Assembly: GCA_944358115.1 (NCBI GenBank)
Contig: CALVQH010000001.1
Coordinates: 5,263 to 69,262 of the forward strand
Length of the DNA stretch: 64,000 nucleotides
Source: an uncultured Bacilli bacterium
GTDB taxonomy: Bacteria > Bacillota_I > Bacilli_A > RF39 > UBA660
Direction of reading: 5' to 3'
Part shown: positions 1 to 64,000 of the stretch, in pieces
Layout of the letters: every line of letters starts with the position of its first letter
Position numbering within the stretch: position 1 is the first letter of the stretch
Program-made: the position numbers and the translations under genes
The notes under the pieces: generated by a model
The model's input: the letters and a program-made list of their open reading frames with translations, nothing else
The model's database searches: none
What the model was told of the DNA's origin: nothing

Positions 1-1590
1 ATCGATAATGGTGTTGGTATGGATCGTGAAGATGCTCTTTTAGCTTTTGGTAGACATGCTACTAGTAAATTATTGCGTGATGATGATTTATTCTTTATTG
101 ATACCATGGGCTTTCGTGGTGAAGCGCTTCCTTCAATTGCTAGTGTATCCGAAGTAGAATTAAAAACAAGTGATGGAACCGATTCCACATATATTCATAT
201 TAAGGGTGGAGAAACACTAGAAAATATATCTGGTGATTTAAGAGTAGGGACAAGTATTACGGTAACGAATTTATTTTATAATACACCAGCTAGATTAAAA
301 TATTTAAAATCAGAAAATACGGAAACCTATAATTCTGTTAATTTAATTGAAAAACTAGCTCTTGCTCATCCCAGTATTAAATTTACTTTATCAAATAATG
401 AAAAGATAATTGTAAAAACAAGTGGTTCAAACGAATTATTAAAAACAATCCATGAAATTTATGGCTTAAACGTATCAAGTAAAATGCTAGAATTTAAAAA
501 TAGTAATAATGATTTTGATATTTATGGTTATATTTGTAAACCGGAAATATTGCGCTCGAATCGGAATGATTTGAATACTTTTGTAAATGATCGTGTCATC
601 CGCAATAGTGAAATTAATAAAGCGATCAATGATGCTTATCATACTTATAAACCAGATGGCAAATATCCAGTAGTCGTCTTAAAAGTAAATACCGATCCTA
701 CTTTAGTTGATGTCAATATTCATCCTACCAAACAAGATGTAAAAATAAGCAAAATGGAAGAATTATATGATTTAATTTATACAACAATTAAAGATACTTT
801 ATATAATAATTTGTTAATTCCGAGTGCTTTAAGAGAAGAAAGTGTAAATATTATCAAAGATAGTGTGATCGCGGATATTGTCTCTTCTATGACTAAAAAG
901 GAAAGTGAACCAACTCAGACAGAATTAAATTTTCAAGTTGAATTAGAAGCCAATGCTCCGGAATTAAAGATAAGTGACGAACTAGTAGTAAATAAAGAGA
1001 TGAAAAGCTTAGTTTTATATCCTGTAGGTCTTGCCCTAGGAACCTATATAATTGCTCAAAATGAAGAGGGAATTTATTTAATCGATCAACATGCTGCCCA
1101 AGAAAGGGTAAACTATGAAAGATATTTAAATGCTTTAAGAAAAAGAGAAGTTACTACAACTTATCTTTTAATTCCAATTACAATTGAACTTTCGGCATCT
1201 GACTTTTTAACTTTAAAGGAAAATTTGCATATTTTAACTGATATGGGTTTTGTAATTGAAGAATTTGGCGTAAATACTTTTATTGTAAAAGCACATCCAA
1301 CCTGGATTTTACAAGATTATGAAGAAGAAAGTATTCGTAAAATTATTGATTTAGTGATAGATATCAAAGATAGATTCGATCCTATTAAATTCAATGATCA
1401 TGTGGCTGCTACTCTTGCTTGTAAAATGAGTATTAAAGCCAATATGAGAATCTCTCATGAAGCTCAAGAGGAACTTTTAAATGAACTGGTCATGTGTGAT
1501 AACCCTTATAATTGTCCTCACGGAAGACCTACCATTATTAAATTTAGTATTTATGACTTAGAACGAATGTTTAAAAGAGTCATGAATTGA
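1..1590 (+). CDS. mutL: DNA mismatch repair protein MutL, C-terminal ~520 aa (5' end outside window)
   Basis: GFRGEALPSIASVS motif and MutL transducer/dimerisation regions. The frame is open to window position 1. Confidence 0.9.
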   Translation: MDNGVGMDREDALLAFGRHATSKLLRDDDLFFIDTMGFRGEALPSIASVSEVELKTSDGTDSTYIHIKGGETLENISGDLRVGTSITVTNLFYNTPARLKYLKSENTETYNSVNLIEKLALAHPSIKFTLSNNEKIIVKTSGSNELLKTIHEIYGLNVSSKMLEFKNSNNDFDIYGYICKPEILRSNRNDLNTFVNDRVIRNSEINKAINDAYHTYKPDGKYPVVVLKVNTDPTLVDVNIHPTKQDVKISKMEELYDLIYTTIKDTLYNNLLIPSALREESVNIIKDSVIADIVSSMTKKESEPTQTELNFQVELEANAPELKISDELVVNKEMKSLVLYPVGLALGTYIIAQNEEGIYLIDQHAAQERVNYERYLNALRKREVTTTYLLIPITIELSASDFLTLKENLHILTDMGFVIEEFGVNTFIVKAHPTWILQDYEEESIRKIIDLVIDIKDRFDPIKFNDHVAATLACKMSIKANMRISHEAQEELLNELVMCDNPYNCPHGRPTIIKFSIYDLERMFKRVMN

Positions 1591-1699
1591 AAGTAAAAGA
1601 CAAAAAAAGAAGGAAATCAAAAAGAAGTAGAAAATATCATAATAGATATGATGAATAAAACAAGAACGAGAAAAGAAAAATAAAAAATGATTATCAATC

Positions 1700-1727
1700 G
1701 CATTTACTATCAGTAAATGCTTTTTCT
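1700..1727 (+). terminator. Rho-independent terminator after mutL
   Basis: Perfect 9-bp inverted repeat gcatttact-atc-agtaaatgc followed by TTTTT. Confidence 0.7.
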
Positions 1728-1844
1728 TGCTTATGTGATAAAATTATCATATAATATTATCGTAGATAAGAATAAAAAGGAAGTATTACTTCATAGTAAA
1801 AAGCTTCACTTCCTAGTAAAATAATAGTGGAGAGTGAATAAGGA

Positions 1845-2090
1845 ATGACGACATTTAAAAGAGATTTTACTTTTAGAGATAATATTATTGAAGTAGTAGC
1901 GAGGAATGTAAGAAAATATCGGAAAATGGCAGGGATAACGCAAGAACAATTAGCAACTGATATTGGGGTATCCAATGATTTTTTAAGAAGATTTGAATCT
2001 ACTTTTGGTAAAGAAGGAATGAGTTTAAATACCCTTTATAAAATATCAATTGTTCTAGATGTTCCAATGGACAAATTTTTTATTGAATAG
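1845..2090 (+). CDS. Small XRE-family HTH transcriptional regulator (81 aa)
   Basis: The NVRKYRKMAGITQEQLATDIGVS helix-turn-helix resembles single halves of the tandem-HTH regulators elsewhere in the window. Confidence 0.6.
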   Translation: MTTFKRDFTFRDNIIEVVARNVRKYRKMAGITQEQLATDIGVSNDFLRRFESTFGKEGMSLNTLYKISIVLDVPMDKFFIE

Positions 2091-2140
2091 TGCTTTTAAA
2101 ATAGAAAAAATAAGTGTACAATATTAGGTGAGGTGTACTT

Positions 2141-2380
2141 ATGAATAAAGATTATAAATTTAATCCTGAAATGTATAAAACAGTAGCAAAAAATGTAAGA
2201 AAATACCGTAAAGAAAAAAGGCTGTCAATCGATGAATTAAGCAAATATGCTGAGATCAAAAAAGAATTTTTACAAAACTTTGAACTAGCTGAAACTAACA
2301 TGCCCATTTCTATTTACGATTTATATAAAATTAGTGTGATTTTAGATACTAGTATTGATCAATTTTTTGTTGAATCTTAA
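2141..2380 (+). CDS. Small XRE-family HTH transcriptional regulator (79 aa), paralog of the upstream gene
   Basis: NVRKYRKEKRLSIDELS HTH. It shares the C-terminal 'LYKISI(V/I)LD...D(K/Q)FF(I/V)E' with the neighbouring gene. Confidence 0.6.
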   Translation: MNKDYKFNPEMYKTVAKNVRKYRKEKRLSIDELSKYAEIKKEFLQNFELAETNMPISIYDLYKISVILDTSIDQFFVES

Positions 2381-2438
2381 AATTGTTTGATATTTTTCCT
2401 CGATTGTGGTAAATTAATACAAACGAAAGGAAACGACT

Positions 2439-3116
2439 ATGATAAAAAGGAAAAAAAGAGGAAGTTTAATTATTATTTCTGGTACTACTTGTGCTGGAAA
2501 AGGAACCGTAATCGAAGAATTATTAAAACGAAATGAAAATCTATATTTATCCATTTCTTATACATCAAGACCTAAAAGAGGTAGTGAAGTAGATGGGAAA
2601 GACTATTTCTTTGTATCTCCAGAAGAGTTTCAAAGAAAAATAGATCATGGAGATTTTTTGGAATATGCCCAAGTTCAATATGGCTGTTATTATGGAACGC
2701 CTAAAAAAGAAATAGAAGAGAAACTAAAAGAGGGAATGGATGTAATCCTAGAAATTGATGTTGAAGGAGCAAAACAAGTAAAGGCACTTTTTCCAGAAAC
2801 CATTTTAATATTTATTATGGCCCCTTCGATGGAAGAGATTAAAAGGCGAATCAAAAAAAGAAACACCGAAAATCCAGAACAAATCATTAAACGATTTCGA
2901 AAAGCTTATCAAGAAATTAATGAAATTAATAAATATAACTATGTGGTCGTAAATGATAATGTTCTAGACGCAGTAAAAAAGATTGAAGCTATTTTAATCA
3001 GTGAAAAGTGCCGTGTCGATAGAATTGAAGAAATAAGTGTGGAAAATGAAGAAGAAATCATTCATGAATTCTTAATGGATGAATATTTTAATAATGATAC
3101 CAAACCAATTGTGTGA
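2439..3116 (+). CDS. gmk: Guanylate kinase
   Basis: P-loop GTTCAGKGT and the SYTSRPKRGSEVDGKDYFFVS GMP-binding motif. Confidence 0.9.
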   Translation: MIKRKKRGSLIIISGTTCAGKGTVIEELLKRNENLYLSISYTSRPKRGSEVDGKDYFFVSPEEFQRKIDHGDFLEYAQVQYGCYYGTPKKEIEEKLKEGMDVILEIDVEGAKQVKALFPETILIFIMAPSMEEIKRRIKKRNTENPEQIIKRFRKAYQEINEINKYNYVVVNDNVLDAVKKIEAILISEKCRVDRIEEISVENEEEIIHEFLMDEYFNNDTKPIV

Positions 3117-3265
3117 GTGTTTGGTTTTATTTTTGTAAAAATTGTTTAAATAGTCAAAAAAAGAATTGATTTTTATTTCATAATAAGGTATATTAATAAC
3201 ATAGGATAGTTAAAATTTACCTATCATTATTTTTTATAATATTAAGAGCCTATTTATGTATTAAG

Positions 3266-3295
3266 AAGTTTTGGCAAGTTTTGTCGAAACGAATG
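3266..3295. promoter_or_regulatory. Conserved operator-like element AAGTTTTGgCAAgtTTTGTCGAA upstream of paralog 1
   Basis: A near-identical 23-bp element (AAGTTTTGaCAAcgTTTGTCGAA) lies upstream of paralog 2 at 14084-14113. It contains the imperfect inverted repeat GACAA-n3-TTGTC. Confidence 0.5.
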
Positions 3296-3345
3296 AAAAA
3301 TAATTTTATTTATTATAAAATAGTAGAAAGTAAAGGAAGAAAAAT

Positions 3346-5052
3346 ATGAAAAAAAGCACAAAAATAACCCTTTTAGTAGCAGGAGCACTAGTAATATTAT
3401 TGGGAATGATTGGAATAACCTATGCCTTTTTCTCAACAGGAGGAAGTCAAGAACAAGCAAATACTTTTACAAGTGGATGCTTAAATATAAGCTTAACAGA
3501 TGCCTCATCATCAATTAGTTTATCTAATATCTATCCAATTACAGATGTTGAAGGGTTAGAGGGAACTAGTTATGATTTTACAATTACTAATACTTGTAAT
3601 ACTTCTACTAATTATTCCATTAATCTAGAAAGTTTAAATCAAGTATCCAATTCATTAAGTGCAGATTATATTAAAGTAGCACTATCTAGTGATACAGTAG
3701 GAAATGTCATATCAATATTAAGTGACAATACAAGTGTAACACCAGAAATAGATGGAGCTTATGAATCATATAATTTATATACGGGAACACTAGGAGCAAG
3801 TGAAGCAAAAACATATCACTTAAAACTATGGTTAGATTATGATGCAACGGTTGAGCAAGCAGCAAATAAAGTATACTCATCTAAAATAAATGTAATAGCT
3901 AATTCAGAAACACAAGTAGTAGATACATTAGAAGCAACATTTGAACTAAATGATACAACTTTAACATCAAATCTAACAAGTAATGTAACAAGCGCAACAT
4001 ATTGCACTACAACTGATAACATCTGTACACCGGGTACAAGCGCTATAATAGAAGATAATAAATATACAGTTGAAATGGGAAGCAATGCAAATATGCAAAT
4101 GATTTGTACTAAGTTAAATGAAACGAGTAAGTTAATATGTGGAAGCCCTATAAAAATAACAGCAAAAGATATAATATTAGCAGATAACGAAGTTAATGGT
4201 GTGCCAAATTTTAATCAAATTGCAACAGCGGATGAAGGAATGTATACTACACTTGACAATTTAGGAACCAGCTATTACTTTAGAGGGGCAGTCACCAATA
4301 ACTATGTTCAATTTGCAGGATACTACTGGAGAATTATTCGAATTAATGGAGATGACTCAATTCGATTAATTTATGACGGAACAAGTGCTCATGCAAATGG
4401 CGAATCATCCGCGGATAGACAAATTCAAACAAGCGTATATAGTACAAGTCTAAATTATAATTATAGTTACTATGTAGGCTTTACCTATCAAGCAAATACT
4501 CAAAGGCCTTTAGTTCAAAATGAGGAAATATCAAGCACAATTAAAAATGTGTTAGATAATTGGTATACAGAACACTTACAAGAATTTGACAATATTATAA
4601 TAAGTAAACCTGGATTTTGTAATGATAGAAATTCGTATTCTGATGAAAACGGAATAACATCATCATGGGTAGCAAATGGAGCTGTGATTTATTATTCAGC
4701 ATACATAAGAGTAGTAACAAATAAGACTCCTACGTTGCAATGCAATAATAATAGTGATTGGTATATAACTAATATAGGATTAATTACGGCAGACGAAGTA
4801 CTGATGGCTGGTGGTGGATATTTAACTAATAATGATAGTTATTATTTGTATACCGGACAGAATTATTGGACTATGTCTCCTTATAATTTTAATGGCAACA
4901 ATGCTGTTATGTTTGCAGTAGATTTGTATGGGATTCTTGGCTGGGATTATGTCTCTATCGAATGGGGCGTCCGTCCTGTCATCAATCTTTCAGCAGATGT
5001 CACTATTTCCTCGGGAGATGGAACCATAAATAATCCTTATGTAATTGCATAA
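3346..5052 (+). CDS. Secreted protein with SipW-type/TasA-camelysin-like N-terminus and the shared paralog C-terminal domain (paralog 1)
   Basis: MKK...TYAFFSTGG signal peptide plus NTFTSGCLNISL (TasA/camelysin-like). Ser/Thr-rich linker. The C-terminus YYWRIIRINGDDSIRLIYDG...ITADEV...YWTMSPY...GVRPVINL...GDGTINNPYVIA matches the 14166 and 59740 proteins. Confidence 0.7.
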   Translation: MKKSTKITLLVAGALVILLGMIGITYAFFSTGGSQEQANTFTSGCLNISLTDASSSISLSNIYPITDVEGLEGTSYDFTITNTCNTSTNYSINLESLNQVSNSLSADYIKVALSSDTVGNVISILSDNTSVTPEIDGAYESYNLYTGTLGASEAKTYHLKLWLDYDATVEQAANKVYSSKINVIANSETQVVDTLEATFELNDTTLTSNLTSNVTSATYCTTTDNICTPGTSAIIEDNKYTVEMGSNANMQMICTKLNETSKLICGSPIKITAKDIILADNEVNGVPNFNQIATADEGMYTTLDNLGTSYYFRGAVTNNYVQFAGYYWRIIRINGDDSIRLIYDGTSAHANGESSADRQIQTSVYSTSLNYNYSYYVGFTYQANTQRPLVQNEEISSTIKNVLDNWYTEHLQEFDNIIISKPGFCNDRNSYSDENGITSSWVANGAVIYYSAYIRVVTNKTPTLQCNNNSDWYITNIGLITADEVLMAGGGYLTNNDSYYLYTGQNYWTMSPYNFNGNNAVMFAVDLYGILGWDYVSIEWGVRPVINLSADVTISSGDGTINNPYVIA

Positions 5053-5105
5053 CTTACTTGCCTATGGCTCTTTTTCCTTTACCCATGGGCAAGTATAATA
5101 CTTTT

Positions 5106-5130
5106 GAGGAGAGTATTCTCCTCTTTTTTT
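5106..5130 (+). terminator. Rho-independent terminator
   Basis: gaggaga-gtatt-ctcctc hairpin plus T7. Confidence 0.7.
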
Positions 5131-5177
5131 GTGCTTTTTTCTTTTTCTTTTAATATACTTTACTAGGAAGTGAATAT

Positions 5178-5873
5178 ATGTTTTTAAGTTTGCTTAGCAT
5201 AATAAAAGATATGCTTTTATTTACCGGGAGTTATTCAAATGGCGTATTTCCAGAACCATTAAAACCAGAAGAAGAAGAAATCGTGATTACAAGAATGTTA
5301 AATGGCGATAAAGAAGCTAGGAATACGTTAATTGAACATAACCTAAGATTAGTCGCTCATATTGTCAAAAAGTTTGATAATTCCTCTTATGATACCGATG
5401 ATTTAATTAGTATTGGTACCATTGGCTTAATTAAAGGAATTGATTCATTTAAAAAAAGCAAAGCAACCAAGATTACAACTTATGCTGCTAGATGTATAGA
5501 AAATGAAATCTTAATGCATTTTCGCAGTAATAAAAAAATAGCAAATACCGTAAGCCTAAATGACTCTATTGGTTTTGACAAAGATGGTGGGGAAGTAAGT
5601 TTAATGGAAATTATCAAAGATGATTCCAAAGATATCGCTGATACTCTTCATTTAAAAGATAATATTGAGTTATTAAAAAAATACTTTCATGTACTAACTG
5701 ATAGAGAAAAAGAGATCCTAATCAAAAGATATGGCTTACTAAATGAAGATGAACACACTCAAAAAGAAATAGCTCGTGATTTAAAAATATCTCGAAGTTA
5801 TGTATCAAGAATTGAAAAAAGAGCATTATCGAAAGTTTTAAAAGAATTTATGAAACAAGATCAAGATTTATAA
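5178..5873 (+). CDS. sigK: Sporulation sigma factor, SigK-like pro-sigma (SigE/SigK family)
   Basis: The pro-sequence ...SYSNGVFPEPLKPEEEE resembles B. subtilis pro-SigK (SYVKNNAFPQPLSSSEE). NLRLVAHIVKKF and DLISIGTIGLIK region-2 motifs. A region-4 HTH is present. Confidence 0.65.
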   Translation: MFLSLLSIIKDMLLFTGSYSNGVFPEPLKPEEEEIVITRMLNGDKEARNTLIEHNLRLVAHIVKKFDNSSYDTDDLISIGTIGLIKGIDSFKKSKATKITTYAARCIENEILMHFRSNKKIANTVSLNDSIGFDKDGGEVSLMEIIKDDSKDIADTLHLKDNIELLKKYFHVLTDREKEILIKRYGLLNEDEHTQKEIARDLKISRSYVSRIEKRALSKVLKEFMKQDQDL

Positions 5874-5921
5874 TTTACAAAATAGAAAGTTTGATTTACA
5901 ATTACATTAGGAGGTAACGTT

Positions 5922-6227
5922 ATGCATACATTAAAAGATTATTGTTTATCATTAATATTAAACAAAGATGCTACTAAGCACATAGATCCTAATAAATATC
6001 AAATGGTAATTAGTGCCATTGCAATGAATGATCATGTAGATGAAATCATATCTTATATATTCCGATCTATCGAATATCAATATATCAATGCCAAAGTAGT
6101 ACCACAAGATCATCATATTTTAGAAATCTTATCACCATCTTATTGTGTTGATAGAGCTTATGAATATTTATTATTTTTACAAAATGATCATGAATATGCT
6201 CATGAATGTGAATCCTTTGCAAGGTAA
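5922..6227 (+). CDS. Hypothetical protein (101 aa)
   Basis: ORF only; no recognisable motif. Confidence 0.3.
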   Translation: MHTLKDYCLSLILNKDATKHIDPNKYQMVISAIAMNDHVDEIISYIFRSIEYQYINAKVVPQDHHILEILSPSYCVDRAYEYLLFLQNDHEYAHECESFAR

Positions 6228-6279
6228 TCTTGCTTTTTTTTCGCTAATCAAGTAAAATAGTAGTAGAAAAGAGGTTATT

Positions 6280-7938
6280 ATGACAAACAAAGAGTTAGCA
6301 GATTTAATATTTCCAAATATTACTAAAACACCAGAAGATTATGAATTAATGTATCCTGAAAGAAACTTAAAAGAAGGCACTAAAGTAGTAAGATTTGCTC
6401 CATCTCCAACCGGATTTATGCATATTGGTAACATGATGAGTGCAACGATTAATTATTGTTTAGCAAAATCAAGTGGCGGTGTATTTTTCTTAAGAAATGA
6501 AGATACCGATCAAGCAAGAACAGTAGAAGGTGCAGTCGAATTTATTCATCATACATTAAACCATTATGGCTTAACTCCTGATGAATATGAGTTTAACGGC
6601 AAAACAGTTGGAAATTATGGCCCATATATTCAAAGTGAAAGAATTGAAATTTATCATACCTTTATTAAATATTTAATTAGTATAGGAAAAGCTTATCCTT
6701 GCTTCTTAACAAGTGATGAATTAAACGAAATAAGAGAGTATCAATCTAAATCCAAAAAAAGAATTGGTATTTATGGTAGATATGCAAAATTTAGAGATGT
6801 TTCTAATGAAGAAAAAGCTAGAAGAATCAAAAATGGTGAAAAGTTTACGATTCGTTTTCGTTCAGAAGGGGATTTCAACAGAAAATTTGTTTTTGAAGAT
6901 TTAACCAAAGGCAAAATTGAAATGCCGGAAAATGATATTGATGTTCCAATCATGAAAAGCGAAAACTTACTGCCAACCTATCACTTTGCTCATGTAGTTG
7001 ATGATCATTTAATGCGTACGACTCATGTTGTTAGAGGAGAAGAGTGGATGAGTAGTGTTCCTCTTCATTATGATTTATTTAAAGCCTTCGGTTATAAAAT
7101 GCCCAAATACATTCATACTTCTTTAATATTAAAAAAAGATGGCGACACAATTAGAAAAATTTCTAAAAGAAAAGATCCCGAAGCTTTAATGTTCTTTTAT
7201 GAAGAAAAAGGTTATCCAGCTTTAGCTGTCATTGATTCAGTCATGACAATTGCCAATTCTAACTTTGAAGAGTGGCGAACAAATAATCCTGATAAACCAT
7301 TCTATGAATTCCCATTTAGTCCAAAGAAAATGAGCTCTAGTGGAGCACTATTTGATTTAGATAAATTAGATAATATTTCTAAAAATTATATTTCCAAAAT
7401 GAGTGCCGAAGAATTATATGAACAATATCTTTCTTGGGCTAAAAAATATGATGAACATGTTTATGAACGAATTAGTAAATATAAAGAGGAAACCATTTTC
7501 TTTTTAAATATTGAAAGAGAATCAAAAAAGCCAAGAAAAGACTATGAAAACTACATTAGTATTTTTCCAAAAACTTGGTATATTTATGATGAAGAATGGG
7601 ATAAAAAGTTAACTTATGATTTTGTTAAAATTACGGATAAAGAAGAAATCAAAAAGATTATGGAAGAATATTTAAATCATGTTTATAATGAATTTGACAC
7701 AGAAGAAATATGGTTTAATAAAATAAAGGAATTATGTGAAAAAATGGGATATGCTTCTAATATGAAAGTATATAAAGAAAATCCTAGCCAATACAAAGGA
7801 AGTGTAGCTGATTTTACAACTGTAATGCGTGTTGTCTTAACTACTTCTAGTATGACTCCAAATCTTTATGATATTATGAAGTTACTGGGTAAAGAAAAAA
7901 TGTTAAAACGTTTGGAAATTTTTATAGAAAAATATTAA
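6280..7938 (+). CDS. gltX: Glutamate--tRNA ligase
   Basis: Class-I HIGH region RFAPSPTGFMHIGN and KISKRK (KMSKS-like). Confidence 0.85.
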   Translation: MTNKELADLIFPNITKTPEDYELMYPERNLKEGTKVVRFAPSPTGFMHIGNMMSATINYCLAKSSGGVFFLRNEDTDQARTVEGAVEFIHHTLNHYGLTPDEYEFNGKTVGNYGPYIQSERIEIYHTFIKYLISIGKAYPCFLTSDELNEIREYQSKSKKRIGIYGRYAKFRDVSNEEKARRIKNGEKFTIRFRSEGDFNRKFVFEDLTKGKIEMPENDIDVPIMKSENLLPTYHFAHVVDDHLMRTTHVVRGEEWMSSVPLHYDLFKAFGYKMPKYIHTSLILKKDGDTIRKISKRKDPEALMFFYEEKGYPALAVIDSVMTIANSNFEEWRTNNPDKPFYEFPFSPKKMSSSGALFDLDKLDNISKNYISKMSAEELYEQYLSWAKKYDEHVYERISKYKEETIFFLNIERESKKPRKDYENYISIFPKTWYIYDEEWDKKLTYDFVKITDKEEIKKIMEEYLNHVYNEFDTEEIWFNKIKELCEKMGYASNMKVYKENPSQYKGSVADFTTVMRVVLTTSSMTPNLYDIMKLLGKEKMLKRLEIFIEKY

Positions 7939-8017
7939 GCAAAATAATCATTGCTATTGCGAAAGTTATATTTTTATGATATGATTAATTAGCTTTCTTA
8001 GTTTAGCAGTGGTTTAT

Positions 8018-8093
8018 GGTCTGTTGGTGAAGCGGTTAACACATTGCCCTCTCAAGGCAACATTCATGGGTTCAAATCCCATACAGATCACCA
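8018..8093 (+). tRNA. tRNA-Glu (anticodon CUC)
   Basis: Cloverleaf with 7-bp acceptor stem and CCA end. It aligns position-by-position with Bacillus tRNA-Glu. The anticodon loop is CTCTCAA. Confidence 0.75.
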
Positions 8094-8318
8094 TTTAGTG
8101 ATTTATCCCTTATTTAAGGGATTTTTAATTGCAATTTACTTGCGTAACTTTTTCTTGAATATTTCATATACTATAATTGACAAATAATATGTTTTTGTGA
8201 TATATTACTTGTACCGGAAGCAATATTTGCTTTGTCAGGTCTATAACTGATGTATGATTTCAAATTTAGTGCTTGGCACCTTCTCAGTTAGGATTAAAAG
8301 AACGAAAGTTCTTTTTTT

Positions 8319-9053
8319 CTATGGAATAAATAATTTTACTTCGATAAAACTAATAGTAGACGTAATGTCATTTCCTGTAGTAAGATGCCATTCATATTTA
8401 CTATGTAGATAATGTGACATAATATCTGCACTCTGTATTCCGAAATTATACTTAGAATCATATGTTTTAACCTTAACAATTAGGGGACCTGATAATATGG
8501 GCTTATGAATCATGGAATAATCATAATTGATAATACCATTAACTAATTCTTCATAAATGCTATCTTGTAGATTGTAATAACCATTACTTTTTGTTTTACA
8601 TTCATCTATTTTTATATAAAGTTTTAAAGGCTGATTAGGATCAATAAAGTGATTACGAATAGAATACAAAATAATTTCCTTAATAATTCTTTTCTGTGCA
8701 TAATCACAAAATCTACCTCGAGCGGATTTATCATTAATAATTGGTGCAAAAACTTTACTATTTTTTATAAATACACCAAAATTTTTTTCTTTTTTTACTA
8801 AATTAAATATTCTTCGTTTGTCAGACTTACTAAGTCTAGTAGTACCCTTAATTTCAATGCAATGTTTATCACAATGCTTTGAATTTTGATGGCAATATTT
8901 ACATTTTATTTGATCAATGATATTTTTATACTTGTTTACAAAATTCATATATTCATTTGATGAATAAAAAAATAATCCACCAAAAATACAGGAATTTTCA
9001 TTTTTATTTAATTTCCCAGAATCATCCATTAAAATAAATATTTCGTGAGTCAT
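8319..9053 (-). CDS. DUF3800-like protein
   Basis: N-terminal IFILMDDSGK (DUF3800 'DESG'-type start) and a C-terminal QSADIMSHYL motif. A strong RBS (AGGGAGG) precedes the ATG at 9053. The gene lies just downstream of a tRNA. Confidence 0.45.
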   Translation of the reverse strand: MTHEIFILMDDSGKLNKNENSCIFGGLFFYSSNEYMNFVNKYKNIIDQIKCKYCHQNSKHCDKHCIEIKGTTRLSKSDKRRIFNLVKKEKNFGVFIKNSKVFAPIINDKSARGRFCDYAQKRIIKEIILYSIRNHFIDPNQPLKLYIKIDECKTKSNGYYNLQDSIYEELVNGIINYDYSMIHKPILSGPLIVKVKTYDSKYNFGIQSADIMSHYLHSKYEWHLTTGNDITSTISFIEVKLFIP

Positions 9054-9280
9054 ATTACCTCCCTTTAATAATTTTTTACATATATCTTTGTCTATCTCAT
9101 TTCTATTATAAAATAAAGTTTGTACAATAAACATAAGCAATTATCTTATTAGAATAACACTTAATCGCATTTCAATAACTTTTATGATATTTTGATATAT
9201 CTATTAATTTTCATTTATTTGCTTTAACAATAGTTAATACAATTATGATATTTTTAAATTTGCTTTCATTTTTCATGATA

Positions 9281-9700
9281 TTAATCCATTTTTAAATAAT
9301 TACATAACTTGTTAAATTCAGTACTATTGTTATCAACCGTTTTTGTCTCACGATGGCCATCTTCATATTCAATTAAGAAAGTGGTCTTACCAATTACTTT
9401 GTTTTTTCCTGACAAAGCACCACCCACTAATCCTGCGGGACCAAGTAAAGCACCTCCTACGGCACCTCTAACTACTGTGCTTCCTACTTTTTTTCTGCTA
9501 TCAGTATTATTTCCAACTATCATAACTTGTCTTATAGTTTTTGATTTTTTTAACTGTTCTTGATATGCAAGACGTTTCTCATATTTTGCCTTTTCTTCAT
9601 CATTCATTAATCCATTTTTATATTTTGTTTTCTTTTTATTCTCATTAATTCCAATAGCTAAGACTAATACTACAATTACAAGAAAAATAACTAATACCAT
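9281..9700 (-). CDS. Small membrane protein with glycine-zipper segment
   Basis: N-terminal TM helix. GAVGGALLGPAGLVGGALSG glycine zipper. Confidence 0.4.
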   Translation of the reverse strand: MVLVIFLVIVVLVLAIGINENKKKTKYKNGLMNDEEKAKYEKRLAYQEQLKKSKTIRQVMIVGNNTDSRKKVGSTVVRGAVGGALLGPAGLVGGALSGKNKVIGKTTFLIEYEDGHRETKTVDNNSTEFNKLCNYLKMD

Positions 9701-10007
9701 TTTTTATCACTCCTTTAAAATTGCTTTTTTAATGATATACTTTCTCCTAAAAAATAGATAAATAATTATGTTTATTTACAATTTCTATAAGGCAATATTC
9801 TTTTTTCCTTACAAATAATATTATACCTTAAATAAAGAAAGAACACAATGAAAAGGTATTCCTTATCATTACTGTTATGCTATTAGATGTTAAAAAGTAA
9901 GAAAAGAATCAAAAAGGAAAGCTAATTTTCTAGTTTTTGTATAAAAAAATGTAAAGTTTAGGAATATTAGCTAGTTTTATCCTCATATTTAAGATAAACT
10001 ATTAGTA

Positions 10008-10550
10008 GTGATAATTATGAAAACAAAAATAATTAATTATGATCATATAAAAGAAACGGAAATAACGGATCGAGTAATTCGTGTAAAAGCTTTAATGATC
10101 AATAGTAAAAAAGAAATTTTACTTGCTGAAGCATTTAGTACGATTCAGTTTCCTGGTGGCCACTTAGAACAAGGTGAAGAATTAAAAGATGCCCTAAAAA
10201 GAGAAGTCATGGAAGAAACTGGAATTATTTTAAATCAAGAGTATGAACCCTTTTTTGCAATTAAATATTTTTTAAAAGATTATCCCATAAAAGGAAATAA
10301 TCGTAGTATTGAAATCTATTATTTTTACATTTTTACGGATGAACCATATAATTTAGATAATATTCATTTAGATGATCAAGAAAGAAATGGTGATTTTAAA
10401 CTCACTTATGTGAAATTGAAAGATTTTAAAAAATATTTAAAAAATCATCCCGGTAGTTTAAAAATTAATCAAATAGTGAGAAGAGAAATGTTAGAAGCGG
10501 TAAAATATTTAAAAAAGGAAAAGAGAAAATATGGAAACAAAGAAATTTAA
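10008..10550 (+). CDS. NUDIX hydrolase
   Basis: Nudix box GGHLEQGEELKDALKREVMEETGI. Confidence 0.8.
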   Translation: MIIMKTKIINYDHIKETEITDRVIRVKALMINSKKEILLAEAFSTIQFPGGHLEQGEELKDALKREVMEETGIILNQEYEPFFAIKYFLKDYPIKGNNRSIEIYYFYIFTDEPYNLDNIHLDDQERNGDFKLTYVKLKDFKKYLKNHPGSLKINQIVRREMLEAVKYLKKEKRKYGNKEI

Positions 10551-10851
10551 AATGATTGATGAAGCTTTTACTTGTGTAGTATGTAATAAAAAGGTAGAAC
10601 CATTATCTTATACAGCTCGTGATCATTGCCCCAACTGTTTATGTAGTTTACATGTAGATGATTATCCAGGTGATAGATTATGTAATTGTCATGGTGTGCT
10701 GCGACCAATGGAAATAGAAAAAGGGAAAAAGGATACCTTAAAAATTGTTTATCGTTGTGATAAATGTGGAATGATTAAAAAAAATAAAATGGCTCGCGAT
10801 GATAATTATGATTTAGTGATTAAAATCATGAGTCATGATCATGTAAAGTAA
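10531..10851 (+). CDS. RNHCP-domain zinc-ribbon protein
   Basis: RDHCPNC motif and multiple Cys pairs (CxxC). Confidence 0.6.
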   Translation: METKKFKMIDEAFTCVVCNKKVEPLSYTARDHCPNCLCSLHVDDYPGDRLCNCHGVLRPMEIEKGKKDTLKIVYRCDKCGMIKKNKMARDDNYDLVIKIMSHDHVK

Positions 10852-10921
10852 GGAATAAGATAGGGTAGAATAAAAAAATTTTTGGTATAATAGAAAAACA
10901 AAAGAAGAAAGAAGGATAATC

Positions 10922-11806
10922 ATGGCAATTCTTTTAAAGAAAAAATTAGAAGTAATGAATCATTTAAAAAACGAAGTAGAATTCATTGAAAAGTTAAATG
11001 AAAAAAAGCCTCATGTGAAAGTAGGAATCTTGAATTTAATGCCAACCCTAGAAGATACTGAAAGACAATTAATGGTTGCTCTTGATACCAAATTGTTGCA
11101 AGTAGAACTAGACTTTTTATATTTAGATACCAAAATAGTAGAGAAAGAAAAAAAAGAGTATTATAAAAAATATTATCGTTCTTTTAGCGAAATAAAAAAA
11201 GAGGACTATGACGGTATCATTATCACCGGTGCTCCTCTTGAACATATTAATTATCATGATATTGATTATATTGAAGAATTAAAAGAATTCTTTAAATACA
11301 CGAAACAACATGTAAGATCAACTCTTTTTTTATGCTGGGCCTCTCAATTCGGTTTACAATATTTTTATGGTGTCAATCGCTATAATTTACCAGAAAAGTT
11401 ATCAGGGATATATGAACATTATATTGTAAAAGAAACGAATTTAGTAAAAGGTTTAAATGATTATTTTTTAGTACCCCAATCAAGATATTGTAGTGTGATT
11501 GAAAGTGAAATTATGGATCGTAAGGATCTTATATTAACAAGCAAATCCAATGAATCTGGACCTTATATTATTGAAAGTATTGATGGCAGTAAAGTCTTTT
11601 TAACAGGACATGCTGAATATGATTTATACACGCTAGATAAAGAATACAAACGAGATATAAATAAAGGATTAAAAATAGATCCGCCATGTAATTATTATAA
11701 AGAGAATGATCCAAAGAAGGATCCAATCTATTCATGGCATGCAACTTCAACCATTATTTATCATAATTGGTTATATTACTATGTTTACGAAGAAGAAGTA
11801 ATGTGA
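10922..11806 (+). CDS. metA: Homoserine O-acyltransferase (MetA family)
   Basis: VGILNLMP...ETQLM...GAPLEH motifs of the MetA/HTS family. Confidence 0.8.
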   Translation: MAILLKKKLEVMNHLKNEVEFIEKLNEKKPHVKVGILNLMPTLEDTERQLMVALDTKLLQVELDFLYLDTKIVEKEKKEYYKKYYRSFSEIKKEDYDGIIITGAPLEHINYHDIDYIEELKEFFKYTKQHVRSTLFLCWASQFGLQYFYGVNRYNLPEKLSGIYEHYIVKETNLVKGLNDYFLVPQSRYCSVIESEIMDRKDLILTSKSNESGPYIIESIDGSKVFLTGHAEYDLYTLDKEYKRDINKGLKIDPPCNYYKENDPKKDPIYSWHATSTIIYHNWLYYYVYEEEVM

Positions 11807-12102
11807 AGAATTTGCCGAAAAGAAAGTATTTTTCCACATCCAAGTTCAATAGTTTTTGAATTTGGATGTATTTTTTTGATTGTACTTTGAATTTCTCTTA
11901 TTTTTCCTGCTTCATAAAAAGTAAGAACAATAGAATCTTTACTATAATAAGCATCCATAATTTCTTCGCTTAAAAAACTAATTTCTTCAGGAAATAAAGT
12001 TGGTTTTTGGAAAACTTGCTGTTCATCAATTTCTCGAAAAACTTCCTTCGAAGGAATAAGAGATTCGAAAGGCCGCCATTTGACAAAACCACGATCAATC
12101 AT
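11785..12102 (-). CDS. YolD-like protein (UmuD-like accessory of the Y-family polymerase)
   Basis: ~105-aa protein immediately downstream of, and overlapping, the Y-family polymerase gene, as in Bacillus uvrX/yolD and yqjW/yqjX pairs. Confidence 0.45.
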   Translation of the reverse strand: MIDRGFVKWRPFESLIPSKEVFREIDEQQVFQKPTLFPEEISFLSEEIMDAYYSKDSIVLTFYEAGKIREIQSTIKKIHPNSKTIELGCGKILSFRQILHITSSS

Positions 12103-13370
12103 GCACTGTGTCCTCCAATCTTTTTATTTCTTTCATAAATGGTTGAATCTGGAAGTAAACTAGATGCTTTTAAAAGAGCATTTTTTCCATACTTATCTTT
12201 AATTTCTAATATAGCTTGATTAATTTGTTCTTGTTCCTTCACTTTTTCTACTTCATCAAAAATATTTAATTGAACTCCTGTTTTATCTTTAAGTTCACCA
12301 CAAGAAACAGTAACCTTACGAATAGGTAATCCTTCATAAAACTTATCAAAAATCATAAGACAGTTTGCTAAAATAACTTGTTCTACATCAGTTGGATTAT
12401 TAAGCTTGATTTGATGAAAGAACCCACCGCCAACACTTTTAGAATATCCAATTCCAAGTCCAATAACAGAAGTGGTTTTATGGTTTTTATAAAGACGAAT
12501 AGCAATTACTTCAACCATTTCTCGAATAATAATTTTAATATTATCACCATGATAATCTTTAAATAGTACTTGACTATGAGAATAAGATTTATCTTCTACT
12601 TTTCCCATATCTCCAATCCGACTTAAATCAATCCCGTTTGCATGATTCCAAAGCTCTTCGCCAATTACTCCGAATTTTTGTTTTAATTCATGACGATCAA
12701 AATGAGCTAAATCATACATCGAATAAATACCTAGTTTATTGAGATTTGCTTCCATCCTCGGGCCAATTCCCCAAACTCTAGATAGGGGAGAAATGCACCA
12801 TAATTTAGTTGGAATATCATCATAATCCCATTTAGCAATAAAATCTTGATTATGTTTTGCTTCAATATCCATACTAACTTTAGCGAGTAACATATTAGGT
12901 CCAATCCCACAAGTAGCGCATAAGCCAGTAGATTTTTTTACATCTTTTAAAATATCTAAGGCAAGCTCATAATCACTTTTTCCATACATTTTAAGATAGT
13001 CCGTAACATCCAAAAAACATTCATCAATCGAATAAATATGTAAATCTTCTTTTGCAACATATTTTAAATAAACTTCAACAACCTCTCTAGATTTCGCTAA
13101 ATATAGGCTCATTCGTGGTTTTGCAATGGTATATTGAATGTGTTTTGGTATTTGATAAAGTCGTCCTCGAGAGGGAACACCTTTCGTTTTTAGATAAGGA
13201 CTAACAGCTAGAGTAATGGCACCATTACCTTGAGTAGGATTCGCAACCACTAAAGGATAATTAAAAGGATCTAATCCTCTTTCAATACATTCACAACTAG
13301 CAAAAAAACTTTTTAAATCAATACACAAAAAATGTCTGTGTAAATAAACCGTATCCATATGCATCACCAT
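12099..13370 (-). CDS. Y-family DNA polymerase (UmuC/DinB/UvrX-like)
   Basis: LCIDLKSFFASCE catalytic motif (D..FFAS.E). Palm and little-finger regions. Confidence 0.85.
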   Translation of the reverse strand: MVMHMDTVYLHRHFLCIDLKSFFASCECIERGLDPFNYPLVVANPTQGNGAITLAVSPYLKTKGVPSRGRLYQIPKHIQYTIAKPRMSLYLAKSREVVEVYLKYVAKEDLHIYSIDECFLDVTDYLKMYGKSDYELALDILKDVKKSTGLCATCGIGPNMLLAKVSMDIEAKHNQDFIAKWDYDDIPTKLWCISPLSRVWGIGPRMEANLNKLGIYSMYDLAHFDRHELKQKFGVIGEELWNHANGIDLSRIGDMGKVEDKSYSHSQVLFKDYHGDNIKIIIREMVEVIAIRLYKNHKTTSVIGLGIGYSKSVGGGFFHQIKLNNPTDVEQVILANCLMIFDKFYEGLPIRKVTVSCGELKDKTGVQLNIFDEVEKVKEQEQINQAILEIKDKYGKNALLKASSLLPDSTIYERNKKIGGHSA

Positions 13371-13434
13371 AACTTAATTATAAACAAACAATTGTATTAT
13401 ATCAAGCGGTAAATAATGGAAATAAAAAACTAGA

Positions 13435-13890
13435 TTAATTTTTAACCAAATCTAGTTTTATCTCTTCATCGATTTTACCAGTAACAAAATCAGCTGAAAC
13501 ATGAAAGTACTTACAAAAGCCTATAATATAACTCGTAAGAGCAAGATTAATGCCATTTTCATATTTACTAATAGAAGAACGAGTAATATTAAGAATTTTC
13601 GCAAGCTCATCTTGAGTCAAATCATTTTCGCGTCTAATTCTTTTAATTCTTTTAGCAAGTAATTTAGAATCAATTCTTTTACTATTTTCATATTCCCAAA
13701 CTTCAGTAAAACCTAAAACATAATCTAGTGATACATGAAAGATATTACAAAACTTATCTAATTGTCTTAATGGAATTAAATCATTTTCTCTTTCCCACAT
13801 GTTATAACTGTTCCTAGATACTCCTAGAATTTCCGCAACTTCTCTTTGCTTTAAATCAGCATATATTCTTACCTTTTTTAGTCTCATCAT
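13435..13890 (-). CDS. Tandem-HTH XRE-family transcriptional regulator (two HTH_XRE domains)
   Basis: Two repeats of 'L...R...L.Q.ELA..L..S...YS..E.G'. Divergent from paralog 2. Paralogous to 50613-51056 and 59106-59543. Confidence 0.8.
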   Translation of the reverse strand: MMRLKKVRIYADLKQREVAEILGVSRNSYNMWERENDLIPLRQLDKFCNIFHVSLDYVLGFTEVWEYENSKRIDSKLLAKRIKRIRRENDLTQDELAKILNITRSSISKYENGINLALTSYIIGFCKYFHVSADFVTGKIDEEIKLDLVKN

Positions 13891-14083
13891 CTTAAAACTC
13901 TCTTTCTTATGTAATCATTTTTACACAAAATATTAAAACAGAGAACTACACATAGTGATAAGAAATAAAAAGTAAATAAATATAACAAAATATAAAAATA
14001 AAATTACAAAATAATTGACAATCACTCAATAATAATGTATAGTAAAAATATATCATAGAAAAACATAGTAGAAAGAAATTGAA

Positions 14084-14113
14084 AAGTTTTGACAACGTTT
14101 GTCGAATACCATG
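14084..14113. promoter_or_regulatory. Conserved operator-like element upstream of paralog 2
   Basis: AAGTTTTGaCAAcgTTTGTCGAA matches the 3266-3295 element in 21 of 23 positions. A TTGACA-17-TATAGT promoter lies about 70 bp upstream. Confidence 0.5.
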
Positions 14114-14165
14114 TATTATCTATTAAAATGTGATATGATGCCAAAAGGAAAGGAAGAGAAGAAGA

Positions 14166-15380
14166 ATGGAGTTCGAAACTTTAAAACAAAGTCATTTAAA
14201 AAGAAATATTATGATAGGAGTAGTAGCAGTACTAATTATTAGTGCCGTAGTACTAAATTTTACCAGAGCAAAATACCGAGTGACACAATCAATACCTTTA
14301 GTCAATGGTACAATCAATTATAGTTTAGCAGACCTAAATATTGTAGCACTATACATTGATGGAGTAGCAGCTGACGAATTAGATAGTTCTAAAAATTATA
14401 CACTAGATACCGATCAAAGTACATGCACCTACAAAGATGGTAGCACAATTCAAAATTTAACATTAAATTATGATAGTGATACCAAAACATTTACGATTGC
14501 TCCTTATACAACCAAGGGAACAAAGTGTACATTGTATTTTGATGAACAAAAGATACCAGCAGTAGATGTAATAGAAGAAGCTTATAACACTAATCCAAAC
14601 ATGTTAGCATATGATGATTATGGAAATTTAAGATACATAGGAGCAGACCCAAATAATTATGTTTTATTTAATAATGAATTATGGAGGATCATAGGAGTAT
14701 TTAGTGAAGATACACATGGAGTAAGTGGAGAAAAATTAGTAAAAATAATTAGAAGTGAATCAATAGGAAGTATAGAATGGGATAGTGGTAACGTAAATGA
14801 TTGGTCCACAGCCAGTTTACAAACAACATTGAATGGGGATTATTTAAATGGAAGTGGAAGCTATGCTAGTACTGGGATAAAAAGTGATACAGCAAGAAAT
14901 ATGATTGAAACGGTAACATGGAAACTTGGTGGAAGAGCAAGTTATACAAGTTCCAGTAATGGACTAGCAAGTCATTTTTATGGATATGAAAGAGGAACAA
15001 CAGTATATAGTGGAAGACCAACAACATGGAGTGGAAAAGTAGCATTAATGTATCCAAGTGATTATGGATATGCCACAAGTGGAGGTTCAACAACAAATAG
15101 AGAAGCATGCCTAGCCAAAGAGTTGTACAACTGGGATTCGTCAAGTTTTAGCGATTGCAAGAACAATGACTGGCTTTATGATAGCAGTACATATCAATGG
15201 ACACTTACGCCGGGCTCGTCGCGTTCGGACTACGTCTTCCTTGTGGGCAAGCCTGGTTTTGTGGGCCGCAGCAATGCGAGCTACTCGAGCGAGGTCCGTC
15301 CTTCGGTATATCTAACATCGAATGTGAAAATCTCAGGAGGTGATGGAACTAGTAATAGTCCATACACTTTGGAGGTGTGA
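14166..15380 (+). CDS. Signal-anchored surface protein, paralog 2 of the GVRP-domain family
   Basis: N-terminal TM followed by TRAKYRVTQSIPLVNGTINYSLADLNIVA, nearly identical to the 59740 protein. The C-terminus LWRIIGVF...GVRPSVYL...GGDGTSNSPYTLEV is shared. The last ~200 nt are unusually GC-rich. Confidence 0.7.
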   Translation: MEFETLKQSHLKRNIMIGVVAVLIISAVVLNFTRAKYRVTQSIPLVNGTINYSLADLNIVALYIDGVAADELDSSKNYTLDTDQSTCTYKDGSTIQNLTLNYDSDTKTFTIAPYTTKGTKCTLYFDEQKIPAVDVIEEAYNTNPNMLAYDDYGNLRYIGADPNNYVLFNNELWRIIGVFSEDTHGVSGEKLVKIIRSESIGSIEWDSGNVNDWSTASLQTTLNGDYLNGSGSYASTGIKSDTARNMIETVTWKLGGRASYTSSSNGLASHFYGYERGTTVYSGRPTTWSGKVALMYPSDYGYATSGGSTTNREACLAKELYNWDSSSFSDCKNNDWLYDSSTYQWTLTPGSSRSDYVFLVGKPGFVGRSNASYSSEVRPSVYLTSNVKISGGDGTSNSPYTLEV

Positions 15381-15449
15381 TAAGGCTCGCAGGAAGAGGG
15401 AAGTCTTCCCGAGCCGGCGCCACTTATCCACAGGTAGGAAGTAGTAAAA

Positions 15450-15734
15450 GTGGGAATATATAATAGATATTATATTGCTAAGAAAAAACATCAAGAATAT
15501 CTTATTGTGATTATAAGAAAAGGAAAATATGTTTCTTATGGTATTGATGCTCTCATACTAAAACATTTAAAGACAAATGTGAATATAGAGCATCAACTAC
15601 AAGAAAAACATATTAATTATCTAATATTAGATAATTTAGATATTATAAGTAAATATGCTGATGAAAATAATCAGTATAATAAATATTTTTATTTAGAAAC
15701 AATTAGAAAAATATTAAATAAAATTGTAGGGTAA
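15450..15734 (+). CDS. Small ORF with MutS domain-I-like (mismatch-binding) N-terminal signature; possible gene remnant
   Basis: YYIAKKKHQEYLIVIIRKGKYVSYGIDA resembles MutS [28 protein letters not shown]. GTG start, weak RBS. Confidence 0.35.
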   Translation: MGIYNRYYIAKKKHQEYLIVIIRKGKYVSYGIDALILKHLKTNVNIEHQLQEKHINYLILDNLDIISKYADENNQYNKYFYLETIRKILNKIVG

Positions 15735-15751
15735 GTATTAGTAAAAAACCG

Positions 15752-15856
15752 AACTCGTCGAATTCGAACAACGTCTTCAATGTGAACAATACTGGTTATG
15801 TGAACAACAACAACAATGCGAACAACTCGAACGGGGTCCGTCCTAGAGCTTTCTAA
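15752..15856 (+). pseudogene. Degenerate partial copy of the 3' end of the 14166-15380 gene
   Basis: ~75% nt identity to 15214-15320. Translates to SSNSNNVFNVNNTGYVNNNNNANNSNGVRPRAF* versus the gene's SSRSDYVFLVGKPGFVGRSNASYSSEVRPSVYL. Differences are mostly G/C in the gene versus A in the copy. Confidence 0.6.
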
Positions 15857-15997
15857 TAATCGGGATTTTATGGTTAAGACTATAATTTGTGTATGTTAGA
15901 AAACATTACTTATCCTAAGGCTTAGCCTTGAATAACATATATGGATGGAAAGTGATACGTCACTTTCCTAGTACTATATATTAAGAAAAAAATTAAA

Positions 15998-16357
15998 ATG
16001 AAATTTGTAACAATTAGAAAAATGGGTTTATTTTATCAAGTATTTGATGATGATGCTTTCATATTGCATTATTTATTAGATTATAAAGTAATAGATAGGA
16101 AAGCAGGCTTTCCCAATAATGCAATTAATAAAGTAATAAATATTTTGGAAGCAAAAAAAATTAATTATAAGATTATTGGCGAGAATATAACAAAAGATTT
16201 TAAAGATTTAAATAAATATGCTTTTTATTTAGCAAAATCTAAAGACAAAATAGTTGTTCAAAATTTAATTCATAATATTGAATTAAAATTGGAAGAAAAA
16301 GATGAAAGCGAGTTGCTTCAAATATTAGAAGGAATTGAAAAACTGGTGAATGAATAA
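15998..16357 (+). CDS. Small ORF with MutS domain-I-like signature (119 aa)
   Basis: IRKMGLFYQVFDDDAFILHYLL...AGFPNNA...KKINYKIIGEN parallels MutS [15 protein letters not shown]...GVPYHS...KGYKVAICEQ. Confidence 0.4.
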   Translation: MKFVTIRKMGLFYQVFDDDAFILHYLLDYKVIDRKAGFPNNAINKVINILEAKKINYKIIGENITKDFKDLNKYAFYLAKSKDKIVVQNLIHNIELKLEEKDESELLQILEGIEKLVNE

Positions 16358-16461
16358 TGAGTTTCGAATTGTAAAAAATATGAAGCAATTTATTTTATCT
16401 CTAGATTCTTTTTTATCTTATAGGAAAGTACACGAAAAACGTGTATTTTTAAAACTTATTC

Positions 16462-16490
16462 TTGACGAACGTATGTATTTACAGTATAAT
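16462..16490 (+). promoter_or_regulatory. Sigma-70-type promoter for tnpB
   Basis: TTGACG, 17-nt spacer, TATAAT; about 20 nt upstream of the GGGGTGA RBS. Confidence 0.6.
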
Positions 16491-16509
16491 ACTATTATCA
16501 GGGGTGATT

Positions 16510-17652
16510 ATGATTATGAAAATACACAGGGCATATCAATTTCGTTTGTATCCAACAAAAGAACAAGAAGTAATTATTCGTAAAACATTTAGATGTACGA
16601 GATTTGTTTATAATTATTGTTTAGATTTAAAAAAGAAAAATAATTATTTAACTAAGTTTGACTTAATGAAAGAATTACCAAAATTAAAAAAAGAATATCC
16701 CTTTTTAAAAGAAATAGATAGTTGTTCCTTACAAAATGCCATTACAGATTTAATGGTAGGTTTTAGATTGTTTGAAAAAGGCCATGGAGGATATCCTAAG
16801 TTTAAGAAAAAAGGAGTAAAAGAAAGTTTCCGTACTAGTTTTATTACTAGTAGTTATAAAGGTACAATTTATGAAAATATAAAACTAGATTTAAAAAGAA
16901 GAATCATTGAATTACCAAAAATAAAAGAGATTAAAATAAGAGGATATCGTAATTTAGATAAGATTAGTGGAAGAATACTAAATGCCACGATAAGAGAAGT
17001 AGGCACTAGATTTTATGTGTCTGTATGTGTAGAAGAAGAAATCAAGTTACCAGAAAGAAAAAATAATCAAGCAGTAGGAATCGATATAGGAGTAAAGAAC
17101 TTAGTTGTAACAAGTAATAAAGAATATTATGGGAATCCCCGATATTTAGAAAAATATGAAAAAAAGATAAAAAGATTCCAACAAGAATTATCAAGAAAAA
17201 TAAAGGGAAGTAAAAACTATATTAAGTGTAAGAAAAAATTAGAAGAAGTATATCGAAAGCTAAAAAATGCAAGAAAAAAGACAGTAGAAGAAATAGTAGC
17301 CAAAATAATAGCCTTACATGATATTATTATTGCCGAGAATCTCCAAGTAAAGAAAATGTTAGAGCATAAAAATAACCACAAACATTTACGAAAAGAAATC
17401 ACAAATGCTACATTTAGTGAAATCATAAGAGTACTCAAATATAAGTGCAACTGGTTAAATAAGATATTTATTCAAGTAAATCCCTATTATGCAAGTAGTC
17501 AGATTTGTAGTGGATGTGGAAATAAAGAAAGTATTATGAAAGATATAAGAGTAAGAGAATATAAATGTAGTAAATGTGGTTTAGAAATAGAGAGAGATTA
17601 CAATGCAAGTTTGAATATATTAAAAGAAGGATTAAGATGTTACAATAATTAA
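16510..17652 (+). CDS. tnpB: TnpB (IS605 OrfB family RNA-guided endonuclease)
   Basis: N-terminal MKIHRAYQFRLYPTKEQ (OrfB_IS605 N-terminus). RuvC-like core. C-terminal zinc finger CSGCG...CSKCG. RBS GGGGTGA before ATG 16510. Confidence 0.85.
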   Translation: MIMKIHRAYQFRLYPTKEQEVIIRKTFRCTRFVYNYCLDLKKKNNYLTKFDLMKELPKLKKEYPFLKEIDSCSLQNAITDLMVGFRLFEKGHGGYPKFKKKGVKESFRTSFITSSYKGTIYENIKLDLKRRIIELPKIKEIKIRGYRNLDKISGRILNATIREVGTRFYVSVCVEEEIKLPERKNNQAVGIDIGVKNLVVTSNKEYYGNPRYLEKYEKKIKRFQQELSRKIKGSKNYIKCKKKLEEVYRKLKNARKKTVEEIVAKIIALHDIIIAENLQVKKMLEHKNNHKHLRKEITNATFSEIIRVLKYKCNWLNKIFIQVNPYYASSQICSGCGNKESIMKDIRVREYKCSKCGLEIERDYNASLNILKEGLRCYNN

Positions 17653-17770
17653 ATTAAATGAAAATAAAGAAAGAAAGTACGGGAGCAACTCTCGGAGTTT
17701 ATGTCTGTGATGTATTAAAATACAGCAGAAAAAAACGAATCGTGAGGTTCGGCGAATTAACGTAAGTTAA
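17600..17770 (+). ncRNA. Candidate TnpB-associated guide (omega-RNA) / IS right-end region
   Basis: Structured segment spanning the 3' end of tnpB and ~120 nt downstream. Stem-loops such as ctgtgatgtatt-aaa-atacagcag and the near-palindrome ttcggcgaa. By analogy to IS605-family omega-RNAs only. Confidence 0.25.
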
Positions 17771-18199
17771 TTCTTATGTTCTTTAAATAGATTAGACCAT
17801 TATATTATTCACAATTTACATTTAAAGTATTATGTTCGATATATGGATGACTTTTTAATATTTCATCATGACAAATATTATTTGGAAGAATGTCTAATTA
17901 AAATAAAATATCAATTAAATAACATTTATCATTTGAATATTAATGAAAATAAAACAAAGATAATTAATACAAAAGAAGGATTCGTCTTATTAGGTTATTA
18001 TTTTAAAATAAGAAATAAAAAGACAATAATAAAACAAACATGGAATAAAGTACAAAAAAGAATAAAAGATAGTAATGATTTATATAATAAAAAGCAAATA
18101 ACTTTTTCCAAATATTTTTCATCTATTAATAATTATCGCTTTACTTTTAAATATTCTAATAATCATAAAATAACAAAATATATTGAAAGAAATTATTAG
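17771..18199 (+). pseudogene. 5'-truncated reverse transcriptase (retron/group-II/Abi-like RT, C-terminal part only)
   Basis: The frame opens right after a stop at 17768 and reads ...NRLDHYIIHNLHLKYYVRYMDDFLIF (RT motif 5, YxDD), then LNINENKTKI (motif 6) and GFVLLGYYF (motif 7). No fingers/palm motifs 1-4 and no start codon. Confidence 0.65.
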
Positions 18200-18227
18200 A
18201 ATTGATATCATTGTATTGGTGAGTGTT

Positions 18228-18938
18228 ATGGATTTAAAAAATATTATATGGAATAAAAAAACATATCAAGAATTTATAGATTATTTAAAAAGTATAAGGG
18301 AAGAAGAATATAAAAAGTTTAGTGAAAAAATAACTTTTACGAAATATGAAATGTTAGGTATCAGACTTCCTGAATTAAGAAGAATATCAAAAGAAATAAG
18401 TGAATGTGATTATCAATCATTCTTAAAAGTAAGTGAATCAACTTATTATGAAGAAGTAATGATTTATTTATTAGTAATAGCTAATATCAAAAATATAAGC
18501 GAGTTAATGATTTATTTTGATCATGCTATAGCCTTAATTGATAATTGGGCTTTATGTGATACATTCTGTAATAGTTTAAAATTAGTAAATAAAAACAAAG
18601 AATATTTTTTAACTAAAATAGACGAATTAATGAATAGTAATAAAACATATCACATAAGAGTAGGGCTTATTTTATTATTATGCTTTTATGTAGAAGAAAA
18701 ATATTTAGATTTGATCTGTAAGTATTTAGATTGTATTAAAAGTGATGAATACTATGTGAATATGGCTGAAGCTTGGCTTGTATGTGAAATATTTATTAAG
18801 TATGAAAGTGTTGGTTTAAAATATTTAGAACATAATGAGCTAAATAAATTTACAATCAATAAGAGTATTAGCAAAATAAGAGACAGCTATCGAGTGGATA
18901 AGGAAATGAAAGAATATATTTTAAAATTTAAAAGATAA
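18228..18938 (+). CDS. DNA alkylation repair protein (AlkD/AlkC-like HEAT-repeat glycosylase family)
   Basis: Repeated helical motifs ending ...NWALCDTF... and YVNMAEAWLVCEIF, typical of the DNA_alkylation family. The GGTGAG RBS favours the start at 18228. Confidence 0.5.
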   Translation: MDLKNIIWNKKTYQEFIDYLKSIREEEYKKFSEKITFTKYEMLGIRLPELRRISKEISECDYQSFLKVSESTYYEEVMIYLLVIANIKNISELMIYFDHAIALIDNWALCDTFCNSLKLVNKNKEYFLTKIDELMNSNKTYHIRVGLILLLCFYVEEKYLDLICKYLDCIKSDEYYVNMAEAWLVCEIFIKYESVGLKYLEHNELNKFTINKSISKIRDSYRVDKEMKEYILKFKR

Positions 18939-18941
18939 AAA

Positions 18942-18966
18942 GTCCGAATTAATTTTCGGGCTTTTT
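18942..18966. terminator. Bidirectional terminator between convergent genes
   Basis: gtccgaa-ttaatt-ttcgggc hairpin flanked by an A-run and a T-run. Confidence 0.6.
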
Positions 18967-19422
18967 GCATACATCAACATATTCTACATAATTAGATGCT
19001 TCTTCTAGTTCTGGTATTGTTAATTTAACCGCACTATTACTGGTTCCACATGCTGGATATACAGTATCAAATTCTTTTAAGGAAACATCTAAATATACTT
19101 TAACATTTGAATTGATTCCAAAAGGACACACGCCACCAGCAGTATGACCAACAAGCGTTTCTAACTCTTCACTTGGAATCATTTTTGCTTTCGTATGGAA
19201 TGTTTGTTTAAATTTAGAATTATCAATTTTTTTGTCCCCACTAGCTACAATTAAAATAGGGGAATCATCCACTAAAAAAGCCATAGTTTTAGCAATTTCA
19301 GCATCTTTGCATCCTAAAGCTTCGGCTGCTTCTCTAACCGTTGCTGTACTCTCGTGAAATTCTATCACATTTCCATCTAAATGAAATTTTTTTAAATATT
19401 CTTTTGCTTTTACTAAAGACAT
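18949..19422 (-). CDS. YbaK/ProX-family aminoacyl-tRNA deacylase
   Basis: YbaK-fold signature ...KTMAFLVDD...IVASGDKKID...GHTAGGVCPFG. Confidence 0.6.
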   Translation of the reverse strand: MSLVKAKEYLKKFHLDGNVIEFHESTATVREAAEALGCKDAEIAKTMAFLVDDSPILIVASGDKKIDNSKFKQTFHTKAKMIPSEELETLVGHTAGGVCPFGINSNVKVYLDVSLKEFDTVYPACGTSNSAVKLTIPELEEASNYVEYVDVCKKPEN

Positions 19423-19561
19423 AAACAACCTTCTTTCTTTATTACTTATAGCATACTTAAAAACAAAACACAAGAAAATTTAAAAATAAATAATAATTAT
19501 CATTGACATACAAATGTATGTTTTGATATAATTAAAACAAGAAAATCAGTGGGGTGAAAAT

Positions 19562-20434
19562 ATGAATGATATTATTTTAAACAAGGAAGAAAAAATTGAA
19601 AATTTAATTTATGAAATACGGGGCAAACAAGTAATGCTAGATAGTGATTTAGCAAGACTTTATGGTTGTGCAAATGGTACTAAATCGATTAATTTAGCCG
19701 TTAGAAGGCATATTAATAGATTCCCAGAAAGATTTATGTTTCAACTAACCCAAGAAGAATATGATAATTTGCGGTTTCAACTTGAAACCACAAAAAACGG
19801 TAATATGGCAAGAACCTTACCATATGCCTTTACAGAGCAAGGCGTTGCCATGCTTGCAACCGTCCTTAGAACAAGTGTAGCTGAAGAAATAAGTATTTCG
19901 ATTATGGACGCTTTTGTTGCTATGCGTAAATATATATCAAATGATTTAATGGAACAAAAATATATTAAAAATATGGTATTAGAGCATGATACCCGAATTA
20001 AATTATTAAAAGCATCTTTTACGAAATTTGAAGAAAAAAGAAAGGCTCATGAAATTTATTTTGATGGGCAGATTTATGATGCTTATTCTAAGATATTAAA
20101 TATTTTTAATAGTGCTAAAAAAGAGCTAATAATTATTGATAGTTATGCCGATAAAAAAATTCTTGATATTGTTAAAGATTTAAATATAAAAGTAGTTATT
20201 ATAACTAAGAAAAATAATTTATTAAAAGAAACAACTATAAAAGAGTATAATAAAGAATATCATAATTTGACAGTCAAATATGATAATACGTTTCATGATC
20301 GATATTTTATATTAGATAATGAAATAGTATATCATTGTGGTGCCAGTATTAATAGGATTGGTTATAAAACTTTCTCTATTACCCTAATTGGGGATCAAGA
20401 AATGATTAACGCTTTAATAAACAAAATCAATTAG
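19562..20434 (+). CDS. ORF6N (KilA-N-like) domain protein with uncharacterised C-terminal domain
   Basis: IRGKQVMLDSDLARLYG...INLAVRRHINRF is a typical ORF6N domain, common in phage anti-repressors and mobile elements. Confidence 0.65.
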   Translation: MNDIILNKEEKIENLIYEIRGKQVMLDSDLARLYGCANGTKSINLAVRRHINRFPERFMFQLTQEEYDNLRFQLETTKNGNMARTLPYAFTEQGVAMLATVLRTSVAEEISISIMDAFVAMRKYISNDLMEQKYIKNMVLEHDTRIKLLKASFTKFEEKRKAHEIYFDGQIYDAYSKILNIFNSAKKELIIIDSYADKKILDIVKDLNIKVVIITKKNNLLKETTIKEYNKEYHNLTVKYDNTFHDRYFILDNEIVYHCGASINRIGYKTFSITLIGDQEMINALINKIN

Positions 20435-20714
20435 AACTTAAAAATTAAGGAAAATAGAGTGTGGCACCACCATAAAGCTGTGCTAACGGAACTAAAGACA
20501 TAAATAAAGTATTAAGATACTCTAATAAATAAAACTAACTTTACACTTTTTTGTTAAATTATTCTAGTTAACACGATAAAAATGAATATTTTATGGTACA
20601 ATAAATAATAGAGAATGGAGGTAATGGTGCACTAAGTAGGATATAAATGAATTTAATGATTTTAAAGTCCAAATTTAGTAGAAAACATTTAGTTAAGAAA
20701 AGGAGAGTGGAAGA

Positions 20715-21887
20715 ATGTTAAAAACAAAAGTTGGATATAGTGAAAACGTAGATGCATATGCATCAGGTGTAGAAACAGCCAAAATGGCAAACGTAATTGA
20801 AAATCCTCAAGTTGGATTATTCTTTACTAGTTGTGTTCAAGATCAAGTAAAATTAATGGAAGGAGCTAAAAGCGTTTTAGGAGATGTTCCTATTATTGGA
20901 TGTACTTCATCTGCAGCTTTATGTACTCAAGATGGCTATCTAAATAAAGAAACAGGTTATTCTGGAATGATGCTATTTGGCGGTGATGCTGAAGTTGTTA
21001 CTGCTGGATCTAAAAAAACAGATGAAAGTCCTAGAGAAATCGGTAGACGTATTGCTGAAGAAGCAGTAAGTAAAGTAAAAGGCAAAGATGTAGAACCAGA
21101 TTTCTTCTTTATGAGTGCAAGCCCAGCAAACGAAGAAGAATACATGAAAGGAATCCAAGATGTAATTGGAAACATTCCAGTATTTGGTGGATCTGCAGCT
21201 GATAACACCGTTGAAGGCAAATGGAGTATCCTAAATGATGGCGAATATTTTGCTGACGGTTGTGCAATTGCTATTTTCTATACAAATGGTGAAATGAAAA
21301 ACCTTTATACAGGAGCTTATCATGAAACAGAACATGCTGGTATTATAACGAAAGTAAGAGATTCTAGAACTTTAGTGGAAATTGATCATGAACCAGCTCT
21401 AAAAAAATATGCTGAATGGACAGGCAAAGACGTAAATTCATTAATGGGAGGTAACTTACTTACCGAAACAATTTGTGCACCTTTAGGAGTAAAAGACCCG
21501 ATTGGCAAAGTAACCGCTGTACGTCATCCAATGAATGGTAATGATGATTATTCGATGAATATTGGCGCTGACTTAGCCGAAAATACAGCTATTATATTAC
21601 TTTCTAATACACCAGAAGGAATATTAAAAGCCAATGAAGAAACAATTGAGAAAGTAACAGATATGATGGAAGGTGAAGTACAAAGCTATTTCTTAGTTCA
21701 TTGCGGAGGACGTCGCCTTGGACTAGCCCTAGCAAGTATTGAAGATAAGATTTATCCAGAAGTAAAAAAAGCCATTCCAGATAAAGAATTCTTAATGGTA
21801 TTTACTTTTGGAGAGTATGGTGAGGGCGATCATTCATCTAACACGGTTGGTGGATTATCACTTTCTTATACAGCATTTGGAGAATAA
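20715..21887 (+). CDS. Hypothetical protein (390 aa), first gene of an operon with an aldehyde dehydrogenase and an SDR
   Basis: Gly-rich segments (GCTSSAALCT, FGGSAADNT) and no clear family signature. A FIST-type fold is only a guess. Confidence 0.3.
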   Translation: MLKTKVGYSENVDAYASGVETAKMANVIENPQVGLFFTSCVQDQVKLMEGAKSVLGDVPIIGCTSSAALCTQDGYLNKETGYSGMMLFGGDAEVVTAGSKKTDESPREIGRRIAEEAVSKVKGKDVEPDFFFMSASPANEEEYMKGIQDVIGNIPVFGGSAADNTVEGKWSILNDGEYFADGCAIAIFYTNGEMKNLYTGAYHETEHAGIITKVRDSRTLVEIDHEPALKKYAEWTGKDVNSLMGGNLLTETICAPLGVKDPIGKVTAVRHPMNGNDDYSMNIGADLAENTAIILLSNTPEGILKANEETIEKVTDMMEGEVQSYFLVHCGGRRLGLALASIEDKIYPEVKKAIPDKEFLMVFTFGEYGEGDHSSNTVGGLSLSYTAFGE

Positions 21888-21902
21888 AAAAGGAGGAATT
21901 AT

Positions 21903-23339
21903 ATGAAAAGTTTAATAGGAAATAAATGGTGCGATTCATCTGATGGCAAGGTTATTGAAGTATATAACCCTGCCACGAACGAATTAATTGATACCGTACC
22001 AAGTTTGACAAAAGAAGATGTAGAAAGAGCAATTGACTATGCGGATGCGCATCAATTAGAATGGGAAGCAAAAAGTGTAATTGAAAGATGTGAAGTATTA
22101 TCAAGATTTGCAGAGCTTGTCGAAGAAAATAAAGATGAACTAGCAATGCTACTTTCTAAAGAAACAGGTAAACCAATTAAAGAAGCTTATAATGAAATAG
22201 CAAATATCCAGATTGGTGTTCCTGGATATGTTGAAAAAGTAAAACATGAATATGGAAACATTGTTTATAGAGGTACTGAAAAAGGCCAAGAAAATACGAT
22301 TCAATATACGATTCAACAACCTCTAGGCGTAGTAGTAGCCATTATTCCATTCAATTTCCCAAGTGATATCTTTATTAATAAAGTACCACCTGCATTATTA
22401 ATGGGAAATGCCGTAATCTTAAAACCTGCTAGTGTAAATCCACTTACTTTAACAAGATATGTTGAATTACTTGTGGAAGCAGGAGTTCCAGCAGGTATCA
22501 TTAGTGTTGTTCATGGAAGTGGTGGCGTTGTTGGAAAAGCCCTAACTAGTAACAAGAAAGTGGATATGGTAAGCTTAACTGGTTCTACTGCTGCGGGAAT
22601 TGATGCAGCTAAAAATTGTGCTGACCATTGTGCTCATAGTTCTCTAGAACTAGGTGGAAATGATACTTTCATCCTTTGTGCTGATGGCGATATGGACTTA
22701 GCTATTGAAGAAACTGTTTGGGGAAGACTTTATAACACAGGTCAAGTATGTTGTGCATCAAAAAGATTTTTAGTTGAAAATTCTGTTAAAGATGAATACA
22801 TTAGAAGAATGGTTGAAAAAATTAATTCTTTAAAACAAGGAGATCCTCAGGATATGTCTACAGACATTGGTTGCTTAGTAAGTGAAGAAGCTGCGATTGA
22901 AGTAGAACGTCAAGTGAATGGAACCATTGCCGCTGGTGCAACACTCGTTTGTGGTGGCAAACGAAATGGTGCTTTTTATGAACCAACGATTCTAGATAAT
23001 GTAACTCCAGATATGGAAGTAGCGAAAGACATGGAAATCTTTGGTCCAGTAATTCCTGTCATTGGCTTTGATAACCTAGAGGAAGCAATTGAAATTGCTA
23101 ATAAATCTATTTATGGCTTATCTGGTTCCATTATCACCAAAGATATTAGTAAAGCAATTAAAGTGAGTGAAAAAATGGAATGTGGTGGTTTTGTTATTAA
23201 TGGTGCATCATTCTTCCGCTCATTCGAGCAACCATTTGGTGGCTGGAAATATTCTGGAATTGGCAATGAAGGAATTATGACAACTCTAAAAGAGATGTCA
23301 AGAACGAAAACTGTTATTTTAAAAAATATTACAAAATAA
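21903..23339 (+). CDS. NAD(P)-dependent aldehyde dehydrogenase
   Basis: ELGGN motif and catalytic Cys in GQVCCA. The length is typical for this family. Confidence 0.85.
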   Translation: MKSLIGNKWCDSSDGKVIEVYNPATNELIDTVPSLTKEDVERAIDYADAHQLEWEAKSVIERCEVLSRFAELVEENKDELAMLLSKETGKPIKEAYNEIANIQIGVPGYVEKVKHEYGNIVYRGTEKGQENTIQYTIQQPLGVVVAIIPFNFPSDIFINKVPPALLMGNAVILKPASVNPLTLTRYVELLVEAGVPAGIISVVHGSGGVVGKALTSNKKVDMVSLTGSTAAGIDAAKNCADHCAHSSLELGGNDTFILCADGDMDLAIEETVWGRLYNTGQVCCASKRFLVENSVKDEYIRRMVEKINSLKQGDPQDMSTDIGCLVSEEAAIEVERQVNGTIAAGATLVCGGKRNGAFYEPTILDNVTPDMEVAKDMEIFGPVIPVIGFDNLEEAIEIANKSIYGLSGSIITKDISKAIKVSEKMECGGFVINGASFFRSFEQPFGGWKYSGIGNEGIMTTLKEMSRTKTVILKNITK

Positions 23340-23351
23340 AGGAGGAATTTT

Positions 23352-24110
23352 ATGTTTGATTATACAGGAAAAATTGTTGTAGTCTCTGGTGCGTCATCTG
23401 GCTTAGGCCGTCAAATGGCTTTAGGATATGCGCATCAAGGTGCAACTGTTGTAATTACAGCTAGAAGAATGGAAAAACTAGAAGCTGTGGCAGATGAAAT
23501 CCGTGCTTTAGGTGCTGAGGCATACCCAATTAAATGTGATGTAACGGATGTTGCAAGTGTAAATGCAGCAGCCAAAGAAGTAAAAGAAAAATATGGCAAA
23601 GTAGATGTTTTAGTTAACTGTGCTGGAAGTGCTAAAAATGCTGGAGTCTTAGATATGACGGATGAAGATTGGGATTTCACCATCAAAACCGATATGACTA
23701 GTTTATTCTATGTAACCAGAGCATTCGCAAGTATCATGAAAGAGCATAATTATGGCCGTATCATCAATATTGCATCAATGTATGGAATGGTCGGAAATAT
23801 GGCTATGGACACCGTTGCATATCATACAAGCAAGGGTGGCGTAATAAACTTTACTCGTGCCGTTGCAGCTGAACTTGCTAAATATGGTATTACTTGTAAT
23901 GCCATCTGCCCAGGATACTTTGATACAGAGCTTACGCATGAAACATTAATTACCGATTCATTTACTGCTTACATGAAATCGACTGTACCACTTGGAAGAT
24001 ATGGCCGTGAAGGCGAGTTAAATGCTGCTGCCATATTCTTAGGAAGTACTGAAGCAAGCTATGTCACAGGCGTAATCTTACCAGTTGATGGTGGATATAC
24101 TTGCGTATAA
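23352..24110 (+). CDS. Short-chain dehydrogenase/reductase (SDR family)
   Basis: VVSGASSGLGRQ cofactor motif, YHTSK catalytic Y-x3-K, NAG. Confidence 0.85.
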   Translation: MFDYTGKIVVVSGASSGLGRQMALGYAHQGATVVITARRMEKLEAVADEIRALGAEAYPIKCDVTDVASVNAAAKEVKEKYGKVDVLVNCAGSAKNAGVLDMTDEDWDFTIKTDMTSLFYVTRAFASIMKEHNYGRIINIASMYGMVGNMAMDTVAYHTSKGGVINFTRAVAAELAKYGITCNAICPGYFDTELTHETLITDSFTAYMKSTVPLGRYGREGELNAAAIFLGSTEASYVTGVILPVDGGYTCV

Positions 24111-24120
24111 TAATAAAAAA

Positions 24121-24151
24121 GAATCTACTAGGAATCTAGTGGATTTTTTTA
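24121..24151 (+). terminator. Rho-independent terminator
   Basis: atctactag-gaa-ctagtggat hairpin plus T7. Confidence 0.6.
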
Positions 24152-24276
24152 TTTGTCCCAAAATATGTAAAGTTGTGTAAAAAGAAGGAAATAAAAAAGG
24201 AAAAAAGAATAGTACAAGCAATAAATAATAGTAAGGAGTGTAACTTTTATAATTTATTTCATAGGAGAGTTTAAAA

Positions 24277-25218
24277 ATGCAAAATGAAATTATAATATTT
24301 GAAAATCAAAATGTGAAACTAGAAGTAAACATGAAAGATGAAACGGTATGGCTTAATCGCGAACAGATGGCCAAGCTATTTGATAGAGATATCAAAACAA
24401 TTGGTAGGCATATCAATAATGCTTTAAAAGAAGAGTTAGATAATTCAACTGTCGCAAAATTTGCGACAGTTGCCAAAGAAGGAGAACGTGAAGTAACTCG
24501 TAATATCGAATATTACAACTTAGATATGATTATTAGTGTTGGTTATCGTGTTAAATCTCAAAATGGAATAATATTTAGAAAATGGGCGAATAAAATATTA
24601 AAAGATTATTTAATCAAAGGATATGCGGTTAATGAAAAAAGATTAGAATATCTAGAAAAAACAGTAAAACTAATAGATATTGCCAGTCGTAATTTAGAAG
24701 GATTAGACGGGGTAGGGGCTAGTGATATCATAAAAGTATTACAAAGTTATACCAAATCACTAGATTTACTAGATGATTATGATCATAAAACCTTAACAAA
24801 ACCAAAAGGAAATATTAGTAAAGAAAAAATCACTTATAAAAATTGCATCGATATTATCAAAACGTTAAAGTTTAATGAGAAAAGTAATTTATTTGCCCAA
24901 GAAAGAGATAGAGGATTAGAAAGTATTATTAAAAATATTTATCAAACATTTGATGGTAAAGATGTATATGAAAGTATAGAGGAAAAAGCAGCTAATTTTT
25001 TATATACCTGTGTAAAGAATCATGTATTCATTGATGGCAACAAACGAATCGCCGCAACACTTTTCATTTATTTCTTGCAATTTTATAACATTTTATATGT
25101 AAGTGATAGACCCATCATTGATAACAATACATTAGCATCTCTAACACTTTTAATCGCAGAATCAAACCCTAAAGAAAAAGAAATACTAGTCGATTTAATT
25201 ATGAATTTTCTAACGTGA
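24277..25218 (+). CDS. RhuM-family N-terminal domain fused to a Fic/Doc-family domain
   Basis: N-terminal RhuM-like signature (VWLNREQMAKLFDRDIKTIGRHI...YNLDMIISVGYRV). C-terminal HVFIDGNKRIAA matches the Doc/Fic H.F.DGNKR motif. Confidence 0.7.
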   Translation: MQNEIIIFENQNVKLEVNMKDETVWLNREQMAKLFDRDIKTIGRHINNALKEELDNSTVAKFATVAKEGEREVTRNIEYYNLDMIISVGYRVKSQNGIIFRKWANKILKDYLIKGYAVNEKRLEYLEKTVKLIDIASRNLEGLDGVGASDIIKVLQSYTKSLDLLDDYDHKTLTKPKGNISKEKITYKNCIDIIKTLKFNEKSNLFAQERDRGLESIIKNIYQTFDGKDVYESIEEKAANFLYTCVKNHVFIDGNKRIAATLFIYFLQFYNILYVSDRPIIDNNTLASLTLLIAESNPKEKEILVDLIMNFLT

Positions 25219-25462
25219 ATTTAATATAATAGGAGAAAACAAAGAAAATGATACATTAAAGAATCCGTTATAAACGGATGGCCAAGACCTACAATAATAC
25301 ATCAAATTGAAACAAAACTATATGAAAGAAAGGCTTTGCTTGAAAATAAAGCTACTAATTTTGATAGTACTTTACCAAGCATTGAAGATATCGAAAAAGA
25401 TTAGAAGAAACGATAAAAAATGAATAGAAACATCTTTTTAAAAATATGAAAGCTATGATATA

Positions 25463-26134
25463 ATGGAAATAGCAAGAGGGATCAATATGAAAAAATTGGA
25501 CATCATCTATGAAGACAAAAATATATTAGTCGTAAATAAACCTTCTAAAATGTTAACAATTAGTGATGGCACAAATGCTAAAACTTTATATGAAATGGCA
25601 AGAGACTATGTAAAGAAAAAACATAAATCCAATAAAATATTTATTGTTCATAGACTTGATAAGGATACTTCCGGAGTTGTGTTATTTGCCAAATCAGAAG
25701 AAATAAAAAAGAAATTGCAAGAACATTGGAATGAACTAGCTAATAGAGAGTATATTGCCATATTAGAAGGTAATTTAAAAGAAGATAGAGGTGTAATCAA
25801 AAATTATCTATTAGAAGATCGCACCCATAAGGTATATGCCTCAAAAAATAAAAGGGGAGAATATGCCGAAACGCACTATGAAGTGATAAATAGAACAAAT
25901 AAAAATACCGTAGTAAAAGTAAATATTAAAACTGGTAAAAAAAATCAAATCAGAGTTGCCTTTGCTTCTTTAAATCATCCCATTATTGGCGATAAAAAAT
26001 ATGGCAGCACAACAAATCCAATCAAAAGACTAGGACTCCATGCCTACAAACTTGCAATCACAATAGATAATAAGCATTTCGAGTGGGAAGCAAAATTGCC
26101 TTCTGGCTTTACACAATACTGTAAAAAAAGATGA
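25463..26134 (+). CDS. RluA-family pseudouridine synthase
   Basis: HRLDKDTSGVVLFAK catalytic-Asp motif. The start may be 25487 (MKKLDI). Confidence 0.8.
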   Translation: MEIARGINMKKLDIIYEDKNILVVNKPSKMLTISDGTNAKTLYEMARDYVKKKHKSNKIFIVHRLDKDTSGVVLFAKSEEIKKKLQEHWNELANREYIAILEGNLKEDRGVIKNYLLEDRTHKVYASKNKRGEYAETHYEVINRTNKNTVVKVNIKTGKKNQIRVAFASLNHPIIGDKKYGSTTNPIKRLGLHAYKLAITIDNKHFEWEAKLPSGFTQYCKKR

Positions 26135-26182
26135 AATAAAAGAAGAAATATAGTAAAATAATAATGATAGTGAGGAATGTAT

Positions 26183-27082
26183 ATGTTAAAAGTAGAAAAT
26201 GTAACAAAATATTATGGCGACGTTTTAGCAGTCGATAATCTGTCATTTACAATTAATGATGGCGAAATCTTCGGCCTACTTGGAGTAAACGGCGCTGGCA
26301 AAACAACAACATTTAGAATGATTATGAGCTTACTTGAACCAACTAAAGGTAAAATCACCTTAAATGGTGAGTCTGTTGGCTATGATGTAAGTGAACAAAT
26401 TGGTTTCTTAACGGAAGAACGAAGTCTTCTTACCAAGCTGACTGTTAAAGATCAAGTCATTTATTATGCAACACTAAAAGGTATGAAGGAAAGCGATATT
26501 CTAAAAAAACTAGATTACTGGTTAGATCGTTTTGGAATTAGTGAATATAAAGAGCGGAAAATAAAAGAATTATCAAAAGGAAATCAACAAAAAATCCAAT
26601 TCATTACTGCAATTATTCATGAACCAAACTTACTCGTATTAGATGAACCTTTTACCGGACTAGATCCAATCAATGTTGAATTATTTATGGACGTAATAAG
26701 AGAATTTAAAGAAAAAGGAAAAATGATTATTTTTTCTTCTCATCGCATGGAACATGTTGAACTTTTCTGTGAAAAACTAGTAATTTTATTAAAAGGAAAA
26801 ACAGTTTTAAGTGGCTCTTTAAAAGAAATCAAAAAAAATTATCGTAAGAAAACCATTCGCATTAATGGTGAAGTTGATTTAGAAGCTTTAAAAAAATGTA
26901 ACGGCGTAATAGAAGTAAAAGAAGAAAACTTAGATATTATCGTAAAAATTGAAAGTGATGAATACGTAGATGAAGTATTTAAAGTTGTAAAAAAGGGTAA
27001 AGAAATTACCAAATTTGTAGTAGAAGACGCATCATTAAATGAAATATTTGTGAGTTTAGTAGGTGAAGCATATGAAAAATAA
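26183..27082 (+). CDS. ABC transporter ATP-binding protein
   Basis: Walker A GVNGAGKTT, signature LSKGNQQK, Walker B LLVLDEP. Confidence 0.9.
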   Translation: MLKVENVTKYYGDVLAVDNLSFTINDGEIFGLLGVNGAGKTTTFRMIMSLLEPTKGKITLNGESVGYDVSEQIGFLTEERSLLTKLTVKDQVIYYATLKGMKESDILKKLDYWLDRFGISEYKERKIKELSKGNQQKIQFITAIIHEPNLLVLDEPFTGLDPINVELFMDVIREFKEKGKMIIFSSHRMEHVELFCEKLVILLKGKTVLSGSLKEIKKNYRKKTIRINGEVDLEALKKCNGVIEVKEENLDIIVKIESDEYVDEVFKVVKKGKEITKFVVEDASLNEIFVSLVGEAYEK

Positions 27083-28367
27083 ATTTAAATATTTAGTAAA
27101 ATATAGCTTAAAGAAAAAAATAGATACCAAATGGTTTAAAATTGTAAATGTTTTATTATTAATTTTATTAGTCTTTTTAGTAAACATGGATTATTTCATC
27201 AATTTATTTGGTGGTGATTTTGAAGAAAAAGAAAGTATTTATGTAGTAGATCATGTAGGATCTTTTGATACGTTCTCTACCTATTTTAATGCCTTAGCTT
27301 CTGAAATGGGTAGTGATGAATATGAAATCATATTAGATCAAGATATTTTAAATAAGGAAGAAGAAATAGATGATGAAGTAGTTGTCGTTTTAAATCCTTC
27401 AGATACAGGATATTTAGAAGGTGAAATTGTATCATTTAATGCTGTATCTAGAACTACATATGAAATGATTGTAAATGCTCTAAATGCTGTAAAAAGTGAA
27501 CTTGTCCTAAGTACAAGTGGTCTTACTCAAGAACAAATTACTTCTTTATCAAGTCCAGTTGAAATAACCGAAAAAGTATTAAATGAAGAAGCTCAAAATA
27601 ATGAAACCAAGGAGAATGTAGGTGCCATTGTCACAACAGTCTTAATAGTACCTTTCTTTATTCTCATTGTAACCATGGTTCAAATGTTAGGTGCGGAAAT
27701 TAATGATGAAAAAACAAGTAGGGGAATGGAAATTATTATTTCTAGTGTGCCTGCCAAAATACACTTTATATCAAAAGTAGTCGCAGCGATTTCCTATGTT
27801 TTAATTCAAGGGGTATTATTATTAATCTATTCCGGAATTGCGATGCTTTTAAGAAATATTTTAGCAAGTTCGTCTGCGATGTCATCCACCGGTATGTTTA
27901 GTGAAATTATAACGATGTTAAGTGATGCCGGCATATTTAGTTTACTAGCAAAAGGAAGCATTGTTCTGATTATCTTATTTGTGGTAAGTTTTATTGCTTA
28001 TGCAATTACCGCTGCTATTTTAGCTAGTATGACAACGAATATTGAAGATTTTCAACAACTACAAACACCACTTATGATTATTATGCTAGTAGGGTATTAT
28101 GTTGCTCTTATGGCCGTCATGTTTGATGGGTCAGTATTTATCCATATTCTCGGGTTTATTCCCTTATTATCAGTCATGATTGCTCCAACCCTCTATTTAA
28201 TAGGGGAGATGAGCTTGTTATCACTTACTTTATCAACTCTCTTAACAGTAGTAGTAACTTATCTTTTATATAAATATGGACTTCGTATTTATAAAGTAGG
28301 AATCTTAAATTATTCTTCTAGTAAATTATGGCGAAAGATGTTTAAATCATTAAAAAATAAAGAATAA
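27063..28367 (+). CDS. ABC-2 family transporter permease
   Basis: N-terminal TM, large extracytoplasmic loop, then about six TM helices. Overlaps the ATPase gene. Confidence 0.7.
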   Translation: MKHMKNKFKYLVKYSLKKKIDTKWFKIVNVLLLILLVFLVNMDYFINLFGGDFEEKESIYVVDHVGSFDTFSTYFNALASEMGSDEYEIILDQDILNKEEEIDDEVVVVLNPSDTGYLEGEIVSFNAVSRTTYEMIVNALNAVKSELVLSTSGLTQEQITSLSSPVEITEKVLNEEAQNNETKENVGAIVTTVLIVPFFILIVTMVQMLGAEINDEKTSRGMEIIISSVPAKIHFISKVVAAISYVLIQGVLLLIYSGIAMLLRNILASSSAMSSTGMFSEIITMLSDAGIFSLLAKGSIVLIILFVVSFIAYAITAAILASMTTNIEDFQQLQTPLMIIMLVGYYVALMAVMFDGSVFIHILGFIPLLSVMIAPTLYLIGEMSLLSLTLSTLLTVVVTYLLYKYGLRIYKVGILNYSSSKLWRKMFKSLKNKE

Positions 28368-28390
28368 GACGACTTGAATCAAAGCCGTCT

Positions 28391-28639
28391 TTAATTTTTC
28401 TTTTTTAATTTTTTTAATGTATCTTTAATCGTTTTGGTATCAATATTACTTACGGTGTACCAACCACATTCCGTCATTTTTTGATACAAGTTATGTTGAA
28501 GTTTAAGTGTTTCTTCGAGTCCATAATGTAGAGCTTCATGAACTTCTTTATTAGATGCTTCTAAAGTACCGTGAACATAAACTTCCATATTACTCTTAAG
28601 GAGTAATAAAATATTTTCCATTAATAATTGATCGTTCAT
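28391..28639 (-). CDS. Coat F-domain-like small protein
   Basis: Small helical protein (HEALHYGLEETLKLQHNLYQKM) resembling spore coat protein F-like pairs such as yraD/yraE. Confidence 0.35.
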   Translation of the reverse strand: MNDQLLMENILLLLKSNMEVYVHGTLEASNKEVHEALHYGLEETLKLQHNLYQKMTECGWYTVSNIDTKTIKDTLKKLKKKN

Positions 28640-28824
28640 TTAACTTCACTCTCCAATAAATTCATAAGTTTTGCAAGGATTGCTTGATGCTTCTTAAGTT
28701 CACTTTTTAAAAATGTCTTCAAATTTTTGTCTTGAAGCATCTGAATAGCATCAGCAACAATTTGTCCTACATTTTGTTCATGACCAATTGCATCTTCCAC
28801 ATATAATAATTCTTTTTGTGTCAT
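28636..28824 (-). CDS. Small Coat F-like/hypothetical protein (62 aa), translationally coupled to the downstream gene
   Basis: 4-nt overlap with the downstream ORF; helical small protein. Confidence 0.3.
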   Translation of the reverse strand: MTQKELLYVEDAIGHEQNVGQIVADAIQMLQDKNLKTFLKSELKKHQAILAKLMNLLESEVK

Positions 28825-28892
28825 AAAAACACCTCCTAAAACTAGTATGAGCAGAAGAGGGATTTTTAAACAAAAAAATAAGAGAATGACTC

Positions 28893-30248
28893 TTATTTAT
28901 TATAGGTATTTACTAAATTAGTAAATATAGTTTGTAAATTTTTAAGTCCCACTTCGTCTTTTGCTTCACATCGCATTGTGATATTAGGCCCTGTATTACT
29001 AGCTCGCACTAAAGCCCAACCGGTTGAGAAATTAGCTCGTACCCCATCGATTGTATTTAAAGACCATTTTTGCAATTCACAAAATTCTTTTATTTTTTTA
29101 ACTACCTCAAATTTTTTATCATCTGGACTTGGAAATTTAATTTCTGGTGTACTGTAATATTTAGGAATATCAGAGAGGAGAGAACTTAAACTTTTATTGG
29201 TTTTACTCAAAATTTCAAGTAAGCGAAGTCCGGCATAAATACCACTTCCAACATCCGCAATTTTATCTCGGAAATAAAAATGTCCTGAATATTCTCCTCC
29301 AAAAGGCATATCATCTTCTTTTACTTTTGCTTGCGTATAACTAGCGCCAGTCCGGTAACATACCGGAGTACCACCCAGTCTTTTGATTTCATCTTCTAGA
29401 GCCTTGGAGCACTTAACATCATAAAGGAAAGTTTTATTTTTAACTTTATTAATAATATCGCGAATTATCAGAATCATAAAGTGATCACTAGGAACGACTT
29501 GACCGAGTTCATTGACAATACCAAGTCGATCACCATCGCCATCAAAAGCAATACCACAATCAGCCTTTTTAGCTACTACTGTCTTTTTTAAGACTTCCAA
29601 ATTTGCTTCCACATTAGGATCTGGATGATGATTAGGGAAATTGCCATCACTTTCTTCAAATAAAATTTCAAAATCAACATTTACTTTTTCAAAAATCTTT
29701 CTTGCAATAATAGATGTGGTTCCGTTTCCAAGGTCAATAATCACTTTTCTTTTTCTTCTGCCAAATTCTACTCCATATCTTAAATATTCTACATACTTAT
29801 CAGTAATATTACCACTAGAAACGGTTCCATTACCTGTTAAAAATTTACCAGCTAAAGTATAATTTTTAAAGTCTTCAATCATTTCGCCTCGAGCATTTGC
29901 CAAATTATCAAAAGAAAATTTAAAACCATTATCATCTTTAGGATTATGACTAGCCGTAATCATAATACCAAATAAATTGTGAATAAAGCGCGCATAATAA
30001 TGCATTGGTGTTGTGGTAAGTCCATAATTATAAACGTTTAACCCACTATCCGTAATTCCTTTTGTAAGATAAGCAGCAAGACTTGGACTAGATAAGCGAT
30101 TATCATAAGAGACAATACATGTTGTTTGATTTAATTTTTCTCTTAAATAGCTGCCATAACTTCTGCCAATCGTATAAGCGACGGTTTCATTAATTTCGGT
30201 AGGGTAAACACCTCTAATATCATACTCTCGAAATATATTTGGATTCAT
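28893..30248 (-). CDS. Phosphoglucomutase/phosphomannomutase family protein
   Basis: Active-site TASHNPKDDNGFKF and the metal-binding DGDGDR loop. Confidence 0.85.
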   Translation of the reverse strand: MNPNIFREYDIRGVYPTEINETVAYTIGRSYGSYLREKLNQTTCIVSYDNRLSSPSLAAYLTKGITDSGLNVYNYGLTTTPMHYYARFIHNLFGIMITASHNPKDDNGFKFSFDNLANARGEMIEDFKNYTLAGKFLTGNGTVSSGNITDKYVEYLRYGVEFGRRKRKVIIDLGNGTTSIIARKIFEKVNVDFEILFEESDGNFPNHHPDPNVEANLEVLKKTVVAKKADCGIAFDGDGDRLGIVNELGQVVPSDHFMILIIRDIINKVKNKTFLYDVKCSKALEDEIKRLGGTPVCYRTGASYTQAKVKEDDMPFGGEYSGHFYFRDKIADVGSGIYAGLRLLEILSKTNKSLSSLLSDIPKYYSTPEIKFPSPDDKKFEVVKKIKEFCELQKWSLNTIDGVRANFSTGWALVRASNTGPNITMRCEAKDEVGLKNLQTIFTNLVNTYNK

Positions 30249-30377
30249 ATTTAACCTCTTTCTATCCTCCTAATGATAACATAAAAAAGTATGAAATTCA
30301 ATTGCTTATCACCAAGTTCTATGTTATAATGAATTAAATTGATAAATATTTTTTGGCATGAAAGTAGGGATACTAGA

Positions 30378-32621
30378 ATGAACACAGAAGAATTAAGACA
30401 AACATTATTTGAAATGATTGAGGAAGGAAGAAATTTATCACTTTCTGAAACAGAATTAGTTCCTCATACGGAAGTAAGAGTAAAAAAGGGTAAGACACAA
30501 GATTTTTTAAATTTGGCAAAAGAGTATTATCAAAGACAAATAAAAGAAGAAGAAGCCTTAAATTATGTTTTAAAAGATTTAAAAGAACCGGAAGAAGAAA
30601 ATCTATTAGAAGATAAGGAAAACAATATATATAAAAAGGATTTTCAAAAATTAGAAGAACTAAATAAAAGTTTAGAATTAAATGCGAAAGATAGAGCAAA
30701 ATATCAGAAAGCCAAAGACGATCTAAGTAAAAGAGCAGAACAAGATCCTGGAATCTGGAGTGAGATAAGAAATCTTCAAGATTTAATAAAATCCTTAGAA
30801 GATGAAAAAAGAGAAATACAAAATAATATTGCTAAAATAAAAGATGAGATTAATAATCGTGTAAAAGCTTTAGTAGAAGAAAGAATGAATACTCTAAGAG
30901 AACGCTATCTTGCTTCTAAACCCAAAGATCATGAGACCGGTTATGATGATGCTTTTATTTTAAAAGAAGATAAAGAAGAATATGATGATTTATATTTATT
31001 ATTAAAAGTAATCGAAAATGCAAGGGAAGACCTTCCTTTGATAAATATTGATAATCTTATATGTGTAAACCCTCATCAAGAAGCAACCGCTCACATATTA
31101 ACCTCAAGACTCTCAATATTAAAAAGTTTAAATCCAGAAATAAAGCCATTAAAAAAGCCCCAACTATTGGAATTAAACGAAGAATTGACAAAAGAAATTG
31201 CAATGGAATTAGCAACACTAATTAAACATGCTAAAGATCACCCTGAAGAACCTTTAGCCGAAGGCAAAGAAGTATTAGCAAGTGATTTAGAAGAGTATAA
31301 TTTACTAGCAAAACAATTTGAAATATTGACCATGGTTTATGATACGGATACCTTGACAATGATAGGAAAGGCCAAAATACCAATTGAAAAAGAAGAAGAA
31401 TACAAACGTGTTTGCACGAAACTAGAAGCATTAAGAAAATTAAAGGAAGAAGCAAATGCTCACACTGAAAAAATAGAACCAACGGAAGGAAAAGGAAAGA
31501 AAAATCCCGCAAGCAAGTTAGAACATAAAGATACAAAAGAAAACAAAAATTTACCAGTAAAAGAGCAACTAAAAAGAAAAGCAGTAAAAATGATTCGCAA
31601 GGCAAAGAATCAAGAATGGTGGCAGAAAAATGGTAAAAAAGTAGTTGGTGTTGGTTTATCTCTAGCTGTTGCAGCTTATTCTCTTACCACACTTGCTCCT
31701 ACCGTTATTTATGCAACCAGCTGTTTATCTTTAGCAAATCCAGCTTTAGCAGGAGCTATTAATAGCTTTAATGCTAGTTTAATTAATGGACTAGGTCTTT
31801 CACTAGGATCTCTAAACTTAAATATTGCCGCAGCGAATGTAGGAGCAGCCATGCTTACCAGTTTAGTGAAATTAGGCCTCATCGGTGGAGGACTTGCCGC
31901 AGCAAACAAAATTATCAAAACGGAAGAAATGCAAAAACTACCTGATCCTGAAAGAAAAACACTTACACAAAAATTAATAAATTTAGGTGATCAAATCATT
32001 GGTAAAACAAAAGAAGTAGCTTCCACTCTTACTGATAAAGTATCTACCTTGACTGAAAATCTGGCCTATGCTACAGATGGCCCAAACATCAATTTAGTAA
32101 ATGAAGGCATTAAAGCAAAAATCGAGGCGGATAGCAATATTGAGTCTTTAGATGATGATGCAACATTTAAGGAAATACAAGAAGGGGTAACAAAGCAAAT
32201 CGCAGAACAAGAAAGTAAGCTAGAAGAAGAAGCGCAAAAAAGAAAAGCCATTGAAGATCGAATTAATGAAAGATTTAATAGTATTAAGCATGATGAAGCA
32301 GCAATTTATATCAAACCTACTAATATTGCCCCTCCAAAAGTGGAAGAAAAACTTACCCCACCGGTAATTAAACTTCCATCTGATGAAGAAATCATGCAAT
32401 CAATTAGTACAGAAAATCTAAATTTAGCGCGGATAGATAATTATTTAGAGGCAATGCAAGAAAATGATTTTATGACTGCTCGTAATCTTCAAAGTCTCAT
32501 TCTAGGTGAAACTGGAATCAATGTTGGCGAATATGATATAAAGGAAGAAGCGGAAATAAACCGCTTGAGGGAAGATATCTTAAATGCTACAAATAATAAA
32601 GAAGAAAAGAGGACTAGGTAA
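30378..32621 (+). CDS. Large coiled-coil protein with central Gly/Ala-rich hydrophobic segment
   Basis: K/E-rich heptad-like N- and C-terminal halves. The central ~100 aa (VVGVGLSLAVAAY...GLIGGGLAAANKII) is hydrophobic and low-complexity. ATG at 30378 behind a GGGA RBS. Confidence 0.4.
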   Translation: MNTEELRQTLFEMIEEGRNLSLSETELVPHTEVRVKKGKTQDFLNLAKEYYQRQIKEEEALNYVLKDLKEPEEENLLEDKENNIYKKDFQKLEELNKSLELNAKDRAKYQKAKDDLSKRAEQDPGIWSEIRNLQDLIKSLEDEKREIQNNIAKIKDEINNRVKALVEERMNTLRERYLASKPKDHETGYDDAFILKEDKEEYDDLYLLLKVIENAREDLPLINIDNLICVNPHQEATAHILTSRLSILKSLNPEIKPLKKPQLLELNEELTKEIAMELATLIKHAKDHPEEPLAEGKEVLASDLEEYNLLAKQFEILTMVYDTDTLTMIGKAKIPIEKEEEYKRVCTKLEALRKLKEEANAHTEKIEPTEGKGKKNPASKLEHKDTKENKNLPVKEQLKRKAVKMIRKAKNQEWWQKNGKKVVGVGLSLAVAAYSLTTLAPTVIYATSCLSLANPALAGAINSFNASLINGLGLSLGSLNLNIAAANVGAAMLTSLVKLGLIGGGLAAANKIIKTEEMQKLPDPERKTLTQKLINLGDQIIGKTKEVASTLTDKVSTLTENLAYATDGPNINLVNEGIKAKIEADSNIESLDDDATFKEIQEGVTKQIAEQESKLEEEAQKRKAIEDRINERFNSIKHDEAAIYIKPTNIAPPKVEEKLTPPVIKLPSDEEIMQSISTENLNLARIDNYLEAMQENDFMTARNLQSLILGETGINVGEYDIKEEAEINRLREDILNATNNKEEKRTR

Positions 32622-32890
32622 TGGAAAAAGAAGATATTATTACACTTGAAGATAATACCGAGTATATGGTGCTAGATACAGCTCTTTTAAATCAAGAAAA
32701 ATATTTATATTGTGTGCGAATAGATGAAGAAGAAAAACCAACAAGTGAATATAAATATTTTAAAGAGATTAATGAAAATAATGAATTATTCACGGAAGAA
32801 GTAGAAGATGAAGTCGTGATTGAAACCATTACTTCTATGTTCGCCGCTGATTATTTAAATAGTGTAACAGACGAAGAACAAGACGTTTAA
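32621..32890 (+). CDS. DUF1292-like small acidic protein
   Basis: MEKEDIITLEDNTEYMVLDT...YLYCVRIDEE pattern. Confidence 0.45.
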   Translation: MEKEDIITLEDNTEYMVLDTALLNQEKYLYCVRIDEEEKPTSEYKYFKEINENNELFTEEVEDEVVIETITSMFAADYLNSVTDEEQDV

Positions 32891-32894
32891 AAGG

Positions 32895-33080
32895 AAAACT
32901 AAAAAAGAGACTTGATGGTTGGTGAAAAATCAAGAGTAGAACTTTTAAAAAATCACTTGGGAGTCGAATATTTGATAAGTAAAATATTACGTAACTTTGC
33001 GTTAAAAAGAAAAAGAGAAAAATAAAGGTGGTACCGCGCATAAAACTTGCGCCCTTTGGTGCTACCTTTTTTGTGTAAAA
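32895..33080 (+). promoter_or_regulatory. T-box riboswitch leader controlling ileS
   Basis: Conserved T-box sequence AAAGGTGGTACCGCG at 33024-33038 overlapping a terminator (gcgccctttggtgctacc plus T6). Candidate AUC specifier at 32929-32931. Confidence 0.75.
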
Positions 33081-33093
33081 AGAAGGAGGAAAT

Positions 33094-36000
33094 ATGAAAA
33101 ATTTTAAAGATTTAGACAAACGTAACGTAAATTTAGTAGAAAAGGATATAAGGGATTACTGGGATAAAATAGATATCCTAAAAAGAAGTATTGAAACGAG
33201 AGATAAAGAAAATAACTTTGTTTTCTATGATGGACCAGCAACCGCAAATGGTATGCCAGGACTTCATCATATGGTAGCAAAATTCTTAAAAGATACATTC
33301 TGCAAATATGAAACAATGAAAGGAAAAAGAGTAATAAGAAAAATTGGTTGGGATACCCATGGCTTACCCGTGGAAGTTCAAGTTGAAAAGAAACTTGGGT
33401 TTACTGGCAAAGGTGACATTGAAAAATACGGAATTAAAGAATTTAATCAAAAATGCCGCGAAACTGTTTGGGAAAATGAAGATGCTTTCTCTAGACTAAC
33501 CAAAGAAATGGGACAATTCATTGATTTAGAGCATCCCTACATCACGTATAATAATGACTATATCGAAACGGAGTGGTGGATCTTAAAGAAATTCTTTGAT
33601 GAAGGATTATTCTATGAAGGTCTAAAAATTTTACCATATTGTCCTAGATGTGGTACCGGTCTTGCCTCACATGAAGTTCAACAAGGCTATAAAGAAGTAG
33701 AGGTAGATACAGTCATCGTTCCTTTTAAAAGAGTAGATAAAGATGAATATTTCTTAGTTTGGACAACTACTCCATGGACCTTAATTGCTAATGTTGCTTT
33801 ATGTGTTCATCCCGATGAAGATTATGTACTAGTAGAATCAAAAGGTTATAAATTTATTTTAGCTGCTAAATTAGCATCAACTGTTTTAGGCGAAGAATAC
33901 ACCGTTTTAGATACATTTAAAGGTAGTACCCTAGAAAATGTTGGTTATGAGCAATTGATACCAAGCTTGTCAGTTAATAAAAAAGCATTCTATGTAACGT
34001 GTGATACGTATGTAACCATGGAAGATGGAACGGGTATTGTTCACATTGCTCCTGCTTTTGGTGCGGATGATTATGAAGTAGGAAGACGTTATAATTTGCC
34101 AATTTTAAATCCAGTTGGTGATGATGGCTGTTATACGGAAGGATTATGGAAGGGAATGTTTGTCTTTGATGCGGATAAAGAAGTCATTAAATATTTAAAA
34201 GAAAATGATAAATTATTCAAAAAAATTCACATGACTCATAACTATCCTCATTGTTGGCGTTGTAATACTCCACTCATCTATTATTCAAAACCAAGTTATT
34301 ATTTAGAGATTACTAAAATAAAGGATAAAATTGTAGAAAATAATAAAAAGGTAAATTGGTACCCAGATTATGTCGGTGAAAAAAGATTTGGCAACTGGCT
34401 AGAAAACTTAAATGACTGGGCTATTTCTAGAAGTCGTTATTGGGGAACTCCACTACCACTTTGGAGATGTGAATGTGGCCATATGGATATGATTGGTTCC
34501 CGCACAGAATTAGTTGAAAAAGCGATTGAAGAAATTGATGAATCCATTGATTTACACCGTCCATATGTTGATGATGTTCATATCAAGTGTCCAAAATGTG
34601 GTAAAGTAATGAGTCGTACGCCAGAAGTAATTGACTGTTGGTTCGATAGTGGAGCAATGCCTTTTGCTCAATATCATTATCCATTTGAAAACATGGATAT
34701 CTTTGAATCTCAATTTCCAGCTGACTTCATTTGTGAAGGAATTGATCAAACCAGAGGTTGGTTCTATTCTTTAATTGTTATTGGTACTTTTGTAAAAGGT
34801 GTAAGTCCTTATAAAAATGTATTAGTAAACGAATTATTACTAGATAAACATGGTAAAAAAATGCATAAATCAAAAGGCAATGCAATTGAACCATTTAGCT
34901 TGATGGAGCGTTTCGGTGTAGATACTATTCGTTGGTACTTACCTTATACTTCTCCTGTATGGACCCCAATCAAGTTTGATGAAGATGGCTTAAAAGAAGT
35001 ATATTCAAAATTCTTTAATCCCCTAAGAAATACTTATAATTTCTTTCAATTATATGCCAATACCGATCATATTGATATTGATGAATGTAAAGTAGCTTAT
35101 GAAGATTTAGAAGAAATTGATAAATGGTTATTATCAAAATATCATAATCTATTAAAATATGTAATCGAATCTTATGATGAATATGATTTAAATAAAGTAG
35201 TAAAGAGTATTACTAACTTTGTATCAGAGGATCTATCAAACTGGTATATTAGAAGAAATAGAAGTCGCTATTGGGGTAGTGAGCTTAATAATTCCAAAAA
35301 AGCCGTTTATAGTACAACTTATGAAGTTTTAGTGGGTGTATGTAAAATGATCGCTCCCGTAATTCCATATTTAAGCGAAGAATTATATCGTAATCTAACG
35401 GGAGAAGAATCTGTTCATCTAGCATATTTCCCTAAATACAATACAGAATATATTGATCTAAAACTAGAAGAAAAAATGGATACAGTAAGAACCCTAATTA
35501 GTATTGGCCGAAATGTTCGTGAAGAAGCGAAAATTAAGGTCAGAGAACCACTTTCAGAATGTTTATTAAACGCTGATTTAAAAGACTTAATCTCTGATTT
35601 AAAAGATTTAATCTTAGAAGAATTAAATGTCAAAGAAGTAGTCTTTGCCAGTGATTTAAATAAATACATGAGTTTCTTTGTAAAGCCAAACTTTAAAGTA
35701 GCTGGACCTGTATTTGGATCTAACATTCAAGTATTTAGTAATATTCTAGCCAATTTAACCGAAGAAGAAATTACAACTTTAAATAAAGGAGAAACCATTC
35801 ATATCACGATAGATGATACAGAATATGAAATTGATTCAAGCTATACCGATATTCGTATTAATGCCAAAGAAGGATACAATGTAGGCATGGAAAATAATTT
35901 ATTTGTTATTTTAAATACTGTACGTAGTGAAGAATTAATTTTAGAAGGAATTGCTCGTGAATTTGTATCTAAAGTTCAAAATATAAGAAAGAAAGAAGAT

Positions 36001-36186
36001 TACAATGTAGCAGATCGTATTACTATCGCTTATCATGGTGATGAGGTAGTTAAAAAATCAGTAGAAATGTTTGAAGATTATATCAAGAGTGAAACATTAA
36101 CTACGAAAATTACTTATCAAGAAGAAATAAAAGATGATCTAGATCTAAATGGTCATCAAGCTGGAATTACGACAAAGAGAGTTTAG
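33094..36186 (+). CDS. ileS: Isoleucine--tRNA ligase (long, type-2-like form)
   Basis: HIGH-region PGLHHMVAKF, WAISRSRYWGTPLP, KMHKSKGN (KMSKS), C-terminal Zn-ribbon CPKCG. 1030 aa. Confidence 0.85.
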   Translation: MKNFKDLDKRNVNLVEKDIRDYWDKIDILKRSIETRDKENNFVFYDGPATANGMPGLHHMVAKFLKDTFCKYETMKGKRVIRKIGWDTHGLPVEVQVEKKLGFTGKGDIEKYGIKEFNQKCRETVWENEDAFSRLTKEMGQFIDLEHPYITYNNDYIETEWWILKKFFDEGLFYEGLKILPYCPRCGTGLASHEVQQGYKEVEVDTVIVPFKRVDKDEYFLVWTTTPWTLIANVALCVHPDEDYVLVESKGYKFILAAKLASTVLGEEYTVLDTFKGSTLENVGYEQLIPSLSVNKKAFYVTCDTYVTMEDGTGIVHIAPAFGADDYEVGRRYNLPILNPVGDDGCYTEGLWKGMFVFDADKEVIKYLKENDKLFKKIHMTHNYPHCWRCNTPLIYYSKPSYYLEITKIKDKIVENNKKVNWYPDYVGEKRFGNWLENLNDWAISRSRYWGTPLPLWRCECGHMDMIGSRTELVEKAIEEIDESIDLHRPYVDDVHIKCPKCGKVMSRTPEVIDCWFDSGAMPFAQYHYPFENMDIFESQFPADFICEGIDQTRGWFYSLIVIGTFVKGVSPYKNVLVNELLLDKHGKKMHKSKGNAIEPFSLMERFGVDTIRWYLPYTSPVWTPIKFDEDGLKEVYSKFFNPLRNTYNFFQLYANTDHIDIDECKVAYEDLEEIDKWLLSKYHNLLKYVIESYDEYDLNKVVKSITNFVSEDLSNWYIRRNRSRYWGSELNNSKKAVYSTTYEVLVGVCKMIAPVIPYLSEELYRNLTGEESVHLAYFPKYNTEYIDLKLEEKMDTVRTLISIGRNVREEAKIKVREPLSECLLNADLKDLISDLKDLILEELNVKEVVFASDLNKYMSFFVKPNFKVAGPVFGSNIQVFSNILANLTEEEITTLNKGETIHITIDDTEYEIDSSYTDIRINAKEGYNVGMENNLFVILNTVRSEELILEGIAREFVSKVQNIRKKEDYNVADRITIAYHGDEVVKKSVEMFEDYIKSETLTTKITYQEEIKDDLDLNGHQAGITTKRV

Positions 36187-36270
36187 AAATAAACTTTCTT
36201 TTTTTGTTCTAGCACTTCTCAAGTACTATTTTTCATATGAATAAATGTAGCATTTAGAAAGGAAATTTAT

Positions 36271-37425
36271 ATGAATTTAAATGATTTAAAAGTAAGCGGT
36301 ACCAACCAAATAGAATTAAACGATTCTCTAAAAACATCACTATTAAGTCTAAAAATATCATTAAATGAAAGTACCCAAATCCCTAGTAATAACGAATTAA
36401 CTATTTATGTCGATACAAGTTCTACTCCAACCGAAAATAGAAAAACTTATACATTTCAATTAGATAATGCTTTATCTATAGGAGACGAATTTATTATGGA
36501 ACCAGTTATTACAGATAAAAATATTGAACTAAAAGCATATGTGAAAAGGAGTACAAATGATATCGAAGAAATAGAATATCAAAATATTTTATTATTTGCA
36601 GGAACAAACTATATCTATACCAATTATGAAAATGCTACTATAGATATAATGTATCCTAAAAATAATGATTTAGTAAAATATTATTTAAATAACATTTTAT
36701 ATAGTTTAAATAATAAAAATAAAATACTTAGTTTAGATGATATTTATTTCAAAGATGCTTTTACTGAGGTAGATGATAAGTTGAATGCAGCTTTAAATAA
36801 TTTAAGCATTGATTGCCTTACATCCAATAATAACAAATTTAGTTTAGATAGTGATGGTAATTTAACAGTTAATAGCCTAACAACTACTGTTTCATCATCA
36901 GCAGATTTAGATTTTAATGAAATTTATCCAATTGGCTCTGTTTATTTAAGTGTTAATTCAACAAATCCAAGTGTTTACTTTGGAGGAACTTGGGAACAAA
37001 TTAACGGTTATTATCTATATGCTGGAAATACTAATAATACTGGTGGTAGTAGTTTAACAGGAGAAGCATCTGGAAATACAGGATCTACAACATTAACTGC
37101 AAATCAAATTCCAAGCCATAGCCATTCAATTCCTTCACTAAATGGTACGGCCTCTTCGAATGGATCCCACACTCACAATATCGGCGCTGATTTTGATGGA
37201 GGGGCCGGAAGTGCACGTTACACTGTTCATTCAAGAGGAACAAGTGGAGCAGGATATTTAATGGCAACGTCTTCTTCTGGAGCACATACTCATAGTGTAA
37301 GCACAAATGCAAGCAATACAGGTTCATCTGGAGGTACATCAAGTCATACACACTCATTAAATAATCATACTCACACAATTAATCCACCATTTTATAGTTT
37401 ATTTGTATTTAAAAGAACCGCTTAA
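36271..37425 (+). CDS. Phage tail-fibre-like protein with HxH metal-binding fibre tip
   Basis: IYPIGSVYLSVNS...GGTWEQI plus five HxH repeats (SHSHSI, SHTHNI, AHTHSV, SHTHSL, NHTHTI) like the T4 gp37/gp12 needle. Gly/Ser/Thr-rich. Confidence 0.6.
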   Translation: MNLNDLKVSGTNQIELNDSLKTSLLSLKISLNESTQIPSNNELTIYVDTSSTPTENRKTYTFQLDNALSIGDEFIMEPVITDKNIELKAYVKRSTNDIEEIEYQNILLFAGTNYIYTNYENATIDIMYPKNNDLVKYYLNNILYSLNNKNKILSLDDIYFKDAFTEVDDKLNAALNNLSIDCLTSNNNKFSLDSDGNLTVNSLTTTVSSSADLDFNEIYPIGSVYLSVNSTNPSVYFGGTWEQINGYYLYAGNTNNTGGSSLTGEASGNTGSTTLTANQIPSHSHSIPSLNGTASSNGSHTHNIGADFDGGAGSARYTVHSRGTSGAGYLMATSSSGAHTHSVSTNASNTGSSGGTSSHTHSLNNHTHTINPPFYSLFVFKRTA

Positions 37426-37509
37426 AAAAACATCTTTTGATGTTTTTTTAGTTATTTGCCAATGCCATATTCTAAAAAGTACATAAACTAACTATGGGAA
37501 GGAGGCATT

Positions 37510-37875
37510 ATGAAAAATATTAAAGGCTACGTAAATATGAAAACTGATTTAAACCTTATTCTTTTAAGAATACAATTTTTAGAAGAAAAAGAAAAGCAAA
37601 TAAATAAAGAAAAAGTATCTCTTGAAGAATTAAAACAAAAATTAACAAATATTTTAAATCAAACGGAAGAAAAATTGAAAGAGTTAAAAGGGATAGACAG
37701 AGAATTGTTTTATGAAATAATGGTAAAAGGAACCAATGTAACAAGAGCAGTAGATAAAGTATCAATTACATATGATGTTGATCCATCAACGATTTGGAAG
37801 TATTACTATCCTAAAATAAAAGAAGACATCAAAAAATTAGAAAAAGAAATAATGTCTAGCGAGATTCTAGTATAA
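37510..37875 (+). CDS. Small coiled-coil hypothetical protein
   Basis: ORF only; lies between the fibre-like gene and the RHS gene. Confidence 0.3.
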   Translation: MKNIKGYVNMKTDLNLILLRIQFLEEKEKQINKEKVSLEELKQKLTNILNQTEEKLKELKGIDRELFYEIMVKGTNVTRAVDKVSITYDVDPSTIWKYYYPKIKEDIKKLEKEIMSSEILV

Positions 37876-37905
37876 ACTTTCATATTTATATATCGGGGTG
37901 AGAAT

Positions 37906-40900
37906 ATGAAAGAATTAAAACATCTTCGTAAACAAAATGAAAAACAATTCTTAAATGATGATGGGTCTATTTCCCTATATCTCTATAACAATGATATTCA
38001 TTATTTAAAAAATGGTGAATATCTAGAAATTGATAATACACTCGTTGAGGAAGAAAATAACATCATTAATAAAGAAAATAATTTTCATACACGTTTTACG
38101 AAAGATACAAAAACAAATTTATTAGTAGATATTACCAAAGATAATTATTATCTAAAAATTTATTTAATGAAATCAAAAAATAATGCAATGAATATGAAGA
38201 AAAATAAAAACAATATAAAACTAGAAAATATCTTAGAAGATATAGATATTGATTATCATGTAATATCGACACAATTAAAGGAAGCTATTATTTTAAAAAA
38301 TAAAAATAATATTCCTACCTCTTTATCTTTTAAAGTAGATACTAACCTAGATTTAGAAGTGGAAGAAAAGGGAAGTGTTCTAGCAAAAGATAAAGAAAAA
38401 CCAATTTTTGTAATTGCAGCACCTTTTATGAAAGATAATAAAGGAACATACAATTACAAGATAAAATACGATTTAAGTTTAAAAGATGATACGTATATCT
38501 TAAACTTAAATTTAGATCAAGAATGGTTAAATGAAGCAGAGTTCCCTGTAGTAATTGATCCAACAATTGTAAATCCGGACGAAGAAGATCCAGAAAATGT
38601 ATATGATGCATATATAAGCTCGAGTCTTCCTGATATGAATATGAATACTCACGAGGAACTATACGTTGGTTCGAATTCAACTAGAACAACAAGAACATTA
38701 TTAAAGTTTAAACTTCCAACAATTGGTACAGGATATGATATTGTAAATGCCACAGCGTATCTAAATAGCGAATTTATGTCTTTAAATGGTAAAACAATTA
38801 ACGTTCATGAGATAACTAACGATTGGAATGAAGCAACAGTTACTTGGAATAGTATCTATGATAAGTATAATTCAAAAATCGAAGAGTATTTTTATGAACA
38901 AAGAACGGTACAAAGTGAGAAAATATTCCCGTTCAATATTACCAATTTAGTCAAAAAATGGTATGCGGGTAATCCTAATTATGGCCTCATGTTAAAGTTA
39001 AATGATGAAACGCCAAATGATGACAATGATAGTTACATCTTTTATTCTAAAACTTATGATGGTTTAAATGAAACAGGATTAAGGCCTTATTTAGCCATTA
39101 CTTATCGTAATCAGAATGGCCTAGAGGATTATATGACTTATCAAACACAAGAATACACAGATGGTGCAAGCTATATCAATAATTTAACTGGTAATCTAAC
39201 CACTACATTCAATTTAAATGAAACAATAGGGGGTAAATATCCAATTGGTTTAAGTCTAGTTTATAATACGAATGATATGGTTTTAAATAATAACTATGGT
39301 TATCAATCTGGATACAAATTAAATTTACATGAAACAATAAAAGAAGTAACAATAGACCTAAATAATTACTTAGAATATATAGATGCTGATGGTACAATCC
39401 ATTACTTTCGAAATGAATTAGATGAAGAAGGAGAAAAAATTGATAATAAGTACATAGATGAAGATGGATTAGGCCTAAACGCTACAAAAGAAACAAATAA
39501 AGTAATAATAGAAGATATAAATAGTAATAAATATGAATTTTCTTTAAATAATAATATTTATTATTTAACCAAATTAACAAATACAAATAATGATAGTGTA
39601 ACAATAACATATGATACAAATAACCGAATCAATAAAGTAACAGATGCCAATAATTCTAGCATCAATATTACATATAATACAAATAATATGATTATTACCA
39701 GTGATAGCACAACAACAACAGTCAATTATACAAATAATAAAGTAACTAGTATAATAAGTAAAAATGGTACCACCAATTTTACTTATAATAATTATGGCTT
39801 AATTAGTAAAATTACCGATGTAAATGGATTAAGTAAAGCTTTTAATTATTATGATGTAAGTCCATATAAAATAAAAAAAGTAATAGAATATGGCTTAAAT
39901 GATGAAGAAGGAGCTTCTCTAGAATTTGAATACGGCTTTTTAGTTACAAGAGTAAAAGATAATAAGGATCGATATAATACCTATATTTTTAACGAACAAG
40001 GAAATACAATTGGTTTTACGAATTTAGATGAAGAAGCAAATTTAAATAATGCTTATGGAAAAGGTGTAGTTTATGAAAATACCACAATTTATAAAGAAAA
40101 TAATGGTACCTATTTTGAAGATATAAATCGAGCAGGAAATAAATTGAAAAATGAAATATTAGCAGTTAAATACACGAAAAATTTAATTAAAAATAGTAGT
40201 TTTGAAGATGCAGAAACATTCTTTATTGGAACTAGAACAACGGAAGAAAAAAGAACTGGAAGTTATAGTTTAAAATTTTCTGATTATTGCTATTTTGAAG
40301 ATCCATCTCTTCCGCCGCGAGGAAAAAATTATACTTTTAGTGGATACTTTAAAAATGATAAAACCTTAACCATGAGCTTAGAAAGAAGAGGATTAAATAA
40401 AACGGATACTTTAGATATAATATCTATTCCTCCAAATGAAGATTTTACAAAATATAGCGTGACGGGTGATTATCCTTCTTCTGAAGAAGAAGGCGGATAT
40501 ATTTCAGTAACGATAACTTCAAATGAAAAAGGAACAGCCTATTTAGATGATGTACAACTTGAAGAAGGAGAAATTGCTAATTATTATAATATGTTAGAAA
40601 ATGGTGATTTCCATGATGGATTAACTGGATGGAATGCAAGTGCCTATGATCGTGAAGGAAATAGTATTAATAATGTAGCAAGTGTAGTAACATTAGAAAA
40701 TGGCGTAAAAGCTTTAAAAATAGCTTCTAATCCTGATTTAGATATTGCTGTTTCCACTACTTTAAAAGTAAATGGAATTGGTGATTTATCGGAAGATAGA
40801 ATAGGAGACTTATATAATTTATCATTCTGGTATAAAAACGAAGGATTACCAAAGGGCGGAACAGGAATGGAATATAGTAATTCTGTATTATTAAGCTTTT

Positions 40901-43900
40901 ATTATACCAACGTACCTGAAGGTGAAGGGTACGGAATTGATCCTATTGGTTTAACTTCTCATAGTAATGAATGGCAATATTTCTCAGCTCCATTCCCAAC
41001 AGATAGTTTATATAATTATGATACCATCGCTTTAACCATATTATCAAATTATAATGCCAATAACTTATATATTACCAATATTTCTTTATCAAAAGATATA
41101 GAACAAAATTATAATTATCATAATAGTGAAACTGGTAATTTAGAGGGAATTAGAAACATGGATAGTTCTCATGCTAGTTTCACTTATGATGAAAATAATC
41201 AATTAACAAGTATGTTTAATCCATTAGGTAATAACTTTAAATTTGAATACGATAATGTGGTAACAGATCGTATATTAAAAGGAATATCACCATCAGGAAT
41301 ATCGAATGAAATTTTATATGATGAATTTGGTAATCCTAAAAAAACAATCATCAATAATGTCAATCCAGATCAAGATATTATGGATGGTAAAACTTATTAT
41401 ATTCGTTTAAAAGGTTCACAAGAATATTGGGATAGTAATTTTATAACAAATGAGATTTTATTAAAAGAAGATAATTGTAGTCATGATACTTACACTCTTT
41501 TAAAAGAGGGTGAATACTTCCGAATAAAAAGTGGGAATGAGTATGTAACACTCATAAATGATTCAATTGGTTTAACCAAGTTAATGACTGATGATTCTTT
41601 GTTCAGATTTTTCCTCCAAAACAACAATAGTTACATCATCATTCCCAAAACCAAAGATAATACATTACTAGAACACAATCTAGCAAATGTAAATGGTAAA
41701 ATTTCTTTAAAAACAAGTGATACCAAAGAATATGAAGAGCAATTTTATTTTGAAGATATTGATACGCAATTGTTTATTGAATCAAAAGCGGAATATACTG
41801 AAGATGGAAAGTTTGTTACCCAAACAATCGATTCTTTAGGCAAAGTTACATCTTATGATATTAATACCACCAATGGTTTAACTAATAGTATTACTGATGC
41901 AAACAACATAACAACTTACTATACTTATAATACTAAAGATCAAATAACCAAAGTAAAGAAAGAAAACAAAGAAGTAAACTATGATTATAATAGCAATAAT
42001 TTACTATCAAAAATAACTTCAAATAACAAAGAATATAACTTTACTTATGATAATTTCTTAAATTCCAAACAAATAAAAATAGGAGACAATATTACTCTTA
42101 TTACTAATAATTATGAAAATAATAATGGGAATCTTCTATCAAGTGTTTATGGTAATGGTGATACATTTAGTTACACTTATGATGAACTTGATAGAATTAA
42201 AACAATGACAAATGATGCTAGTACCTATACATATCATTATGATAATTTGGGCAATTTAGCTAAAATAACAAGTATAAGTGAAAATTATAATTATTATTAT
42301 GACTTATCTAATAGGATTAGCAAATACCTAGTCAATAACTTTAATATTGAGTATGACTATGATTCGAATAATAATATACTTAAGAAAGAGTATACATTAA
42401 ATGATAAAGAAACAGTTACTTTTGAATATAACACCGATGATGCAATAACCAAAGTAACATTCGATAATAATAATTTAAATTATGCTTATGATTATCTAGG
42501 AAGATTAACTAGTAAAGATATAAATGGCAATCAAAAGATAGAGTATACATACATAACAAATGGTAATAAAACTTCTACTGTATTAAAATCCATGAAAATA
42601 AATAATGATTTATATGAATATTATTATGATCATCTATATAATATCACAGATATTTATTTAAATAATAAATTAATTAATCATTATGAGTATGATAATTTTA
42701 ATGAACTAATTAAAGAAGATAGCTATAGTTTAAACAAAACAATAAGATATACTTATGATAATGCTGGAAACATATTAAAGAAACAAGAATACGAATTAGA
42801 TACTTATAATTTATTACATACAGATACTTATGAATATAATAATGTTAATTGGGAAGGCCAATTGACAAAATATAACAATGAATCAATTACTTATGATGCT
42901 ATAGGTAATCCATTAACCATAGGAAATAAAACACTAACTTGGGTAAATGGTAGACAACTAGCAAGTTATACCGATGAAAGTCTAAATATTTCTTATACTT
43001 ATAATAAAGATGGAATAAGAACAGAGAAAGTAATAAATAATACAAAAACTAATTACTTTACAGAAAATAATAAGATAATATTTGAACAAACAGGAAATAA
43101 TATGGTATACTATATACGAGATGAGGAAGGAAGTTTAATAGGATTTAAATATAATAATACACTTTATTATTATATAAAAAACATGCAAGAAGATATCATA
43201 GGAATAACGGATAGTAATTATAACTTAGTATGCAGTTATGAATATGATTCATGGGGAAAACTAATATCCATTAAAGATAATAATGGAAACATTATTACTA
43301 ATACATCTCATATAGGTTATATCAATCCATTTAGATATAGGTCATACTATTATGATAATGAAACAAAGTTGTATTATCTAAATAGTAGATACTATAATCC
43401 AGAATGGGGTAGATTTATTAATGCAGATAGATTTATAAGCACAGATACAGGTATAATTGGCTTCAATATGTATGCTTATTGTAATAATGAGCCAATATCA
43501 AGAAAAGATTATAGTGGAAGTTTCTTCGGACTAGTTTTTGGAATGTTTGCAGTTACAGCTGGAATTATTCTTGGTGCAGAGATTATTGATAATAATAATA
43601 AAAAACAAAATAAAAAAGCTAAAAAAGAAATAGAAGAAGTGCAAAAAAAACACAATGTTTGTCCAATAGAAGAAAATAAAAATTTTAAAGAAACTTTAAA
43701 AACTAATGCAAAAAAAGTTCAAAATGATACTCAAAATATGAATTATATAGAAAGACTAAACTATTTAAGAGAAAATGCAAATGATGGTCAAAAATTCGAT
43801 TTAAAACTATTTACAAAAGATACAATATTTTATGACGGTATGTATATGGAACCACAAGATATCGGTAACTATCACTTTGGGTACATAGGTAGAGCTGCAG

Positions 43901-44070
43901 GCATTCAAACTTGGGTTTTATTAAAGGGTGCCTCAGTAAATCAAATAAAGAAAATGAATTGGGAAGTATTTAAAAATTGTTTTACTACATCTTTCTGCGA
44001 CGATCCTAGAGATCAATATTTTATAAAAATGGGAGCGATAGCATATGATAAAGAACATAAAAATAAATAG
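37906..44070 (+). CDS. RHS/YD-repeat polymorphic toxin (2054 aa) with DNRLRE-like N-terminal domain and variable C-terminal toxin domain
   Basis: Dozens of YD repeats (YTYD.NGN., YDxxGRL). Canonical RHS core end RYYNPEWGRFINADRF followed by NMYAYCNNEPI. N-terminal DAYISSSLPDMNMNTHEELYVGSNS...LLKFKL matches the DNRLRE domain. No signal peptide. A TM helix (FFGLVFGMFAVTAGIILG) follows the core. Confidence 0.85.
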   Translation: MKELKHLRKQNEKQFLNDDGSISLYLYNNDIHYLKNGEYLEIDNTLVEEENNIINKENNFHTRFTKDTKTNLLVDITKDNYYLKIYLMKSKNNAMNMKKNKNNIKLENILEDIDIDYHVISTQLKEAIILKNKNNIPTSLSFKVDTNLDLEVEEKGSVLAKDKEKPIFVIAAPFMKDNKGTYNYKIKYDLSLKDDTYILNLNLDQEWLNEAEFPVVIDPTIVNPDEEDPENVYDAYISSSLPDMNMNTHEELYVGSNSTRTTRTLLKFKLPTIGTGYDIVNATAYLNSEFMSLNGKTINVHEITNDWNEATVTWNSIYDKYNSKIEEYFYEQRTVQSEKIFPFNITNLVKKWYAGNPNYGLMLKLNDETPNDDNDSYIFYSKTYDGLNETGLRPYLAITYRNQNGLEDYMTYQTQEYTDGASYINNLTGNLTTTFNLNETIGGKYPIGLSLVYNTNDMVLNNNYGYQSGYKLNLHETIKEVTIDLNNYLEYIDADGTIHYFRNELDEEGEKIDNKYIDEDGLGLNATKETNKVIIEDINSNKYEFSLNNNIYYLTKLTNTNNDSVTITYDTNNRINKVTDANNSSINITYNTNNMIITSDSTTTTVNYTNNKVTSIISKNGTTNFTYNNYGLISKITDVNGLSKAFNYYDVSPYKIKKVIEYGLNDEEGASLEFEYGFLVTRVKDNKDRYNTYIFNEQGNTIGFTNLDEEANLNNAYGKGVVYENTTIYKENNGTYFEDINRAGNKLKNEILAVKYTKNLIKNSSFEDAETFFIGTRTTEEKRTGSYSLKFSDYCYFEDPSLPPRGKNYTFSGYFKNDKTLTMSLERRGLNKTDTLDIISIPPNEDFTKYSVTGDYPSSEEEGGYISVTITSNEKGTAYLDDVQLEEGEIANYYNMLENGDFHDGLTGWNASAYDREGNSINNVASVVTLENGVKALKIASNPDLDIAVSTTLKVNGIGDLSEDRIGDLYNLSFWYKNEGLPKGGTGMEYSNSVLLSFYYTNVPEGEGYGIDPIGLTSHSNEWQYFSAPFPTDSLYNYDTIALTILSNYNANNLYITNISLSKDIEQNYNYHNSETGNLEGIRNMDSSHASFTYDENNQLTSMFNPLGNNFKFEYDNVVTDRILKGISPSGISNEILYDEFGNPKKTIINNVNPDQDIMDGKTYYIRLKGSQEYWDSNFITNEILLKEDNCSHDTYTLLKEGEYFRIKSGNEYVTLINDSIGLTKLMTDDSLFRFFLQNNNSYIIIPKTKDNTLLEHNLANVNGKISLKTSDTKEYEEQFYFEDIDTQLFIESKAEYTEDGKFVTQTIDSLGKVTSYDINTTNGLTNSITDANNITTYYTYNTKDQITKVKKENKEVNYDYNSNNLLSKITSNNKEYNFTYDNFLNSKQIKIGDNITLITNNYENNNGNLLSSVYGNGDTFSYTYDELDRIKTMTNDASTYTYHYDNLGNLAKITSISENYNYYYDLSNRISKYLVNNFNIEYDYDSNNNILKKEYTLNDKETVTFEYNTDDAITKVTFDNNNLNYAYDYLGRLTSKDINGNQKIEYTYITNGNKTSTVLKSMKINNDLYEYYYDHLYNITDIYLNNKLINHYEYDNFNELIKEDSYSLNKTIRYTYDNAGNILKKQEYELDTYNLLHTDTYEYNNVNWEGQLTKYNNESITYDAIGNPLTIGNKTLTWVNGRQLASYTDESLNISYTYNKDGIRTEKVINNTKTNYFTENNKIIFEQTGNNMVYYIRDEEGSLIGFKYNNTLYYYIKNMQEDIIGITDSNYNLVCSYEYDSWGKLISIKDNNGNIITNTSHIGYINPFRYRSYYYDNETKLYYLNSRYYNPEWGRFINADRFISTDTGIIGFNMYAYCNNEPISRKDYSGSFFGLVFGMFAVTAGIILGAEIIDNNNKKQNKKAKKEIEEVQKKHNVCPIEENKNFKETLKTNAKKVQNDTQNMNYIERLNYLRENANDGQKFDLKLFTKDTIFYDGMYMEPQDIGNYHFGYIGRAAGIQTWVLLKGASVNQIKKMNWEVFKNCFTTSFCDDPRDQYFIKMGAIAYDKEHKNK

Positions 44071-44620
44071 AAAGAAAATTGTTATTGCTGGTATTCTAAT
44101 TGTATTAATAGCGTTATTAATAATTCCAATAATAGTTATTATGATACTTTTTGTTGATGGCCTTAAAGAGAATGCTATTGATAAAAAGGCTATGGAATAT
44201 GAAAGTGAAGAAAAGCGCTTAGAATACTTTTTAGAAAATGAAGAATACCTTAATAAATTAGCAAACTATTTTATAGAATATCCAGAACTTGATAGAATAG
44301 GAAAAAACATTTGGTGTTCTAATGCCGATGAACCAACATATGAATTGAATGATATAACAATTTGTACTTATAAAAAATTAGAAAATCTACCAATTAAAGA
44401 TATTGTAGAAATATATAAAAAAACAAACCTTTCAATTGTTGGTAGAAGGAATGACTGTATTGCATTTTATTTATACATAACAACATATCATGATGTTTGC
44501 TATAATTATTATTTCACTTCTTCAAAAAGTGAATATATAAAATATGATTATGGGATAATTGAAGAAAATGAAATAAATGAGAATTGGAGTAGTATGTTTT
44601 CAAATATTCCTTATGATTAA
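44045..44620 (+). CDS. Putative cognate immunity protein (N-terminal TM, 191 aa)
   Basis: Overlaps the last 26 nt of the RHS gene, the typical toxin-immunity arrangement. TM helix IVIAGILIVLIALLIIPIIVIMILF. Confidence 0.5.
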   Translation: MIKNIKINRKKIVIAGILIVLIALLIIPIIVIMILFVDGLKENAIDKKAMEYESEEKRLEYFLENEEYLNKLANYFIEYPELDRIGKNIWCSNADEPTYELNDITICTYKKLENLPIKDIVEIYKKTNLSIVGRRNDCIAFYLYITTYHDVCYNYYFTSSKSEYIKYDYGIIEENEINENWSSMFSNIPYD

Positions 44621-44838
44621 AAACAAGCAATATTAGAACTAATGTAATCAGTTTACACTAGTTCTTTTTATATATTTGAATAAACAGATAATAATATGGC
44701 ATAAGAATAAAATGCGTTAGCGTATGATGAAAATTCGCAAACATGCCTTTTGATTAAAGAATAAAAAAATTCAATATCATAGTACAATCGCCAACTCGTG
44801 TGTTCTCTTTTTTTCATACAATAAATAGGAGGAAGAAT

Positions 44839-45234
44839 ATGGAACATATATATAATGTAATCTCTTATTTATTGGGTGGAATTGATGCACCGATCATTGT
44901 CTTATTAATTACCATGGTCTATGTCTATCTAACGGGTTGGTGCAAAGTAATATTTTGCCATAAAATGAATAAATTAGTAGGCTTAAAAGGTATCATTCGT
45001 GATCTTGGCTATTTAATGATTGTGTCTTTATCGGTATTATTAGATCGTTTAATGGGAAGTGCGGAAGCGATAAGAACAATCGTTATTTATTTCTTTGTTG
45101 CCCATGAAGGTTTATTAATTTTAAAATGTTGGTGTAAAATGGGACTTCCTCTACCACAAAAAATATATAACACGCTAGAAAATTTATTAGGAGAGGAGGA
45201 ATCTGATGGCAACTCTACTGAACGTGAAGAATAA
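44839..45234 (+). CDS. Holin (phage_holin_4_1 / TcdE-like family)
   Basis: Three TM segments. The conserved YL.G.D.P...LL..M..DY.TG and GL.LP pattern of the family. RBS TAGGAGGAAG before ATG 44839. Confidence 0.65.
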   Translation: MEHIYNVISYLLGGIDAPIIVLLITMVYVYLTGWCKVIFCHKMNKLVGLKGIIRDLGYLMIVSLSVLLDRLMGSAEAIRTIVIYFFVAHEGLLILKCWCKMGLPLPQKIYNTLENLLGEEESDGNSTEREE

Positions 45235-45958
45235 TGTCTTAAAGAGGGGAAAGCATTACTTAACAAGTGACTATAAAACAAGAAATGAATCGAGAAGCAC
45301 CCATAATGGCATGGATTTGGTAGGACAAAATGGAGTAGATGATATTGTAGCCATAGAATCGGGAACCGTAACTTATACTGGTTATGATGCAAGTGGCGGT
45401 GGATACTGGATATCGATTACGACAAATGGGATAGAGCATCGTTATTTTCATTTAAAAAAAGGATCACTAAAAGTAAAGAAAGGCGATCGTGTAACCAAAG
45501 GTGATGTCATAGCAACCATGGGTGATTCTGGAAATGCTACGGGAAATAATCTTCATTTTGCTATTTATAAAAATGGTTATATTGACCCAAAACCATATTT
45601 AATGAATGATAATCCTTTTAATGTAGAAAGTAATGATGCTTACACCACATTTATTCGTGATTTACAAAAGGCAATCGGTACCAATGTAGACGGGATTGCT
45701 GGACCGGAAACACTATCAAAAACCCCAACCATATCAACAAGTACCGGCTGGAATCATGCCGCTGTTAGACCTTTACAAATTTATTTACAAAACTTAGGAT
45801 ATGATTTAGGAAGTAAAGGTGTAGATGGTCAGTTTGGAAAAGATATGAAGGCCTGTATTAAAAAGTACCAAAAAGATGTAGGTTTAGCATCAAAATACCA
45901 AGATGGTATTGTAACTGCTAAAATGTATACTTGGCAAAAATTATTAAAATTAAATTAA
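45206..45958 (+). CDS. M23 peptidase (LytM-type endopeptidase) with two peptidoglycan-binding repeats; endolysin-like
   Basis: HNGMDL...D...HLHFAI M23 signature. C-terminal PG_binding_1-like repeats (VDGIAGPETL, VDGQFGKDM). Overlaps the holin gene. Confidence 0.75.
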   Translation: MATLLNVKNNVLKRGKHYLTSDYKTRNESRSTHNGMDLVGQNGVDDIVAIESGTVTYTGYDASGGGYWISITTNGIEHRYFHLKKGSLKVKKGDRVTKGDVIATMGDSGNATGNNLHFAIYKNGYIDPKPYLMNDNPFNVESNDAYTTFIRDLQKAIGTNVDGIAGPETLSKTPTISTSTGWNHAAVRPLQIYLQNLGYDLGSKGVDGQFGKDMKACIKKYQKDVGLASKYQDGIVTAKMYTWQKLLKLN

Positions 45959-45986
45959 GAGCTTTATTTGTTAAGCTCTTTTTTTA
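45957..45986 (+). terminator. Rho-independent terminator
   Basis: aagagctt-tatttgtt-aagctctt hairpin plus T6. Confidence 0.65.
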
Positions 45987-46046
45987 AATTGTTGTTTAGA
46001 AAGAATTGTATTTTTTCTTATATTTTCGTATAATTAAATTAGGTAG

Positions 46047-46475
46047 GTGAAGTGTATGTGGATTACTTGGTTAATTATTGTTATATTATTAACCATTTTA
46101 GAAGCGATAACGATTAATTTAGTAAGTGTATGGTTTATTGTAAGTGGCATTGTAAGCTTATTCTTATCCTTTGTAATTGATTCATTTTATATTCAATTTA
46201 GCATCTTTGTATGTTTAGGCTTAGTTTTAATGCTTTTAACAAGGCCATATCTAGTAAAGAAACTAGCAAAGAAAAAAGTAAGTACCAATTTAGATCGGGT
46301 AATTGGTATGGAAGGAATAGTAACCGAAGAAATTACCAAATTTAAAATTGGTGAAGTAAAAGTAGATGGCAAAAAATGGAGTGCTATGGCAAATGAAAAA
46401 ATAAAAGTAGGTGAGGAAGTCATCATTGATAAGATCGATGGTGTCAAACTCATTGTAAGAAAGGAAGAAAAGTAA
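46047..46475 (+). CDS. NfeD-family membrane protein (short form)
   Basis: Two or three N-terminal TM helices plus a C-terminal OB-fold (KIGEVKVDGKKWSA...VIIDKIDGVKLIV). Paired with the SPFH gene. Confidence 0.7.
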   Translation: MKCMWITWLIIVILLTILEAITINLVSVWFIVSGIVSLFLSFVIDSFYIQFSIFVCLGLVLMLLTRPYLVKKLAKKKVSTNLDRVIGMEGIVTEEITKFKIGEVKVDGKKWSAMANEKIKVGEEVIIDKIDGVKLIVRKEEK

Positions 46476-47362
46476 TGGAAATTTTAATTGCAATTTTAAT
46501 TTTAGTAGTTATTTTAATTATTCCCAATATTAAAATAGTTCCTCAAGCAAAAGCATATGTAATCGAAAGATTGGGAAGTTATTATACCACATGGCAAAAC
46601 GGGTTACATGTAAAAATACCATTTGTTGATCGCGTCTCAAAAGTGGTTAGTCTAAAAGAAACGGTAAAGGATTTTGCTCCTCAACCGGTAATTACGAAAG
46701 ATAATGTAACCATGCAAATTGATACAGTAGTATACTATCAAATTACGGATCCTAAACTCTATACCTATGGAGTGGATGCCCCAGTAAGTGCGATTGAAAA
46801 TCTAACAGCTACAACCCTTAGAAATATTATTGGTGAATTAGAATTAGATCAAACACTAACGAGTAGAGATATTATTAATGGTAAAATGCGGGCAATCTTA
46901 GATGAAGCTACCGATCCTTGGGGAATCAAAGTAAATCGGGTTGAAGTAAAAAATATTTTACCTCCAAGAGATATTCAAGAAGCAATGGAAAAACAAATGC
47001 GTGCTGAAAGAGAAAGAAGAGAAAAAATATTACAAGCTGAAGGAGAAAAGAAATCAAGTATTTTAATCGCTGAGGGAGAAAAAGAAAGTGCCATTTTACG
47101 AGCAGAAGCCGAAGCACAAAGTGCTATTAAAGTTGCTGAAGGACAAGCAGAAGCTTTAATTAAAATAAAAGAAGCCGAAGCAAAGGGAATAGAACTCTTA
47201 AAAAATGCTAAAGCTGATGTAACCGTATTAACTCTAAAAAGTTATGAAGCCTTAAGTAAAGTAGCAGACGGTCAATCAACCAAACTCATTATACCCGCTA
47301 ATTTACAAGATATTGCAACCTTTGGCACAACCCTAATGGAGGTTATGAAAGATAAGAAATAG
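46475..47362 (+). CDS. SPFH/band-7 (stomatin/flotillin-like, FloA-type) protein
   Basis: N-terminal TM, SPFH domain, C-terminal Ala/Glu-rich coiled-coil (EAEAQSAIKVAEGQAEA). Confidence 0.8.
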   Translation: MEILIAILILVVILIIPNIKIVPQAKAYVIERLGSYYTTWQNGLHVKIPFVDRVSKVVSLKETVKDFAPQPVITKDNVTMQIDTVVYYQITDPKLYTYGVDAPVSAIENLTATTLRNIIGELELDQTLTSRDIINGKMRAILDEATDPWGIKVNRVEVKNILPPRDIQEAMEKQMRAERERREKILQAEGEKKSSILIAEGEKESAILRAEAEAQSAIKVAEGQAEALIKIKEAEAKGIELLKNAKADVTVLTLKSYEALSKVADGQSTKLIIPANLQDIATFGTTLMEVMKDKK

Positions 47363-47378
47363 TCTTATCTTTTTCAAC

Positions 47379-47852
47379 ATGATACAAGAACATACCATTC
47401 CTCCTTTTTATAATCCAGATTCAAAGGTGCTAATATTAGGATCTTTCCCCAGCGTAAAATCAAGAGAAGAAGGCTTTTATTATGCTCATCCCCAAAATCG
47501 CTTTTGGAAGGTGTTAGCAAATATTTTTAACGAAGAGATAACAGATAAGAAAGCTTTTTTAAAAAAACATCAGATTGCCTTATTTGATGTATGTGCCTCT
47601 TGTGAAATCAAAGGATCGAGTGATGCTTCTATTAAAAAAGTAATTCCCAATGATATTAAAAAATTAATAGAAGAAAGTGAAATAAAAGTGATTTTACTAA
47701 ATGGAAAAACTGCCACAAATCTTTTTAAAAAGATGATAAAAGACATTAAAATACCTACAATTAGTTTACCTAGTACCAGTCCTGCCAACGCAACTTACAG
47801 TTTAGATAAATTAATAAAGGAATATGAAATCATAAAAAAGTTTACAAAATAA
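47379..47852 (+). CDS. DNA-deoxyinosine (hypoxanthine) glycosylase-like, UDG superfamily
   Basis: VLILGSFPSVKS...YYAHPQNRFW matches the small UDG-fold family. Confidence 0.55.
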   Translation: MIQEHTIPPFYNPDSKVLILGSFPSVKSREEGFYYAHPQNRFWKVLANIFNEEITDKKAFLKKHQIALFDVCASCEIKGSSDASIKKVIPNDIKKLIEESEIKVILLNGKTATNLFKKMIKDIKIPTISLPSTSPANATYSLDKLIKEYEIIKKFTK

Positions 47853-47945
47853 GTGTCAAGAAAGAGAAAAAAATAAAAAAGGTAAAAAGTAAGCTCTTTA
47901 AAAAATAAAAAGGTTATGTTATACTTATCAAGGTGGTAAAATAAA

Positions 47946-48314
47946 ATGGATAAGTTAGGATATTCGAAGATAGAGATATTAGTTGTAATTGTATTATTAG
48001 GCATTGTAGCATTTATAACAATCAATAAAACATCATATGCTTTTGCAATTGATAAAAATGAAGCCGTAGATGAAGTTAAATATTTAATAGAGGTGCAAGC
48101 AGAAGATTATGCTTTGGCAAATACAACTCTTTTTGAGGAAACAAATACAACTTATATAAGTGTAGATGATTTAATTGAAGCAGGATACTTAATTGGTAAT
48201 GAAGATGGCTTATTAACCGATCCAACCGATTCTTCTAAAAACTTTAATGACAAAAAAGTAAAATTAGAGTATGATGCTTCAAATAATAATGTAACCGCAA
48301 CGGTTGTCGATTAA
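47946..48314 (+). CDS. Type IV pilin-like / competence pseudopilin-like protein
   Basis: Class III signal LG|YSKIEILVVIVLLGIVA with Glu at +5 of the mature N-terminus. Confidence 0.55.
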   Translation: MDKLGYSKIEILVVIVLLGIVAFITINKTSYAFAIDKNEAVDEVKYLIEVQAEDYALANTTLFEETNTTYISVDDLIEAGYLIGNEDGLLTDPTDSSKNFNDKKVKLEYDASNNNVTATVVD

Positions 48315-48336
48315 GCAAGAAAAACTTGCTTTTTTT
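48313..48336 (+). terminator. Rho-independent terminator
   Basis: gcaag-aaaaa-cttgc plus T7. Confidence 0.65.
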
Positions 48337-48384
48337 GAGTAATAAGAGTATAATACTTAGCGTATTAAAAAGGAGGAAAATTTA

Positions 48385-48966
48385 ATGGAAGAAAAAATAA
48401 GAAATTTAACTTTTGTAGTTATTTTAGGCTTTATTATCACTTTTATATTAATTATTGGCTTGTATTTTAGAGATGGTGGCAATACTAATTATGGTTCATC
48501 TAATAATGGTAGTAGTGGTAGTTCTTCAAGTGGAAGCTCTACTACTTCAACAGATTATGATGTAAGTGCTATGAATGAAGTAGATGTAGATGAAGCTTTA
48601 GCTTTATTTGATGAAAAAGGAACCCATGTATTATATATTGGCCGTAGTACTTGTTCCGTATGTGTTCAATTTGTACCAGTATTAAATGAGGTTCAAAAAG
48701 AGCTTAACTTCACAACGAACTACTTACCAGTAGAAACAAGTGCTACTAAAACATGGAGTGATTTCCAAGATGAATTAAAACCATTAACAGATAAATTAAC
48801 AATTGAAGCAACTGCAAATGGCAATAAAGGAACACTAGGAGAATTATTTATTACAAATGGATATACACCAGCTTTAGTTGTTATTAAAGACGGTGAAGTA
48901 GTAGAAGGCTTCTTTGGTTACCGTGATGCCGATACATTAACAGATATATTAGAAGAATACTTATAA
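48385..48966 (+). CDS. Membrane-anchored thioredoxin-like protein
   Basis: N-terminal TM, Ser-rich linker, CSVC (CxxC) within a thioredoxin-fold-like region. Confidence 0.5.
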   Translation: MEEKIRNLTFVVILGFIITFILIIGLYFRDGGNTNYGSSNNGSSGSSSSGSSTTSTDYDVSAMNEVDVDEALALFDEKGTHVLYIGRSTCSVCVQFVPVLNEVQKELNFTTNYLPVETSATKTWSDFQDELKPLTDKLTIEATANGNKGTLGELFITNGYTPALVVIKDGEVVEGFFGYRDADTLTDILEEYL

Positions 48967-48990
48967 TAGAGCAACAAGCTCTATTTTTTT
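48966..48990 (+). terminator. Rho-independent terminator
   Basis: atagagc-aacaa-gctctat plus T7. Confidence 0.7.
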
Positions 48991-49076
48991 GTGATCGTAT
49001 GATTGATGCTATATACATCTTATGATATAATCAAAATAAAAAGATAGAAGAATGTATAGAAAGGAATAAAAATTTT

Positions 49077-49412
49077 ATGCTAAATTTAGAAGTAATAGAT
49101 TTAAAGGAAAACGAACAAATTATAATAACTACAGATAATGTGATTGTATATGCCAAAGATAACCAATTTAATTTAGCAATGTGCATTACAAGTCAAAGAG
49201 TATTGCTATATCAAGATACTAATAAGCAACTTCCTAGATTTTGGCCGAATACCATAGGAATGCATAAGCCAAAATATGAATTAGTATATGAATTAGACAA
49301 AAGTAAGATAAAAAATTTTGAATATAAAAAAGGAATAAATTATTTAACAGATGAAAATGATAACATCTTAGAAATTTGTGGTGAAAATTTAGAAAAATAT
49401 TTATTTGAATAA
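49077..49412 (+). CDS. Hypothetical protein (111 aa)
   Basis: ORF only; possibly a bacterial PH-like fold (guess). Confidence 0.3.
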   Translation: MLNLEVIDLKENEQIIITTDNVIVYAKDNQFNLAMCITSQRVLLYQDTNKQLPRFWPNTIGMHKPKYELVYELDKSKIKNFEYKKGINYLTDENDNILEICGENLEKYLFE

Positions 49413-49523
49413 TAATTTTAATTCTTAAAATGAAAAAATATCTCGTTTTCTAAAGCACCTCCCTTAATTCGACAAATTATTAAAAAAGAATATGATATAA
49501 TTAGCACTTCAGGAGGGATTAAA

Positions 49524-50261
49524 ATGAGAACCAAAGAATTAGAAAATTTGAAACAAGAGTTTTTAAGAATTAAAAATATGGGGTATGTTAAAAGTACTAG
49601 ATCCGGTGTTACCGGAGTAGGCAAAACATTTGAAGATTTGCTGGGAAAAGAAGAAGATACAAAAGGAACTCCAGACTACCATGGCATTGAATTGAAAACA
49701 AAATTAGGATATAGTCAGTCTTATACAACACTCTTTAATTCTACGCCAGAGGGAGAATTGGAAACACAAAGACTATGTAAAGAATATGGCTATCCAGATA
49801 AAATTCTAAGGGATAAAAAAGTGTTAAATGTTTCAATTACTACAACACCAATTTTAGTAGCAAATCGATATTTTTTTAATTTAAAGGTAGATTACAATAT
49901 GAAAAAATTAATTTTAATAATTAAAAATAAATATGGTAAGATTTTAGAAAATAAAGTATACTGGAGTTTTGGAACATTAAAGGAAAAATTAAATACAAAA
50001 TTACAATATGTTGCATTAATTAATGCGTGGCCAACAACACGCAATAACGTAACATATTATAAATATTATAAAATTAATTTTTATAAATTAAAAACTTTTG
50101 AAAAATTTATAGAACTAATTGATAAAGGAATAATTCGTATAAGCTTAAAAATAGGAGTATACAGAACTGGAACCAAAAAAGGATTATACCATGATCGTGG
50201 AACAAGTTTTGAATTAAAAACTTTTGATTTTTATCAATTATTTGAACATATTTATATATGA
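49524..50261 (+). CDS. MvaI/BcnI-family (MutH-like) restriction endonuclease-like protein, apparently orphan
   Basis: N-terminal GVTGVGKTFEDLLGKEED...PDYHGIELKTK and C-terminal GLYHDRG resemble BcnI as recalled from memory. No adjacent methyltransferase. Confidence 0.45.
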   Translation: MRTKELENLKQEFLRIKNMGYVKSTRSGVTGVGKTFEDLLGKEEDTKGTPDYHGIELKTKLGYSQSYTTLFNSTPEGELETQRLCKEYGYPDKILRDKKVLNVSITTTPILVANRYFFNLKVDYNMKKLILIIKNKYGKILENKVYWSFGTLKEKLNTKLQYVALINAWPTTRNNVTYYKYYKINFYKLKTFEKFIELIDKGIIRISLKIGVYRTGTKKGLYHDRGTSFELKTFDFYQLFEHIYI

Positions 50262-50339
50262 TAATGCATTTTGTTTGGATCAAGGGGAATTCGCAGGCAT
50301 AAAAAAATCTCATACATAGATGAGATGTTTTTTCAAAAA

Positions 50340-50416
50340 TGGTCGGGAAGACAGGATTTGAACCTGCGACCCCTTGGTCCCAAACCAAGTGCACTACCAA
50401 ATTGTGCTACTTCCCG
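50340..50416 (-). tRNA. tRNA-Pro (anticodon UGG)
   Basis: CGGGAAGTAGCACAAT...anticodon loop TTTGGGA...CCA, read on the minus strand. Confidence 0.85.
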
Positions 50417-50424
50417 ATAATTAA

Positions 50425-50501
50425 TGGTGCGCCCTAAGGGAGTCGAACCCCTAACCTTTAGATCCGTAGTCTAACGCTCTATCCAATTGAGCTAAGGGCG
50501 C
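50425..50501 (-). tRNA. tRNA-Arg (anticodon ACG)
   Basis: GCGCCCTTAGCTCAATTGGATAGAGCGTTAGACTACGGATCTAAAGG...CCA closely matches Bacillus tRNA-Arg(ACG). Confidence 0.85.
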
Positions 50502-50612
50502 ATCTCCATTAGTTAGTGCACTTGTAAAATGCATTATCATTATATTATAATTATATGTAAAAATCAAGAGTTTTTGCATAAAAATCGGAAAAAATCAGAA
50601 AAAAGATAGAGA

Positions 50613-51056
50613 TTACTCAGCATCTCTATCTTTTCCTAATATTTTATCTATCGAATAATGATATTTTTTGGCTAACTCATAAAGAGTAGTAGTAAGAATT
50701 AAATTCTTAGCATTCTCATATCGATTCCAAGTTGGCTGATTAATATTTAGCTCATTAGAAATCTGTACTTGAGTTAAACCTTTCTTTAACCTAATTTTTT
50801 TCAAATTTTCACCAGTGACCTTTATTTTAATGTCTGGTTTTTGATTGGCATATTTCTTTTTGTTGTTAAAACCAACAACATAGTCAATAGAAACTCCAAA
50901 ATAATTGCAGAATTGATTTAATCTTTTTAATGGGATAGTATCAGTACCACATTCCCACATACTGTAGGAACCTTTAGATACGCCCATTACTTCTGCAATA
51001 TCTTTTTGTTTCAAACCAGCATCTTCCCTGATTTCCTTCATTCTTGGAAAATTCAT
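50613..51056 (-). CDS. Tandem-HTH XRE-family regulator (third paralog)
   Basis: Two HTH_XRE repeats (LKQKDIAEVMGVSKGSYSMWE and LTQVQISNELNINQPTWNRYE). ATG at 51056 with a GGTGATAGG RBS. Confidence 0.75.
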   Translation of the reverse strand: MNFPRMKEIREDAGLKQKDIAEVMGVSKGSYSMWECGTDTIPLKRLNQFCNYFGVSIDYVVGFNNKKKYANQKPDIKIKVTGENLKKIRLKKGLTQVQISNELNINQPTWNRYENAKNLILTTTLYELAKKYHYSIDKILGKDRDAE

Positions 51057-51174
51057 ACCTATCACCAGTAATAATTTTCTCAAAAAATACGTAATTATTA
51101 ACATTTTGGAGTTTATATGCATAGCGTTTTACAATAAACATGATATATGATAAAATTATGTTAGGTGATAGTAC

Positions 51175-51771
51175 ATGAATAAAGCGTTTTCTATCGAAAA
51201 TTTATTTGATGAATTAAAAGATAACATAGAATTAGATGACGATATAGATGCTTTATTTAAAATATTAAAAGAAATATTAAAAAGAAATCCTAAAAAAGGG
51301 ATAGAAGATTGGCTATACTTGATGAGCAAATATGATTTTTTTAAAATCCAAAGAGATATGAACGTATATCCTTTAACAAATACCTTTTTATTAGAAATCG
51401 CCAAAAAAAGAACACTAATCTTTGCTTTAAAACTAATAAATGACTTACCCATATCAAATCAGAAGATAATTCAAAAGCATTTCTTAAATATATACCATTC
51501 TCAAAGTGGCCTAAATCAGTATTTTAAAGAAGTAGCTTTTAAAAAAGAACAAACAGAGCTTTTGTCGGAAATTAAATATGTCTTAAGCGATAAATTAAAA
51601 AAAGAAAAACTATTTTTTGATGAAACAGACTTTTTGAAAAAGATCATCTTGATAGGGTTAGAGCAGCCCCAACCCAATATAAACTTTTTGTTAGAGCTTG
51701 CTGAATTACCTAAGGCCAAAAAAGAAAGAGCAATATTAAAAACATTATTAATTGATTATATCTTTAAATAA
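51175..51771 (+). CDS. Hypothetical protein (198 aa), divergent from the XRE regulator
   Basis: ORF only. Confidence 0.3.
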   Translation: MNKAFSIENLFDELKDNIELDDDIDALFKILKEILKRNPKKGIEDWLYLMSKYDFFKIQRDMNVYPLTNTFLLEIAKKRTLIFALKLINDLPISNQKIIQKHFLNIYHSQSGLNQYFKEVAFKKEQTELLSEIKYVLSDKLKKEKLFFDETDFLKKIILIGLEQPQPNINFLLELAELPKAKKERAILKTLLIDYIFK

Positions 51772-51799
51772 GAGTATAATAAAAGCAAGAGGTTTAATT

Positions 51800-52537
51800 A
51801 TGAAATATTTTTTAGCGGTTGATAAAGGGAAATCTTTTGATAGTGACAGTAATTTCCGAAAAATAGACTTAGGCAAAGATTTAGAACACGAAAATAATTT
51901 AAAAGCTTTATGTGATTTTACAGGTAGTTATCTTAATGAAAGAGAATTAAAGGAAGCCTTAAATGAAAGACATTTACTAGCAACAAATGAAATGCATTAT
52001 AATCTAGTGATTGGCTACAAAAAAGATTCTTATCGTTTTATTGCTGCTCCATATCAAAAAGAACATGAGTATCTCGATTGTAAAAAGTTAGAAGAAACAA
52101 TTCATCATTTTGCTCAAGACAAGGAAGCTTTACAAGTAATCATAAGCTACTATAGTAATTTTGGAAAAGTATATAATATTAAACCGGAACTATATTCTTT
52201 TAGAGTTTTTATATCAAATCCATATGAAGATTACAAATTTTATGATGTCATCAGAAGATTTGTTGATAAAGTATGTTATCGCATCGATCATGGAAAGAAA
52301 ACTTTAAACTTTCGAAGAATGTATGATTTGGCTATGCTAGTATCGAAATTAGTGCCTTCAAAAGTTGAAAAACAAGAAAAAGAAGTGCCAAATCAATCTA
52401 TCGCAGCATCAAAACCTCGGATGGATAGTGTCGTCTATCATGAATATGAAGAATTGCTATATCGTTTAGAGCAATTGTCTGAAAAAGAAAAAAATATGGC
52501 CGAAAATGAAATTCCAGGGCAAAGAAGATTATATTAA
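51800..52537 (+). CDS. Hypothetical protein (~246 aa)
   Basis: ORF with an AAGAGG RBS before ATG 51800. Confidence 0.3.
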   Translation: MKYFLAVDKGKSFDSDSNFRKIDLGKDLEHENNLKALCDFTGSYLNERELKEALNERHLLATNEMHYNLVIGYKKDSYRFIAAPYQKEHEYLDCKKLEETIHHFAQDKEALQVIISYYSNFGKVYNIKPELYSFRVFISNPYEDYKFYDVIRRFVDKVCYRIDHGKKTLNFRRMYDLAMLVSKLVPSKVEKQEKEVPNQSIAASKPRMDSVVYHEYEELLYRLEQLSEKEKNMAENEIPGQRRLY

Positions 52538-52625
52538 TTGTAAATTTTGTGTCAATAATTGGTAAAATTACTTCATAATTATGTAAATATTTAGTATGAT
52601 ATTAATGTAAAAGGGAGCGGTGTAT

Positions 52626-52823
52626 ATGTTATATCCATCAATCGATAAATTATTAAATATTGTAGATTCAAAGTATATTCTAGTTCATGTAGCATCACTT
52701 AGAAGTAAACAAATGCTAGAAAACAGACATTTTCAAATGAAAGAAAGCGAGTATGTCAATAAAAAAGAACTAGGAAGAGCTTTAGAAGAAATCGAAAAAG
52801 GATTAGTAAAAATAAAAAAATAA
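52626..52823 (+). CDS. rpoZ: DNA-directed RNA polymerase subunit omega
   Basis: LYPSIDKLLNIVDSKYILVHVASLRSKQM matches the RpoZ N-terminal consensus. Confidence 0.8.
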   Translation: MLYPSIDKLLNIVDSKYILVHVASLRSKQMLENRHFQMKESEYVNKKELGRALEEIEKGLVKIKK

Positions 52824-52883
52824 TTTTTTATGAAAAAAACTCTTGATTTTAGCTATCTCATATGATAAGATAGTTATGTTCTC

Positions 52884-52960
52884 TGGGGAATTAGCTCAGT
52901 TGGCTAGAGCATCACGCTTGCACCGTGAGGGTCGCGGGTTCGAGTCCCACATTCTCCACC
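52884..52960 (+). tRNA. tRNA-Ala (anticodon UGC)
   Basis: GGGGAAT acceptor with a G3:U70 pair, anticodon loop CTTGCAC, CCA end. Confidence 0.85.
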
Positions 52961-52973
52961 ATTTAGAATTTTA

Positions 52974-52994
52974 GCCCGTATTTACGGGTTTTTT
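52974..52994 (+). terminator. Rho-independent terminator after tRNA-Ala
   Basis: cccgta-tt-tacggg plus T8. Confidence 0.75.
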
Positions 52995-53019
52995 TAATAA
53001 AAAATTTTAGGAGGATAAA

Positions 53020-53979
53020 ATGCCAGCAAATAATTTTTCTTTTTCCAAAGAGAAATATAATATCCAAAACATGTCAATTGGAATTGCGCATAATACTTAT
53101 AAAGAGTTTTATCATGCCAGCGAAAAAGAACTATATGATATTGCCTCTATTACTAAACTTTTTACTTTAAAGCTGCTATATGATTTACAAGAAAATAAGA
53201 AATTAAATTTTCATGACAAAATAAAAAAATATGTAAGTACTCCATATTTACAAAATACTACAATTTTAGATTTAATCAAAATGAAAGATACATTAAGGAC
53301 ACCTAAAAAATTAAGTGATACCAAAGACAAAGAAGAATTCTTAGAAATCTTAATGAATGCCAGGATTATTAAAAAAGAGGTACCAGAATATAATGATATC
53401 GGCTTTTGTCTTTTAGGCATATTAATTGAAGAGGTAACAAACAAATCATTAACGACCAATTTTGAAGAATTATTTAAAGCACTTAATTTAAAAAATACGC
53501 ATATAAATCCCAATCAAACTTATAAAATATATGGAAATGGAGGTCATGGTTGTTTGCCTCATGATAAAAAGACAAGAGTAACAGGTGGCATCACCGGAGC
53601 TTCTGGTATATTTTCTAATGCGTATGACCTATTACAAGTGGGTAATTTGCTAATAGAAAAGAAGTTTTTTAAAGAAGAATTTTTAGAAGAAATTTTTAAA
53701 TATAACTTTGTTGATCATAAAATGCGCAATAGAACTTATGCTGGCCTTTATAAATATACAGAGGATTACAAATGTTATGTTCCAAAAAATTATTCTCGAT
53801 ATTCCCTTGCTCATCAAGGCTACACCGGTGCCACTTTGATTGTAGATTTAGAAAATAAGATCGTAAATGTATTATTATTTGATGCAATATTACCAAACAT
53901 CAATGAAAAAAGTTCTAAATTTTTTGAAGGCTATTATGAATTGCAAGAAATAATTGCAAATAAAACATTTCTTTTATAG
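53020..53979 (+). CDS. Serine hydrolase, beta-lactamase/PBP-like family
   Basis: SITK (SxxK) active-site motif near the N-terminus. Confidence 0.6.
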   Translation: MPANNFSFSKEKYNIQNMSIGIAHNTYKEFYHASEKELYDIASITKLFTLKLLYDLQENKKLNFHDKIKKYVSTPYLQNTTILDLIKMKDTLRTPKKLSDTKDKEEFLEILMNARIIKKEVPEYNDIGFCLLGILIEEVTNKSLTTNFEELFKALNLKNTHINPNQTYKIYGNGGHGCLPHDKKTRVTGGITGASGIFSNAYDLLQVGNLLIEKKFFKEEFLEEIFKYNFVDHKMRNRTYAGLYKYTEDYKCYVPKNYSRYSLAHQGYTGATLIVDLENKIVNVLLFDAILPNINEKSSKFFEGYYELQEIIANKTFLL

Positions 53980-54072
53980 GATACAAACAATTCTTATGAT
54001 AAAGTTGACAGAAAACCATAACTTGTTATGGTTTTTTCATATGTAATTTGTTATAATAAATAATAGGGTAGT

Positions 54073-56457
54073 GTGATGAACATGGAAAGAACATTAAAAA
54101 GAGAAGAACTAGAAAAAATAGATGCTTATTTTAGAGCGGCTAATTATTTAGCAGCAGGAGAACTTTATTTAAAAGAAAATCCTTTACTAAAAGAGCCTTT
54201 AAAATTGGAACACATCAAAAGAAAATTAGTTGGACATTGGGGAACTACTCCTGGCCAAAATTTTTGTTATGTCCATTTAAATCGGATAATCAAGAAAAAT
54301 AATATGGATATGATTTTTATCTCTGGTCCGGGACATGGCGGAGGAGCGGCTTATTCTAATGTTTACCTAGAAGGAACCTATAGTGAAATTTATCCTGAAA
54401 TATCGTATGATGAAGAAGGATTAAAAAAATTAATGAAACGCTTTAGTTTCCCAGGAGGTACTTCTAGTCATGTAGCTCCAGAAATGCCAGGAAGTATTAA
54501 TGAAGGTGGCGAACTAGGATATAGCTTATCCCATGCTTTTGGAGCTGTTTTAGATAATCCTAATCTTTGGGCTGCTTGCGTCGTAGGAGACGGGGAAGCG
54601 GAAACTGGGCCACTTGCTACCAGTTGGCAACTAAATAAATTTTTAAATCCCATCACCGATGGCGTCGTTCTTCCTATATTACATTTAAACGGTTATAAAA
54701 TTGCTAATCCTACCATTTTAGCCAGAATTAGTACCGAAGAATTAACCATGTATTTTGAAGGCTTAGGTTGGCGTCCTTATTTTGTAGAATATAAAACGGA
54801 AGCACAAATCCACGAAGATATGGCAAGCACTTTAGATGCTGTCGTAGAAGAAATAAAAAGAATAAAAGCCCATGCAAAAGAACAAAATGATACGACTAGA
54901 CCAATGTGGCCAATGATAATTTTGAAAACACCAAAAGGTTGGACAGGACCTAAAATTGTGGAAGAAAAAATTGTAGAAGGAACCTTCCGTGCACATCAAG
55001 TACCAGTTGCCGTCGACAAAGACCATGAACAAAATTTAAGTATTTTAGAAGAATGGCTAAAAAGTTATCGTCCATGGGAATTATTTGATGAATTTGGTAC
55101 GCTAAAAAAAGGCTTGCAAGAACTGATTCCTTCCAAAGAAAAAAGAATGGGAGCAAGCGTTTATGCAAATGGTGGCCTAATATTAAAGGAATTAAATATT
55201 CCTGATTATCAAAGTTACATGATTGATGTTCCAACTCCTGGCAAAATAAAAATGAGTGATATGACGATTTTAGGCGAATTTATTCGTGATATCGTCAAAT
55301 TAAATCCTCATAATTATCGTATTTTTGGCCCTGACGAAGCATTAAGTAATCGCTTAAGTCATGTATTTGAAGTAACCAATCGCAAATGGAATGGAGAGAC
55401 AATAAGGACAGATGAATTCTTAAATACCGATGGCGCTGTAATTGATAGTATTTTATCAGAACATGCTTGTGAAGGAATGTTAGAAGGATATCTATTAACA
55501 GGAAGACACGGTTTTATTCATACATATGAATCATTTAGTCGTATTATCGATTCGATGGTCTCTCAACATGCTAAATGGTTAAAAATTTGTAAAGAACTCC
55601 CATGGCGAGCTTCTATATCAAGCTTAAATATTATCTTATCAAGTCATGTTTGGCAGCAAGATCATAATGGCTATACTCATCAAGATCCCGGATTCCTAAA
55701 TCATATAGTAACCAAAAAACCAGAGATTGTTCGTATATATTTACCAATTGATACGAATACATTACTGTCTACTTTTGATCACATTAGTAAAACCAAAGAT
55801 TATATTAATGTTGTTGTAGCTAGCAAGCATCCTTCATTACAATGGCTAGATAAAAAAGAAGCAATGGAACATTGTAAAAAAGGGCTTGGCATTCTCGACT
55901 TTGCTAGCAACGATGAAGGCAATCCTGATATTATTTTAGCAAGTGCAGGAGATACGCCAAATCTAGAAATCCTTGCTGCCTCAGTACTACTTAGAAAAAA
56001 TATACCAAACCTAAAAATAAGAGTCGTAAACGTCATCGATTTAATGCGACTTGTATCTCATGAAGATCATCCTCATGGGCTTACCGATTTAGAATATGAT
56101 AAAATATTTACGAAAGATAAACCAATTATTTTTGCATTCCATGGGTATCCAAATTTAATTCATGAACTTACTTACAAACGAGCAAACAAAGATTTACATG
56201 TAAGAGGATACATAGAAGAAGGAGCCATTACAACAGCCTTTGATATGCGTGTATTAAATAAAATAGATCGCTATCATTTAGTAAAACTAGCAATCAAGCA
56301 TTTAAAAATGAATACGATTGAAGCGATTAAATTAAATGATTACTGTGATATTATGCTTGCTAAACACAAAAAATACATCAAAGAAAATGGCGTAGATATG
56401 GAAGAAATTACGAATTTTGAATTTGATTTTAAAGGAAGGGATCAATATGAAATATGA
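54073..56457 (+). CDS. xfp: Phosphoketolase (xylulose-5-P/fructose-6-P)
   Basis: EGGELGYSLSHAFGAVLDNP TPP-binding signature. 794 aa. Confidence 0.9.
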   Translation: MMNMERTLKREELEKIDAYFRAANYLAAGELYLKENPLLKEPLKLEHIKRKLVGHWGTTPGQNFCYVHLNRIIKKNNMDMIFISGPGHGGGAAYSNVYLEGTYSEIYPEISYDEEGLKKLMKRFSFPGGTSSHVAPEMPGSINEGGELGYSLSHAFGAVLDNPNLWAACVVGDGEAETGPLATSWQLNKFLNPITDGVVLPILHLNGYKIANPTILARISTEELTMYFEGLGWRPYFVEYKTEAQIHEDMASTLDAVVEEIKRIKAHAKEQNDTTRPMWPMIILKTPKGWTGPKIVEEKIVEGTFRAHQVPVAVDKDHEQNLSILEEWLKSYRPWELFDEFGTLKKGLQELIPSKEKRMGASVYANGGLILKELNIPDYQSYMIDVPTPGKIKMSDMTILGEFIRDIVKLNPHNYRIFGPDEALSNRLSHVFEVTNRKWNGETIRTDEFLNTDGAVIDSILSEHACEGMLEGYLLTGRHGFIHTYESFSRIIDSMVSQHAKWLKICKELPWRASISSLNIILSSHVWQQDHNGYTHQDPGFLNHIVTKKPEIVRIYLPIDTNTLLSTFDHISKTKDYINVVVASKHPSLQWLDKKEAMEHCKKGLGILDFASNDEGNPDIILASAGDTPNLEILAASVLLRKNIPNLKIRVVNVIDLMRLVSHEDHPHGLTDLEYDKIFTKDKPIIFAFHGYPNLIHELTYKRANKDLHVRGYIEEGAITTAFDMRVLNKIDRYHLVKLAIKHLKMNTIEAIKLNDYCDIMLAKHKKYIKENGVDMEEITNFEFDFKGRDQYEI

Positions 56458-57934
56458 TTATATTATTATAGGTGCTGGAATGGGTGGTTTAAGTGCCGGC
56501 CTAAATCTTGCTTATAATAATAAAAAAGTACTAATTTTAGAAAAGAATAGTTTACCAGGAGGATTAGTAACCACTTTTAAAAGAGGTCGCTTTGAATTTG
56601 ATGCATCACTATATGATTTAATGGATTATGGTAGTGAGGAACATATTGGTTCCTTACAAAGACTATTTAAAAAATACAATTTAGAAATAGATACCTTACC
56701 AATTCCCTATAACATTAGAATAAAAAGCATTGATGACAAATTAGATGAAGTAATGAAAGGGGAAATTGATGATTGGGTATTAAGATTAGAAGAACTACAT
56801 AGTGGATCCATGTCTTCTTTTCGCAGCTTACTACCACTATTAAAAGAAATTCATGAAGCTTTAGTAGCCCTAAAAAAAGGAAGAAACAATCTCGAAAAAG
56901 ATTTTCCTAATTTTATTAAATATGTTGATAAAAATGCTTATGATGCTTTAGTTGATTTAAATTTGCCAATCGATACCATTCATCTTTTAGGCTATATCTG
57001 GATTGAAATTGGTAGTCCGCTAAATAAATTAAACTTTATTGATTTTGCTGAATGCATGTACAAATACATTTTTAGAAGACCAGTTGCTTTACAAAACAAA
57101 AGCATTGATTTCACTTTAAAACTTGCCAAAAGGATAGAAGAACTAGGCGGAAAGATAAACTATCGTTCACTCGTGACAGAAATAAAAGATACGGAAGATG
57201 GAAAAGAAGTAATACTTAGTGATGGTACAAAATATCATGCTAAAGATGTTATTTGTAATTTATCAGAACGTTATGTATTAAAAGAATTAATAAAAGAAAA
57301 CATCCCCCAAGCAAATCAAAAAGAAAACGCTAGAACTCTATCTATGAATGGACTAGTAGTATATCTAGGTTTAAATAAATCTTATCAAGATCTAAAATTA
57401 TATAATTATCGTTATTATGAATTTCAAAATTTAAATAGCGTGGTAAATATGAAAAGTATGAAAAAATTCTATCATCATACTTTAGAAGCGGTTGTTCCTA
57501 ATATTGTAAATGAACAAGCAAGTCCTAAAAATACGACAATTTTAGTTCTAAAAACACTCTATTCTGGTGATGTATGGAATAGTGTAAATAAAGAAAATTA
57601 TTATCAAACCAAAGAAGAATTGGCAAATGCCTTAATTGAAGAGTTTGAATCTGCTTTTCATATCGATATTAAAGAATATATTGAAGAAATAGAAATAGCA
57701 TCACCAATTACTTTTGAACGTTATACCAATAATATTAACGGCTGTATGTTTGGACCAATGCGTCTAGGCTATGATAACAGTATTCATCGCTTGCTATCTT
57801 ACGAAGAAGAACGAATTCCTCATATTCATTTTGTGGGAGGATCTTCTTTATTTGGAAGCGGAGTTGACAATGCTTTTTATAGTGGTTATTATATAACTGA
57901 AAAATTATTAGAAGAAGAAAGAAGGAGTGAGTAA
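56447..57934 (+). CDS. FAD-dependent oxidoreductase, phytoene desaturase (CrtI)-like family
   Basis: YDYIIIGAGMGGLSAGLNLA...LILEKN..PGG dinucleotide-binding motif. Start overlaps the xfp stop. Confidence 0.6.
   Translation: MKYDYIIIGAGMGGLSAGLNLAYNNKKVLILEKNSLPGGLVTTFKRGRFEFDASLYDLMDYGSEEHIGSLQRLFKKYNLEIDTLPIPYNIRIKSIDDKLDEVMKGEIDDWVLRLEELHSGSMSSFRSLLPLLKEIHEALVALKKGRNNLEKDFPNFIKYVDKNAYDALVDLNLPIDTIHLLGYIWIEIGSPLNKLNFIDFAECMYKYIFRRPVALQNKSIDFTLKLAKRIEELGGKINYRSLVTEIKDTEDGKEVILSDGTKYHAKDVICNLSERYVLKELIKENIPQANQKENARTLSMNGLVVYLGLNKSYQDLKLYNYRYYEFQNLNSVVNMKSMKKFYHHTLEAVVPNIVNEQASPKNTTILVLKTLYSGDVWNSVNKENYYQTKEELANALIEEFESAFHIDIKEYIEEIEIASPITFERYTNNINGCMFGPMRLGYDNSIHRLLSYEEERIPHIHFVGGSSLFGSGVDNAFYSGYYITEKLLEEERRSE

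Positions 57935-64000: not shown

What the first reader, a model, noticed from the sequence alone, without database searches (positions are those of the whole stretch)
16400..18199. TnpB (IS1341-like) insertion with its own consensus promoter abutting a decapitated reverse-transcriptase gene
TnpB has a textbook N-terminus, a C-terminal Zn finger and a TTGACG-17-TATAAT promoter inside the element. About 120 nt after its stop, an RT reading frame starts without a start codon immediately after a stop at 17768, and contains motifs 5-7 only (YVRYMDDFLIF, LNINENKTKI, GFVLLGYYF). The short (~100 aa) region after YxDD fits retron/Abi/DRT-type RTs better than a full group-II intron maturase. The missing fingers/palm half is not upstream of the IS left end, so insertion was likely accompanied by deletion. 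A retron-like or defence RT may have been destroyed here.
Basis: partly seen in the sequence, partly recalled or inferred. Interest (0 to 1): 0.55.

Follow-up and report, generated by a model that had tools for sequence, protein, structure and literature searches.

The report
TnpB insertion sequence inside a dead DGR
A small TnpB-carrying insertion sequence sits in a diversity-generating retroelement (not a retron or defence system), where 889 bp holding most of avd and the first 211 codons of the reverse transcriptase are missing; both parts are known kinds and this sort of damage has been reported before.

Summary
An intact tnpB (16516-17652) with a conserved TTGACG-17-TATAAT promoter is followed by a headless reverse-transcriptase (RT) reading frame.

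The RT is not retron/Abi/DRT-like. It is the RT of a diversity-generating retroelement (DGR):
- target gene 14166-15380, with variable repeat (VR) 15210-15302;
- template repeat (TR) 15749-15844, with 20 substitutions at 32 TR adenines against 2 at 64 other bases;
- a MutS-like accessory gene, 15998-16357;
- the first 22 codons of avd, 16350-16415.

Syntenic relatives (L099, L100) carry intact avd (112 aa) and RT (352 aa) and no insertion sequence (IS).

Eight independent copies fix the IS at 16416-17781 (1366 bp). It is an IS200/IS605-family, tnpB-only element with no tnpA in the window. It inserts after a T-run ending in A. Its 3' end holds a four-hairpin, covariation-supported RNA that looks like an omega RNA (17680-17781).

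In the window the IS replaces 889 bp: avd codons 23-112 and RT codons 1-211. In intact relatives both deletion ends lie directly after TTTTTTA.

The same junctions occur in at least 13 contigs from many samples. Each target-gene allele linked to the IS is identical across samples, so the VR looks frozen.

This is an ordinary, well-resolved case of a known kind.

The parts
14166..15380 (+). DGR target gene (404 aa). It has an N-terminal membrane anchor and a hypervariable C-terminal region.
   Evidence: ORF. The family has more than 7,800 homologues with many VR alleles. The same position is occupied in the intact DGR loci L099 and L100.
15210..15302 (+). Variable repeat (VR), codons 349-379 of the target gene.
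   Evidence: It matches the TR with 20 substitutions at TR adenines, 2 at other bases, and one codon fewer. Fisher p = 1.7e-10.
15450..15734 (+). Conserved 94-aa ORF of unknown function between the target gene and the TR.
   Evidence: Present at the same place in all related loci. No Pfam or NCBIfam hit.
15749..15844 (+). Template repeat (TR), rich in AAC codons.
   Evidence: It is 100% identical in L001-L007, L016, L099 and L100, while the VRs differ.
15998..16357 (+). MutS-domain-I-like (MSL) accessory gene, 119 aa.
   Evidence: Pfam MutS_I gives E = 0.0012 and 19.5 bits, just under the 20.6-bit cut-off. MSL plus avd is a described DGR architecture (PMC5758913).
16350..16415 (+). Remnant of avd: the first 22 codons, MNNEFRIVKNMKQFILSLDSFL.
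   Evidence: Identical to the start of the 112-aa bAvd of L100. A tblastn search with Avd matches only this stretch in the window.
16409..16415 (+). TTTTTTA: the target / transposon-adjacent motif (TAM) that abuts the IS left end.
   Evidence: In 8 of the 9 related copies with a recognisable left end, and in the window, the left flank ends in a T-run plus A. L032 ends in AATTA instead. The intact avd of L099 and L100 has the same heptamer here.
16416..17781 (+). IS200/IS605-family, tnpB-only (IS1341-type) insertion sequence, 1366 bp.
   Evidence: Ends defined by aligning independent copies L019-L027, L031 and L032 and by comparison with IS-free loci L007, L099 and L100.
16429..16445 (+). Left-end subterminal hairpin (TACACG-N5-CGTGTA).
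   Evidence: Conserved, with a compensatory change in L032 (TACATG...CATGTA). Also picked up by the hairpin scan.
16462..16490 (+). tnpB promoter, TTGACG-17-TATAAT.
   Evidence: 11 of 12 matches. Conserved in every copy, including L022, whose upstream left end differs.
16516..17652 (+). tnpB, 378 aa from the conserved ATG (380 aa from 16510).
   Evidence: Motifs GIDIG (188), IAENL (272) and ERDYNA (359), which hold the RuvC D-E-D residues, and CSGCG/CSKCG are present. They align with the corresponding motifs of a solved TnpB-like nuclease.
17680..17781 (+). 3' part of a likely omega-RNA scaffold: four hairpins that end exactly at the IS right end.
   Evidence: RNAalifold on 7 copies. Covariance model R1 finds it just 3' of tnpB in 21 sequences, the window included. 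26 of 30 pairs change on both sides and 95.7% of cells pair, against 36-50% when the partners are slid. This stretch is 89-93% identical between copies whose coding sequences are 83-86% identical.
17782..17801 (+). Flank that would supply the omega-RNA guide (TTTAAATAGATTAGACCATT).
   Evidence: Inference from how IS200/IS605 TnpB works (PMC10055086). The intact RT of L099 carries TTTTTTA followed by this exact 20-mer.
17782..18199 (+). Remnant of the DGR RT gene: third base of codon 211, codons 212-352 and the stop. It carries a 9-nt in-frame deletion near 18036.

Best explanation
The window carries a chromosomal diversity-generating retroelement with this gene order: target gene with VR, a 94-aa ORF, TR, a MutS-like gene, avd, RT. 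A 1366-bp non-autonomous IS200/IS605-family element has knocked it out.

The IS carries only tnpB, its own promoter and a structured 3' RNA. It lies between two TTTTTTA sites, one in avd codon 22 and one in RT codon 211. The 889 bp between those sites are gone. That removes Avd residues 23-112 and RT residues 1-211, which include RT motifs 1-4 and the IGNLTSQ motif. The cassette therefore keeps its template and its target but cannot make cDNA, so the VR is frozen.

Inferred mechanism. The IS is moved in trans by a Y1 TnpA as single-stranded DNA and inserts 3' of a TTTTA-type motif. TnpB, together with an omega RNA that reads out of the right end into the RT remnant, would cut the IS-free joint (TTTTA followed by TTTAAATAGATTAG...) and so favour retention of the IS.

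The deletion most likely arose in one of two ways. Either two copies inserted at the two TTTTTTA sites and then recombined, or a single copy inserted at the RT site and the 7-bp repeats then mediated a deletion.

Shown here: the anatomy, the IS ends, the deletion, the DGR identity and the RNA structure. Inferred: transposition, TnpB activity, the guide, and the route to the deletion.
For: DGR identity
- TR/VR pair: 20 of 32 TR adenines are substituted against 2 of 64 other bases. Fisher p = 1.7e-10.
- The TR is invariant across strains while the VRs differ.
- Syntenic IS-free loci L099 and L100 have bAvd (112 aa) and an RT of 352 aa.
- Avd hits NF033474 DivGenRetAVD (E = 5e-12) and PF22296 (E = 3e-8).
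- The best solved-structure match of the relatives' RT is the 328-aa RT 8ub7 (E = 6.7e-21). It aligns LPIGNLTSQ with IPIGSLTSQ. Retron-type RT chains score only E of about 3e-3.

IS identity and ends.

Deletion: window 16415 and 17782 correspond to L100 7124 and 8014. The gap is 889 bp, and both ends are preceded by TTTTTTA. That heptamer occurs only 37 times on the + strand of the 64-kb window.

Reality of the insertion: identical junctions occur in L001-L006, L016-L019 and L102-L104, from more than ten samples.

RNA structure.

No tnpA: a tblastn query finds tnpA next to distant tnpB homologues but not in the window or in the closely related loci.

Frozen VR
- The exact 404-aa target protein occurs in 3 contigs.
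- The exact P0049 allele occurs in 5 IS-bearing contigs from different samples.
- The window VR carries a non-adenine change (GGG to GAG, G376E) that is absent from the IS-free L105 allele, which otherwise shares this VR.
Against: - No expression or activity data exist for TnpB or the RNA.
- The TAM is read from flanks only, and one copy (L032) has AATTA rather than TTTTA.
- The left-end and right-end hairpins are not alike in sequence, unlike IS608.
- IS-bearing contigs carry at least three different target/VR alleles, and several contigs break inside the VR. Taken alone, that could mean continued diversification.
- The rest of the genome could not be searched for a second RT.
- The Avd and MSL matches are below the curated bit cut-offs.
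Confidence: 0.9

Rival explanations
1. One reading: the truncated RT belonged to a retron, Abi or DRT-type defence system that the IS destroyed.
For: The region after YxDD is short. The full-length relative RT gives weak hits to Drt3a (54.6 bits), Drt2 and Drt5 and to retron-type RT structures (E of about 3e-3).
Against: All DRT hits are far below their cut-offs (200-550 bits). A TR/VR pair with adenine-specific changes, an avd remnant and intact Avd+RT relatives place the RT in a DGR. Rfam finds no RNA family near the locus. The RT matches the 328-aa RT 8ub7 about 18 orders of magnitude better than it matches retron-type RTs.
Confidence: 0.02
2. The orphaned target-TR cassette is still diversified. 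An RT and Avd supplied in trans by a second DGR elsewhere in the genome would do this, so the IS insertion would not silence hypermutation.
For: - IS-bearing contigs that are otherwise nearly identical to the window differ inside the VR. L003 has 13 mismatches in 15264-15297 but only 1 in the next 4.3 kb. L004 has 5 in the VR and 0 afterwards.
- Four contigs start inside or just after the VR.
- The TR is perfectly conserved.
- DGR components can act in trans and on remote targets (PMC5758913).
- Degenerate DGR loci sit alongside complete ones in one genome (PMC10907252).
Against: - In L019/P0049 the whole gene body (14400-15300), not only the VR, differs from the window. That points to allele replacement by recombination.
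- Each IS-linked allele is identical across several samples.
- The IS-free L105 carries the window-type VR.
- The L003/L004 alleles and the window allele have non-adenine changes.
- There is no second RT or avd in the 64-kb window.
Confidence: 0.07
3. The juxtaposition is an assembly chimera across a repeated IS, and the DGR is really intact.
For: L103 joins the same IS right end to a different flank, a PFOR gene. So the IS is repeated and can mislead assemblers.
Against: The same left and right junctions occur in at least 13 contigs from independent assemblies and samples. These include contigs of 84.7 kb and 16 kb that span both sides. A chimera also could not explain the loss of 889 bp with synteny preserved on both sides.
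Confidence: 0.01

Closest known systems
DGRs with an MSL (MutS-like) accessory gene plus avd: 'Architecture D' of Wu et al. 2018 (PMC5758913). The prototype DGR is that of Bordetella phage BPP-1.
   Same: It has a target gene with a 3' VR and an AAC-rich TR with adenine-specific differences. A small MutS-domain-I-like ORF and avd lie upstream of the RT. In relatives the RT carries the IGNLTSQ motif.
   Different: In the window, avd is cut to 22 codons and the RT lacks codons 1-211, so the element is not functional. An extra conserved 94-aa ORF sits between the target gene and the TR. The host is an uncultured, low-GC (29.5%) gut bacterium of class Bacilli.
IS200/IS605-family tnpB elements with omega RNA: ISDra2 and ISGst2/3 (Meers et al. 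2023, PMC10055086), and the tnpB-only IS1341 group.
   Same: TnpB has the HTH, RuvC and zinc-ribbon parts and matches ISDra2 TnpB structures at E = 3.5e-54. The element has subterminal hairpins and inserts 3' of a short AT-rich motif (ISGst2 uses TTTAT). A structured RNA ends at the right end.
   Different: There is no tnpA in cis or in the window. The inferred motif is a T-run plus A (TTTTA or TTTTTTA), usually the tail of a terminator-like hairpin. The left-end and right-end hairpins differ in sequence. The score is below the NCBIfam IS200_TnpB 'exception' cut-off (334 against 425 bits). No Rfam family matches the RNA.
Transposon-degraded DGR loci in Thiohalocapsa PB-PSB1 (Dore et al. 2024, PMC10907252).
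   Same: Strains with an intact DGR RT coexist with variants in which a transposon interrupts or deletes the RT. Target genes and TRs remain.
   Different: The transposon family differs. Here it is a TnpB-only IS200/IS605 element with a precise motif-to-motif deletion. The host and the target protein family also differ. No complete sister DGR has been identified here.

Membership tests
IS200/IS605 family, tnpB-only (IS1341-type) element | Encodes a TnpB with an N-terminal HTH, an OrfB_IS605 RuvC domain and a C-terminal zinc ribbon. | tested here: met
   Pfam PF12323, PF01385 and PF07282 all score above their cut-offs. NF040570 guided_TnpB scores 280.7 against 100. ISDra2 TnpB structures match at E = 3.5e-54.
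IS200/IS605 family, tnpB-only (IS1341-type) element | RuvC D-E-D catalytic residues and CxxC...CxxC are intact. | tested here: met
   GIDIG, IAENL, ERDYNA, CSGCG and CSKCG are present. They align with the same motifs in a solved TnpB-like nuclease. Catalysis itself was not tested.
IS200/IS605 family, tnpB-only (IS1341-type) element | Multiple copies share defined ends at unrelated sites, insert 3' of a short conserved motif, and make no target duplication. | tested here: met
   Related copies share ends at 16416 and 17781 and have unrelated flanks. Left flanks end in a T-run plus A. At the RT site the intact sequence TTTTTTA|TTTAAATAG is split with no duplication.
IS200/IS605 family, tnpB-only (IS1341-type) element | Subterminal hairpins at both ends. 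| tested here: met
   The left-end hairpin at 16429-16445 shows a compensatory change in L032. The right-end hairpin GAATTAAC-GTAA-GTTAATTC lies at 17756-17775.
IS200/IS605 family, tnpB-only (IS1341-type) element | A structured omega RNA at the 3' end that stops at the right-end boundary. | tested here: met
   A four-hairpin consensus structure. The model recovers it 3' of tnpB in relatives down to about 45% protein identity. 26 of 30 pairs covary, with the caveat that this alignment was fitted to the model. Transcription and the guide were not tested.
IS200/IS605 family, tnpB-only (IS1341-type) element | A Y1 transposase TnpA in the element (autonomous IS605/IS608 type). | tested here: not met
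   tblastn with an IS608 TnpA sequence written from memory finds tnpA beside distant homologues (L053, L059 and others). It finds none in the window or in loci L019-L045. The element is therefore non-autonomous.
Diversity-generating retroelement (DGR) | A TR/VR repeat pair whose differences fall almost only at TR adenines. | tested here: met
   20 of 32 adenine sites against 2 of 64 other sites, p = 1.7e-10. The intact relatives L099 and L100 show 20/1 and 18/0.
Diversity-generating retroelement (DGR) | The VR lies at the 3' end of a protein-coding target gene. | tested here: met
   The VR covers codons 349-379 of the 404-codon gene.
Diversity-generating retroelement (DGR) | A DGR-clade RT adjacent to the TR, with the (I/L)GxxxSQ motif. 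| tested here: met
   The window remnant is 89% identical (tblastn against the L007-derived composite RT) to the C-terminal part of the RT in the IS-free relative L007, and it occupies the same position as the 352-aa RTs of the syntenic loci L099 and L100. Those RTs carry LPIGNLTSQ and best match the 328-aa RT 8ub7 (E = 6.7e-21). I believe from memory that 8ub7 is the Bordetella phage DGR RT, but I could not confirm this. The motif itself is deleted in the window.
Diversity-generating retroelement (DGR) | An Avd accessory protein. | tested here: met
   The window keeps codons 1-22. The full-length relatives hit NF033474 (E = 5e-12, 46 bits against a cut-off of 80) and PF22296 (E = 3e-8, 34.5 against 40) over the whole profile. 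The E-values are significant, but the scores are below the curated bit cut-offs.
Diversity-generating retroelement (DGR) | An MSL accessory gene (Architecture D). | tested here: inconclusive
   Pfam MutS_I gives E = 0.0012 and 19.5 bits against a cut-off of 20.6. Its position matches the described architecture.
Diversity-generating retroelement (DGR) | A C-type-lectin or Ig fold that displays the VR. | tested here: inconclusive
   The AlphaFold2 model has mean pLDDT 49 and below 35 over the VR domain, so no fold search was run. One homologue has a weak DUF6273 hit.
Diversity-generating retroelement (DGR) | A complete, self-sufficient cassette (intact RT and Avd). | tested here: not met
   889 bp are missing: Avd codons 23-112 and RT codons 1-211. 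This is a DGR remnant.
Retron / Abi / DRT defence reverse transcriptases | The RT scores as a member of a DRT, Abi or retron family. | tested here: not met
   Drt3a scores 54.6 against 200, Drt2 39.4 against 390 and Drt5 25.4 against 550. Retron-type RT structures match only at E of about 3e-3.
Retron / Abi / DRT defence reverse transcriptases | An adjacent msr/msd or other system-specific non-coding RNA, or an effector gene. | tested here: not met
   Rfam gathering-threshold hits in the window are only a T-box and four tRNAs. The neighbours are DGR parts and housekeeping genes.
Group II intron RT/maturase | A full maturase-type RT with intron RNA domains. | tested here: not met
   TIGR04416 scores 90.4 bits against a cut-off of 300. 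Rfam finds no group II intron.

The most novel reading that the evidence does not exclude
The IS machinery itself may have made the motif-to-motif deletion and then spread it. The omega-RNA guide of this copy matches the intact RT allele of IS-free strains: TTTTTTA followed by an exact 20-nt match in L099. TnpB could therefore cut intact alleles, and recombination would copy in the allele carrying the IS plus the deletion. That would explain why a single insertion event is linked to at least three different target/VR alleles. A related possibility is that the orphaned TR/VR is still served in trans by another DGR.
Probability: 0.1. Interest if true: 0.5.

Novelty: new member of a known kind. 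Interest (0 to 1): 0.25.

Why it matters
- It corrects an annotation trap. A headless RT next to a TnpB in a gut Bacilli genome is a dead DGR, not a lost defence system.
- It gives a cleanly resolved natural pair of states, intact and IS-disrupted, at one locus. It includes defined IS ends, an inferred T-rich TAM and a covariation-supported omega-RNA scaffold for an uncharacterised TnpB lineage. These could be used to test TAM and guide rules, or to ask whether VR diversity collapses once the RT is lost.
- It adds one more example of mobile elements eroding DGRs, which is already documented. It opens no new question on its own.

Tried and rejected
- Other IS copies in the window: blastn and tblastn of the IS, TnpB and the RT fragment against the window found no second copy and no second RT.
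- Rfam at gathering thresholds: nothing at the locus.
- Exact-protein look-ups with MSL and TnpB returned only the same insertion. IS ends therefore had to come from copies 79-85% identical in related genomes.
- A tempting alignment extended RT homology left to about 17764 with a 6-nt gap. I rejected it because independent IS copies share that sequence up to 17781.
- I asked whether the VR being one codon shorter than the TR marks decay. I rejected this because 31-codon and 32-codon VRs are both common among homologues (41 and 51 of 98).
- The two small ORFs (94 aa and MSL) are not detectably related to each other.
- The structure prediction of the target protein was too poor to use (pLDDT 49), so no fold search was run.
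- I could not confirm from the papers held what PDB entry 8ub7 is.
- The cluster look-up for the target protein gave a one-member cluster.
Full report
**1. Checking the observation**

The reported features are in the sequence.
- An ORF at 16462/16510/16516-17652 encodes a protein with the three Pfam domains typical of TnpB: HTH_OrfB_IS605, OrfB_IS605 and the Cas12f1-like TNB zinc ribbon.
- It passes the NCBIfam guided_TnpB cut-off and matches ISDra2 TnpB structures at E = 3.5e-54.
- TTGACG-17-TATAAT at 16462-16490 is the best promoter-like site in the region.
- After TAA at 17768-17770, an open frame runs to 18199. It has no start codon and matches only the last third of the Pfam RVT_1 profile (positions 135-204 of 205).

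A full-length RT from a relative matches the window only over residues 213-353, at 17783-18196. So the missing half is nowhere in the 64 kb.

**2. What the RT belonged to**

The region upstream of the finding decides this. A 93-nt stretch at the 3' end of the 404-codon gene 14166-15380 (15210-15302) repeats at 15749-15844. The second copy is rich in AAC codons.

The two copies differ at 20 of the 32 adenines of the second copy. They differ at only 2 of its 64 other bases, plus one missing codon. Fisher p = 1.7e-10. This is the template-repeat / variable-repeat signature of a diversity-generating retroelement.

Between the TR and the IS lie two further parts:
- a 119-aa ORF with a borderline MutS domain I match;
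- overlapping its stop, 22 codons (16350-16415) identical to the start of a bAvd-like protein in relatives.

MutS-like (MSL) genes together with avd are a described DGR architecture (PMC5758913).

**3. The uninterrupted state**

Look-ups of related target proteins returned syntenic contigs L099 and L100. Their gene order is: target, 94-aa ORF, TR, MSL (119 aa), bAvd (112 aa), RT (352 aa), then the same DNA-alkylation-repair gene as in the window. They carry no IS.
- Their TR is identical to the window's, and their VRs differ from it at 18-20 adenine sites and 0-1 other sites.
- Their RT carries LPIGNLTSQ. Its best solved-structure match is the 328-aa RT 8ub7 (E = 6.7e-21), far ahead of group II and retron-type RTs.
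- DRT and group II NCBIfam models score well below their cut-offs.
- Avd hits the DGR Avd models with significant E-values, though below the curated bit scores.

The retron/Abi/DRT reading is therefore not supported.

**4. The insertion sequence and its ends**

The genome-collection scan found tnpB copies 79-85% identical at unrelated sites in related uncultured Bacilli genomes. One of them is a second copy in the MAG that holds L019, which carries this same insertion (TnpB 99% identical).

Aligning their flanks places the left end at 16416 (TCTTATAGGAAAGTACACG...) and the right end at 17781 (...TTAATTCTTATGTTC). The element is 1366 bp.
- The promoter, the ribosome-binding site and the ATG at 16516 are conserved in all copies.
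- A left-end hairpin (16429-16445) is conserved, with a compensatory change in one copy.
- Left flanks end in a run of T followed by A, apart from L032 (AATTA). In most copies this run is the tail of a terminator-like hairpin. I read this as a TTTTA-type transposon-adjacent motif. ISGst2 uses TTTAT (PMC10055086).
- A tnpA query that detects tnpA next to distant homologues finds none in the window or in the close loci. The element is non-autonomous.

**5. The 3' RNA**

The 102 nt before the right end (17680-17781) are better conserved between copies (89-93% identity) than the coding sequence (83-86%). They fold into four hairpins.

A covariance model built from seven copies finds the same structure directly 3' of tnpB in relatives down to about 45% protein identity. 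Across 24 matches, 26 of 30 pairs change on both sides. 95.7% of cells pair, against 36-50% when the partners are slid. This alignment is fitted to the model, so the counts lean towards the structure.

The position and form fit an omega-RNA scaffold whose guide would be the next roughly 20 nt, TTTAAATAGATTAGACCATT. Expression and cleavage were not tested.

**6. The deletion**

Window 16415 corresponds to L100 7124, and window 17783 to L100 8014. 889 bp are absent (890 bp against L007). They encode Avd residues 23-112 and RT residues 1-211.

In the intact loci both breakpoints lie directly after TTTTTTA:
- in avd, GATTCTTTTTTA|ATTAATT;
- in the RT, GCATTTTTTA|TTTAAATAG.

That heptamer occurs 37 times on the + strand of the window and four times in the avd-RT region, so the coincidence is unlikely to be chance. 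It fits two routes equally well:
- two copies inserted at the two sites and then recombined;
- one copy inserted at the RT site, followed by a deletion between the 7-bp repeats.

I cannot tell these apart.

**7. Is it real, and is the cassette dead?**

The same junctions occur in at least 13 contigs from more than ten samples and assemblies. This excludes a chimera.

One observation was puzzling. IS-bearing contigs carry at least three target/VR alleles, and several contigs break inside the VR. Four results argue for recombination of old alleles rather than continued mutagenesis:
- In the L019/P0049 allele the whole gene body from 14400 to 15300 is replaced, while the flanks differ by about 1%.
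- That allele is identical in five IS-bearing contigs from different samples, and the window allele is identical in three.
- The IS-free contig L105 carries the window-type VR.
- The window VR has since gained a non-adenine change, GGG to GAG.

Activity in trans stays possible, at low probability. The rest of the genome could not be searched.

**8. Comparison with what is known, and verdict**

Both components are known kinds:
- a DGR of the MSL+avd architecture (PMC5758913);
- an IS200/IS605 tnpB-only element with an omega RNA (PMC10055086).

DGR RT genes interrupted or deleted by transposons, coexisting with intact variants, have been described (PMC10907252).

What is specific here is the clean motif-to-motif deletion, and a guide that matches the intact RT allele exactly (L099). 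This is a new member of known kinds and of modest interest.

Noticed in passing
window 59106-61074: A second copy of the gene pair 'double-HTH regulator (minus strand) + membrane-anchored target-like protein (455 aa)'. Its 5' end is 76% identical in DNA to the DGR target gene. It has no TR match, RT or avd nearby. It looks like a non-diversified paralogue of the DGR target.
   Followed up: partly
window 14400-15300, compared with L019 and L007: Between strains whose flanks differ by about 1% (L019), the body of the target gene, not only the VR, differs by 10-30 mismatches per 100 nt. The divergence stops exactly at the 3' end of the VR (15302). This looks like a recombination or allele-replacement hotspot.
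   Followed up: partly
L007 2293-3367; L008 2629-3514: IS-free relatives also have broken RT genes. L007 has a frameshift in an A-run (157 + 174 aa). L008, seen in 7 contigs, is split and ends early (112 + 145 aa). DGR decay seems recurrent in this clade, unless the L007 case is a homopolymer sequencing error.
   Followed up: partly
L103 8416 onward: The same IS right end is joined to a different flank (TTTTGAACAAAATTCGGG..., upstream of a pyruvate:ferredoxin oxidoreductase gene). This is either a second copy of the IS in that strain or an assembly cross-over at the repeat.
   Followed up: no
left flanks of IS copies in L020, L021, L023, L024, L026, L032: This IS lineage is mostly found directly after terminator-like hairpins with a T-run. 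This suggests a preference for the tails of intrinsic terminators. The window copy, inside coding sequence, is an exception.
   Followed up: partly
window about 18036: The RT remnant has a 9-nt in-frame deletion (IIKLRKETWNK to IIKQTWNK) relative to L007, L099 and L100. This may be decay after inactivation.
   Followed up: no
window 15210-15302, and homologues P0010-P0129: VRs come in two common lengths, 31 codons (41 homologues) and 32 codons (51 homologues). The TR here encodes 32, with five consecutive Asn codons (four AAC and one AAT). One codon may be skipped during copying, or TR lengths may differ between lineages.
   Followed up: partly
window 11785-13370 (minus strand): A Y-family DNA polymerase (IMS domains) and a YolD-like gene sit next to the regulator and the DGR target. 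The arrangement is conserved in all related loci. An error-prone polymerase beside a hypermutation cassette may be coincidence.
   Followed up: no
window 15450-15734: A 94-aa ORF between the target gene and the TR is conserved in every related DGR locus. It has no family match and no detectable similarity to the MSL protein. It may be an undescribed DGR accessory gene.
   Followed up: partly
window 32865-33059; 8018, 50340-50501, 52885: A T-box leader and four tRNA genes (Glu, Pro, Arg, Ala). These are ordinary features.
   Followed up: no

Follow-up and report, generated by a model that had tools for sequence, protein, structure and literature searches.

A fibre-paired, frequently lysis-linked RHS toxin cassette of uncultured gut Bacillota: a candidate phage-derived bacteriocin

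Introduction

How could a very large RHS toxin without an export signal leave a Gram-positive cell and be aimed at its rivals? The question is raised by a six-gene island at 36271-45958 of a 64-kb stretch of DNA (hereafter the window) from an uncultured Bacilli bacterium, which an earlier note had read as an RHS toxin-immunity pair embedded among phage-derived fibre, holin and endolysin genes and as a candidate locus for holin-dependent toxin release. Here the island was examined gene by gene and compared with its relatives, all of which belong to uncultured organisms, so that the system is known here from sequences.

Results

Anatomy of the island

The six genes are all located on the + strand, as are all the features described below, and are bounded by ileS with its T-box leader on one side and nfeD/SPFH/UDG on the other. 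The gene order from 5' to 3' is a Gp10_C tail-fibre protein (FIB), a 121-aa coiled-coil protein (cc), an RHS protein with an Ntox44 domain, a transmembrane (TM) immunity protein, a holin_4_1 holin and an M23/PG_binding_1 hydrolase. Every ORF listed in the earlier note was present at its coordinates, the Pfam identities agreed with it gene for gene, and the phage origin it had ascribed to the fibre, holin and lysin was borne out by domain and homology matches. None of the six island proteins matched a PADLOC defence model.

The remainder of the window outside the island consists of housekeeping genes. No capsid, terminase, sheath, T6SS or T7SS genes were detected within the 64 kb, as the earlier note had stated, nor did the window contain tube, baseplate, tape measure or integrase genes, the hallmarks of prophages and tailocins. 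A prophage or tailocin was thus ruled out for the window, which is devoid of any structural or integration genes. The longest ORF besides that of RHS is ileS (1030 aa), indicating that EssC is absent from the window.

The RHS toxin and its immunity gene

The 2054-aa protein encoded at 37906..44070 was assigned to the RHS polymorphic toxins by Pfam and NCBIfam matches, and its YD/RHS repeat shell was confirmed by PF05593 (1.1e-27), TIGR01643 and NF041261. Residues 1-42 (37906..38031) are nearly invariant across the family, with invariant columns in the A1 and A3 alignments, and were predicted to be disordered in the monomer (pLDDT <50); they represent a candidate docking segment. A DNRLRE domain follows at residues 233-399 (38602..39102; NF033679 at 1.9e-28), and its carbohydrate-binding-module (CBM) fold gave Foldseek matches to the chondroitin-binding CBM 8wab and the alginate-binding CBM96 7vbo (each E 6e-6). 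The RHS-associated core at residues 1780-1871 (43243..43518; TIGR03696 at 6.6e-17) forms the boundary before the variable toxin, and a hydrophobic helix lies just behind it at residues ~1873-1895. The C-terminal toxin domain is Ntox44 at residues 1957-2049 (43774..44052; PF15607 at 1.8e-12).

The search for homologues recovered 568 RHS proteins of ~2050 aa, whose body is conserved while the C-terminus varies. Their alignment holds over ~92% of the protein and then diverges into tips including Ntox44, Tox-WTIP and others. The 191-aa immunity protein (44045..44620), carrying an N-terminal TM helix, was recognized by its position and by the overlap of its ORF with the RHS stop (26 nt). In Mycoplasma sp. 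CAG:776 (locus L014), whose RHS has a different toxin tip, an orphan immunity copy of 76% identity is retained, and orphan toxin/immunity arrays were seen in loci L002 and L010. The family thus combines a repeat shell, an RHS core and a variable tip with a downstream immunity gene and orphan cassettes, as is characteristic of RHS polymorphic toxins. As far as can be read from sequence, the variable C-terminus, the orphan arrays and the orphan immunity copy in the sister species show the marks of interbacterial warfare.

The N-terminus of RHS (MKELKHLRKQNEKQF...) is hydrophilic and conserved across the family, with no Sec/Tat signal by sequence and no hydrophobic stretch within the first 60 residues. 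LXG or WXG domains gave no match in RHS, FIB or the M23 protein, and neither did LysM, SLH or LPXTG in RHS. The earlier description of RHS as a protein without a Sec/Tat signal was therefore upheld, no secretion signal being found. Three assignments were rejected on these grounds, namely a WapA-type toxin (no N-terminal signal peptide, no wall-binding domain), a T7SSb substrate (no LXG/WXG100 match, no EssC in the 64-kb window) and a Tc (ABC) complex, as the TcA and TcB/SpvB components are absent, with no TcA, TcB or SpvB domain in RHS or nearby.

The fibre protein and its pairing with RHS

FIB (384 aa, 36271..37425) was identified as a short tail-fibre or receptor-binding protein by matches to Pfam Gp10_C (1.3e-12) and a PHROG tail fibre (2.5e-20). 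It comprises an N-domain, a neck marked by the conserved motif DDIYFKDAFT...LDSDGNL and a Gp10_C head that contains HxH repeats, five of which lie in the C-terminal part. The head shares 29% identity with the antireceptor of Lactobacillus phage LL-Ku/PMBT4 and 53% with tail proteins of Blautia/Faecalimonas phages. The N-terminus is hydrophilic and no signal peptide was found in FIB. The short FIB is also devoid of the ~440-aa N-terminal part present in the phage's own fibre, so that it could not sit on a baseplate as that phage fibre does.

The island belongs to a large family found in uncultured Bacillota of the gut, and FIB was encoded directly upstream of RHS in 59 of 67 species-level loci, which is the tightest link in the cassette. 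The remaining loci had genes that were split or truncated, or encoded one of the four RHS proteins that diverged most. In a reciprocal look-up, all three fibre homologues, picked blind to RHS, preceded an RHS of 2000-2100 aa. The phage-type HxH fibre of the earlier note was thus present, but rather than mere context it is probably a part of the weapon, being a near-universal partner of RHS.

Holin, hydrolase and hairpins

The 131-aa holin (44839..45234), predicted to span the membrane three times and ending in a charged tail, matched Phage_holin_4_1 (PF05105, 2.6e-25) and TIGR01593, a family labelled 'toxin secretion/phage lysis holin'. Its start was placed at the ATG at 44839, preceded by an AGGAGG ribosome-binding site, in preference to the listed GTG at 44800. 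The peptidoglycan (PG) hydrolase (45206..45958) consists of an M23 domain (Peptidase_M23, 7.8e-22) and two PG_binding_1 repeats, and is ~30% identical to phage endolysins with the same domain layout. Its N-terminus is hydrophilic and without a signal peptide, which implies that the lysin needs its holin. In the window clade, the HxH motif reads N-L-H, the first, catalytic His being replaced by Asn, and the enzyme may therefore be weak or altered in role.

With respect to type 10 secretion, the holin in the window adjoins a cargo without a Sec/Tat signal, and the signal-less hydrolase is present and under selection, yet carries the Asn substitution. A spanin gene is absent from the island, as expected for a bacterium without an outer membrane.

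A hairpin followed by a U-run, possibly a terminator or attenuator, was detected between the immunity gene and the holin (44635..44665; -11.1 kcal/mol, z -2.5). Another hairpin with a T-run, resembling an intrinsic terminator in its sequence, closes the island at 45957..45980.

A putative regulator and shared promoter-like elements

The cc protein (37510..37875) gave no family match in profile searches against Pfam and NCBIfam. It is composed of a long coiled-coil helix and a three-helix HTH resembling sigma region 4. The earlier label of a small coiled-coil ORF was accordingly correct as to the coiled coil, but, given the HTH fold, cc is probably a sigma-4-like DNA-binding protein and a candidate transcription regulator of the cassette. 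Other lineages encode a 160-aa sigma-like protein (SIG), which matched sigma region 4 only.

The occurrence of cc coincided with a promoter-like element present twice in the window. The element P1 (CTAGCAC-N-CAAGTA, then TTCATAT) at 36206..36243 lies 28 nt 5' of FIB, and P2 at 37853..37890, within the 3' end of cc, lies 16 nt 5' of the RHS start. With a position weight matrix (PWM) trained solely on the sites of other species, P1 and P2 scored 27.4 and 26.1 bits, respectively, while the best site outside the island in the 64-kb window reached 5.8 bits. Across 3.6 Mb of loci, all 28 matches of at least 22 bits were located upstream of FIB, RHS or the holin. An orthologous second element before RHS was found in L002, L012, L014 and L097, and also in L010, L013, L015, L018 and L019. 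In two species (L050 and L061), an identical CTAGTG-N5-TCCAGTA-N10-TAT precedes both FIB and the holin. The PWM scan of the 64-kb window found no copy of the shared element before the window's own holin, and since the hairpin and U-run follow the immunity gene, co-transcription of the holin with the upstream genes is doubtful in the window.

Linkage to lysis genes across the family

Lysis genes adjoined the cassette in 22 of 42 well-sampled species-level loci (downstream in 15, upstream in 7), and 19 of these 22 carried both a holin-like gene and an enzyme. The enzymes were non-orthologous across loci (M23, M23-like/CW_7/LysM or GH25), and the holins were of the holin_4_1 type or of XhlA-like/small two-TM types. 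The neighbourhood comparison thus confirmed that RHS homologues repeatedly adjoin holin and PG-hydrolase genes in varied order and family. The same cassette occurs at unrelated chromosomal sites among housekeeping genes, and its recurrence in dozens of species at different sites places the arrangement far beyond chance. The linkage suspected in the earlier note is frequent but not obligatory, as the other 20 loci had no adjacent lysis gene, partly owing to a detection limit; several of them are flanked by the housekeeping genes rpsB-tsf, hemN or ctpB. With about half of the loci lacking such a gene, release cannot rely everywhere on a lysis module encoded in cis.

Selection, inheritance and phage-borne relatives

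Relative to Mycoplasma sp. CAG:776, dN/dS was 0.11-0.20 for FIB, cc, RHS, the holin and M23 (0.19 for FIB, 0.16 for the holin and 0.11 for M23). Divergence and dN/dS of these genes were in line with those of the flanking ileS and nfeD, indicating that the whole island was inherited vertically and kept functional. For the holin and M23, purifying selection matched that on the flanking housekeeping genes over ~30% protein divergence, and the two genes are therefore not the pseudogenes that the earlier note had allowed for.

In L044/45/48 and in the IMG/VR contigs L086/87, the short FIB-RHS-immunity triad lies after the lysis cassette of a siphophage tail module. The statement that the locus is not a prophage holds for the window, but some relatives carry the same triad as cargo of intact siphophage prophages, which makes its phage origin explicit. 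Tail genes were present in only 3 of 71 species-level loci. RHS-core proteins are also included in the PHROG family phrog_10385, and weak RHS matches were found in faecal 'Bacteriophage sp.' contigs.

Discussion

Taken together, we favour with modest confidence the view that the island represents a phage-derived RHS bacteriocin cassette that has been domesticated, is targeted by its fibre and released by lysis, and is widespread in gut Bacillota. Its core would be a two-part weapon with an antidote, consisting of FIB as a short trimeric phage receptor-binding fibre, an RHS cocoon of ~2050 aa with N-terminal carbohydrate-binding modules and an exchangeable C-terminal toxin tip (here Ntox44), and an immunity protein that may shield the producer; a physical complex of FIB and RHS is presumed. 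A dedicated regulator, sigma-4-like cc in the window lineage and the 160-aa sigma-like protein in others, would activate the two promoter-like elements before FIB and RHS, and both proteins, neither carrying an export signal, would build up in the cytoplasm. The adjoining holin would then open the membrane and the signal-less M23/PG_binding hydrolase the wall, and the cargo may exit as a subpopulation of cells lyses, or may leak out without lysis in the manner of TcdE. FIB and the carbohydrate-binding modules of RHS would attach to the surface of related bacteria, the presumed targets, and the delivered toxin tip would kill cells without the immunity gene.

The release step is the one for which another explanation deserves most attention. 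The functional unit might be FIB, RHS and immunity alone, the holin and hydrolase being leftovers of the phage vehicle or serving the cell otherwise, such as in wall remodelling, while the toxin exits through lysis by an unrelated resident prophage, autolysis or an unknown exporter. The 20 loci without adjacent lysis genes, some among housekeeping genes, agree with this, as do the window's hairpin between immunity and holin, the missing element before the holin and the substituted catalytic His; moreover, true prophages place the triad right after the lysis cassette, so the adjacency could be historical. We nevertheless regard it as rather unlikely, because the holin and M23 are under selection as strong as that on the neighbouring housekeeping genes, lysis modules of varied family and order recur beside cassettes without other phage genes, one promoter-like element is common to FIB and the holin in L050 and L061, and a signal-less lysin with a holin follows the logic of a working lysis pair.

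It is improbable that FIB and RHS are phage equipment, for instance a virion-carried or released RHS that kills the lysogen's competitors or aids infection, of which the window would hold an inactive relic. Full-length relatives on IMG/VR viral contigs and in tail-gene-bearing prophages, phrog_10385 and the faecal phage contigs speak for such a role, but tail genes are rare in the family, and neither the window nor the majority of its relatives carry genes for phage structure, replication or integration. In addition, the island has been passed on vertically under selection, and the short FIB lacks the part needed for phage-like baseplate mounting. The gap between tail fibre and lysis cassette and the right end of prophages are classic insertion points for accessory cargo ('morons'). 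An ordinary RHS toxin-immunity pair could hence have landed in a decaying prophage end next to functionally unrelated genes, and the window has no other phage genes. Such a coincidence is contradicted by the comparative data and appears very improbable indeed: the gene set is shared by dozens of species and sits at several unrelated loci, the fibre-RHS pairing is near-universal, cis-elements are shared, and dN/dS of 0.1-0.2 comes with no pseudogenisation.

A fibre-targeted, lysis-released RHS bacteriocin, as favoured here, looks like a widespread and undescribed route by which Gram-positive bacteria release a protein weapon and aim it at rivals; no prior description of a fibre-paired, lysis-linked RHS system was found in the literature. 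The Tc toxin of Yersinia entomophaga leaves the cell via a type 10 secretion system, a holin/endolysin/spanin cassette (PMC10847048, PMC10847046). The likeness lies in a very large signal-less RHS-cocoon toxin (TcC is an RHS protein) with a phage-type lysis cassette encoded nearby, release from a specialised subset of cells controlled by a dedicated regulator, and a separate receptor-binding TcA that aims the toxin. Unlike the island, the Yersinia system belongs to a Gram-negative bacterium, includes a spanin and is directed against insects. Its TcA is a pentameric injection device with TcB/TcC separate, whereas the island encodes a single RHS chain and a phage fibre, with polymorphic antibacterial tips and immunity genes and a presumed dependence on lysis.

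The Clostridioides difficile PaLoc and related large clostridial toxin loci encode the TcdE holin, the TcdL endolysin remnant and the TcdR sigma factor (PMC3369941, PMC12485765, PMC11344133). They share with the island a Gram-positive host, a giant signal-less toxin whose neighbours are a holin of the Phage_holin_4_1 family and a gene derived from a PG hydrolase, a regulator of the alternative sigma type (in relatives of the island), and the same question of lytic versus non-lytic release. The PaLoc toxin, however, is a glucosyltransferase against host cells rather than a polymorphic RHS protein, without an immunity gene or fibre; the hydrolase is full length in the island, and cc and SIG show likeness to sigma factors only in a part resembling sigma region 4. 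A PaLoc-type locus was rejected, as the island proteins of the window gave no match to LCGT domains, no sigma factor gene was found in the window and SIG matched sigma region 4 only. The resemblance to PaLoc and type 10 logic drawn in the earlier note thus stands for a holin beside a signal-less cargo, but does not extend to an LCGT toxin or a spanin in the window.

Polymorphic toxins borne by prophages include MuF-fused toxins, which are joined to a head protein. Prophages of Mycobacterium abscessus also carry polymorphic toxin PT-Imm cassettes (PMC9934374). Like the relatives of the L044/L086 type, these are toxin-immunity cargo at a prophage end, but they use ESX/WXG export or head-protein fusion, and none pairs an RHS protein with a short fibre of its own. 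WapA-type RHS toxins of Bacillus subtilis and Streptococcus suis serve interbacterial competition (PMC12704120). These polymorphic RHS toxins likewise come from Gram-positive hosts, contain a DNRLRE domain, vary in their C-terminal toxin and are accompanied by immunity genes and orphan arrays. They carry, however, a Sec signal peptide as well as LysM domains that anchor them to the wall, and they kill by contact while cell-associated. The window RHS, in contrast, lacks both a signal and an anchor, and its partners are a fibre and, in the family, often a lysis cassette.

Colicins with lysis proteins, S-pyocins and R/F-type tailocins with holin/lysin resemble the island in having a cytoplasmic receptor-binding weapon with immunity and sacrificial lysis, and such lysis-released bacteriocins also share phage-derived parts in a chromosomal cluster among housekeeping genes. 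The island differs from tailocins in having no tail tube, sheath or baseplate, and from colicins in that the killing module is an RHS cocoon instead of a colicin-type translocation domain and the producers are Gram-positive.

Gene content and surroundings of the island

The six co-directional ORFs described in the earlier note were all found in the window between positions 36271 and 45958, and its gene-by-gene observations were confirmed. The first gene (36271-37425) encodes a short tail-fibre protein with a Gp10_C head (1.3e-12; PHROG tail fibre, 2.5e-20), followed by the gene for a 121-aa coiled-coil protein, here called cc (37510-37875), and by the RHS gene (37906-44070). The 2054-aa RHS protein contained RHS repeats (1.1e-27), a DNRLRE domain (residues 233-399), an RHS-associated core (residues 1780-1871) and an Ntox44 tip (residues 1957-2049). 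The 191-aa immunity gene, whose product carries a TM helix at its N-terminus, overlapped the RHS stop by 26 nt. The real start of the holin gene was the ATG at 44839, preceded by an AGGAGG site (Phage_holin_4_1, 2.6e-25; TIGR01593), and the last gene (45206-45958) encodes a peptidoglycan hydrolase composed of a Peptidase_M23 domain and two PG_binding_1 repeats. A hairpin with a T-run (45957-45980) closed the island.

As the earlier note had claimed, capsid, terminase, tail, T6SS and T7SS genes were absent from the 64-kb window, and the RHS protein bore no signal; RHS, fibre and hydrolase all had hydrophilic N-termini. No LXG or WXG domain was found in the island proteins. The island was flanked by ileS with its T-box leader and by nfeD/SPFH/UDG, and its composition was not distinct from the G+C content of about 29% across the window. 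The Rfam scan of the window detected the ileS T-box and tRNAs only, and no structured RNA in the island. A reading as an anti-phage defence island was rejected, as PADLOC gave no matches.

Other large ORFs in the window were mutL, gltX, dinB, genes for an aldehyde dehydrogenase and a phosphoketolase, and an IS605-family TnpB gene (16462-17652; OrfB_IS605 with a Cas12f1-like TNB domain) unrelated to the island. A 760-aa ORF with a TTG start and no Pfam match was located upstream of the ileS T-box, together with an overlapping 89-aa ORF (30339-32890); its ortholog was 1241 aa long in L002 and L014 and more than 1900 aa in L010, loci of relatives carrying RHS homologues. The 760-aa ORF encodes a large, fast-changing protein conserved at the site upstream of ileS. 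A few kb downstream of the island, adjoining two tRNA genes, the precomputed annotation of an identical scaffold placed an MvaI/BcnI-type restriction endonuclease domain (49524-50261; PF15515).

Distribution and domain structure of the RHS toxin

The exact RHS protein was also present on an ENA metagenome scaffold with identical gene order, and a fragment of 100% identity occurred in the human-gut MAG "Bacilli bacterium HGM10802". The search detected 568 RHS homologues at E<=1e-10, nearly all of about 2050 aa, and those with named sources were labelled as uncultured Bacilli, "Tenericutes", Ruminococcus or Firmicutes genomes. The homologues could be aligned over about 92% of their length and diverged in the C-terminal remainder, which is the pattern of polymorphic toxins. 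Scanning a single genome for each GTDB species yielded at least 575 confirmed matches, from which the best 73 loci were fetched. Homologues of the fibre (>620) and of RHS (>560) were almost all derived from uncultured gut Bacilli and Clostridia. The cultured-phage database contained no close relative of RHS, the best being unannotated faecal contigs at 30% identity.

The first 45 residues of RHS were almost invariant among the homologues and included no hydrophobic stretch. In the AF2 model of residues 1-470 (mean pLDDT 71.5), residues 45-225 were confidently predicted as a beta domain with no clear relative, and the DNRLRE domain was predicted as a beta-sandwich matching chondroitin- and alginate-binding CBMs (E 6e-6). 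The pLDDT of the invariant residues 1-42 was below 50. Conservation of a segment predicted to be disordered alone is as expected of a partner-binding segment, and residues 1-42 are proposed here as a candidate docking segment for the fibre neck. In one locus, L072, a group II intron domain (12568-12738; RF02001, 49.7 bits) was located directly downstream of the RHS gene.

A fibre gene accompanies RHS

The neighbourhood of RHS was surveyed by ORF calling in all fetched loci, with HMMs derived from the window and from a pair of distant loci, and all neighbours were clustered. The largest neighbour cluster among these best loci was the fibre (77 members in 66 loci), which lay directly upstream of RHS in 59 of the 67 species-level loci with at least 1.5 kb of upstream sequence. 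Of the remaining eight, four had the RHS genes of greatest divergence (28-33% identity), two were truncated or rearranged, and two had a frameshifted RHS gene with the fibre lying further upstream. Reciprocally, three of three fibre homologues (41-52% identity) picked without regard to context preceded an RHS of 2000-2100 aa. The fibre, which the earlier note had read simply as a gp37-like member of the module, is a near-universal, if not obligate, partner of RHS.

Ahead of the Gp10_C head, the RHS-associated fibres shared a strongly conserved neck motif, [DE]DIYFKDAFT...C[IL]TS..N.F.LD..GNL.V. The head showed 29% identity to the antireceptor of Lactobacillus phage LL-Ku/PMBT4 and 53% to tail proteins of Blautia/Faecalimonas phages. 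The N-terminal domain of the window fibre (36271-36750; motif F.G.NYIYTN..N..I.I) was found in L021, L034 and L065 as a separate ORF of about 110 aa just upstream of the short fibre, and the domain thus occurs either fused or free-standing.

Selection on the island

Mycoplasma sp. CAG:776 (L014) has a syntenic island, against which that of the window was compared. The amino acid identity and dN/dS were 73% and 0.19 for the fibre, 74% and 0.20 for cc, 73% and 0.19 for the RHS body, 83% and 0.16 for the holin, and 84% and 0.11 for M23, along with 69% and 0.21 for the flanking ileS and 81% and 0.13 for the flanking nfeD. The island dates back to the species split, is vertically inherited and is held by selection. 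The earlier note had raised the question of whether the holin and M23 genes were pseudogenes, and the dN/dS values showed that the island is no decaying remnant.

In the M23 proteins of the window clade, the Zn-binding positions (HxxxD, second HxH His) were intact, as was the central His. At residue 115 of the window protein the first His of HxH was replaced by Asn, giving N-L-H; the His was present in 28 of 34 related lysins, and the Asn was common to four M23 orthologues with 84-100% identity. This suggests an attenuated or altered activity kept by selection in the window clade.

The RHS of L014 carried a different, glycine-rich (glycine-zipper-like) tip. Orphan copies of the 191-aa gene, one or two in number and with 76% identity to that of the window, were present in the sister species (L014:16320-17686; L002:16341-20111). 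The copy retained by L014, with its different RHS tip, lends independent support to the immunity assignment of the 191-aa gene. Such copies imply that the sister species meet Ntox44-armed relatives in nature.

Lysis genes and phage-borne cassettes

Lysis genes were the second recurrent neighbour of RHS. Among the best loci fetched, 42 had at least 4 kb of upstream and 6 kb of downstream sequence, and in 22 of these lysis genes abutted the cassette; 19 of the 22 had an enzyme as well as a holin-like gene. They were located 3' of the immunity gene or orphan array in 15 loci and 5' of the fibre in seven; two further loci had lysis genes only far from the cassette. The linkage proposed in the earlier note was therefore recurrent but not constant, as about half of the loci lacked it. 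When ten candidate neighbours in the loci without lysis genes were checked for other lysin families, one SH3_3 protein was detected and the remainder were housekeeping proteins, so that 22 of 42 is a lower bound, but not by much.

The holin position was occupied by holin_4_1, by an XhlA-like TM/coiled-coil protein with a small two-TM protein, or by a holin_5_2-like protein, and the enzyme was a canonical M23, an M23-like domain with CW_7/LysM, or GH25. The lysis parts are interchangeable between cassettes, and the module is a frequent, exchangeable accessory. Cassettes with lysis genes were found at unrelated chromosomal sites amid housekeeping genes (cysS, mutS, sporulation sigma genes, spoIIIAH), and those without them likewise (e.g., rpsB-tsf, hemN, ctpB). 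The cultured-phage database contained no close relative of the window lysin (best 30%).

The statement that the island is not a prophage held for the window, which has no structural genes; the relatives, however, included phage-borne copies. A real phage tail module was found only in three species-level loci and two IMG/VR viral contigs, and comprised a major tail protein, a tape-measure-like protein recognised by eye (with no annotated PHROG match) and a 652-aa fibre that had only the core of the neck motif in common with the RHS-associated fibres. The order in these loci was tail genes, holins, lysin, short fibre, RHS and immunity. These prophage-borne versions show that the cassette originated as the right arm of a temperate siphophage, pared down to fibre, lysis genes and cargo.

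In L025, L043, L054 and L076, the sigma-like gene occurred a second time a few kb downstream of the cassette, with one or two large serine recombinases behind it, and a SpoIVA gene or fragment adjoined the second sigma-like gene or the recombinases in several loci (L043, L068, L071, L074). Recombinases and SpoIVA were identified by eye, and the arrangement suggests that small integrative elements in or close to spoIVA carry some of the cassettes.

Regulatory elements of the cassette

A conserved element, CTAGYR-N5-YMAGTR-N10-TAT, was found upstream of the fibre genes. A PWM trained on 19 sites, all from other species and excluding the window, gave 28 matches of at least 22 bits over 3.6 Mb, all located 17-143 nt ahead of the start codon of a fibre, RHS or holin gene. 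The scan of the 64-kb window detected exactly two sites, at 36206 before the fibre (27.4 bits) and at 37853 within the 3' end of cc, ahead of RHS (26.1 bits), and the third-ranked site scored 5.8 bits.

In L050 and L061 the element preceded both fibre and holin. No site was found before the window holin. A hairpin with a U-run lay 3' of the window immunity gene (-11.1 kcal/mol, z -2.5), so the lysis pair may form a separate transcription unit in the window's lineage. A loose by-eye likeness of the -10/RBS-proximal stretch, which might have indicated a shared promoter before the window holin, was not relied on.

The strict pattern was found in 17 of 18 loci bearing cc, and the eighteenth had a near-match. 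Among loci lacking cc, the element was present in the truncated L023 (29.5 bits) and as a doubtful spacer-6 match in L068, and absent from the rest. T4 gp57A provides an analogy for a role of cc as a fibre-assembly chaperone, and this was considered; a regulator is favoured by the predicted sigma-region-4-like HTH of cc and by the occurrence of cc and the DNA element in the same loci. cc had no sequence relatives in the PDB. The small coiled-coil ORF is thus probably a regulator, judging from the predicted fold and the element.

In other lineages a gene upstream of the fibre encoded SIG, a 160-aa protein whose C-terminus resembled sigma region 4 (FliA, 7e-7) and whose N-terminus was novel. No SIG gene was detected in the window with an HMM from the relatives, and cc was rejected as a SIG homologue (hhalign probability 0.1%). 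The pemK RNA motif (RF02913) was found in the SIG-fibre leader of all five Rfam-scanned SIG loci (L006:9168-9246; L052:9212-9270; L068:8678-8735; L072:4994-5071; L082:2391-2468) at 38-53 bits (gathering score 34.8). The leader is a new, consistent genomic context for this orphan cis-regulatory RNA motif, which the 2017 study of 224 candidate structured RNAs (PMC5737381) does not discuss in its main text.

Two more recurrent genes were observed upstream of SIG or the fibre (L030, L036, L037, L042, L052, L055, L068, L082). One product is an XRE-type HTH protein of about 260 aa tethered to the membrane (HTH_3, 2.8e-11, then a TM segment); the other, of about 250 aa, begins with a signal-peptide-like stretch and matched no family. 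Together they may be a sensing module for the cassette.

Discussion

The earlier interpretation was partly supported, and was sharpened with respect to the fibre as a partner, the lysis module as a frequent accessory and the small ORF as a probable regulator. The most economical reading is that the cassette is a phage-derived bacteriocin, in which fibre, RHS and immunity would constitute the weapon. Release would follow classical holin-endolysin logic, here with the toxin as cargo, since fibre, RHS and hydrolase all lack an export signal and a holin lies alongside. The antireceptor-type fibre head and the CBM folds of RHS would bind wall polysaccharides or teichoic acids of related bacteria, a proposal that both features fit. 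An arms race is evident from the polymorphic tips, the orphan arrays and the orphan immunity genes found across species.

The main rival holds that only fibre, RHS and immunity form the functional unit and that the lysis genes are historical passengers. About half of the loci lack lysis genes, a hairpin separates immunity gene and holin in the window, and the window M23 has the His-to-Asn change, all as this rival would have it; it is weakened by the purifying selection on holin and M23, by the interchangeability of the lysis modules, and by the element common to fibre and holin in L050 and L061. A bolder form of the bacteriocin reading is a "tail-less tailocin", a new Gram-positive toxin-delivery particle with a trimeric fibre on the N-terminal 40 residues of RHS, its own sigma-4-like regulator and a private holin/PG-hydrolase, which would kill at a distance without contact. 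We hold it tentatively, at somewhat less than an even chance; if true, the exchangeable heads and tips would make a modular, programmable bacteriocin platform across the gut microbiome.

The exit of Gram-positive RHS toxins of more than 200 kDa, and their entry through the thick wall of a rival, is an open question. In the literature consulted, the exit routes discussed for them are Sec/wall-anchored WapA and predicted T7SS only (PMC12704120, PMC10327511). The interest of this large family from the gut microbiome is that it offers a directly testable third route, in which exit would rely on phage lysis genes and targeting on a receptor-binding fibre, also from phage. If confirmed, it would extend type 10/PaLoc release logic to antibacterial polymorphic toxins, exemplify prophage right arms stripped down to bacteriocin cassettes, and supply natural swappable heads and tips for engineered narrow-spectrum antimicrobials against gut bacteria. 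The regulatory parts gained are a previously unannotated sigma-4-like family, a candidate DNA element and the new pemK context.

Full-text literature searches (Rhs with holin/endolysin, type 10 secretion, DNRLRE, polymorphic-toxin lysis cassettes, Rhs and tail fibres in Bacillota) found no description of a fibre-RHS-lysis cassette, and the word "holin" is absent from a 2012 survey of how polymorphic toxins are trafficked. On all the defining features tested, the window protein is a genuine RHS polymorphic toxin. Unlike WapA, it has neither signal nor anchor; it lacks the LXG/WXG of T7SS substrates, and EssC is absent from the window. TcA, TcB and SpvB of Tc toxins are all absent at the locus, as are the structural genes of a tailocin or prophage from the window. 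Holin-endolysin release of toxins is known from YenTc/T10SS (PMC10847048) and the PaLoc of C. difficile (PMC3369941, PMC12485765). By analogy, the locus resembles their working logic and is not a member of either, having no spanin in comparison with T10SS, and neither LCGT nor a demonstrated TcdR-type sigma in comparison with PaLoc. The cassette combines RHS polymorphic toxins with lysis-mediated toxin release, both of them known kinds, and stands a realistic chance of representing a distinct delivery class.

Follow-up and report, generated by a model that had tools for sequence, protein, structure and literature searches.

The locus is a 9.7-kb island at positions 36271-45958 of the window, which is the whole 64,000-nucleotide stretch of DNA that was analysed. 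The host is a small-genome uncultured Bacilli bacterium of the chicken gut, and its 1.31-Mb genome is 93.5% complete. Six genes follow one another on the + strand in the order fibre, coiled-coil ORF, RHS, immunity candidate, holin and M23 peptidase. All ORFs were found intact, with the annotation, coordinates and strand that an earlier sequence-only reading had assigned to them. The features are as follows.

36271-37425, +: phage tail-fibre or receptor-binding-protein-like gene, 384 aa (Pfam Gp10_C, 1.3e-12; PHROG tail fibre, 2.5e-20)
37510-37875, +: small conserved ORF, 121 aa, candidate regulator or fibre chaperone (AF2 model, homologues)
37906-44070, +: RHS/YD polymorphic toxin, 2054 aa, no signal peptide (RHS_repeat, 1e-27; N-terminal hydropathy)
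37906-38601, +: RHS N-terminal all-beta domain, aa 1-232 (AF2 model, alignment)
38602-39102, +: DNRLRE/CBM96-like carbohydrate-binding domain, aa 233-399 (NCBIfam NF033679, 1.9e-28)
43243-43518, +: RHS-associated core (Rhs_assc_core), aa 1780-1871 (TIGR03696, 6.6e-17)
43519-43587, +: hydrophobic glycine-containing helix at the core-toxin junction, aa 1872-1894 (hydropathy scan, mean KD 2.18)
43774-44052, +: Ntox44 toxin domain, aa 1957-2049 (Pfam PF15607, 1.8e-12)
44045-44620, +: candidate immunity protein, 191 aa, N-terminal TM anchor (position, TM scan)
44635-44665, +: terminator-like hairpin with a 13-bp stem and T-run, between the immunity and holin genes (read on the strand)
44771-44799, +: conserved non-coding block, candidate promoter/operator of the holin-M23 unit (comparison with relative L027)
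44839-45234, +: holin, 131 aa from ATG 44839 (PF05105, Phage_holin_4_1, 2.6e-25)
45206-45958, +: M23 peptidase of endolysin type with two PG_binding_1 repeats and no signal peptide (family matches)
45957-45980, +: intrinsic-terminator-like hairpin closing the island

The island is flanked by housekeeping genes, with ileS upstream and NfeD, SPFH and UDG genes downstream. Chicken-gut metagenomes from nine studies contain the island, and contigs bridge the RHS, immunity and holin genes, which indicates that the locus is real. The ileS…nfeD site is likewise occupied in the relative L027, whose ileS is 69% identical to that of the window, and the island is absent from the same-genus genome G138. 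The island genes are under purifying selection and show no decay, with dN/dS values of 0.11-0.23 across all six genes against L027 at dS ~1. The holin and M23 genes, whose being pseudogenes would have spoken against the sequence-only reading, are intact and more conserved than ileS (83% and 85% identity to the L027 orthologues; dN/dS 0.16 and 0.11). WXG100, HK97 capsid, TerL, sheath and tape-measure families had no match in the entire genome, so that the earlier statement that the locus is neither a prophage nor a tailocin holds in this genome. Phage_holin_4_1 occurs as a single copy, in the island; M23 domains are numerous in the genome (7 matches above the cut-off).

The fibre protein contains five HxH motifs and can be divided into an N-domain (aa 1-150), a conserved centre (aa 151-245) and a variable HxH tip (aa 246-384). 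Mean pairwise identity among homologues is highest in the centre (59%) and lowest in the tip (38%). The C-terminal part shares 53% identity with tail proteins of Blautia/Faecalimonas phages and 29% with the antireceptor of Lactobacillus phage LL-Ku, and the N-terminal 215 residues had no match in the phage collection. These C-terminal matches to phage antireceptors and tail proteins, together with the high variability of the tip, make the protein look like a receptor binder. The 121-aa ORF (dN/dS 0.18 against L027) was modelled by AF2 with a pLDDT of 90 as one long coiled-coil helix and, after it, three short ones (2-58, 61-72, 77-87 and 92-115). Its top Foldseek rows were sigma-factor region 4 at E 0.25-1, below significance, and the Atlas leads were Sigma70_r4, DUF1492 and DUF722.

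The RHS protein has a size of ~235 kDa. No hydrophobic N-terminal stretch was present in the window protein or in any of 121 homologues, LXG had no match on the window protein, and no wall-anchor motif (LPXTG, SLH or LysM) was detected on it. The earlier claim that the toxin has no signal peptide was thereby borne out, and neither the cryptic signal peptide nor the T7SS substrate motif that the same reading had named as contrary evidence appeared. The N-terminal domain is conserved family-wide and aligns with many invariant residues (AF2 model of aa 1-460, pLDDT 85). Residues 1-400 share 22-25% identity with a 1057-aa virion structural protein of IMG/VR phages, the gene of which directly follows the tape-measure gene, and the top BFVD match of the N-terminal domain is an uncharacterised gut siphovirus protein (E 6e-33). 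The DNRLRE domain matches the folds of the chondroitin-sulfate-binding CBM 8wab (TM 0.74, target-normalised) and the alginate-binding CBM 7vbo. The RHS core is predicted to be of the autoproteolysis type, and a degenerate DPxGL-type cleavage motif can be read at its end. Homology with the L027 orthologue (dN/dS 0.23) ends at aa 1891, and orphan toxin cassettes of relatives start at aa 1733 of the core. A hydrophobic segment like that at aa 1872-1894 (score >1.8) was found in 43 of 109 full-length homologues. Ntox44 is an all-alpha polymorphic-toxin domain without assigned activity (PMC3482391).

The immunity candidate has a single TM segment and had no family match above the curated cut-off. 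Its gene shares 26 nt with the 3' end of the RHS gene, and copies with 76% identity lie in the variable cassette region of L027 and L028. The hairpin that follows it is not conserved in L027 and lies between the toxin operon and the holin unit, which thus show no evident co-transcription. The non-coding block lies 40-70 nt 5' of the holin start and is near-identical in L027 despite a dS of ~1 in the flanking genes. The holin likely starts at ATG 44839, which is preceded by AGGAGG at 44827-44832, rather than at GTG 44800. It contains two to three hydrophobic segments and matches TIGR01593 'toxin secretion/phage lysis holin' with 61 bits (cut-off 40). The M23 gene begins within the 3' end of the holin gene, and its product matches PHROG endolysin families, with LytM and lysostaphin as the closest solved relatives. 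The Zn ligands H33, D37 and H117 are retained, and Asn115 replaces the first His of the HxH motif (N-L-H), which makes full lytic activity uncertain.

Twenty-four loci with a signal-less RHS homologue (~17 genomic contexts) were compared with 31 contrast loci whose homologue carries an N-terminal signal or TM segment; related loci share descent, and the counts therefore overstate independence. A Gp10_C/HxH fibre gene lies within 0.5 kb upstream of the RHS gene at 23 of the 24 signal-less loci, and three look-ups started from fibre proteins all led to an adjoining RHS gene. Homologues of the 121-aa ORF lie between the two genes at 10 of these loci (about five contexts). In a census of one genome per genus, 12 of 39 RHS carriers had Gp10_C at a distance of up to 3 kb, versus 0 at random places, and only 3 of the 39 had holin_4_1 at up to 10 kb. 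The constant companion of the RHS gene is the fibre gene, not the holin gene.

A peptidoglycan hydrolase gene adjoins the module at 12 of the 24 signal-less loci, or 9 of ~15 evaluable contexts, mostly together with one or two genes for small membrane proteins. The window and L027/28 have holin_4_1 followed by M23/PG_binding_1; L032, L034 and L046 have M23/LysM followed by holin_4_1; L044 has two small ORFs followed by M23; L019 has a weak holin_4_1 and a weak M23; and L033 has RDD and CHAP. The lysis genes lie 5' of the fibre gene in L036 and in L018/L048/L049. The 20-kb stretches examined at the 31 signal- or TM-bearing loci yielded no gene for a fibre, holin, M23, CHAP or alternative hydrolase, and the lysis coupling was found only in the signal-peptide-less clade. 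These signal-bearing relatives have the N-domain and DNRLRE module in common with the window RHS protein. About 6 of 15 evaluable contexts have no hydrolase or holin adjoining the fibre and RHS genes (L016, L020, L021, L022 and L037; L035 is ambiguous), and holin_4_1 is absent from the entire genome in four of five genomes with such loci; a dedicated lysis pair is thus not obligatory. The sequence-only reading had proposed a link of the RHS toxin to a lysis cassette and had pointed to homologues that never neighbour holin or endolysin genes as contrary evidence. The linkage does recur, at unrelated chromosomal sites, with non-orthologous hydrolases and in altered order, which lends the proposal comparative support. 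The proposal is qualified in that only about 9 of 15 evaluable contexts have a hydrolase gene and the constant partner is the fibre.

The lineage L018/L048/L049 carries tail genes, a 652-aa long fibre, two small TM proteins, an endolysin, a short fibre, RHS and immunity in this order; here fibre-RHS-immunity is the terminal cargo of a siphovirus-like prophage, directly after its lysis cassette. In L047, a large terminase gene lies 3' of the RHS gene. Since one lineage carries the module as true prophage cargo beside the phage's own lysis cassette, the window island is best seen as a domesticated prophage end.

Our preferred reading, with a probability of roughly 0.5, is that the island is the domesticated right end of a temperate phage and works as a self-contained bacteriocin-like weapon, in which the holin and hydrolase release the cytoplasmic RHS protein and the fibre aims it. 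We infer the release, the binding of fibre to RHS protein and the target of the system. Producer cells, themselves immune, would synthesise the RHS and fibre proteins in the cytoplasm, and the holin-M23 unit would be turned on in some cells, opening the membrane and cutting the wall. Both proteins would then escape, either from a subpopulation that is sacrificed by lysis or through a narrower breach. The fibre, through its variable HxH tip, and the RHS protein, through its CBM96-like modules, may bind surface glycopolymers or receptors of competitors, the RHS core would free the hydrophobic helix and Ntox44 domain into the target cell, and the immunity protein would shield kin. The coiled-coil protein may be a helper of fibre trimerisation, as T4 gp57A aids trimerisation of HxH fibres, or an operon regulator acting through its sigma-region-4-like C-terminal half. 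No other export route was seen, given the lack of signal peptides in the homologues, of WXG100 in the genome, of LXG on the RHS protein and of capsid, terminase, sheath and tape-measure genes. The fibre-RHS-lysis arrangement, repeated in relatives, points to phage-derived toxin release and aiming in Gram-positive bacteria, and no earlier description of such a system was found in the literature searched.

The attenuated M23 also leaves room for non-lytic surface display, which we regard as possible and clearly less probable. The holin and limited wall remodelling would pass the RHS and fibre proteins without killing the producer, and the complex, held by CBM96-like or fibre domains, would act by contact like WapA-type toxins. 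The missing catalytic His together with kept Zn ligands and strong purifying selection is consistent with this, as are the TIGR01593 membership of the holin, for which non-lytic export is discussed (PMC9527704, PMC12150058), and the modules common to signal-bearing relatives; in Streptococcus suis, a LysM/DNRLRE fragment of WapA binds its cognate sortase, and wall anchoring is the role assigned to it (PMC12704120). However, other lysis-linked loci encode canonical HLH M23 or CHAP enzymes of endolysin type, the cassette adjoining the module in the prophage lineage is the phage's own and must lyse the cell, and the window protein has no detected LPXTG, SLH or LysM.

A rather unlikely variant, which partly overlaps the preferred reading, takes the hydrolase as an accessory weapon: co-released M23, CHAP or other enzymes would open the thick wall of the target for the RHS shell, and the holin would only export the enzyme. 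The wall-binding modules of the hydrolases (PG_binding_1 or LysM) and the relationship to M23 enzymes such as lysostaphin fit this role, and the passage of a >200 kDa protein through Gram-positive walls has been called an open problem (PMC12704120). About 40% of contexts have no hydrolase, however, and the absence of a signal peptide together with the overlap with the holin gene is typical of endolysins acting from within.

Slightly less probable still is a chance neighbourhood in a decayed-prophage remnant, with fibre, holin and endolysin as relics and the RHS-immunity pair as an independently released moron. Morons classically sit between the tail-fibre and lysis genes of a phage, prophages carry the module as cargo in L018/L048/L049 and L047, lysis genes are missing from several fibre-RHS loci, and the island is missing from G138. 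Against this stand the six intact, selectively constrained genes, with holin and M23 conserved beyond ileS, and the recurrence of the combination at unrelated sites with varied hydrolases and order and without other phage genes, never beside signal-bearing homologues. An intracellular phage-triggered abortive-infection or superinfection-exclusion device, with the fibre-like protein as decoy or sensor, is very improbable: the toxin has no export signal, the parts are phage-derived and the position in the prophage lineage is typical of lysogen-benefit genes, but none of the six proteins matches a PADLOC defence family, the polymorphic tip, overlapping immunity gene and orphan cassettes are hallmarks of inter-bacterial polymorphic toxins (PMC3482391), and the carbohydrate-binding modules and receptor-binding tip argue for extracellular action.

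Several known systems resemble parts of the proposed weapon. Gp10_C/HxH receptor-binding proteins of phages (T4 gp10/gp12/gp37 type, the LL-Ku antireceptor, Blautia/Faecalimonas phages) are homologous to the C-terminal 170 residues of the fibre (29-53% identity), but in this genome the island fibre gene does not belong to a tail module. R/F-type pyocins and other tailocins use phage lysis cassettes and tail fibres, and the phage fibre sets their target range. The island would share with tailocins and with colicins that have lysis proteins (PMC3482391) an immune producer, partial-population lysis by dedicated or phage-derived genes and a target range set by a receptor-binding part. It has no tube, sheath or baseplate and hence is not a tailocin, and its killing component, an RHS-encapsulated enzyme or toxin, is neither a pore-forming tail nor a colicin fold. 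WapA-type toxins (B. subtilis; S. suis, PMC12704120), to which the signal-bearing relatives (group B) belong, share the RHS shell, polymorphic C-terminal toxin, adjoining immunity gene, DNRLRE domain and, in group B, the N-domain; in the window clade the signal has been lost, and the RHS gene is linked instead to a fibre gene and frequently also to lysis genes.

The Tc (ABC) toxins of Yersinia entomophaga are likewise very large, signal-less and built around an RHS/YD shell, and a nearby phage-derived holin and peptidoglycan hydrolase (type 10 secretion/lysis cassette) release them from a subpopulation (PMC10847048, PMC10847046). A separate receptor-binding component (TcA) aims that shell, but TcA is a pentameric translocator unrelated to tail fibres, whereas the aiming candidate of the island is a receptor-binding protein of the trimeric-fibre type. 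The Tc system is Gram-negative, insect-directed and also requires a spanin; the island toxin is antibacterial and polymorphic with an immunity gene, and its release and aiming are predicted. The C. difficile PaLoc (TcdE holin, TcdL endolysin remnant; PMC12150058, PMC12485765) is Gram-positive and has large signal-less toxins, a holin of the same NCBIfam family (TIGR01593), a degenerate endolysin-derived partner and phage-derived lysis genes in a chromosomal island without virion genes. Its toxins are glucosyltransferases against host cells rather than RHS proteins, it has no immunity gene or fibre, and TcdL is a fragment, whereas the M23 protein of the island is full length and conserved.

Six genes on the forward strand were found between ileS and nfeD/SPFH/UDG, and open reading frames together with family matches reproduced the gene order claimed in the sequence-only reading.

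Features of the island and its flanks, in window positions or protein length
33094-36186, ileS, upstream flank of the island
384 aa, + strand, fibre protein (Gp10_C/HxH)
121 aa, + strand, coiled-coil protein
2054 aa, + strand, RHS protein
191 aa, + strand, TM protein (immunity candidate), its gene overlapping the 3' end of the RHS gene
44635-44665, hairpin and T-run between the immunity and holin genes
best start ATG 44839, + strand, holin (Phage_holin_4_1/TIGR01593), preceded by a strong ribosome-binding site
45206-45958, + strand, M23 peptidase with two PG_binding_1 repeats, its start overlapping the end of the holin gene
45957-45980, terminator-like hairpin closing the island
from 46047 onward, nfeD/SPFH/UDG, downstream flank of the island

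The immediate flanks were housekeeping genes, and the wider flanks were ordinary metabolic genes. The G+C content of the window was 29%, and the source genome comprised 1.31 Mb in 69 contigs (93.5% complete). Close relatives of the window proteins bore the labels 'Candidatus Caccenecus avistercoris' or 'Mycoplasma sp. CAG:776'. The island locus was present in chicken-gut metagenomes of 9 studies, and contigs from four DNA runs placed it in other chicken-gut samples as well; no RNA data set with the locus was found. Several genes outside the island were also recorded. Upstream of a DUF1292-like gene and ileS, an ORF without family match (30339-32621) encoded 760 aa from a TTG start in the window versus 1241 aa at the same position in L027 (the orthologous island at the same site) and L045; it is either shortened in the window genome or has a mis-set start. 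A MvaI/BcnI-family restriction endonuclease (49524-50261) adjoined the oppositely oriented gene of a double-HTH regulator (50613-51122), beyond which lay two ORFs without family matches (51175-52537), and this stretch (49524-52537) is possibly a restriction-modification unit. A RhuM-family/Fic-domain protein was encoded at 24277-25218 among metabolic genes.

The RHS protein carried the shell and core features of its family (PF05593, 1e-27; TIGR01643; TIGR03696, 6.6e-17 at aa 1780-1871), and the RHS-associated core was followed by a hydrophobic helix (aa 1872-1894) and an Ntox44 tip (aa 1957-2049). Relatives bore Tox-REase-7, Tox-WTIP and other tips. Identity with the same-site orthologue stopped at aa 1891, and the orphan cassettes of relatives started inside the core at aa 1733, a pattern that reads as the usual polymorphic-toxin sign of tip replacement. 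The 191-aa TM protein, whose gene overlaps the downstream end of the RHS gene, is a putative immunity protein judged from this position; a family search with it returned nothing beyond a sub-threshold DUF6709 match. No orphan toxin/immunity cassettes were found downstream in the window, where the holin gene comes after a single immunity gene; such cassettes occurred in the relatives L031, L033 and L045, and they are common in the RHS toxin family and not obligatory. By these features, the island is an RHS polymorphic toxin system. The glycine-rich hydrophobic helix (43519-43587) lay 15-20 residues past the core cleavage motif, a comparable segment was present in 43 of 109 full-length homologues (P0005-P0046) regardless of the toxin tip, and the helix may help the toxin to enter the membrane.

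The absence of a Sec/Tat signal peptide and of LXG/WXG100 features, both asserted from the sequence earlier, was upheld. As judged from hydropathy alone, no Sec signal was found on the window protein (maximum 12-residue hydropathy of 0.41 in the first 50 aa), and none of 121 homologues exceeded 2.0, whereas relatives with an N-terminal signal or TM segment scored 2-3.7. The RHS protein matched neither LXG nor WXG100, and across the 93.5%-complete genome no match was obtained for WXG100, the T7SS marker that the genome search covered. The protein thus lacks the Sec signal that defines the WapA type and the LXG/WXG100 domains that define T7SS substrates. An AF2 model of aa 1-460 (pLDDT 85) gave an all-beta N-domain (aa 1-232) followed by a DNRLRE domain (aa 233-399), whose predicted fold resembles CBM96-type carbohydrate-binding modules. 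PDB matches concerned this CBM96-like domain only, and the N-domain had no convincing match among solved structures. The best predicted-viral-structure match of the N-terminal region was a gut siphovirus protein (E 6e-33). Furthermore, aa 1-400 were 22-25% identical to a 1057-aa 'virion structural protein' of IMG/VR phages, the gene of which directly follows the tape-measure gene.

The first gene of the island encodes a Gp10_C protein (PF21939, 49 bits) with five HxH motifs. Its C-terminal 170 residues matched phage antireceptors and tail proteins in tblastn, and its first 215 residues had no match in the phage collection. Conservation was highest in the central part and lowest in the HxH tip, as would be expected for a receptor-binding protein. 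No tail module on which such a fibre could be mounted in a virion was found in the genome; instead, this gene has its set place next to an RHS gene. Complex prediction with three copies of fibre aa 150-384 and RHS aa 1-232 gave a score of 0.00, which lends a complex no support and does not count against one.

The neighbourhoods of 55 loci with homologues of the RHS N-terminal region were compared across genomes of the same family or class, contigs of metagenomes and IMG/VR, using small profiles made for this analysis and precomputed Pfam hits; the loci are related by descent, and the counts below are not numbers of independent events. The loci separated cleanly into two groups. Group A consisted of 24 loci, the window included, from some 17 genomic contexts; in these, the protein begins at the conserved N-domain and a hydrophobic N-terminus is absent. 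A fibre homologue lay within 0.5 kb upstream of the RHS gene in 23 of these 24 loci, frequently with a gap of 10-50 bp or an overlap, and sometimes as a tandem of two or three short fibres. In the sole exception, L047, the available sequence extended no more than 0.9 kb upstream. Each of three look-ups begun from fibre proteins reached an RHS-adjacent locus. In contrast, group B comprised 31 loci whose protein has a 55-110-residue extension bearing a signal or TM segment, and none of their 20-kb windows (0/31) contained a gene for a fibre, for holin_4_1, or for an M23, CHAP or alternative hydrolase. An independent census of one genome per genus agreed, as 12 of 39 carriers had Gp10_C at a distance of 3 kb or less, versus 0 at random places, the carriers being an informative score band that mixes signal-bearing and signal-less homologues. 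They belonged to Bacilli_A, Clostridia and a few Bacilli. The fibre gene is the obligatory companion of the group A RHS gene.

Further observations concerned the relatives. The signal-bearing, WapA-like homologues often occurred in 3-4 copies per genome, each followed by orphan tips and by small ORFs of TM or lipoprotein-like type (G432:C1, L063-L065; G395:C1, L070, L073 and L084; genome G351), whereas the family of the window had one fibre-linked copy per genome. A C39-peptidase ABC transporter of the bacteriocin-exporter type was located upstream of the fibre-RHS pair in L022 (genome G010) and L037; in L037, two ORFs of 44-54 aa between the transporter and the fibre gene suggest a small-peptide bacteriocin cluster.

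The holin (PF05105, 89 bits; TIGR01593, 61 bits), the signal-less M23 hydrolase with two PG_binding_1 repeats in overlap with the holin gene and the signal-less RHS gene ending 0.8 kb upstream of the holin gene give the island the sequence-level appearance of a type 10-like cassette. The zinc ligands H33, D37 and H117 of the M23 domain were kept, and N-L-H stood in place of H-x-H in the window and its orthologue L027 (N115, codon ~45548-45550); the RHS-linked relatives L032, L034, L046 and L044 kept HLH. The activity of the window M23 may be attenuated, or the hydrolase may be re-purposed. A hydrolase was found beside the fibre-RHS-immunity module in 12 of 24 group A loci (9 of about 15 contexts with enough flank visible), mostly with one or two small membrane proteins; outside Pfam-annotated loci, detection relied on home-made profiles that may miss other families. 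The lysis parts are non-orthologous and vary in order across the group.

Arrangements of lysis genes at group A loci
window and L027/28: holin_4_1, then M23/PG_binding_1
L032, L034, L046: M23/LysM, then holin_4_1
L044: two small ORFs, then M23
L019: weak holin_4_1 and weak M23
L036; L018/L048/L049: lysis genes preceding the fibre gene
L033: RDD membrane protein and CHAP

No lysis pair was found next to the fibre-RHS genes in five contexts (L016, L020, L021, L022 and L037), and among five fibre-RHS genomes without a visible pair, holin_4_1 was absent genome-wide in four and present in one. A neighbourhood comparison aimed at recurring holin/M23 linkage had been proposed in the sequence-only reading; it favoured linkage in group A (hydrolase in 12/24 loci) and gave a low count for holin_4_1 in the census, where just 3 of 39 carriers had a member of this family, the only holin family visible there, at a distance of 10 kb or less. 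The lysis pair is frequent and clade-specific but facultative, since it is absent from five contexts and the census gave only 3/39.

Some additional genes were observed around these lysis parts. In the variant with M23/LysM then holin_4_1, a conserved ORF of 167-173 aa, without Pfam hit or TM segment, always followed the holin (L032:16108-16629; L034:16887-17390; L046:20557-21075) and may be an additional unrecognised component. An RDD-family membrane protein occupied the place of the holin at L031:18370-18777 and L033:20444-20860, directly preceding the CHAP hydrolase in L033; RDD proteins are not known to act as holins. The source genome (1.3 Mb) contained seven M23 matches over the cut-off and one weak match (L093-L100), an unusually high number for a genome this small. 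Two of them, one strong and one weak, lay at C14:18053-18361 and C14:22618-22857 within reading frames open over 1002 and 1227 aa.

The origin of the module is indicated by related loci. L018/L048/L049 showed the order major tail protein, tape-measure-like protein, tail proteins, 652-aa long fibre, two small TM proteins, endolysin, short fibre, RHS and immunity, and in L047 a large terminase subunit followed the RHS locus. In this lineage, a siphovirus-like prophage carries the module as cargo at its right end. The long fibre shares a C-terminal module with the short fibre, and hhalign of the RHS N-region against the long fibre was negative. The view that the island itself is neither prophage nor tailocin was supported by its housekeeping flanks and by the lack of HK97 capsid, TerL, Phage_sheath_1 and PhageMin_Tail (tape measure) matches in the window genome, these being the virion families that the search covered. 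Tailocins or contractile injection systems are defined by a tube, a sheath or tape measure, and a baseplate; the island differs from them in the sheath and tape measure, the parts covered here. Its holin_4_1 was the only one in the genome.

The most far-reaching reading, with a probability of roughly 0.3, is that the fibre-RHS loci represent a new Gram-positive class of polymorphic-toxin delivery. In this class, a receptor-binding fibre would dock on a signal-less RHS shell whose N-region derives from a phage tail-tip protein, exit would occur by a domesticated holin/endolysin breach, and the fibre tip would pick the victims, forming a minimal 'tail-less tailocin' and a counterpart of Tc TcA+TcB/C. 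In the main mechanism proposed, to which this probability does not refer, RHS and fibre would be cytoplasmic in immune producer cells, and a separately controlled holin-hydrolase unit would breach the envelope of some producers and release both. The fibre tip and the RHS carbohydrate-binding modules would then bind competitors, the RHS core would free the hydrophobic helix and Ntox44 into the target, and the TM protein would confer immunity. At loci without an adjacent lysis pair, release could occur via autolysis, resident prophages or undetected genes.

Two other readings were weighed, namely non-lytic surface display of RHS and fibre, and a hydrolase that opens the wall of the target cell. 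A relic prophage end fits poorly. The island was absent upstream of nfeD in a same-genus genome, and in a more distant relative (ileS 69% identical) it lay between ileS and nfeD as in the window, its middle taken up by a variable cassette region. Between the window copy and the copy of this relative (dS ~1), dN/dS was low for the fibre (0.16), coiled-coil ORF (0.18), RHS (0.23), immunity (0.21), holin (0.16) and M23 (0.11) genes, with 0.21 for ileS as comparison. The holin and M23 were 83-85% identical, and conservation extended to a non-coding block of 29 nt that directly precedes the holin gene. These values point to a maintained module rather than a decaying relic, and the relic reading is further opposed by the contrast between groups, as neither lysis genes nor a fibre were found at group B loci. 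An intracellular defence role also fits poorly, as no PADLOC match to the island proteins was obtained. What the sequences show is the parts list with its linkage, selective maintenance and descent from phage, together with the lack of a Sec signal, of T7SS markers and of virion genes; fibre-guided, lysis-released RHS delivery is proposed from these.

Among known systems, Tc toxins released by the type 10 system (PMC10847048) and the C. difficile PaLoc, which has a holin of the TcdE family (PMC12150058, PMC12485765), are closest in logic to the island; lysis-released bacteriocins and tailocins resemble it in ecology. The literature searched, in which most subscription-journal papers are missing, yielded no account of a Gram-positive RHS system linked to both a fibre and a lysis cassette. 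How RHS toxins >200 kDa leave Gram-positive cells, pass two thick walls and reach their targets is an open question, explicitly stated for WapA in PMC12704120. The locus and its relatives provide a natural experiment, in which loss of the Sec signal in one clade went with the gain of a phage fibre gene (23/24 loci) and often of a lysis cassette. If the proposed mechanism is true, type 10-like release through lysis cassettes would serve not only the host-directed toxins of Gram-negative bacteria and clostridia but also antibacterial polymorphic toxins in gut Bacillota. Prophage ends would then have been domesticated in a new way, giving a modular system, with swappable fibre and toxin tips, that affects how uncultured gut bacteria with small genomes compete. 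Heterologous expression would put the system to a direct test.

In a confident model (pLDDT 90), the coiled-coil protein had one long helix and, after it, an end of three helices; Foldseek and Atlas loosely tied this end to sigma region 4 and ArpU-like phage regulators, none significantly. No match in Pfam, NCBIfam or PHROGs rose above chance, and generic long helices dominated a wide VIA-align search. The position of this protein right after the fibre gene would fit a fibre chaperone. Some relatives had, instead of the coiled-coil protein, a conserved 156-158-aa protein that carries the motif PKRRKxxDNPY at its N-terminus and Sigma70_r4 at its C-terminus, and hhalign of the coiled-coil ORF against it was negative. 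Its gene lay just upstream of the fibre at L019:14666-15142(-), L025:3562-4038(-) and L044:9283-9753(+), and ~4.5 kb downstream of the RHS gene at L032:18685-19161(+). This protein may be a dedicated regulator, recalling the TcdR/UviA-type toxin sigma factors.

Follow-up and report, generated by a model that had tools for sequence, protein, structure and literature searches.

A phage-fibre-linked RHS toxin-immunity island with its own holin and peptidoglycan hydrolase genes in gut Bacillota: probable release through a dedicated lysis cassette

The window analysed here, a stretch of DNA of 64,000 nucleotides, belongs to a chicken-gut RF39-like Bacilli MAG (1.3 Mb, 93.5% complete), in which the presence of PBPs and Mur ligases indicates a walled organism. 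It contains a 9.8-kb island flanked by housekeeping genes, ileS (T-box-ileS) upstream and NfeD/SPFH (NfeD/SPFH/UDG) downstream, with six genes, all on the + strand, in the order fibre-like protein, cc protein, RHS toxin, immunity candidate, holin and M23 peptidase with PG_binding_1 repeats. An earlier note on this DNA had described the same six ORFs closed by a terminator; all six are present, gene for gene, at the coordinates given below, Pfam, PHROG and TIGR profile matches agree with its family calls for the fibre, RHS, holin and M23 proteins, and a hairpin with a T-run ends the island.

36209..36246, + strand: promoter-like element of the fibre operon, CTAGCAC-N-TTTTCATATGAATAAAT, homologous to the holin-upstream element
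36271..37425, + strand: fibre-like protein, 384 aa (Pfam Gp10_C, 1.3e-12; PHROG tail fibre, 2.5e-20)
37510..37875, + strand: cc protein, 121-aa coiled coil with a conserved C-terminal HTH-like segment, STIWKxYYPK
37906..44070, + strand: RHS/YD polymorphic toxin, 2054 aa (RHS_repeat, Rhs core and Ntox44 matches)
44045..44620, + strand: immunity candidate, 191 aa, with an N-terminal TM anchor (one segment) and a 26-nt overlap with the RHS gene end
44635..44665, + strand: terminator-like hairpin and T-run between immunity gene and holin (hairpin scan)
44780..44826, + strand: promoter-like element of the holin, TAGTACAATCGCCAAC-N-TTTTCATACAATAAAT, alignable with the fibre-upstream element
44839..45234, + strand: holin, Phage_holin_4_1/TIGR01593 (TcdE family; Phage_holin_4_1, 2.6e-25)
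45206..45958, + strand: M23 metallopeptidase with two PG_binding_1 repeats (Peptidase_M23 profile), overlapping the holin by 29 nt
45957..45980, + strand: intrinsic-terminator-like hairpin and T-run at the island end (hairpin scan)

The RHS-CT/immunity/holin junctions are spanned by independent chicken-gut assemblies, and the adjacency of these genes is therefore no assembly artefact. All genes of the module are under purifying selection as judged by dN/dS.

The fibre-like protein is composed of a module-specific N-domain (residues 1-135), a neck and a Gp10_C/HxH tip, with repeated HxH/HxS motifs in its C-terminal third and tip matches to the profiles PF21939, phrog_2097 and phrog_6465. Only residues ~140-384 are common to phage fibres of IMG/VR, and the N-domain is absent from the best 80 viral matches in that database. 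The model of this N-domain (pLDDT ~90) has as its five best structural matches the Dit galectin-like domains of Gram-positive siphophage baseplates and a monocin, at borderline Z scores of 7.1-8.3. Among relatives the fibre gene always lies directly upstream of the RHS gene, and all full-length fibre homologues have a ~2000-aa RHS gene immediately downstream; no other gene is linked to this RHS family as tightly as the fibre gene, a point that had been overlooked earlier. The cc gene lies between fibre and RHS genes in the window's genus and in L063, L067, L071-L073 and L077, and is kept beside lysis genes lacking an RHS neighbour in G029 and G001. Atlas leads for the cc protein point to Sigma70_r4/DUF1492/DUF722 at 0.90, those to Sigma70_r4-like folds being weak, and the protein may be a regulator or a fibre adaptor.

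The RHS protein (mass ~235 kDa) begins with a conserved N-domain (residues 1-220) and a DNRLRE/CBM96-like part (233-399), continues as a shell of YD/RHS repeats (PF05593 at 1.1e-27; also TIGR01643) and ends with an Rhs_assc_core (1780-1871; TIGR03696), a hydrophobic segment (~1870-1890) and Ntox44 (1957-2049). In the model of its N-terminal portion (pLDDT 82) the DNRLRE part matches the CBM96 modules 8wab and 7vbo with TM scores of 0.66-0.77. The autoproteolysis region reads NNEPISRKDYSGS as compared with the canonical NNPxxxxDPxGL, of which only the Asp is retained. Relatives align with the RHS protein up to about residue 1890 and then carry other toxin ends, from which we read that the C-terminal toxin is swapped among them. 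The immunity candidate is 100% identical in G030, which has the same CT, and an orphan copy is found in G021 after a different CT and another ORF; orphan RHS ends with small ORFs also occur in G003, G036, G020 and G009. By its position and its co-variation with the toxin end, the 191-aa ORF is a putative immunity gene.

The holin has three hydrophobic segments and an acidic C-tail, matches a model named 'toxin secretion/phage lysis holin' (TIGR01593) and is the sole PF05105 gene in the genome; its start is likely the ATG at 44839 behind an AGGAGG site, rather than the GTG at 44800. The M23 peptidase retains the HxxxD motif (H33...D37), the FHL His and the second His of HxH. Its HxH motif reads N-L-H in the window, a departure that the earlier note had missed, and the first His is N, C, A, S or Y in 12/12 genus orthologues, while the canonical HLH is present in the M23 proteins of L057, L059 and L061; the genus enzyme may be a weak one. 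Both genes are intact, with dN/dS values of 0.17-0.39 for the holin and 0.08-0.23 for the peptidase (0.08-0.39 for the pair), and the possibility that they are pseudogenes, raised as a refutation of toxin release, is not borne out. The element upstream of the fibre gene hardly differs from the one that precedes the holin in G003, and its 16-17-nt core has three occurrences in 1.3 Mb against ~0.1 expected; the holin-upstream element is conserved before the holin in G021, G036, G028 and G061. We infer a promoter role for both. The hairpin at 44635-44665, absent from the earlier description, was assigned by the scan to the - strand; on the + strand TTTTTATATATTT comes next. This hairpin suggests two transcription units.

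An N-terminal hydrophobic segment was found in none of the fibre, cc, RHS and M23 proteins. The first 60 residues of the RHS protein reach a maximum KD(12) of 0.41, and its hydrophilic N-terminus is conserved in 18 relatives, which agrees with the original claim that it has no signal peptide. No WXG100 match exists in the whole genome, in keeping with the reported lack of nearby LXG/WXG100/T7SS genes, and these two observations speak against a Sec/WapA-type or T7SS-type RHS; neither the cryptic signal peptide nor the T7SS connection that would have spoken against lysis-dependent release came to light. HK97 capsid, TerL, portal and sheath gave no match in the 93.5%-complete genome, and capsid/terminase/portal, tube/sheath/baseplate and integrase genes are missing from the window and from related loci, so that the locus is, as had been proposed, neither a prophage nor a tailocin. 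Neither an RHS gene nor the fibre N-domain is present in any of the 80 IMG/VR contigs with related fibre tips, and the module is accordingly no phage. The genome likewise yielded neither a phage particle nor a competing means of export. The island has no sigma gene, a TcdR-family sigma was not found in the window, and tblastn searches with the sigma-like genes and the activators that related modules carry gave no match in the genome.

The association of these genes recurs across gut Bacillota. Of the 12 contexts that combine a long fibre with RHS, 11 have a holin and a peptidoglycan hydrolase next to the pair, and adjacent lysis genes are present in 13 of about 20 fibre-RHS contexts overall. 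The long-fibre contexts with lysis genes are the window's genus (G021, G030, G003 and G036 having fibre-RHS and holin/hydrolase), L057/58, L059/60, L061/62, L066, L067, L068/69, L070, L071/77 and L227; none were found within the available DNA of the long-fibre lineage L052-L054. Among short-fibre loci, two of eight (L093 and L100) have lysis genes, those of L093 being Holin_LLH and a GH25/CW_7/LysM muramidase placed upstream, and the other six have none within the available DNA. No lysis genes lie near the fibre-less RHS relatives L056, L018 and L019, a small control. The lysis genes follow the long-fibre-RHS pair, or in some loci precede it, the holin coming before M23 in the window and in L227 but after it in L057/59/70. 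The hydrolases are M23+PG_binding_1, M23+LysM, M23/SH3-like or PG_binding_1+Peptidase_M15_3, and L061-L068 have a small phrog_443 holin with a phrog_4105 protein. Phage-type sigma or late-activator genes often accompany related modules, and the flanks of the loci are mostly unrelated to each other. With one holin per 1.3 Mb, chance adjacency would be about 1-2% per locus. It had been proposed that release through the holin would be refuted if RHS homologues never adjoined such genes outside ordinary prophages; fibre-bearing homologues repeatedly do so outside phages.

We hypothesize, with a probability of about 0.6, that this is a domesticated phage-derived antibacterial module, in which a signal-less RHS toxin and a fibre exit via a dedicated holin/hydrolase cassette. 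Its holin-dependent core had already been proposed in the earlier note; comparative gene neighbourhoods support it, and none of the tests named there for its refutation refuted it. The recurrence of the same combination in many unrelated gut Bacillota suggests that signal-less toxins leave through their own lysis cassette. The fibre-cc-RHS-immunity and holin-M23 units would be co-induced from their related promoter-like elements, and we count the element shared by fibre and holin in favour of coupled release; the cc protein is the only candidate regulator at the window locus. In RHS families the shell encloses the toxin and the immunity protein protects the producer; here the shell would enclose the C-terminal Ntox44, with the membrane-anchored immunity protein shielding the cell. 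The TcdE-family holin would then open the membrane, through which the signal-less M23 could reach the wall and open or lyse it, either non-lytically or in part of the population. This would set free the fibre and the ~235-kDa RHS protein, as the recurrent linkage of their genes suggests, and outside, the fibre tip and the carbohydrate-binding modules of RHS may bind surface glycans of competitors so that the toxin is delivered.

Several considerations weigh against coupled release, the altered HxH of the genus M23 being one. If the module is transferred as a whole, its loci are not independent of each other phylogenetically. Since phage tail-fibre genes normally adjoin holin-lysin genes, some of the linkage could also go back to a phage ancestor, with no selection required to explain it. 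Taken further, the island might be a phage late-operon remnant with an inserted RHS-immunity pair, whose holin-M23 genes serve the host in autolysis, wall remodelling or the release of other cargo, the exit of the RHS protein being left to general autolysis or to an exporter so far unrecognised. Among the IMG/VR phage contigs with related fibre tips, about half carry holin_4_1 close by, which makes fibre-holin adjacency ancestral, and the terminator-like hairpin between immunity gene and holin and the several fibre-RHS loci that have no lysis genes in range are in line with this. So is the state of holin-M23 in the genus: at least six members that have neither fibre nor RHS (G028, G035, G017, G061, G031 and G002) keep it in the same place, intact, conserved and under purifying selection, and in eight genomes it adjoins a GH3 NagZ-like gene. 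Since it is kept in such genomes, holin-M23 has or can have a toxin-independent function. However, inertia does not predict that the lysis genes should be replaced by unrelated families and moved across the module while staying adjacent, and these differences of order and family between loci argue for selection on function and not mere inheritance. No locus has kept any other phage gene, signal peptides are missing from cargo and hydrolase alike, the genome showed no further export system, and one type of promoter-like element precedes both units, and we therefore regard simple inheritance of the neighbourhood as unlikely, though the most serious competitor to release through the cassette.

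It is distinctly improbable that fibre and RHS belong as accessories to a phage or tailocin particle whose genes lie elsewhere, with the lysis genes serving that particle. The homology of the fibre tip to phage fibres, the resemblance of the N-domain to Dit galectin domains (siphophage baseplates, monocin) and the phage-type sigma or late-activator genes of related modules would fit, and MAGs can lose prophage contigs; but the genome has no match to capsid, TerL, portal or sheath, none of the ~20 loci examined has tail genes, and no RHS gene occurs in the 80 viral contigs. Least probable of all is an arrangement with no present function, in which a prophage remnant decays at a recombination hot spot next to a toxin island unrelated to it. 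The ileS-NfeD slot is indeed hypervariable in the genus, with empty, holin-only and full states and with orphan toxin ends and immunity genes in arrays. Yet every gene is intact and has a dN/dS well below 1, the same module stands in many unrelated contexts, and no flanking or att-like repeats and no integrase were found around the island.

A more far-reaching form of release through the cassette is that fibre and RHS form a tail-less, phage-fibre-guided toxin particle under phage-type late regulators, released by its own holin/hydrolase cassette. In it, the Dit-like N-domain of a trimeric receptor-binding protein would attach to the conserved domain at the N-terminus of the RHS cocoon. We put this forward only tentatively. 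If true, such particles would make up a class of high-molecular-weight bacteriocin that has so far gone unrecognised, patchy in uncultured gut Bacillota, and Gram-positive RHS toxins would have their first dedicated route of release.

The module can be compared with four groups of known systems. Like the RHS/WapA proteins of Gram-positive bacteria (Bacillus subtilis, Streptococcus suis; PMC12704120), the toxin has a YD shell, an Rhs-associated core, a DNRLRE domain and a variable toxin followed by an immunity gene, with orphan toxin-end arrays in relatives. WapA has a Sec signal peptide and wall anchors, and T7SS LXG/Rhs substrates have LXG/WXG modules, whereas the RHS protein described here has neither and is tied instead to a fibre gene and a lysis cassette. 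Colicin operons, monocin and diffocin (PMC11830787) share the logic of toxin, immunity and lysis, and as in lysis-released bacteriocins a receptor-binding part of phage origin is joined to lysis genes and some producers are probably sacrificed; yet the toxin is far larger than colicins, and unlike monocin and diffocin the module has no tail tube, sheath or baseplate, its toxin being of the enzyme type in an RHS shell and not a membrane-puncturing tail.

The likeness to the C. difficile PaLoc and to kindred loci for large clostridial toxins (PMC6200909, PMC11344133, PMC8878733) extends to a PF05105/TIGR01593 holin, a phage-derived hydrolase, a signal-less giant toxin, a non-prophage locus and, in related modules, small sigma-like regulators. 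TcdE/TcdL in the PaLoc (PMC6200909, PMC11344133) and holins as reviewed (PMC9527704) are precedents for the release logic. In the PaLoc, the TcdR sigma, the TcdE holin and the endolysin remnant TcdL accompany a glucosylating toxin, whereas here the cargo is a polymorphic RHS toxin with immunity, the M23 (or M15/GH25) hydrolase is full-length with wall-binding repeats, and the fibre partner has no PaLoc counterpart. The proposed parallel to PaLoc and T10SS thus stands for the holin family, the signal-less hydrolase and cargo and the non-prophage locus, and fails for a TcdR-family sigma, which the window lacks.

The closest precedent for RHS cargo is the Tc (ABC) toxin of Yersinia entomophaga, released by a T10SS / phage lysis cassette through lysis of a subpopulation (PMC10847048, PMC10847046). 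We found no published description of a fibre-RHS-lysis module. The suggestion that this route would be unusual for a Gram-positive RHS protein had overlooked that RHS-type Tc toxins already use a lysis cassette in Gram-negatives (PMC10847048). Both are very large RHS/YD-cocoon toxins that lack a signal peptide and have a holin and endolysin-type cassette near the toxin genes. Tc toxins are Gram-negative, require a spanin and a TcA translocation pentamer and target insect cells, whereas the module, for which we infer the release route, is Gram-positive and has no TcA or spanin. Our comparisons support the view that the module would represent T10SS/PaLoc-like toxin release, by a lysis cassette, in a new and Gram-positive form that includes a phage-fibre partner. 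This fibre partner, the immunity gene and the swappable toxin ends set it apart from Tc and fit an interbacterial polymorphic toxin.

The 9.8-kb island is flanked by ileS and NfeD/SPFH/UDG genes in an AT-rich window (G+C of about 29%), and family matches together with the coordinates bear out the gene list and order of the earlier note, viz., fibre, coiled-coil ORF, RHS, immunity gene, holin, M23 and terminator.

Features of the island and its flanks (positions in the window)
32865-33059: T-box leader (RF00230, 96 bits), preceding ileS
33094-36186: ileS, upstream flank
36271-37425: fibre-like protein with Gp10_C and PHROG tail fibre matches
37510-37875: 121-aa coiled-coil protein (cc)
37906-44070: RHS protein of 2054 aa with DNRLRE domain, YD repeats, Rhs-associated core and Ntox44 end
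44045-44620: immunity candidate of 191 aa with one TM anchor, overlapping the RHS gene
44635-44665: terminator-like hairpin 3' of the immunity gene
44839-45234: holin (Phage_holin_4_1/TIGR01593), probable start ATG at 44839, preceded by AGGAGG
45206-45958: M23 peptidase with two PG_binding_1 repeats, overlapping the holin gene
45957-45980: terminator-like hairpin at the 3' end of the island
46047-47852: NfeD/SPFH/UDG, downstream flank

Independent Logan contigs spanning the RHS end, immunity gene and holin have the same DNA arrangement, and near-identical DNA is present in chicken-gut metagenomes from nine studies. The MAG (1.3 Mb, 93.5% complete) is that of a walled host, with six transpeptidase and five Mur-ligase matches, and this holin is its only PF05105 member. 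Hydropathy analysis of the fibre, cc, RHS and M23 proteins revealed no hydrophobic N-terminal segment, and the hydrophilic N-terminus of the RHS protein is strongly conserved across 18 relatives, in agreement with the earlier claim that it lacks a signal peptide; the claimed absence of WXG100 genes likewise extends to the entire 93.5%-complete genome, where none was matched. The best-supported reading, to which we assign a probability of roughly 0.6, is that of a domesticated phage-derived toxin module with dedicated lysis-cassette release, fibre aiming and TM-anchored immunity. The signal-less RHS toxin and fibre would exit through the dedicated holin and wall hydrolase, the fibre tip and carbohydrate-binding modules would direct the toxin to competitors, and the producer would be shielded by the TM-anchored immunity protein. 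Two further genes lie near the island. On the 5' side of the T-box, an ORF of 760 aa (window 30339-32621) is without matches in Pfam, PHROG or NCBIfam and has only 37-43% identity in genus relatives; about 3.5 kb downstream of the island, window 49524-50261 encodes a restriction endonuclease of the MvaI/BcnI family (4e-40).

Of the 44 genus genomes, 42 yielded an ileS gene, and the region downstream of it was examined in 33 of these. The ileS-NfeD slot (window 36187-46046, loci L013-L047) is a hypervariable hot spot with three main states. The full module (fibre, cc, RHS and immunity genes, followed by holin-M23) is present in the window's own genome (G000), G030, G021, G003, where orphan RHS ends together with small ORFs fill about 21 kb in between, and G036, where it is spread over two contigs; G065, G064, G019, G063 and G012 belong to this group with contig ends interrupting. 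All five complete RHS loci of the genus have holin-M23 on their downstream side. Holin-M23 is found without fibre or RHS in G028, G035, G017, G061, G031 and G002, and neither set is present in G014, G026, G033, G024, G006, G008, G062 and G066. Partial slots have cc and holin-M23 (G029), cc and M23 (G001) or holin and immunity-like leftovers (G009). The remaining slot genes are ordinary (ogt, ArsC-like, GH3 NagZ-like, Ser/Thr kinase, DUF2130, HD-domain and DUF4153), some slots are empty, and G003, G036, G020 and G009 have long arrays in which orphan RHS ends are accompanied by immunity-like genes (DUF2691, RDD, multi-TM). The identity of RHS is out of step with that of ileS (73% versus 69% in G021; 59% versus 81% in G003), suggesting that the module is exchanged or diverging fast.

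The linkage to lysis genes extends beyond the genus. A reading of holin-M23 as unrelated to RHS was prompted by the distant RHS homologues L052-L056, which lack the pair and pointed to the fibre gene, placed immediately 5' of RHS and following tyrS, as the conserved partner; in addition, the pair of genome G072 is 165 kb away from L056. This reading was rejected, as the G072 pair belongs to a second module (L227), directly downstream of fibre and an RHS gene whose product has 44% identity to that of the window. In non-phage contexts, full-length homologues of the fibre (40-45% identity) immediately precede an RHS gene encoding 2000-2100 aa, and in the loci L057-L062 the lysis genes come after the immunity gene(s). 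A metagenome scan with the fibre alignment found further loci (L066-L072, L077), and a short-fibre variant of 177-224 aa, lacking the N-domain, is likewise paired with RHS. The carrier of the L059-type locus is a spore-former that might be amenable to culture.

Gene order in fibre-RHS loci beyond the genus
L057/58: fibre, RHS, three small ORFs, M23/LysM, holin_4_1, phage-type activator
L059/60: fibre, RHS, one ORF, two M23/LysM, holin_4_1, regulator
L061/62: Sigma70_r4-like gene, fibre, RHS, one ORF, phrog_4105 protein, small phrog_443 holin, M23
L066-L069: sigma-like gene, fibre, optional cc, RHS, small holin(s), M23 with LysM, PG_binding or SH3-like parts, second sigma-like gene
L070: activator, fibre, RHS, M23/LysM, holin_4_1
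L071/72/77: sigma-like gene, two fibres, cc, RHS, two PG_binding_1 with Peptidase_M15_3, holin_4_1
L093 (short fibre): Holin_LLH and GH25/CW_7/LysM upstream of fibre
L100 (short fibre): holin_4_1 upstream

An adjacent holin and/or PG hydrolase is present in 13 of about 20 fibre-RHS contexts, against a chance holin adjacency of about 1-2% per locus, as estimated from one such holin per 1.3 Mb. The recurring linkage of RHS homologues, named in the earlier note as a check, is recovered, with lysis genes adjacent in 11 of 12 long-fibre contexts versus 2 of 8 short-fibre contexts and with mostly unrelated flanks among the lysis-positive loci. No lysis genes were found within the available DNA of the short-fibre loci L083, L105, L112, L128, G202 and G398, or near three fibre-less RHS relatives (L056, L018, L019). 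These counts come mainly from metagenome contigs; in a class-wide genome sample the N-terminal part of the fibre is confined to the window's own genome, indicating a rare and patchy module. The main rival explanation, that the genes are an inherited neighbourhood without functional coupling, is appreciably less probable, albeit the one that survives best. It draws on the fact that holin-M23 also stands alone in some genomes of the genus, and that fibre-holin adjacency is ancestral in phages. However, the lysis genes stay beside the module despite non-orthologous replacement and rearrangement.

The phage ancestry of the parts is itself apparent. The best 80 IMG/VR matches to the fibre span only residues ~140/218-384, about half have a holin_4_1 nearby and none has an RHS gene; the fibre tip and lysis cassette therefore stem from the terminal fibre-holin-lysin segment of a phage late operon. 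In these comparisons the fibre N-domain and RHS gene occur only in the chromosomal module. The model of this N-domain (residues 1-135; pLDDT ~90) has a Dit-like fold at borderline confidence (Z 7.1-8.3), its top five structural matches being mutually consistent, all Dit galectin-like domains from Gram-positive siphophage baseplates and from monocin; a Foldseek search with the fibre model gave no significant match. A hidden phage or tailocin fits poorly and is quite improbable: the earlier statement that capsid, terminase and sheath genes are absent holds genome-wide, with no match to HK97 capsid, TerL, portal or sheath in the 93.5%-complete MAG. A prophage remnant with att sites was rejected, as the repeat search gave only AT-rich chance repeats. 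In some modules two tandem fibre paralogues precede cc and RHS (L071 1168-3203, L077 8844-11098), and the fibre gene of G064 is broken into three ORFs.

A dead remnant, the least credible of the alternatives, fits poorly too, and the suggestion that holin and M23 might be pseudogenes can be set aside, as the module genes are intact and evolve under purifying selection (dN/dS of 0.08-0.23 for M23 and 0.17-0.39 for holin, RHS-less genomes included; rough values, dS being near saturation). Each of the 12 genus orthologues of M23 retains the HxxxD motif, the His of FHL and the second His of HxH, while the first His of HxH is replaced by N, C, A, S or Y (N-L-H in the window); the canonical HLH is seen in the enzymes of L057, L059 and L061. 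As this first His contributes to catalysis in LytM and lysostaphin, the predicted enzyme is perhaps attenuated. The genus M23, which is strongly constrained, may represent a LytM domain that has been attenuated or put to another use; we speculate that it would open the wall locally and not cause full lysis.

The hairpin after the immunity gene (44635-44665) makes two transcription units likely. A promoter-like element, conserved across the genus, is common to the DNA just upstream of fibre (36209-36246) and holin (44780-44826), and the G003 holin has a fibre-type element nearly identical to that upstream of the window's fibre; we infer that the two units are probably co-regulated through it. 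Its 16-17-nt core, TTTTCATATAATAAAT, has three copies in the genome versus ~0.1 expected from composition, though only the third is independent as the other two defined the pattern. This third copy is just upstream of a signal-less 139-aa ORF outside the window (G000:C7:34300-34719, minus strand), which we take, from its sequence by eye, to be a SleB/CwlJ-type wall hydrolase and which adjoins an amidase+LysM gene; a small wall-lysis regulon may exist. The 84 nt between the ileS end and the fibre start contain no terminator-like site, so that read-through from the T-box-controlled gene is possible. Three sigma-less RHS loci are located 60-115 nt downstream of aminoacyl-tRNA synthetase genes (ileS, tyrS, proS; window 33094-36186, L052 7259-8473, L056 8242-9687). 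Starvation control by such read-through was given up, since the tyrS/proS-linked loci L052 and L056 have no T-box above threshold. The cc protein, which has a strongly conserved C-terminal segment and stays beside lysis genes in two RHS-less genomes (G029, G001), could be a regulator or a fibre adaptor. Language-model leads were weak (Sigma70_r4, DUF1492, DUF722), PDB profiles gave coiled-coil noise and a weak sigma match (E 0.1), and hhalign comparison with the sigma-like/activator families of related modules was negative.

The N-terminal 420 residues of the RHS protein are confidently modelled (pLDDT 82). Structure comparison reveals a resemblance of the DNRLRE part to CBM96 glycan-binding modules, in agreement with the CBM96-defining paper, which mentions DNRLRE (PMC9971899). 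A structure search with residues 1-220 gave no clear fold match, and Pfam did not confirm a suspected carbohydrate-binding region at ~760-1060. A single strongly hydrophobic segment (window 43513-43580; RHS ~1870-1890) directly follows the Rhs core, where the toxin region begins, and might aid the released toxin end in entering the target membrane.

The module bears on an open question, viz., how very large signal-less toxins exit Gram-positive cells. As a recurrent, compact genetic unit of regulator, fibre, RHS, immunity, holin and hydrolase, it would extend lysis-cassette secretion to interbacterial polymorphic toxins, and suggests that phage receptor-binding proteins were recruited for aiming RHS toxins. 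Its carriers are abundant, uncultured, small-genome RF39-like Bacilli that inhabit the gut of animals, poultry among them, and there it may influence competition between strains; its swappable fibre tips and toxin ends would offer a natural basis for antibacterial proteins of narrow spectrum.

Known Gram-positive RHS toxins are exported by Sec or T7SS. To our knowledge, release through a holin is established only for the glucosylating toxins of clostridia and, among Gram-negatives, for Tc toxins and a few enzymes. Holins go unmentioned in a large survey of polymorphic toxin systems (PMC3482391), and full-text searches of the literature on Rhs with tail fibre, holin and M23 or a lysis cassette turned up no account of the module. 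It is unlike WapA, a Gram-positive RHS protein that uses Sec and wall anchoring (PMC12704120), and unlike LXG/Rhs toxins, which take the T7SS route. Its logic matches that of the Yersinia Tc toxins, which have an RHS cocoon and T10SS-type release (PMC10847048, PMC10847046), and that of the TcdE/TcdL-dependent release of clostridial toxins (PMC6200909, PMC11344133, PMC8878733; reviewed in PMC9527704). At the level of sequence, the module has the features of a candidate T10SS, and we regard it as a hitherto undescribed variant on the known logic of Tc and clostridial toxin release.
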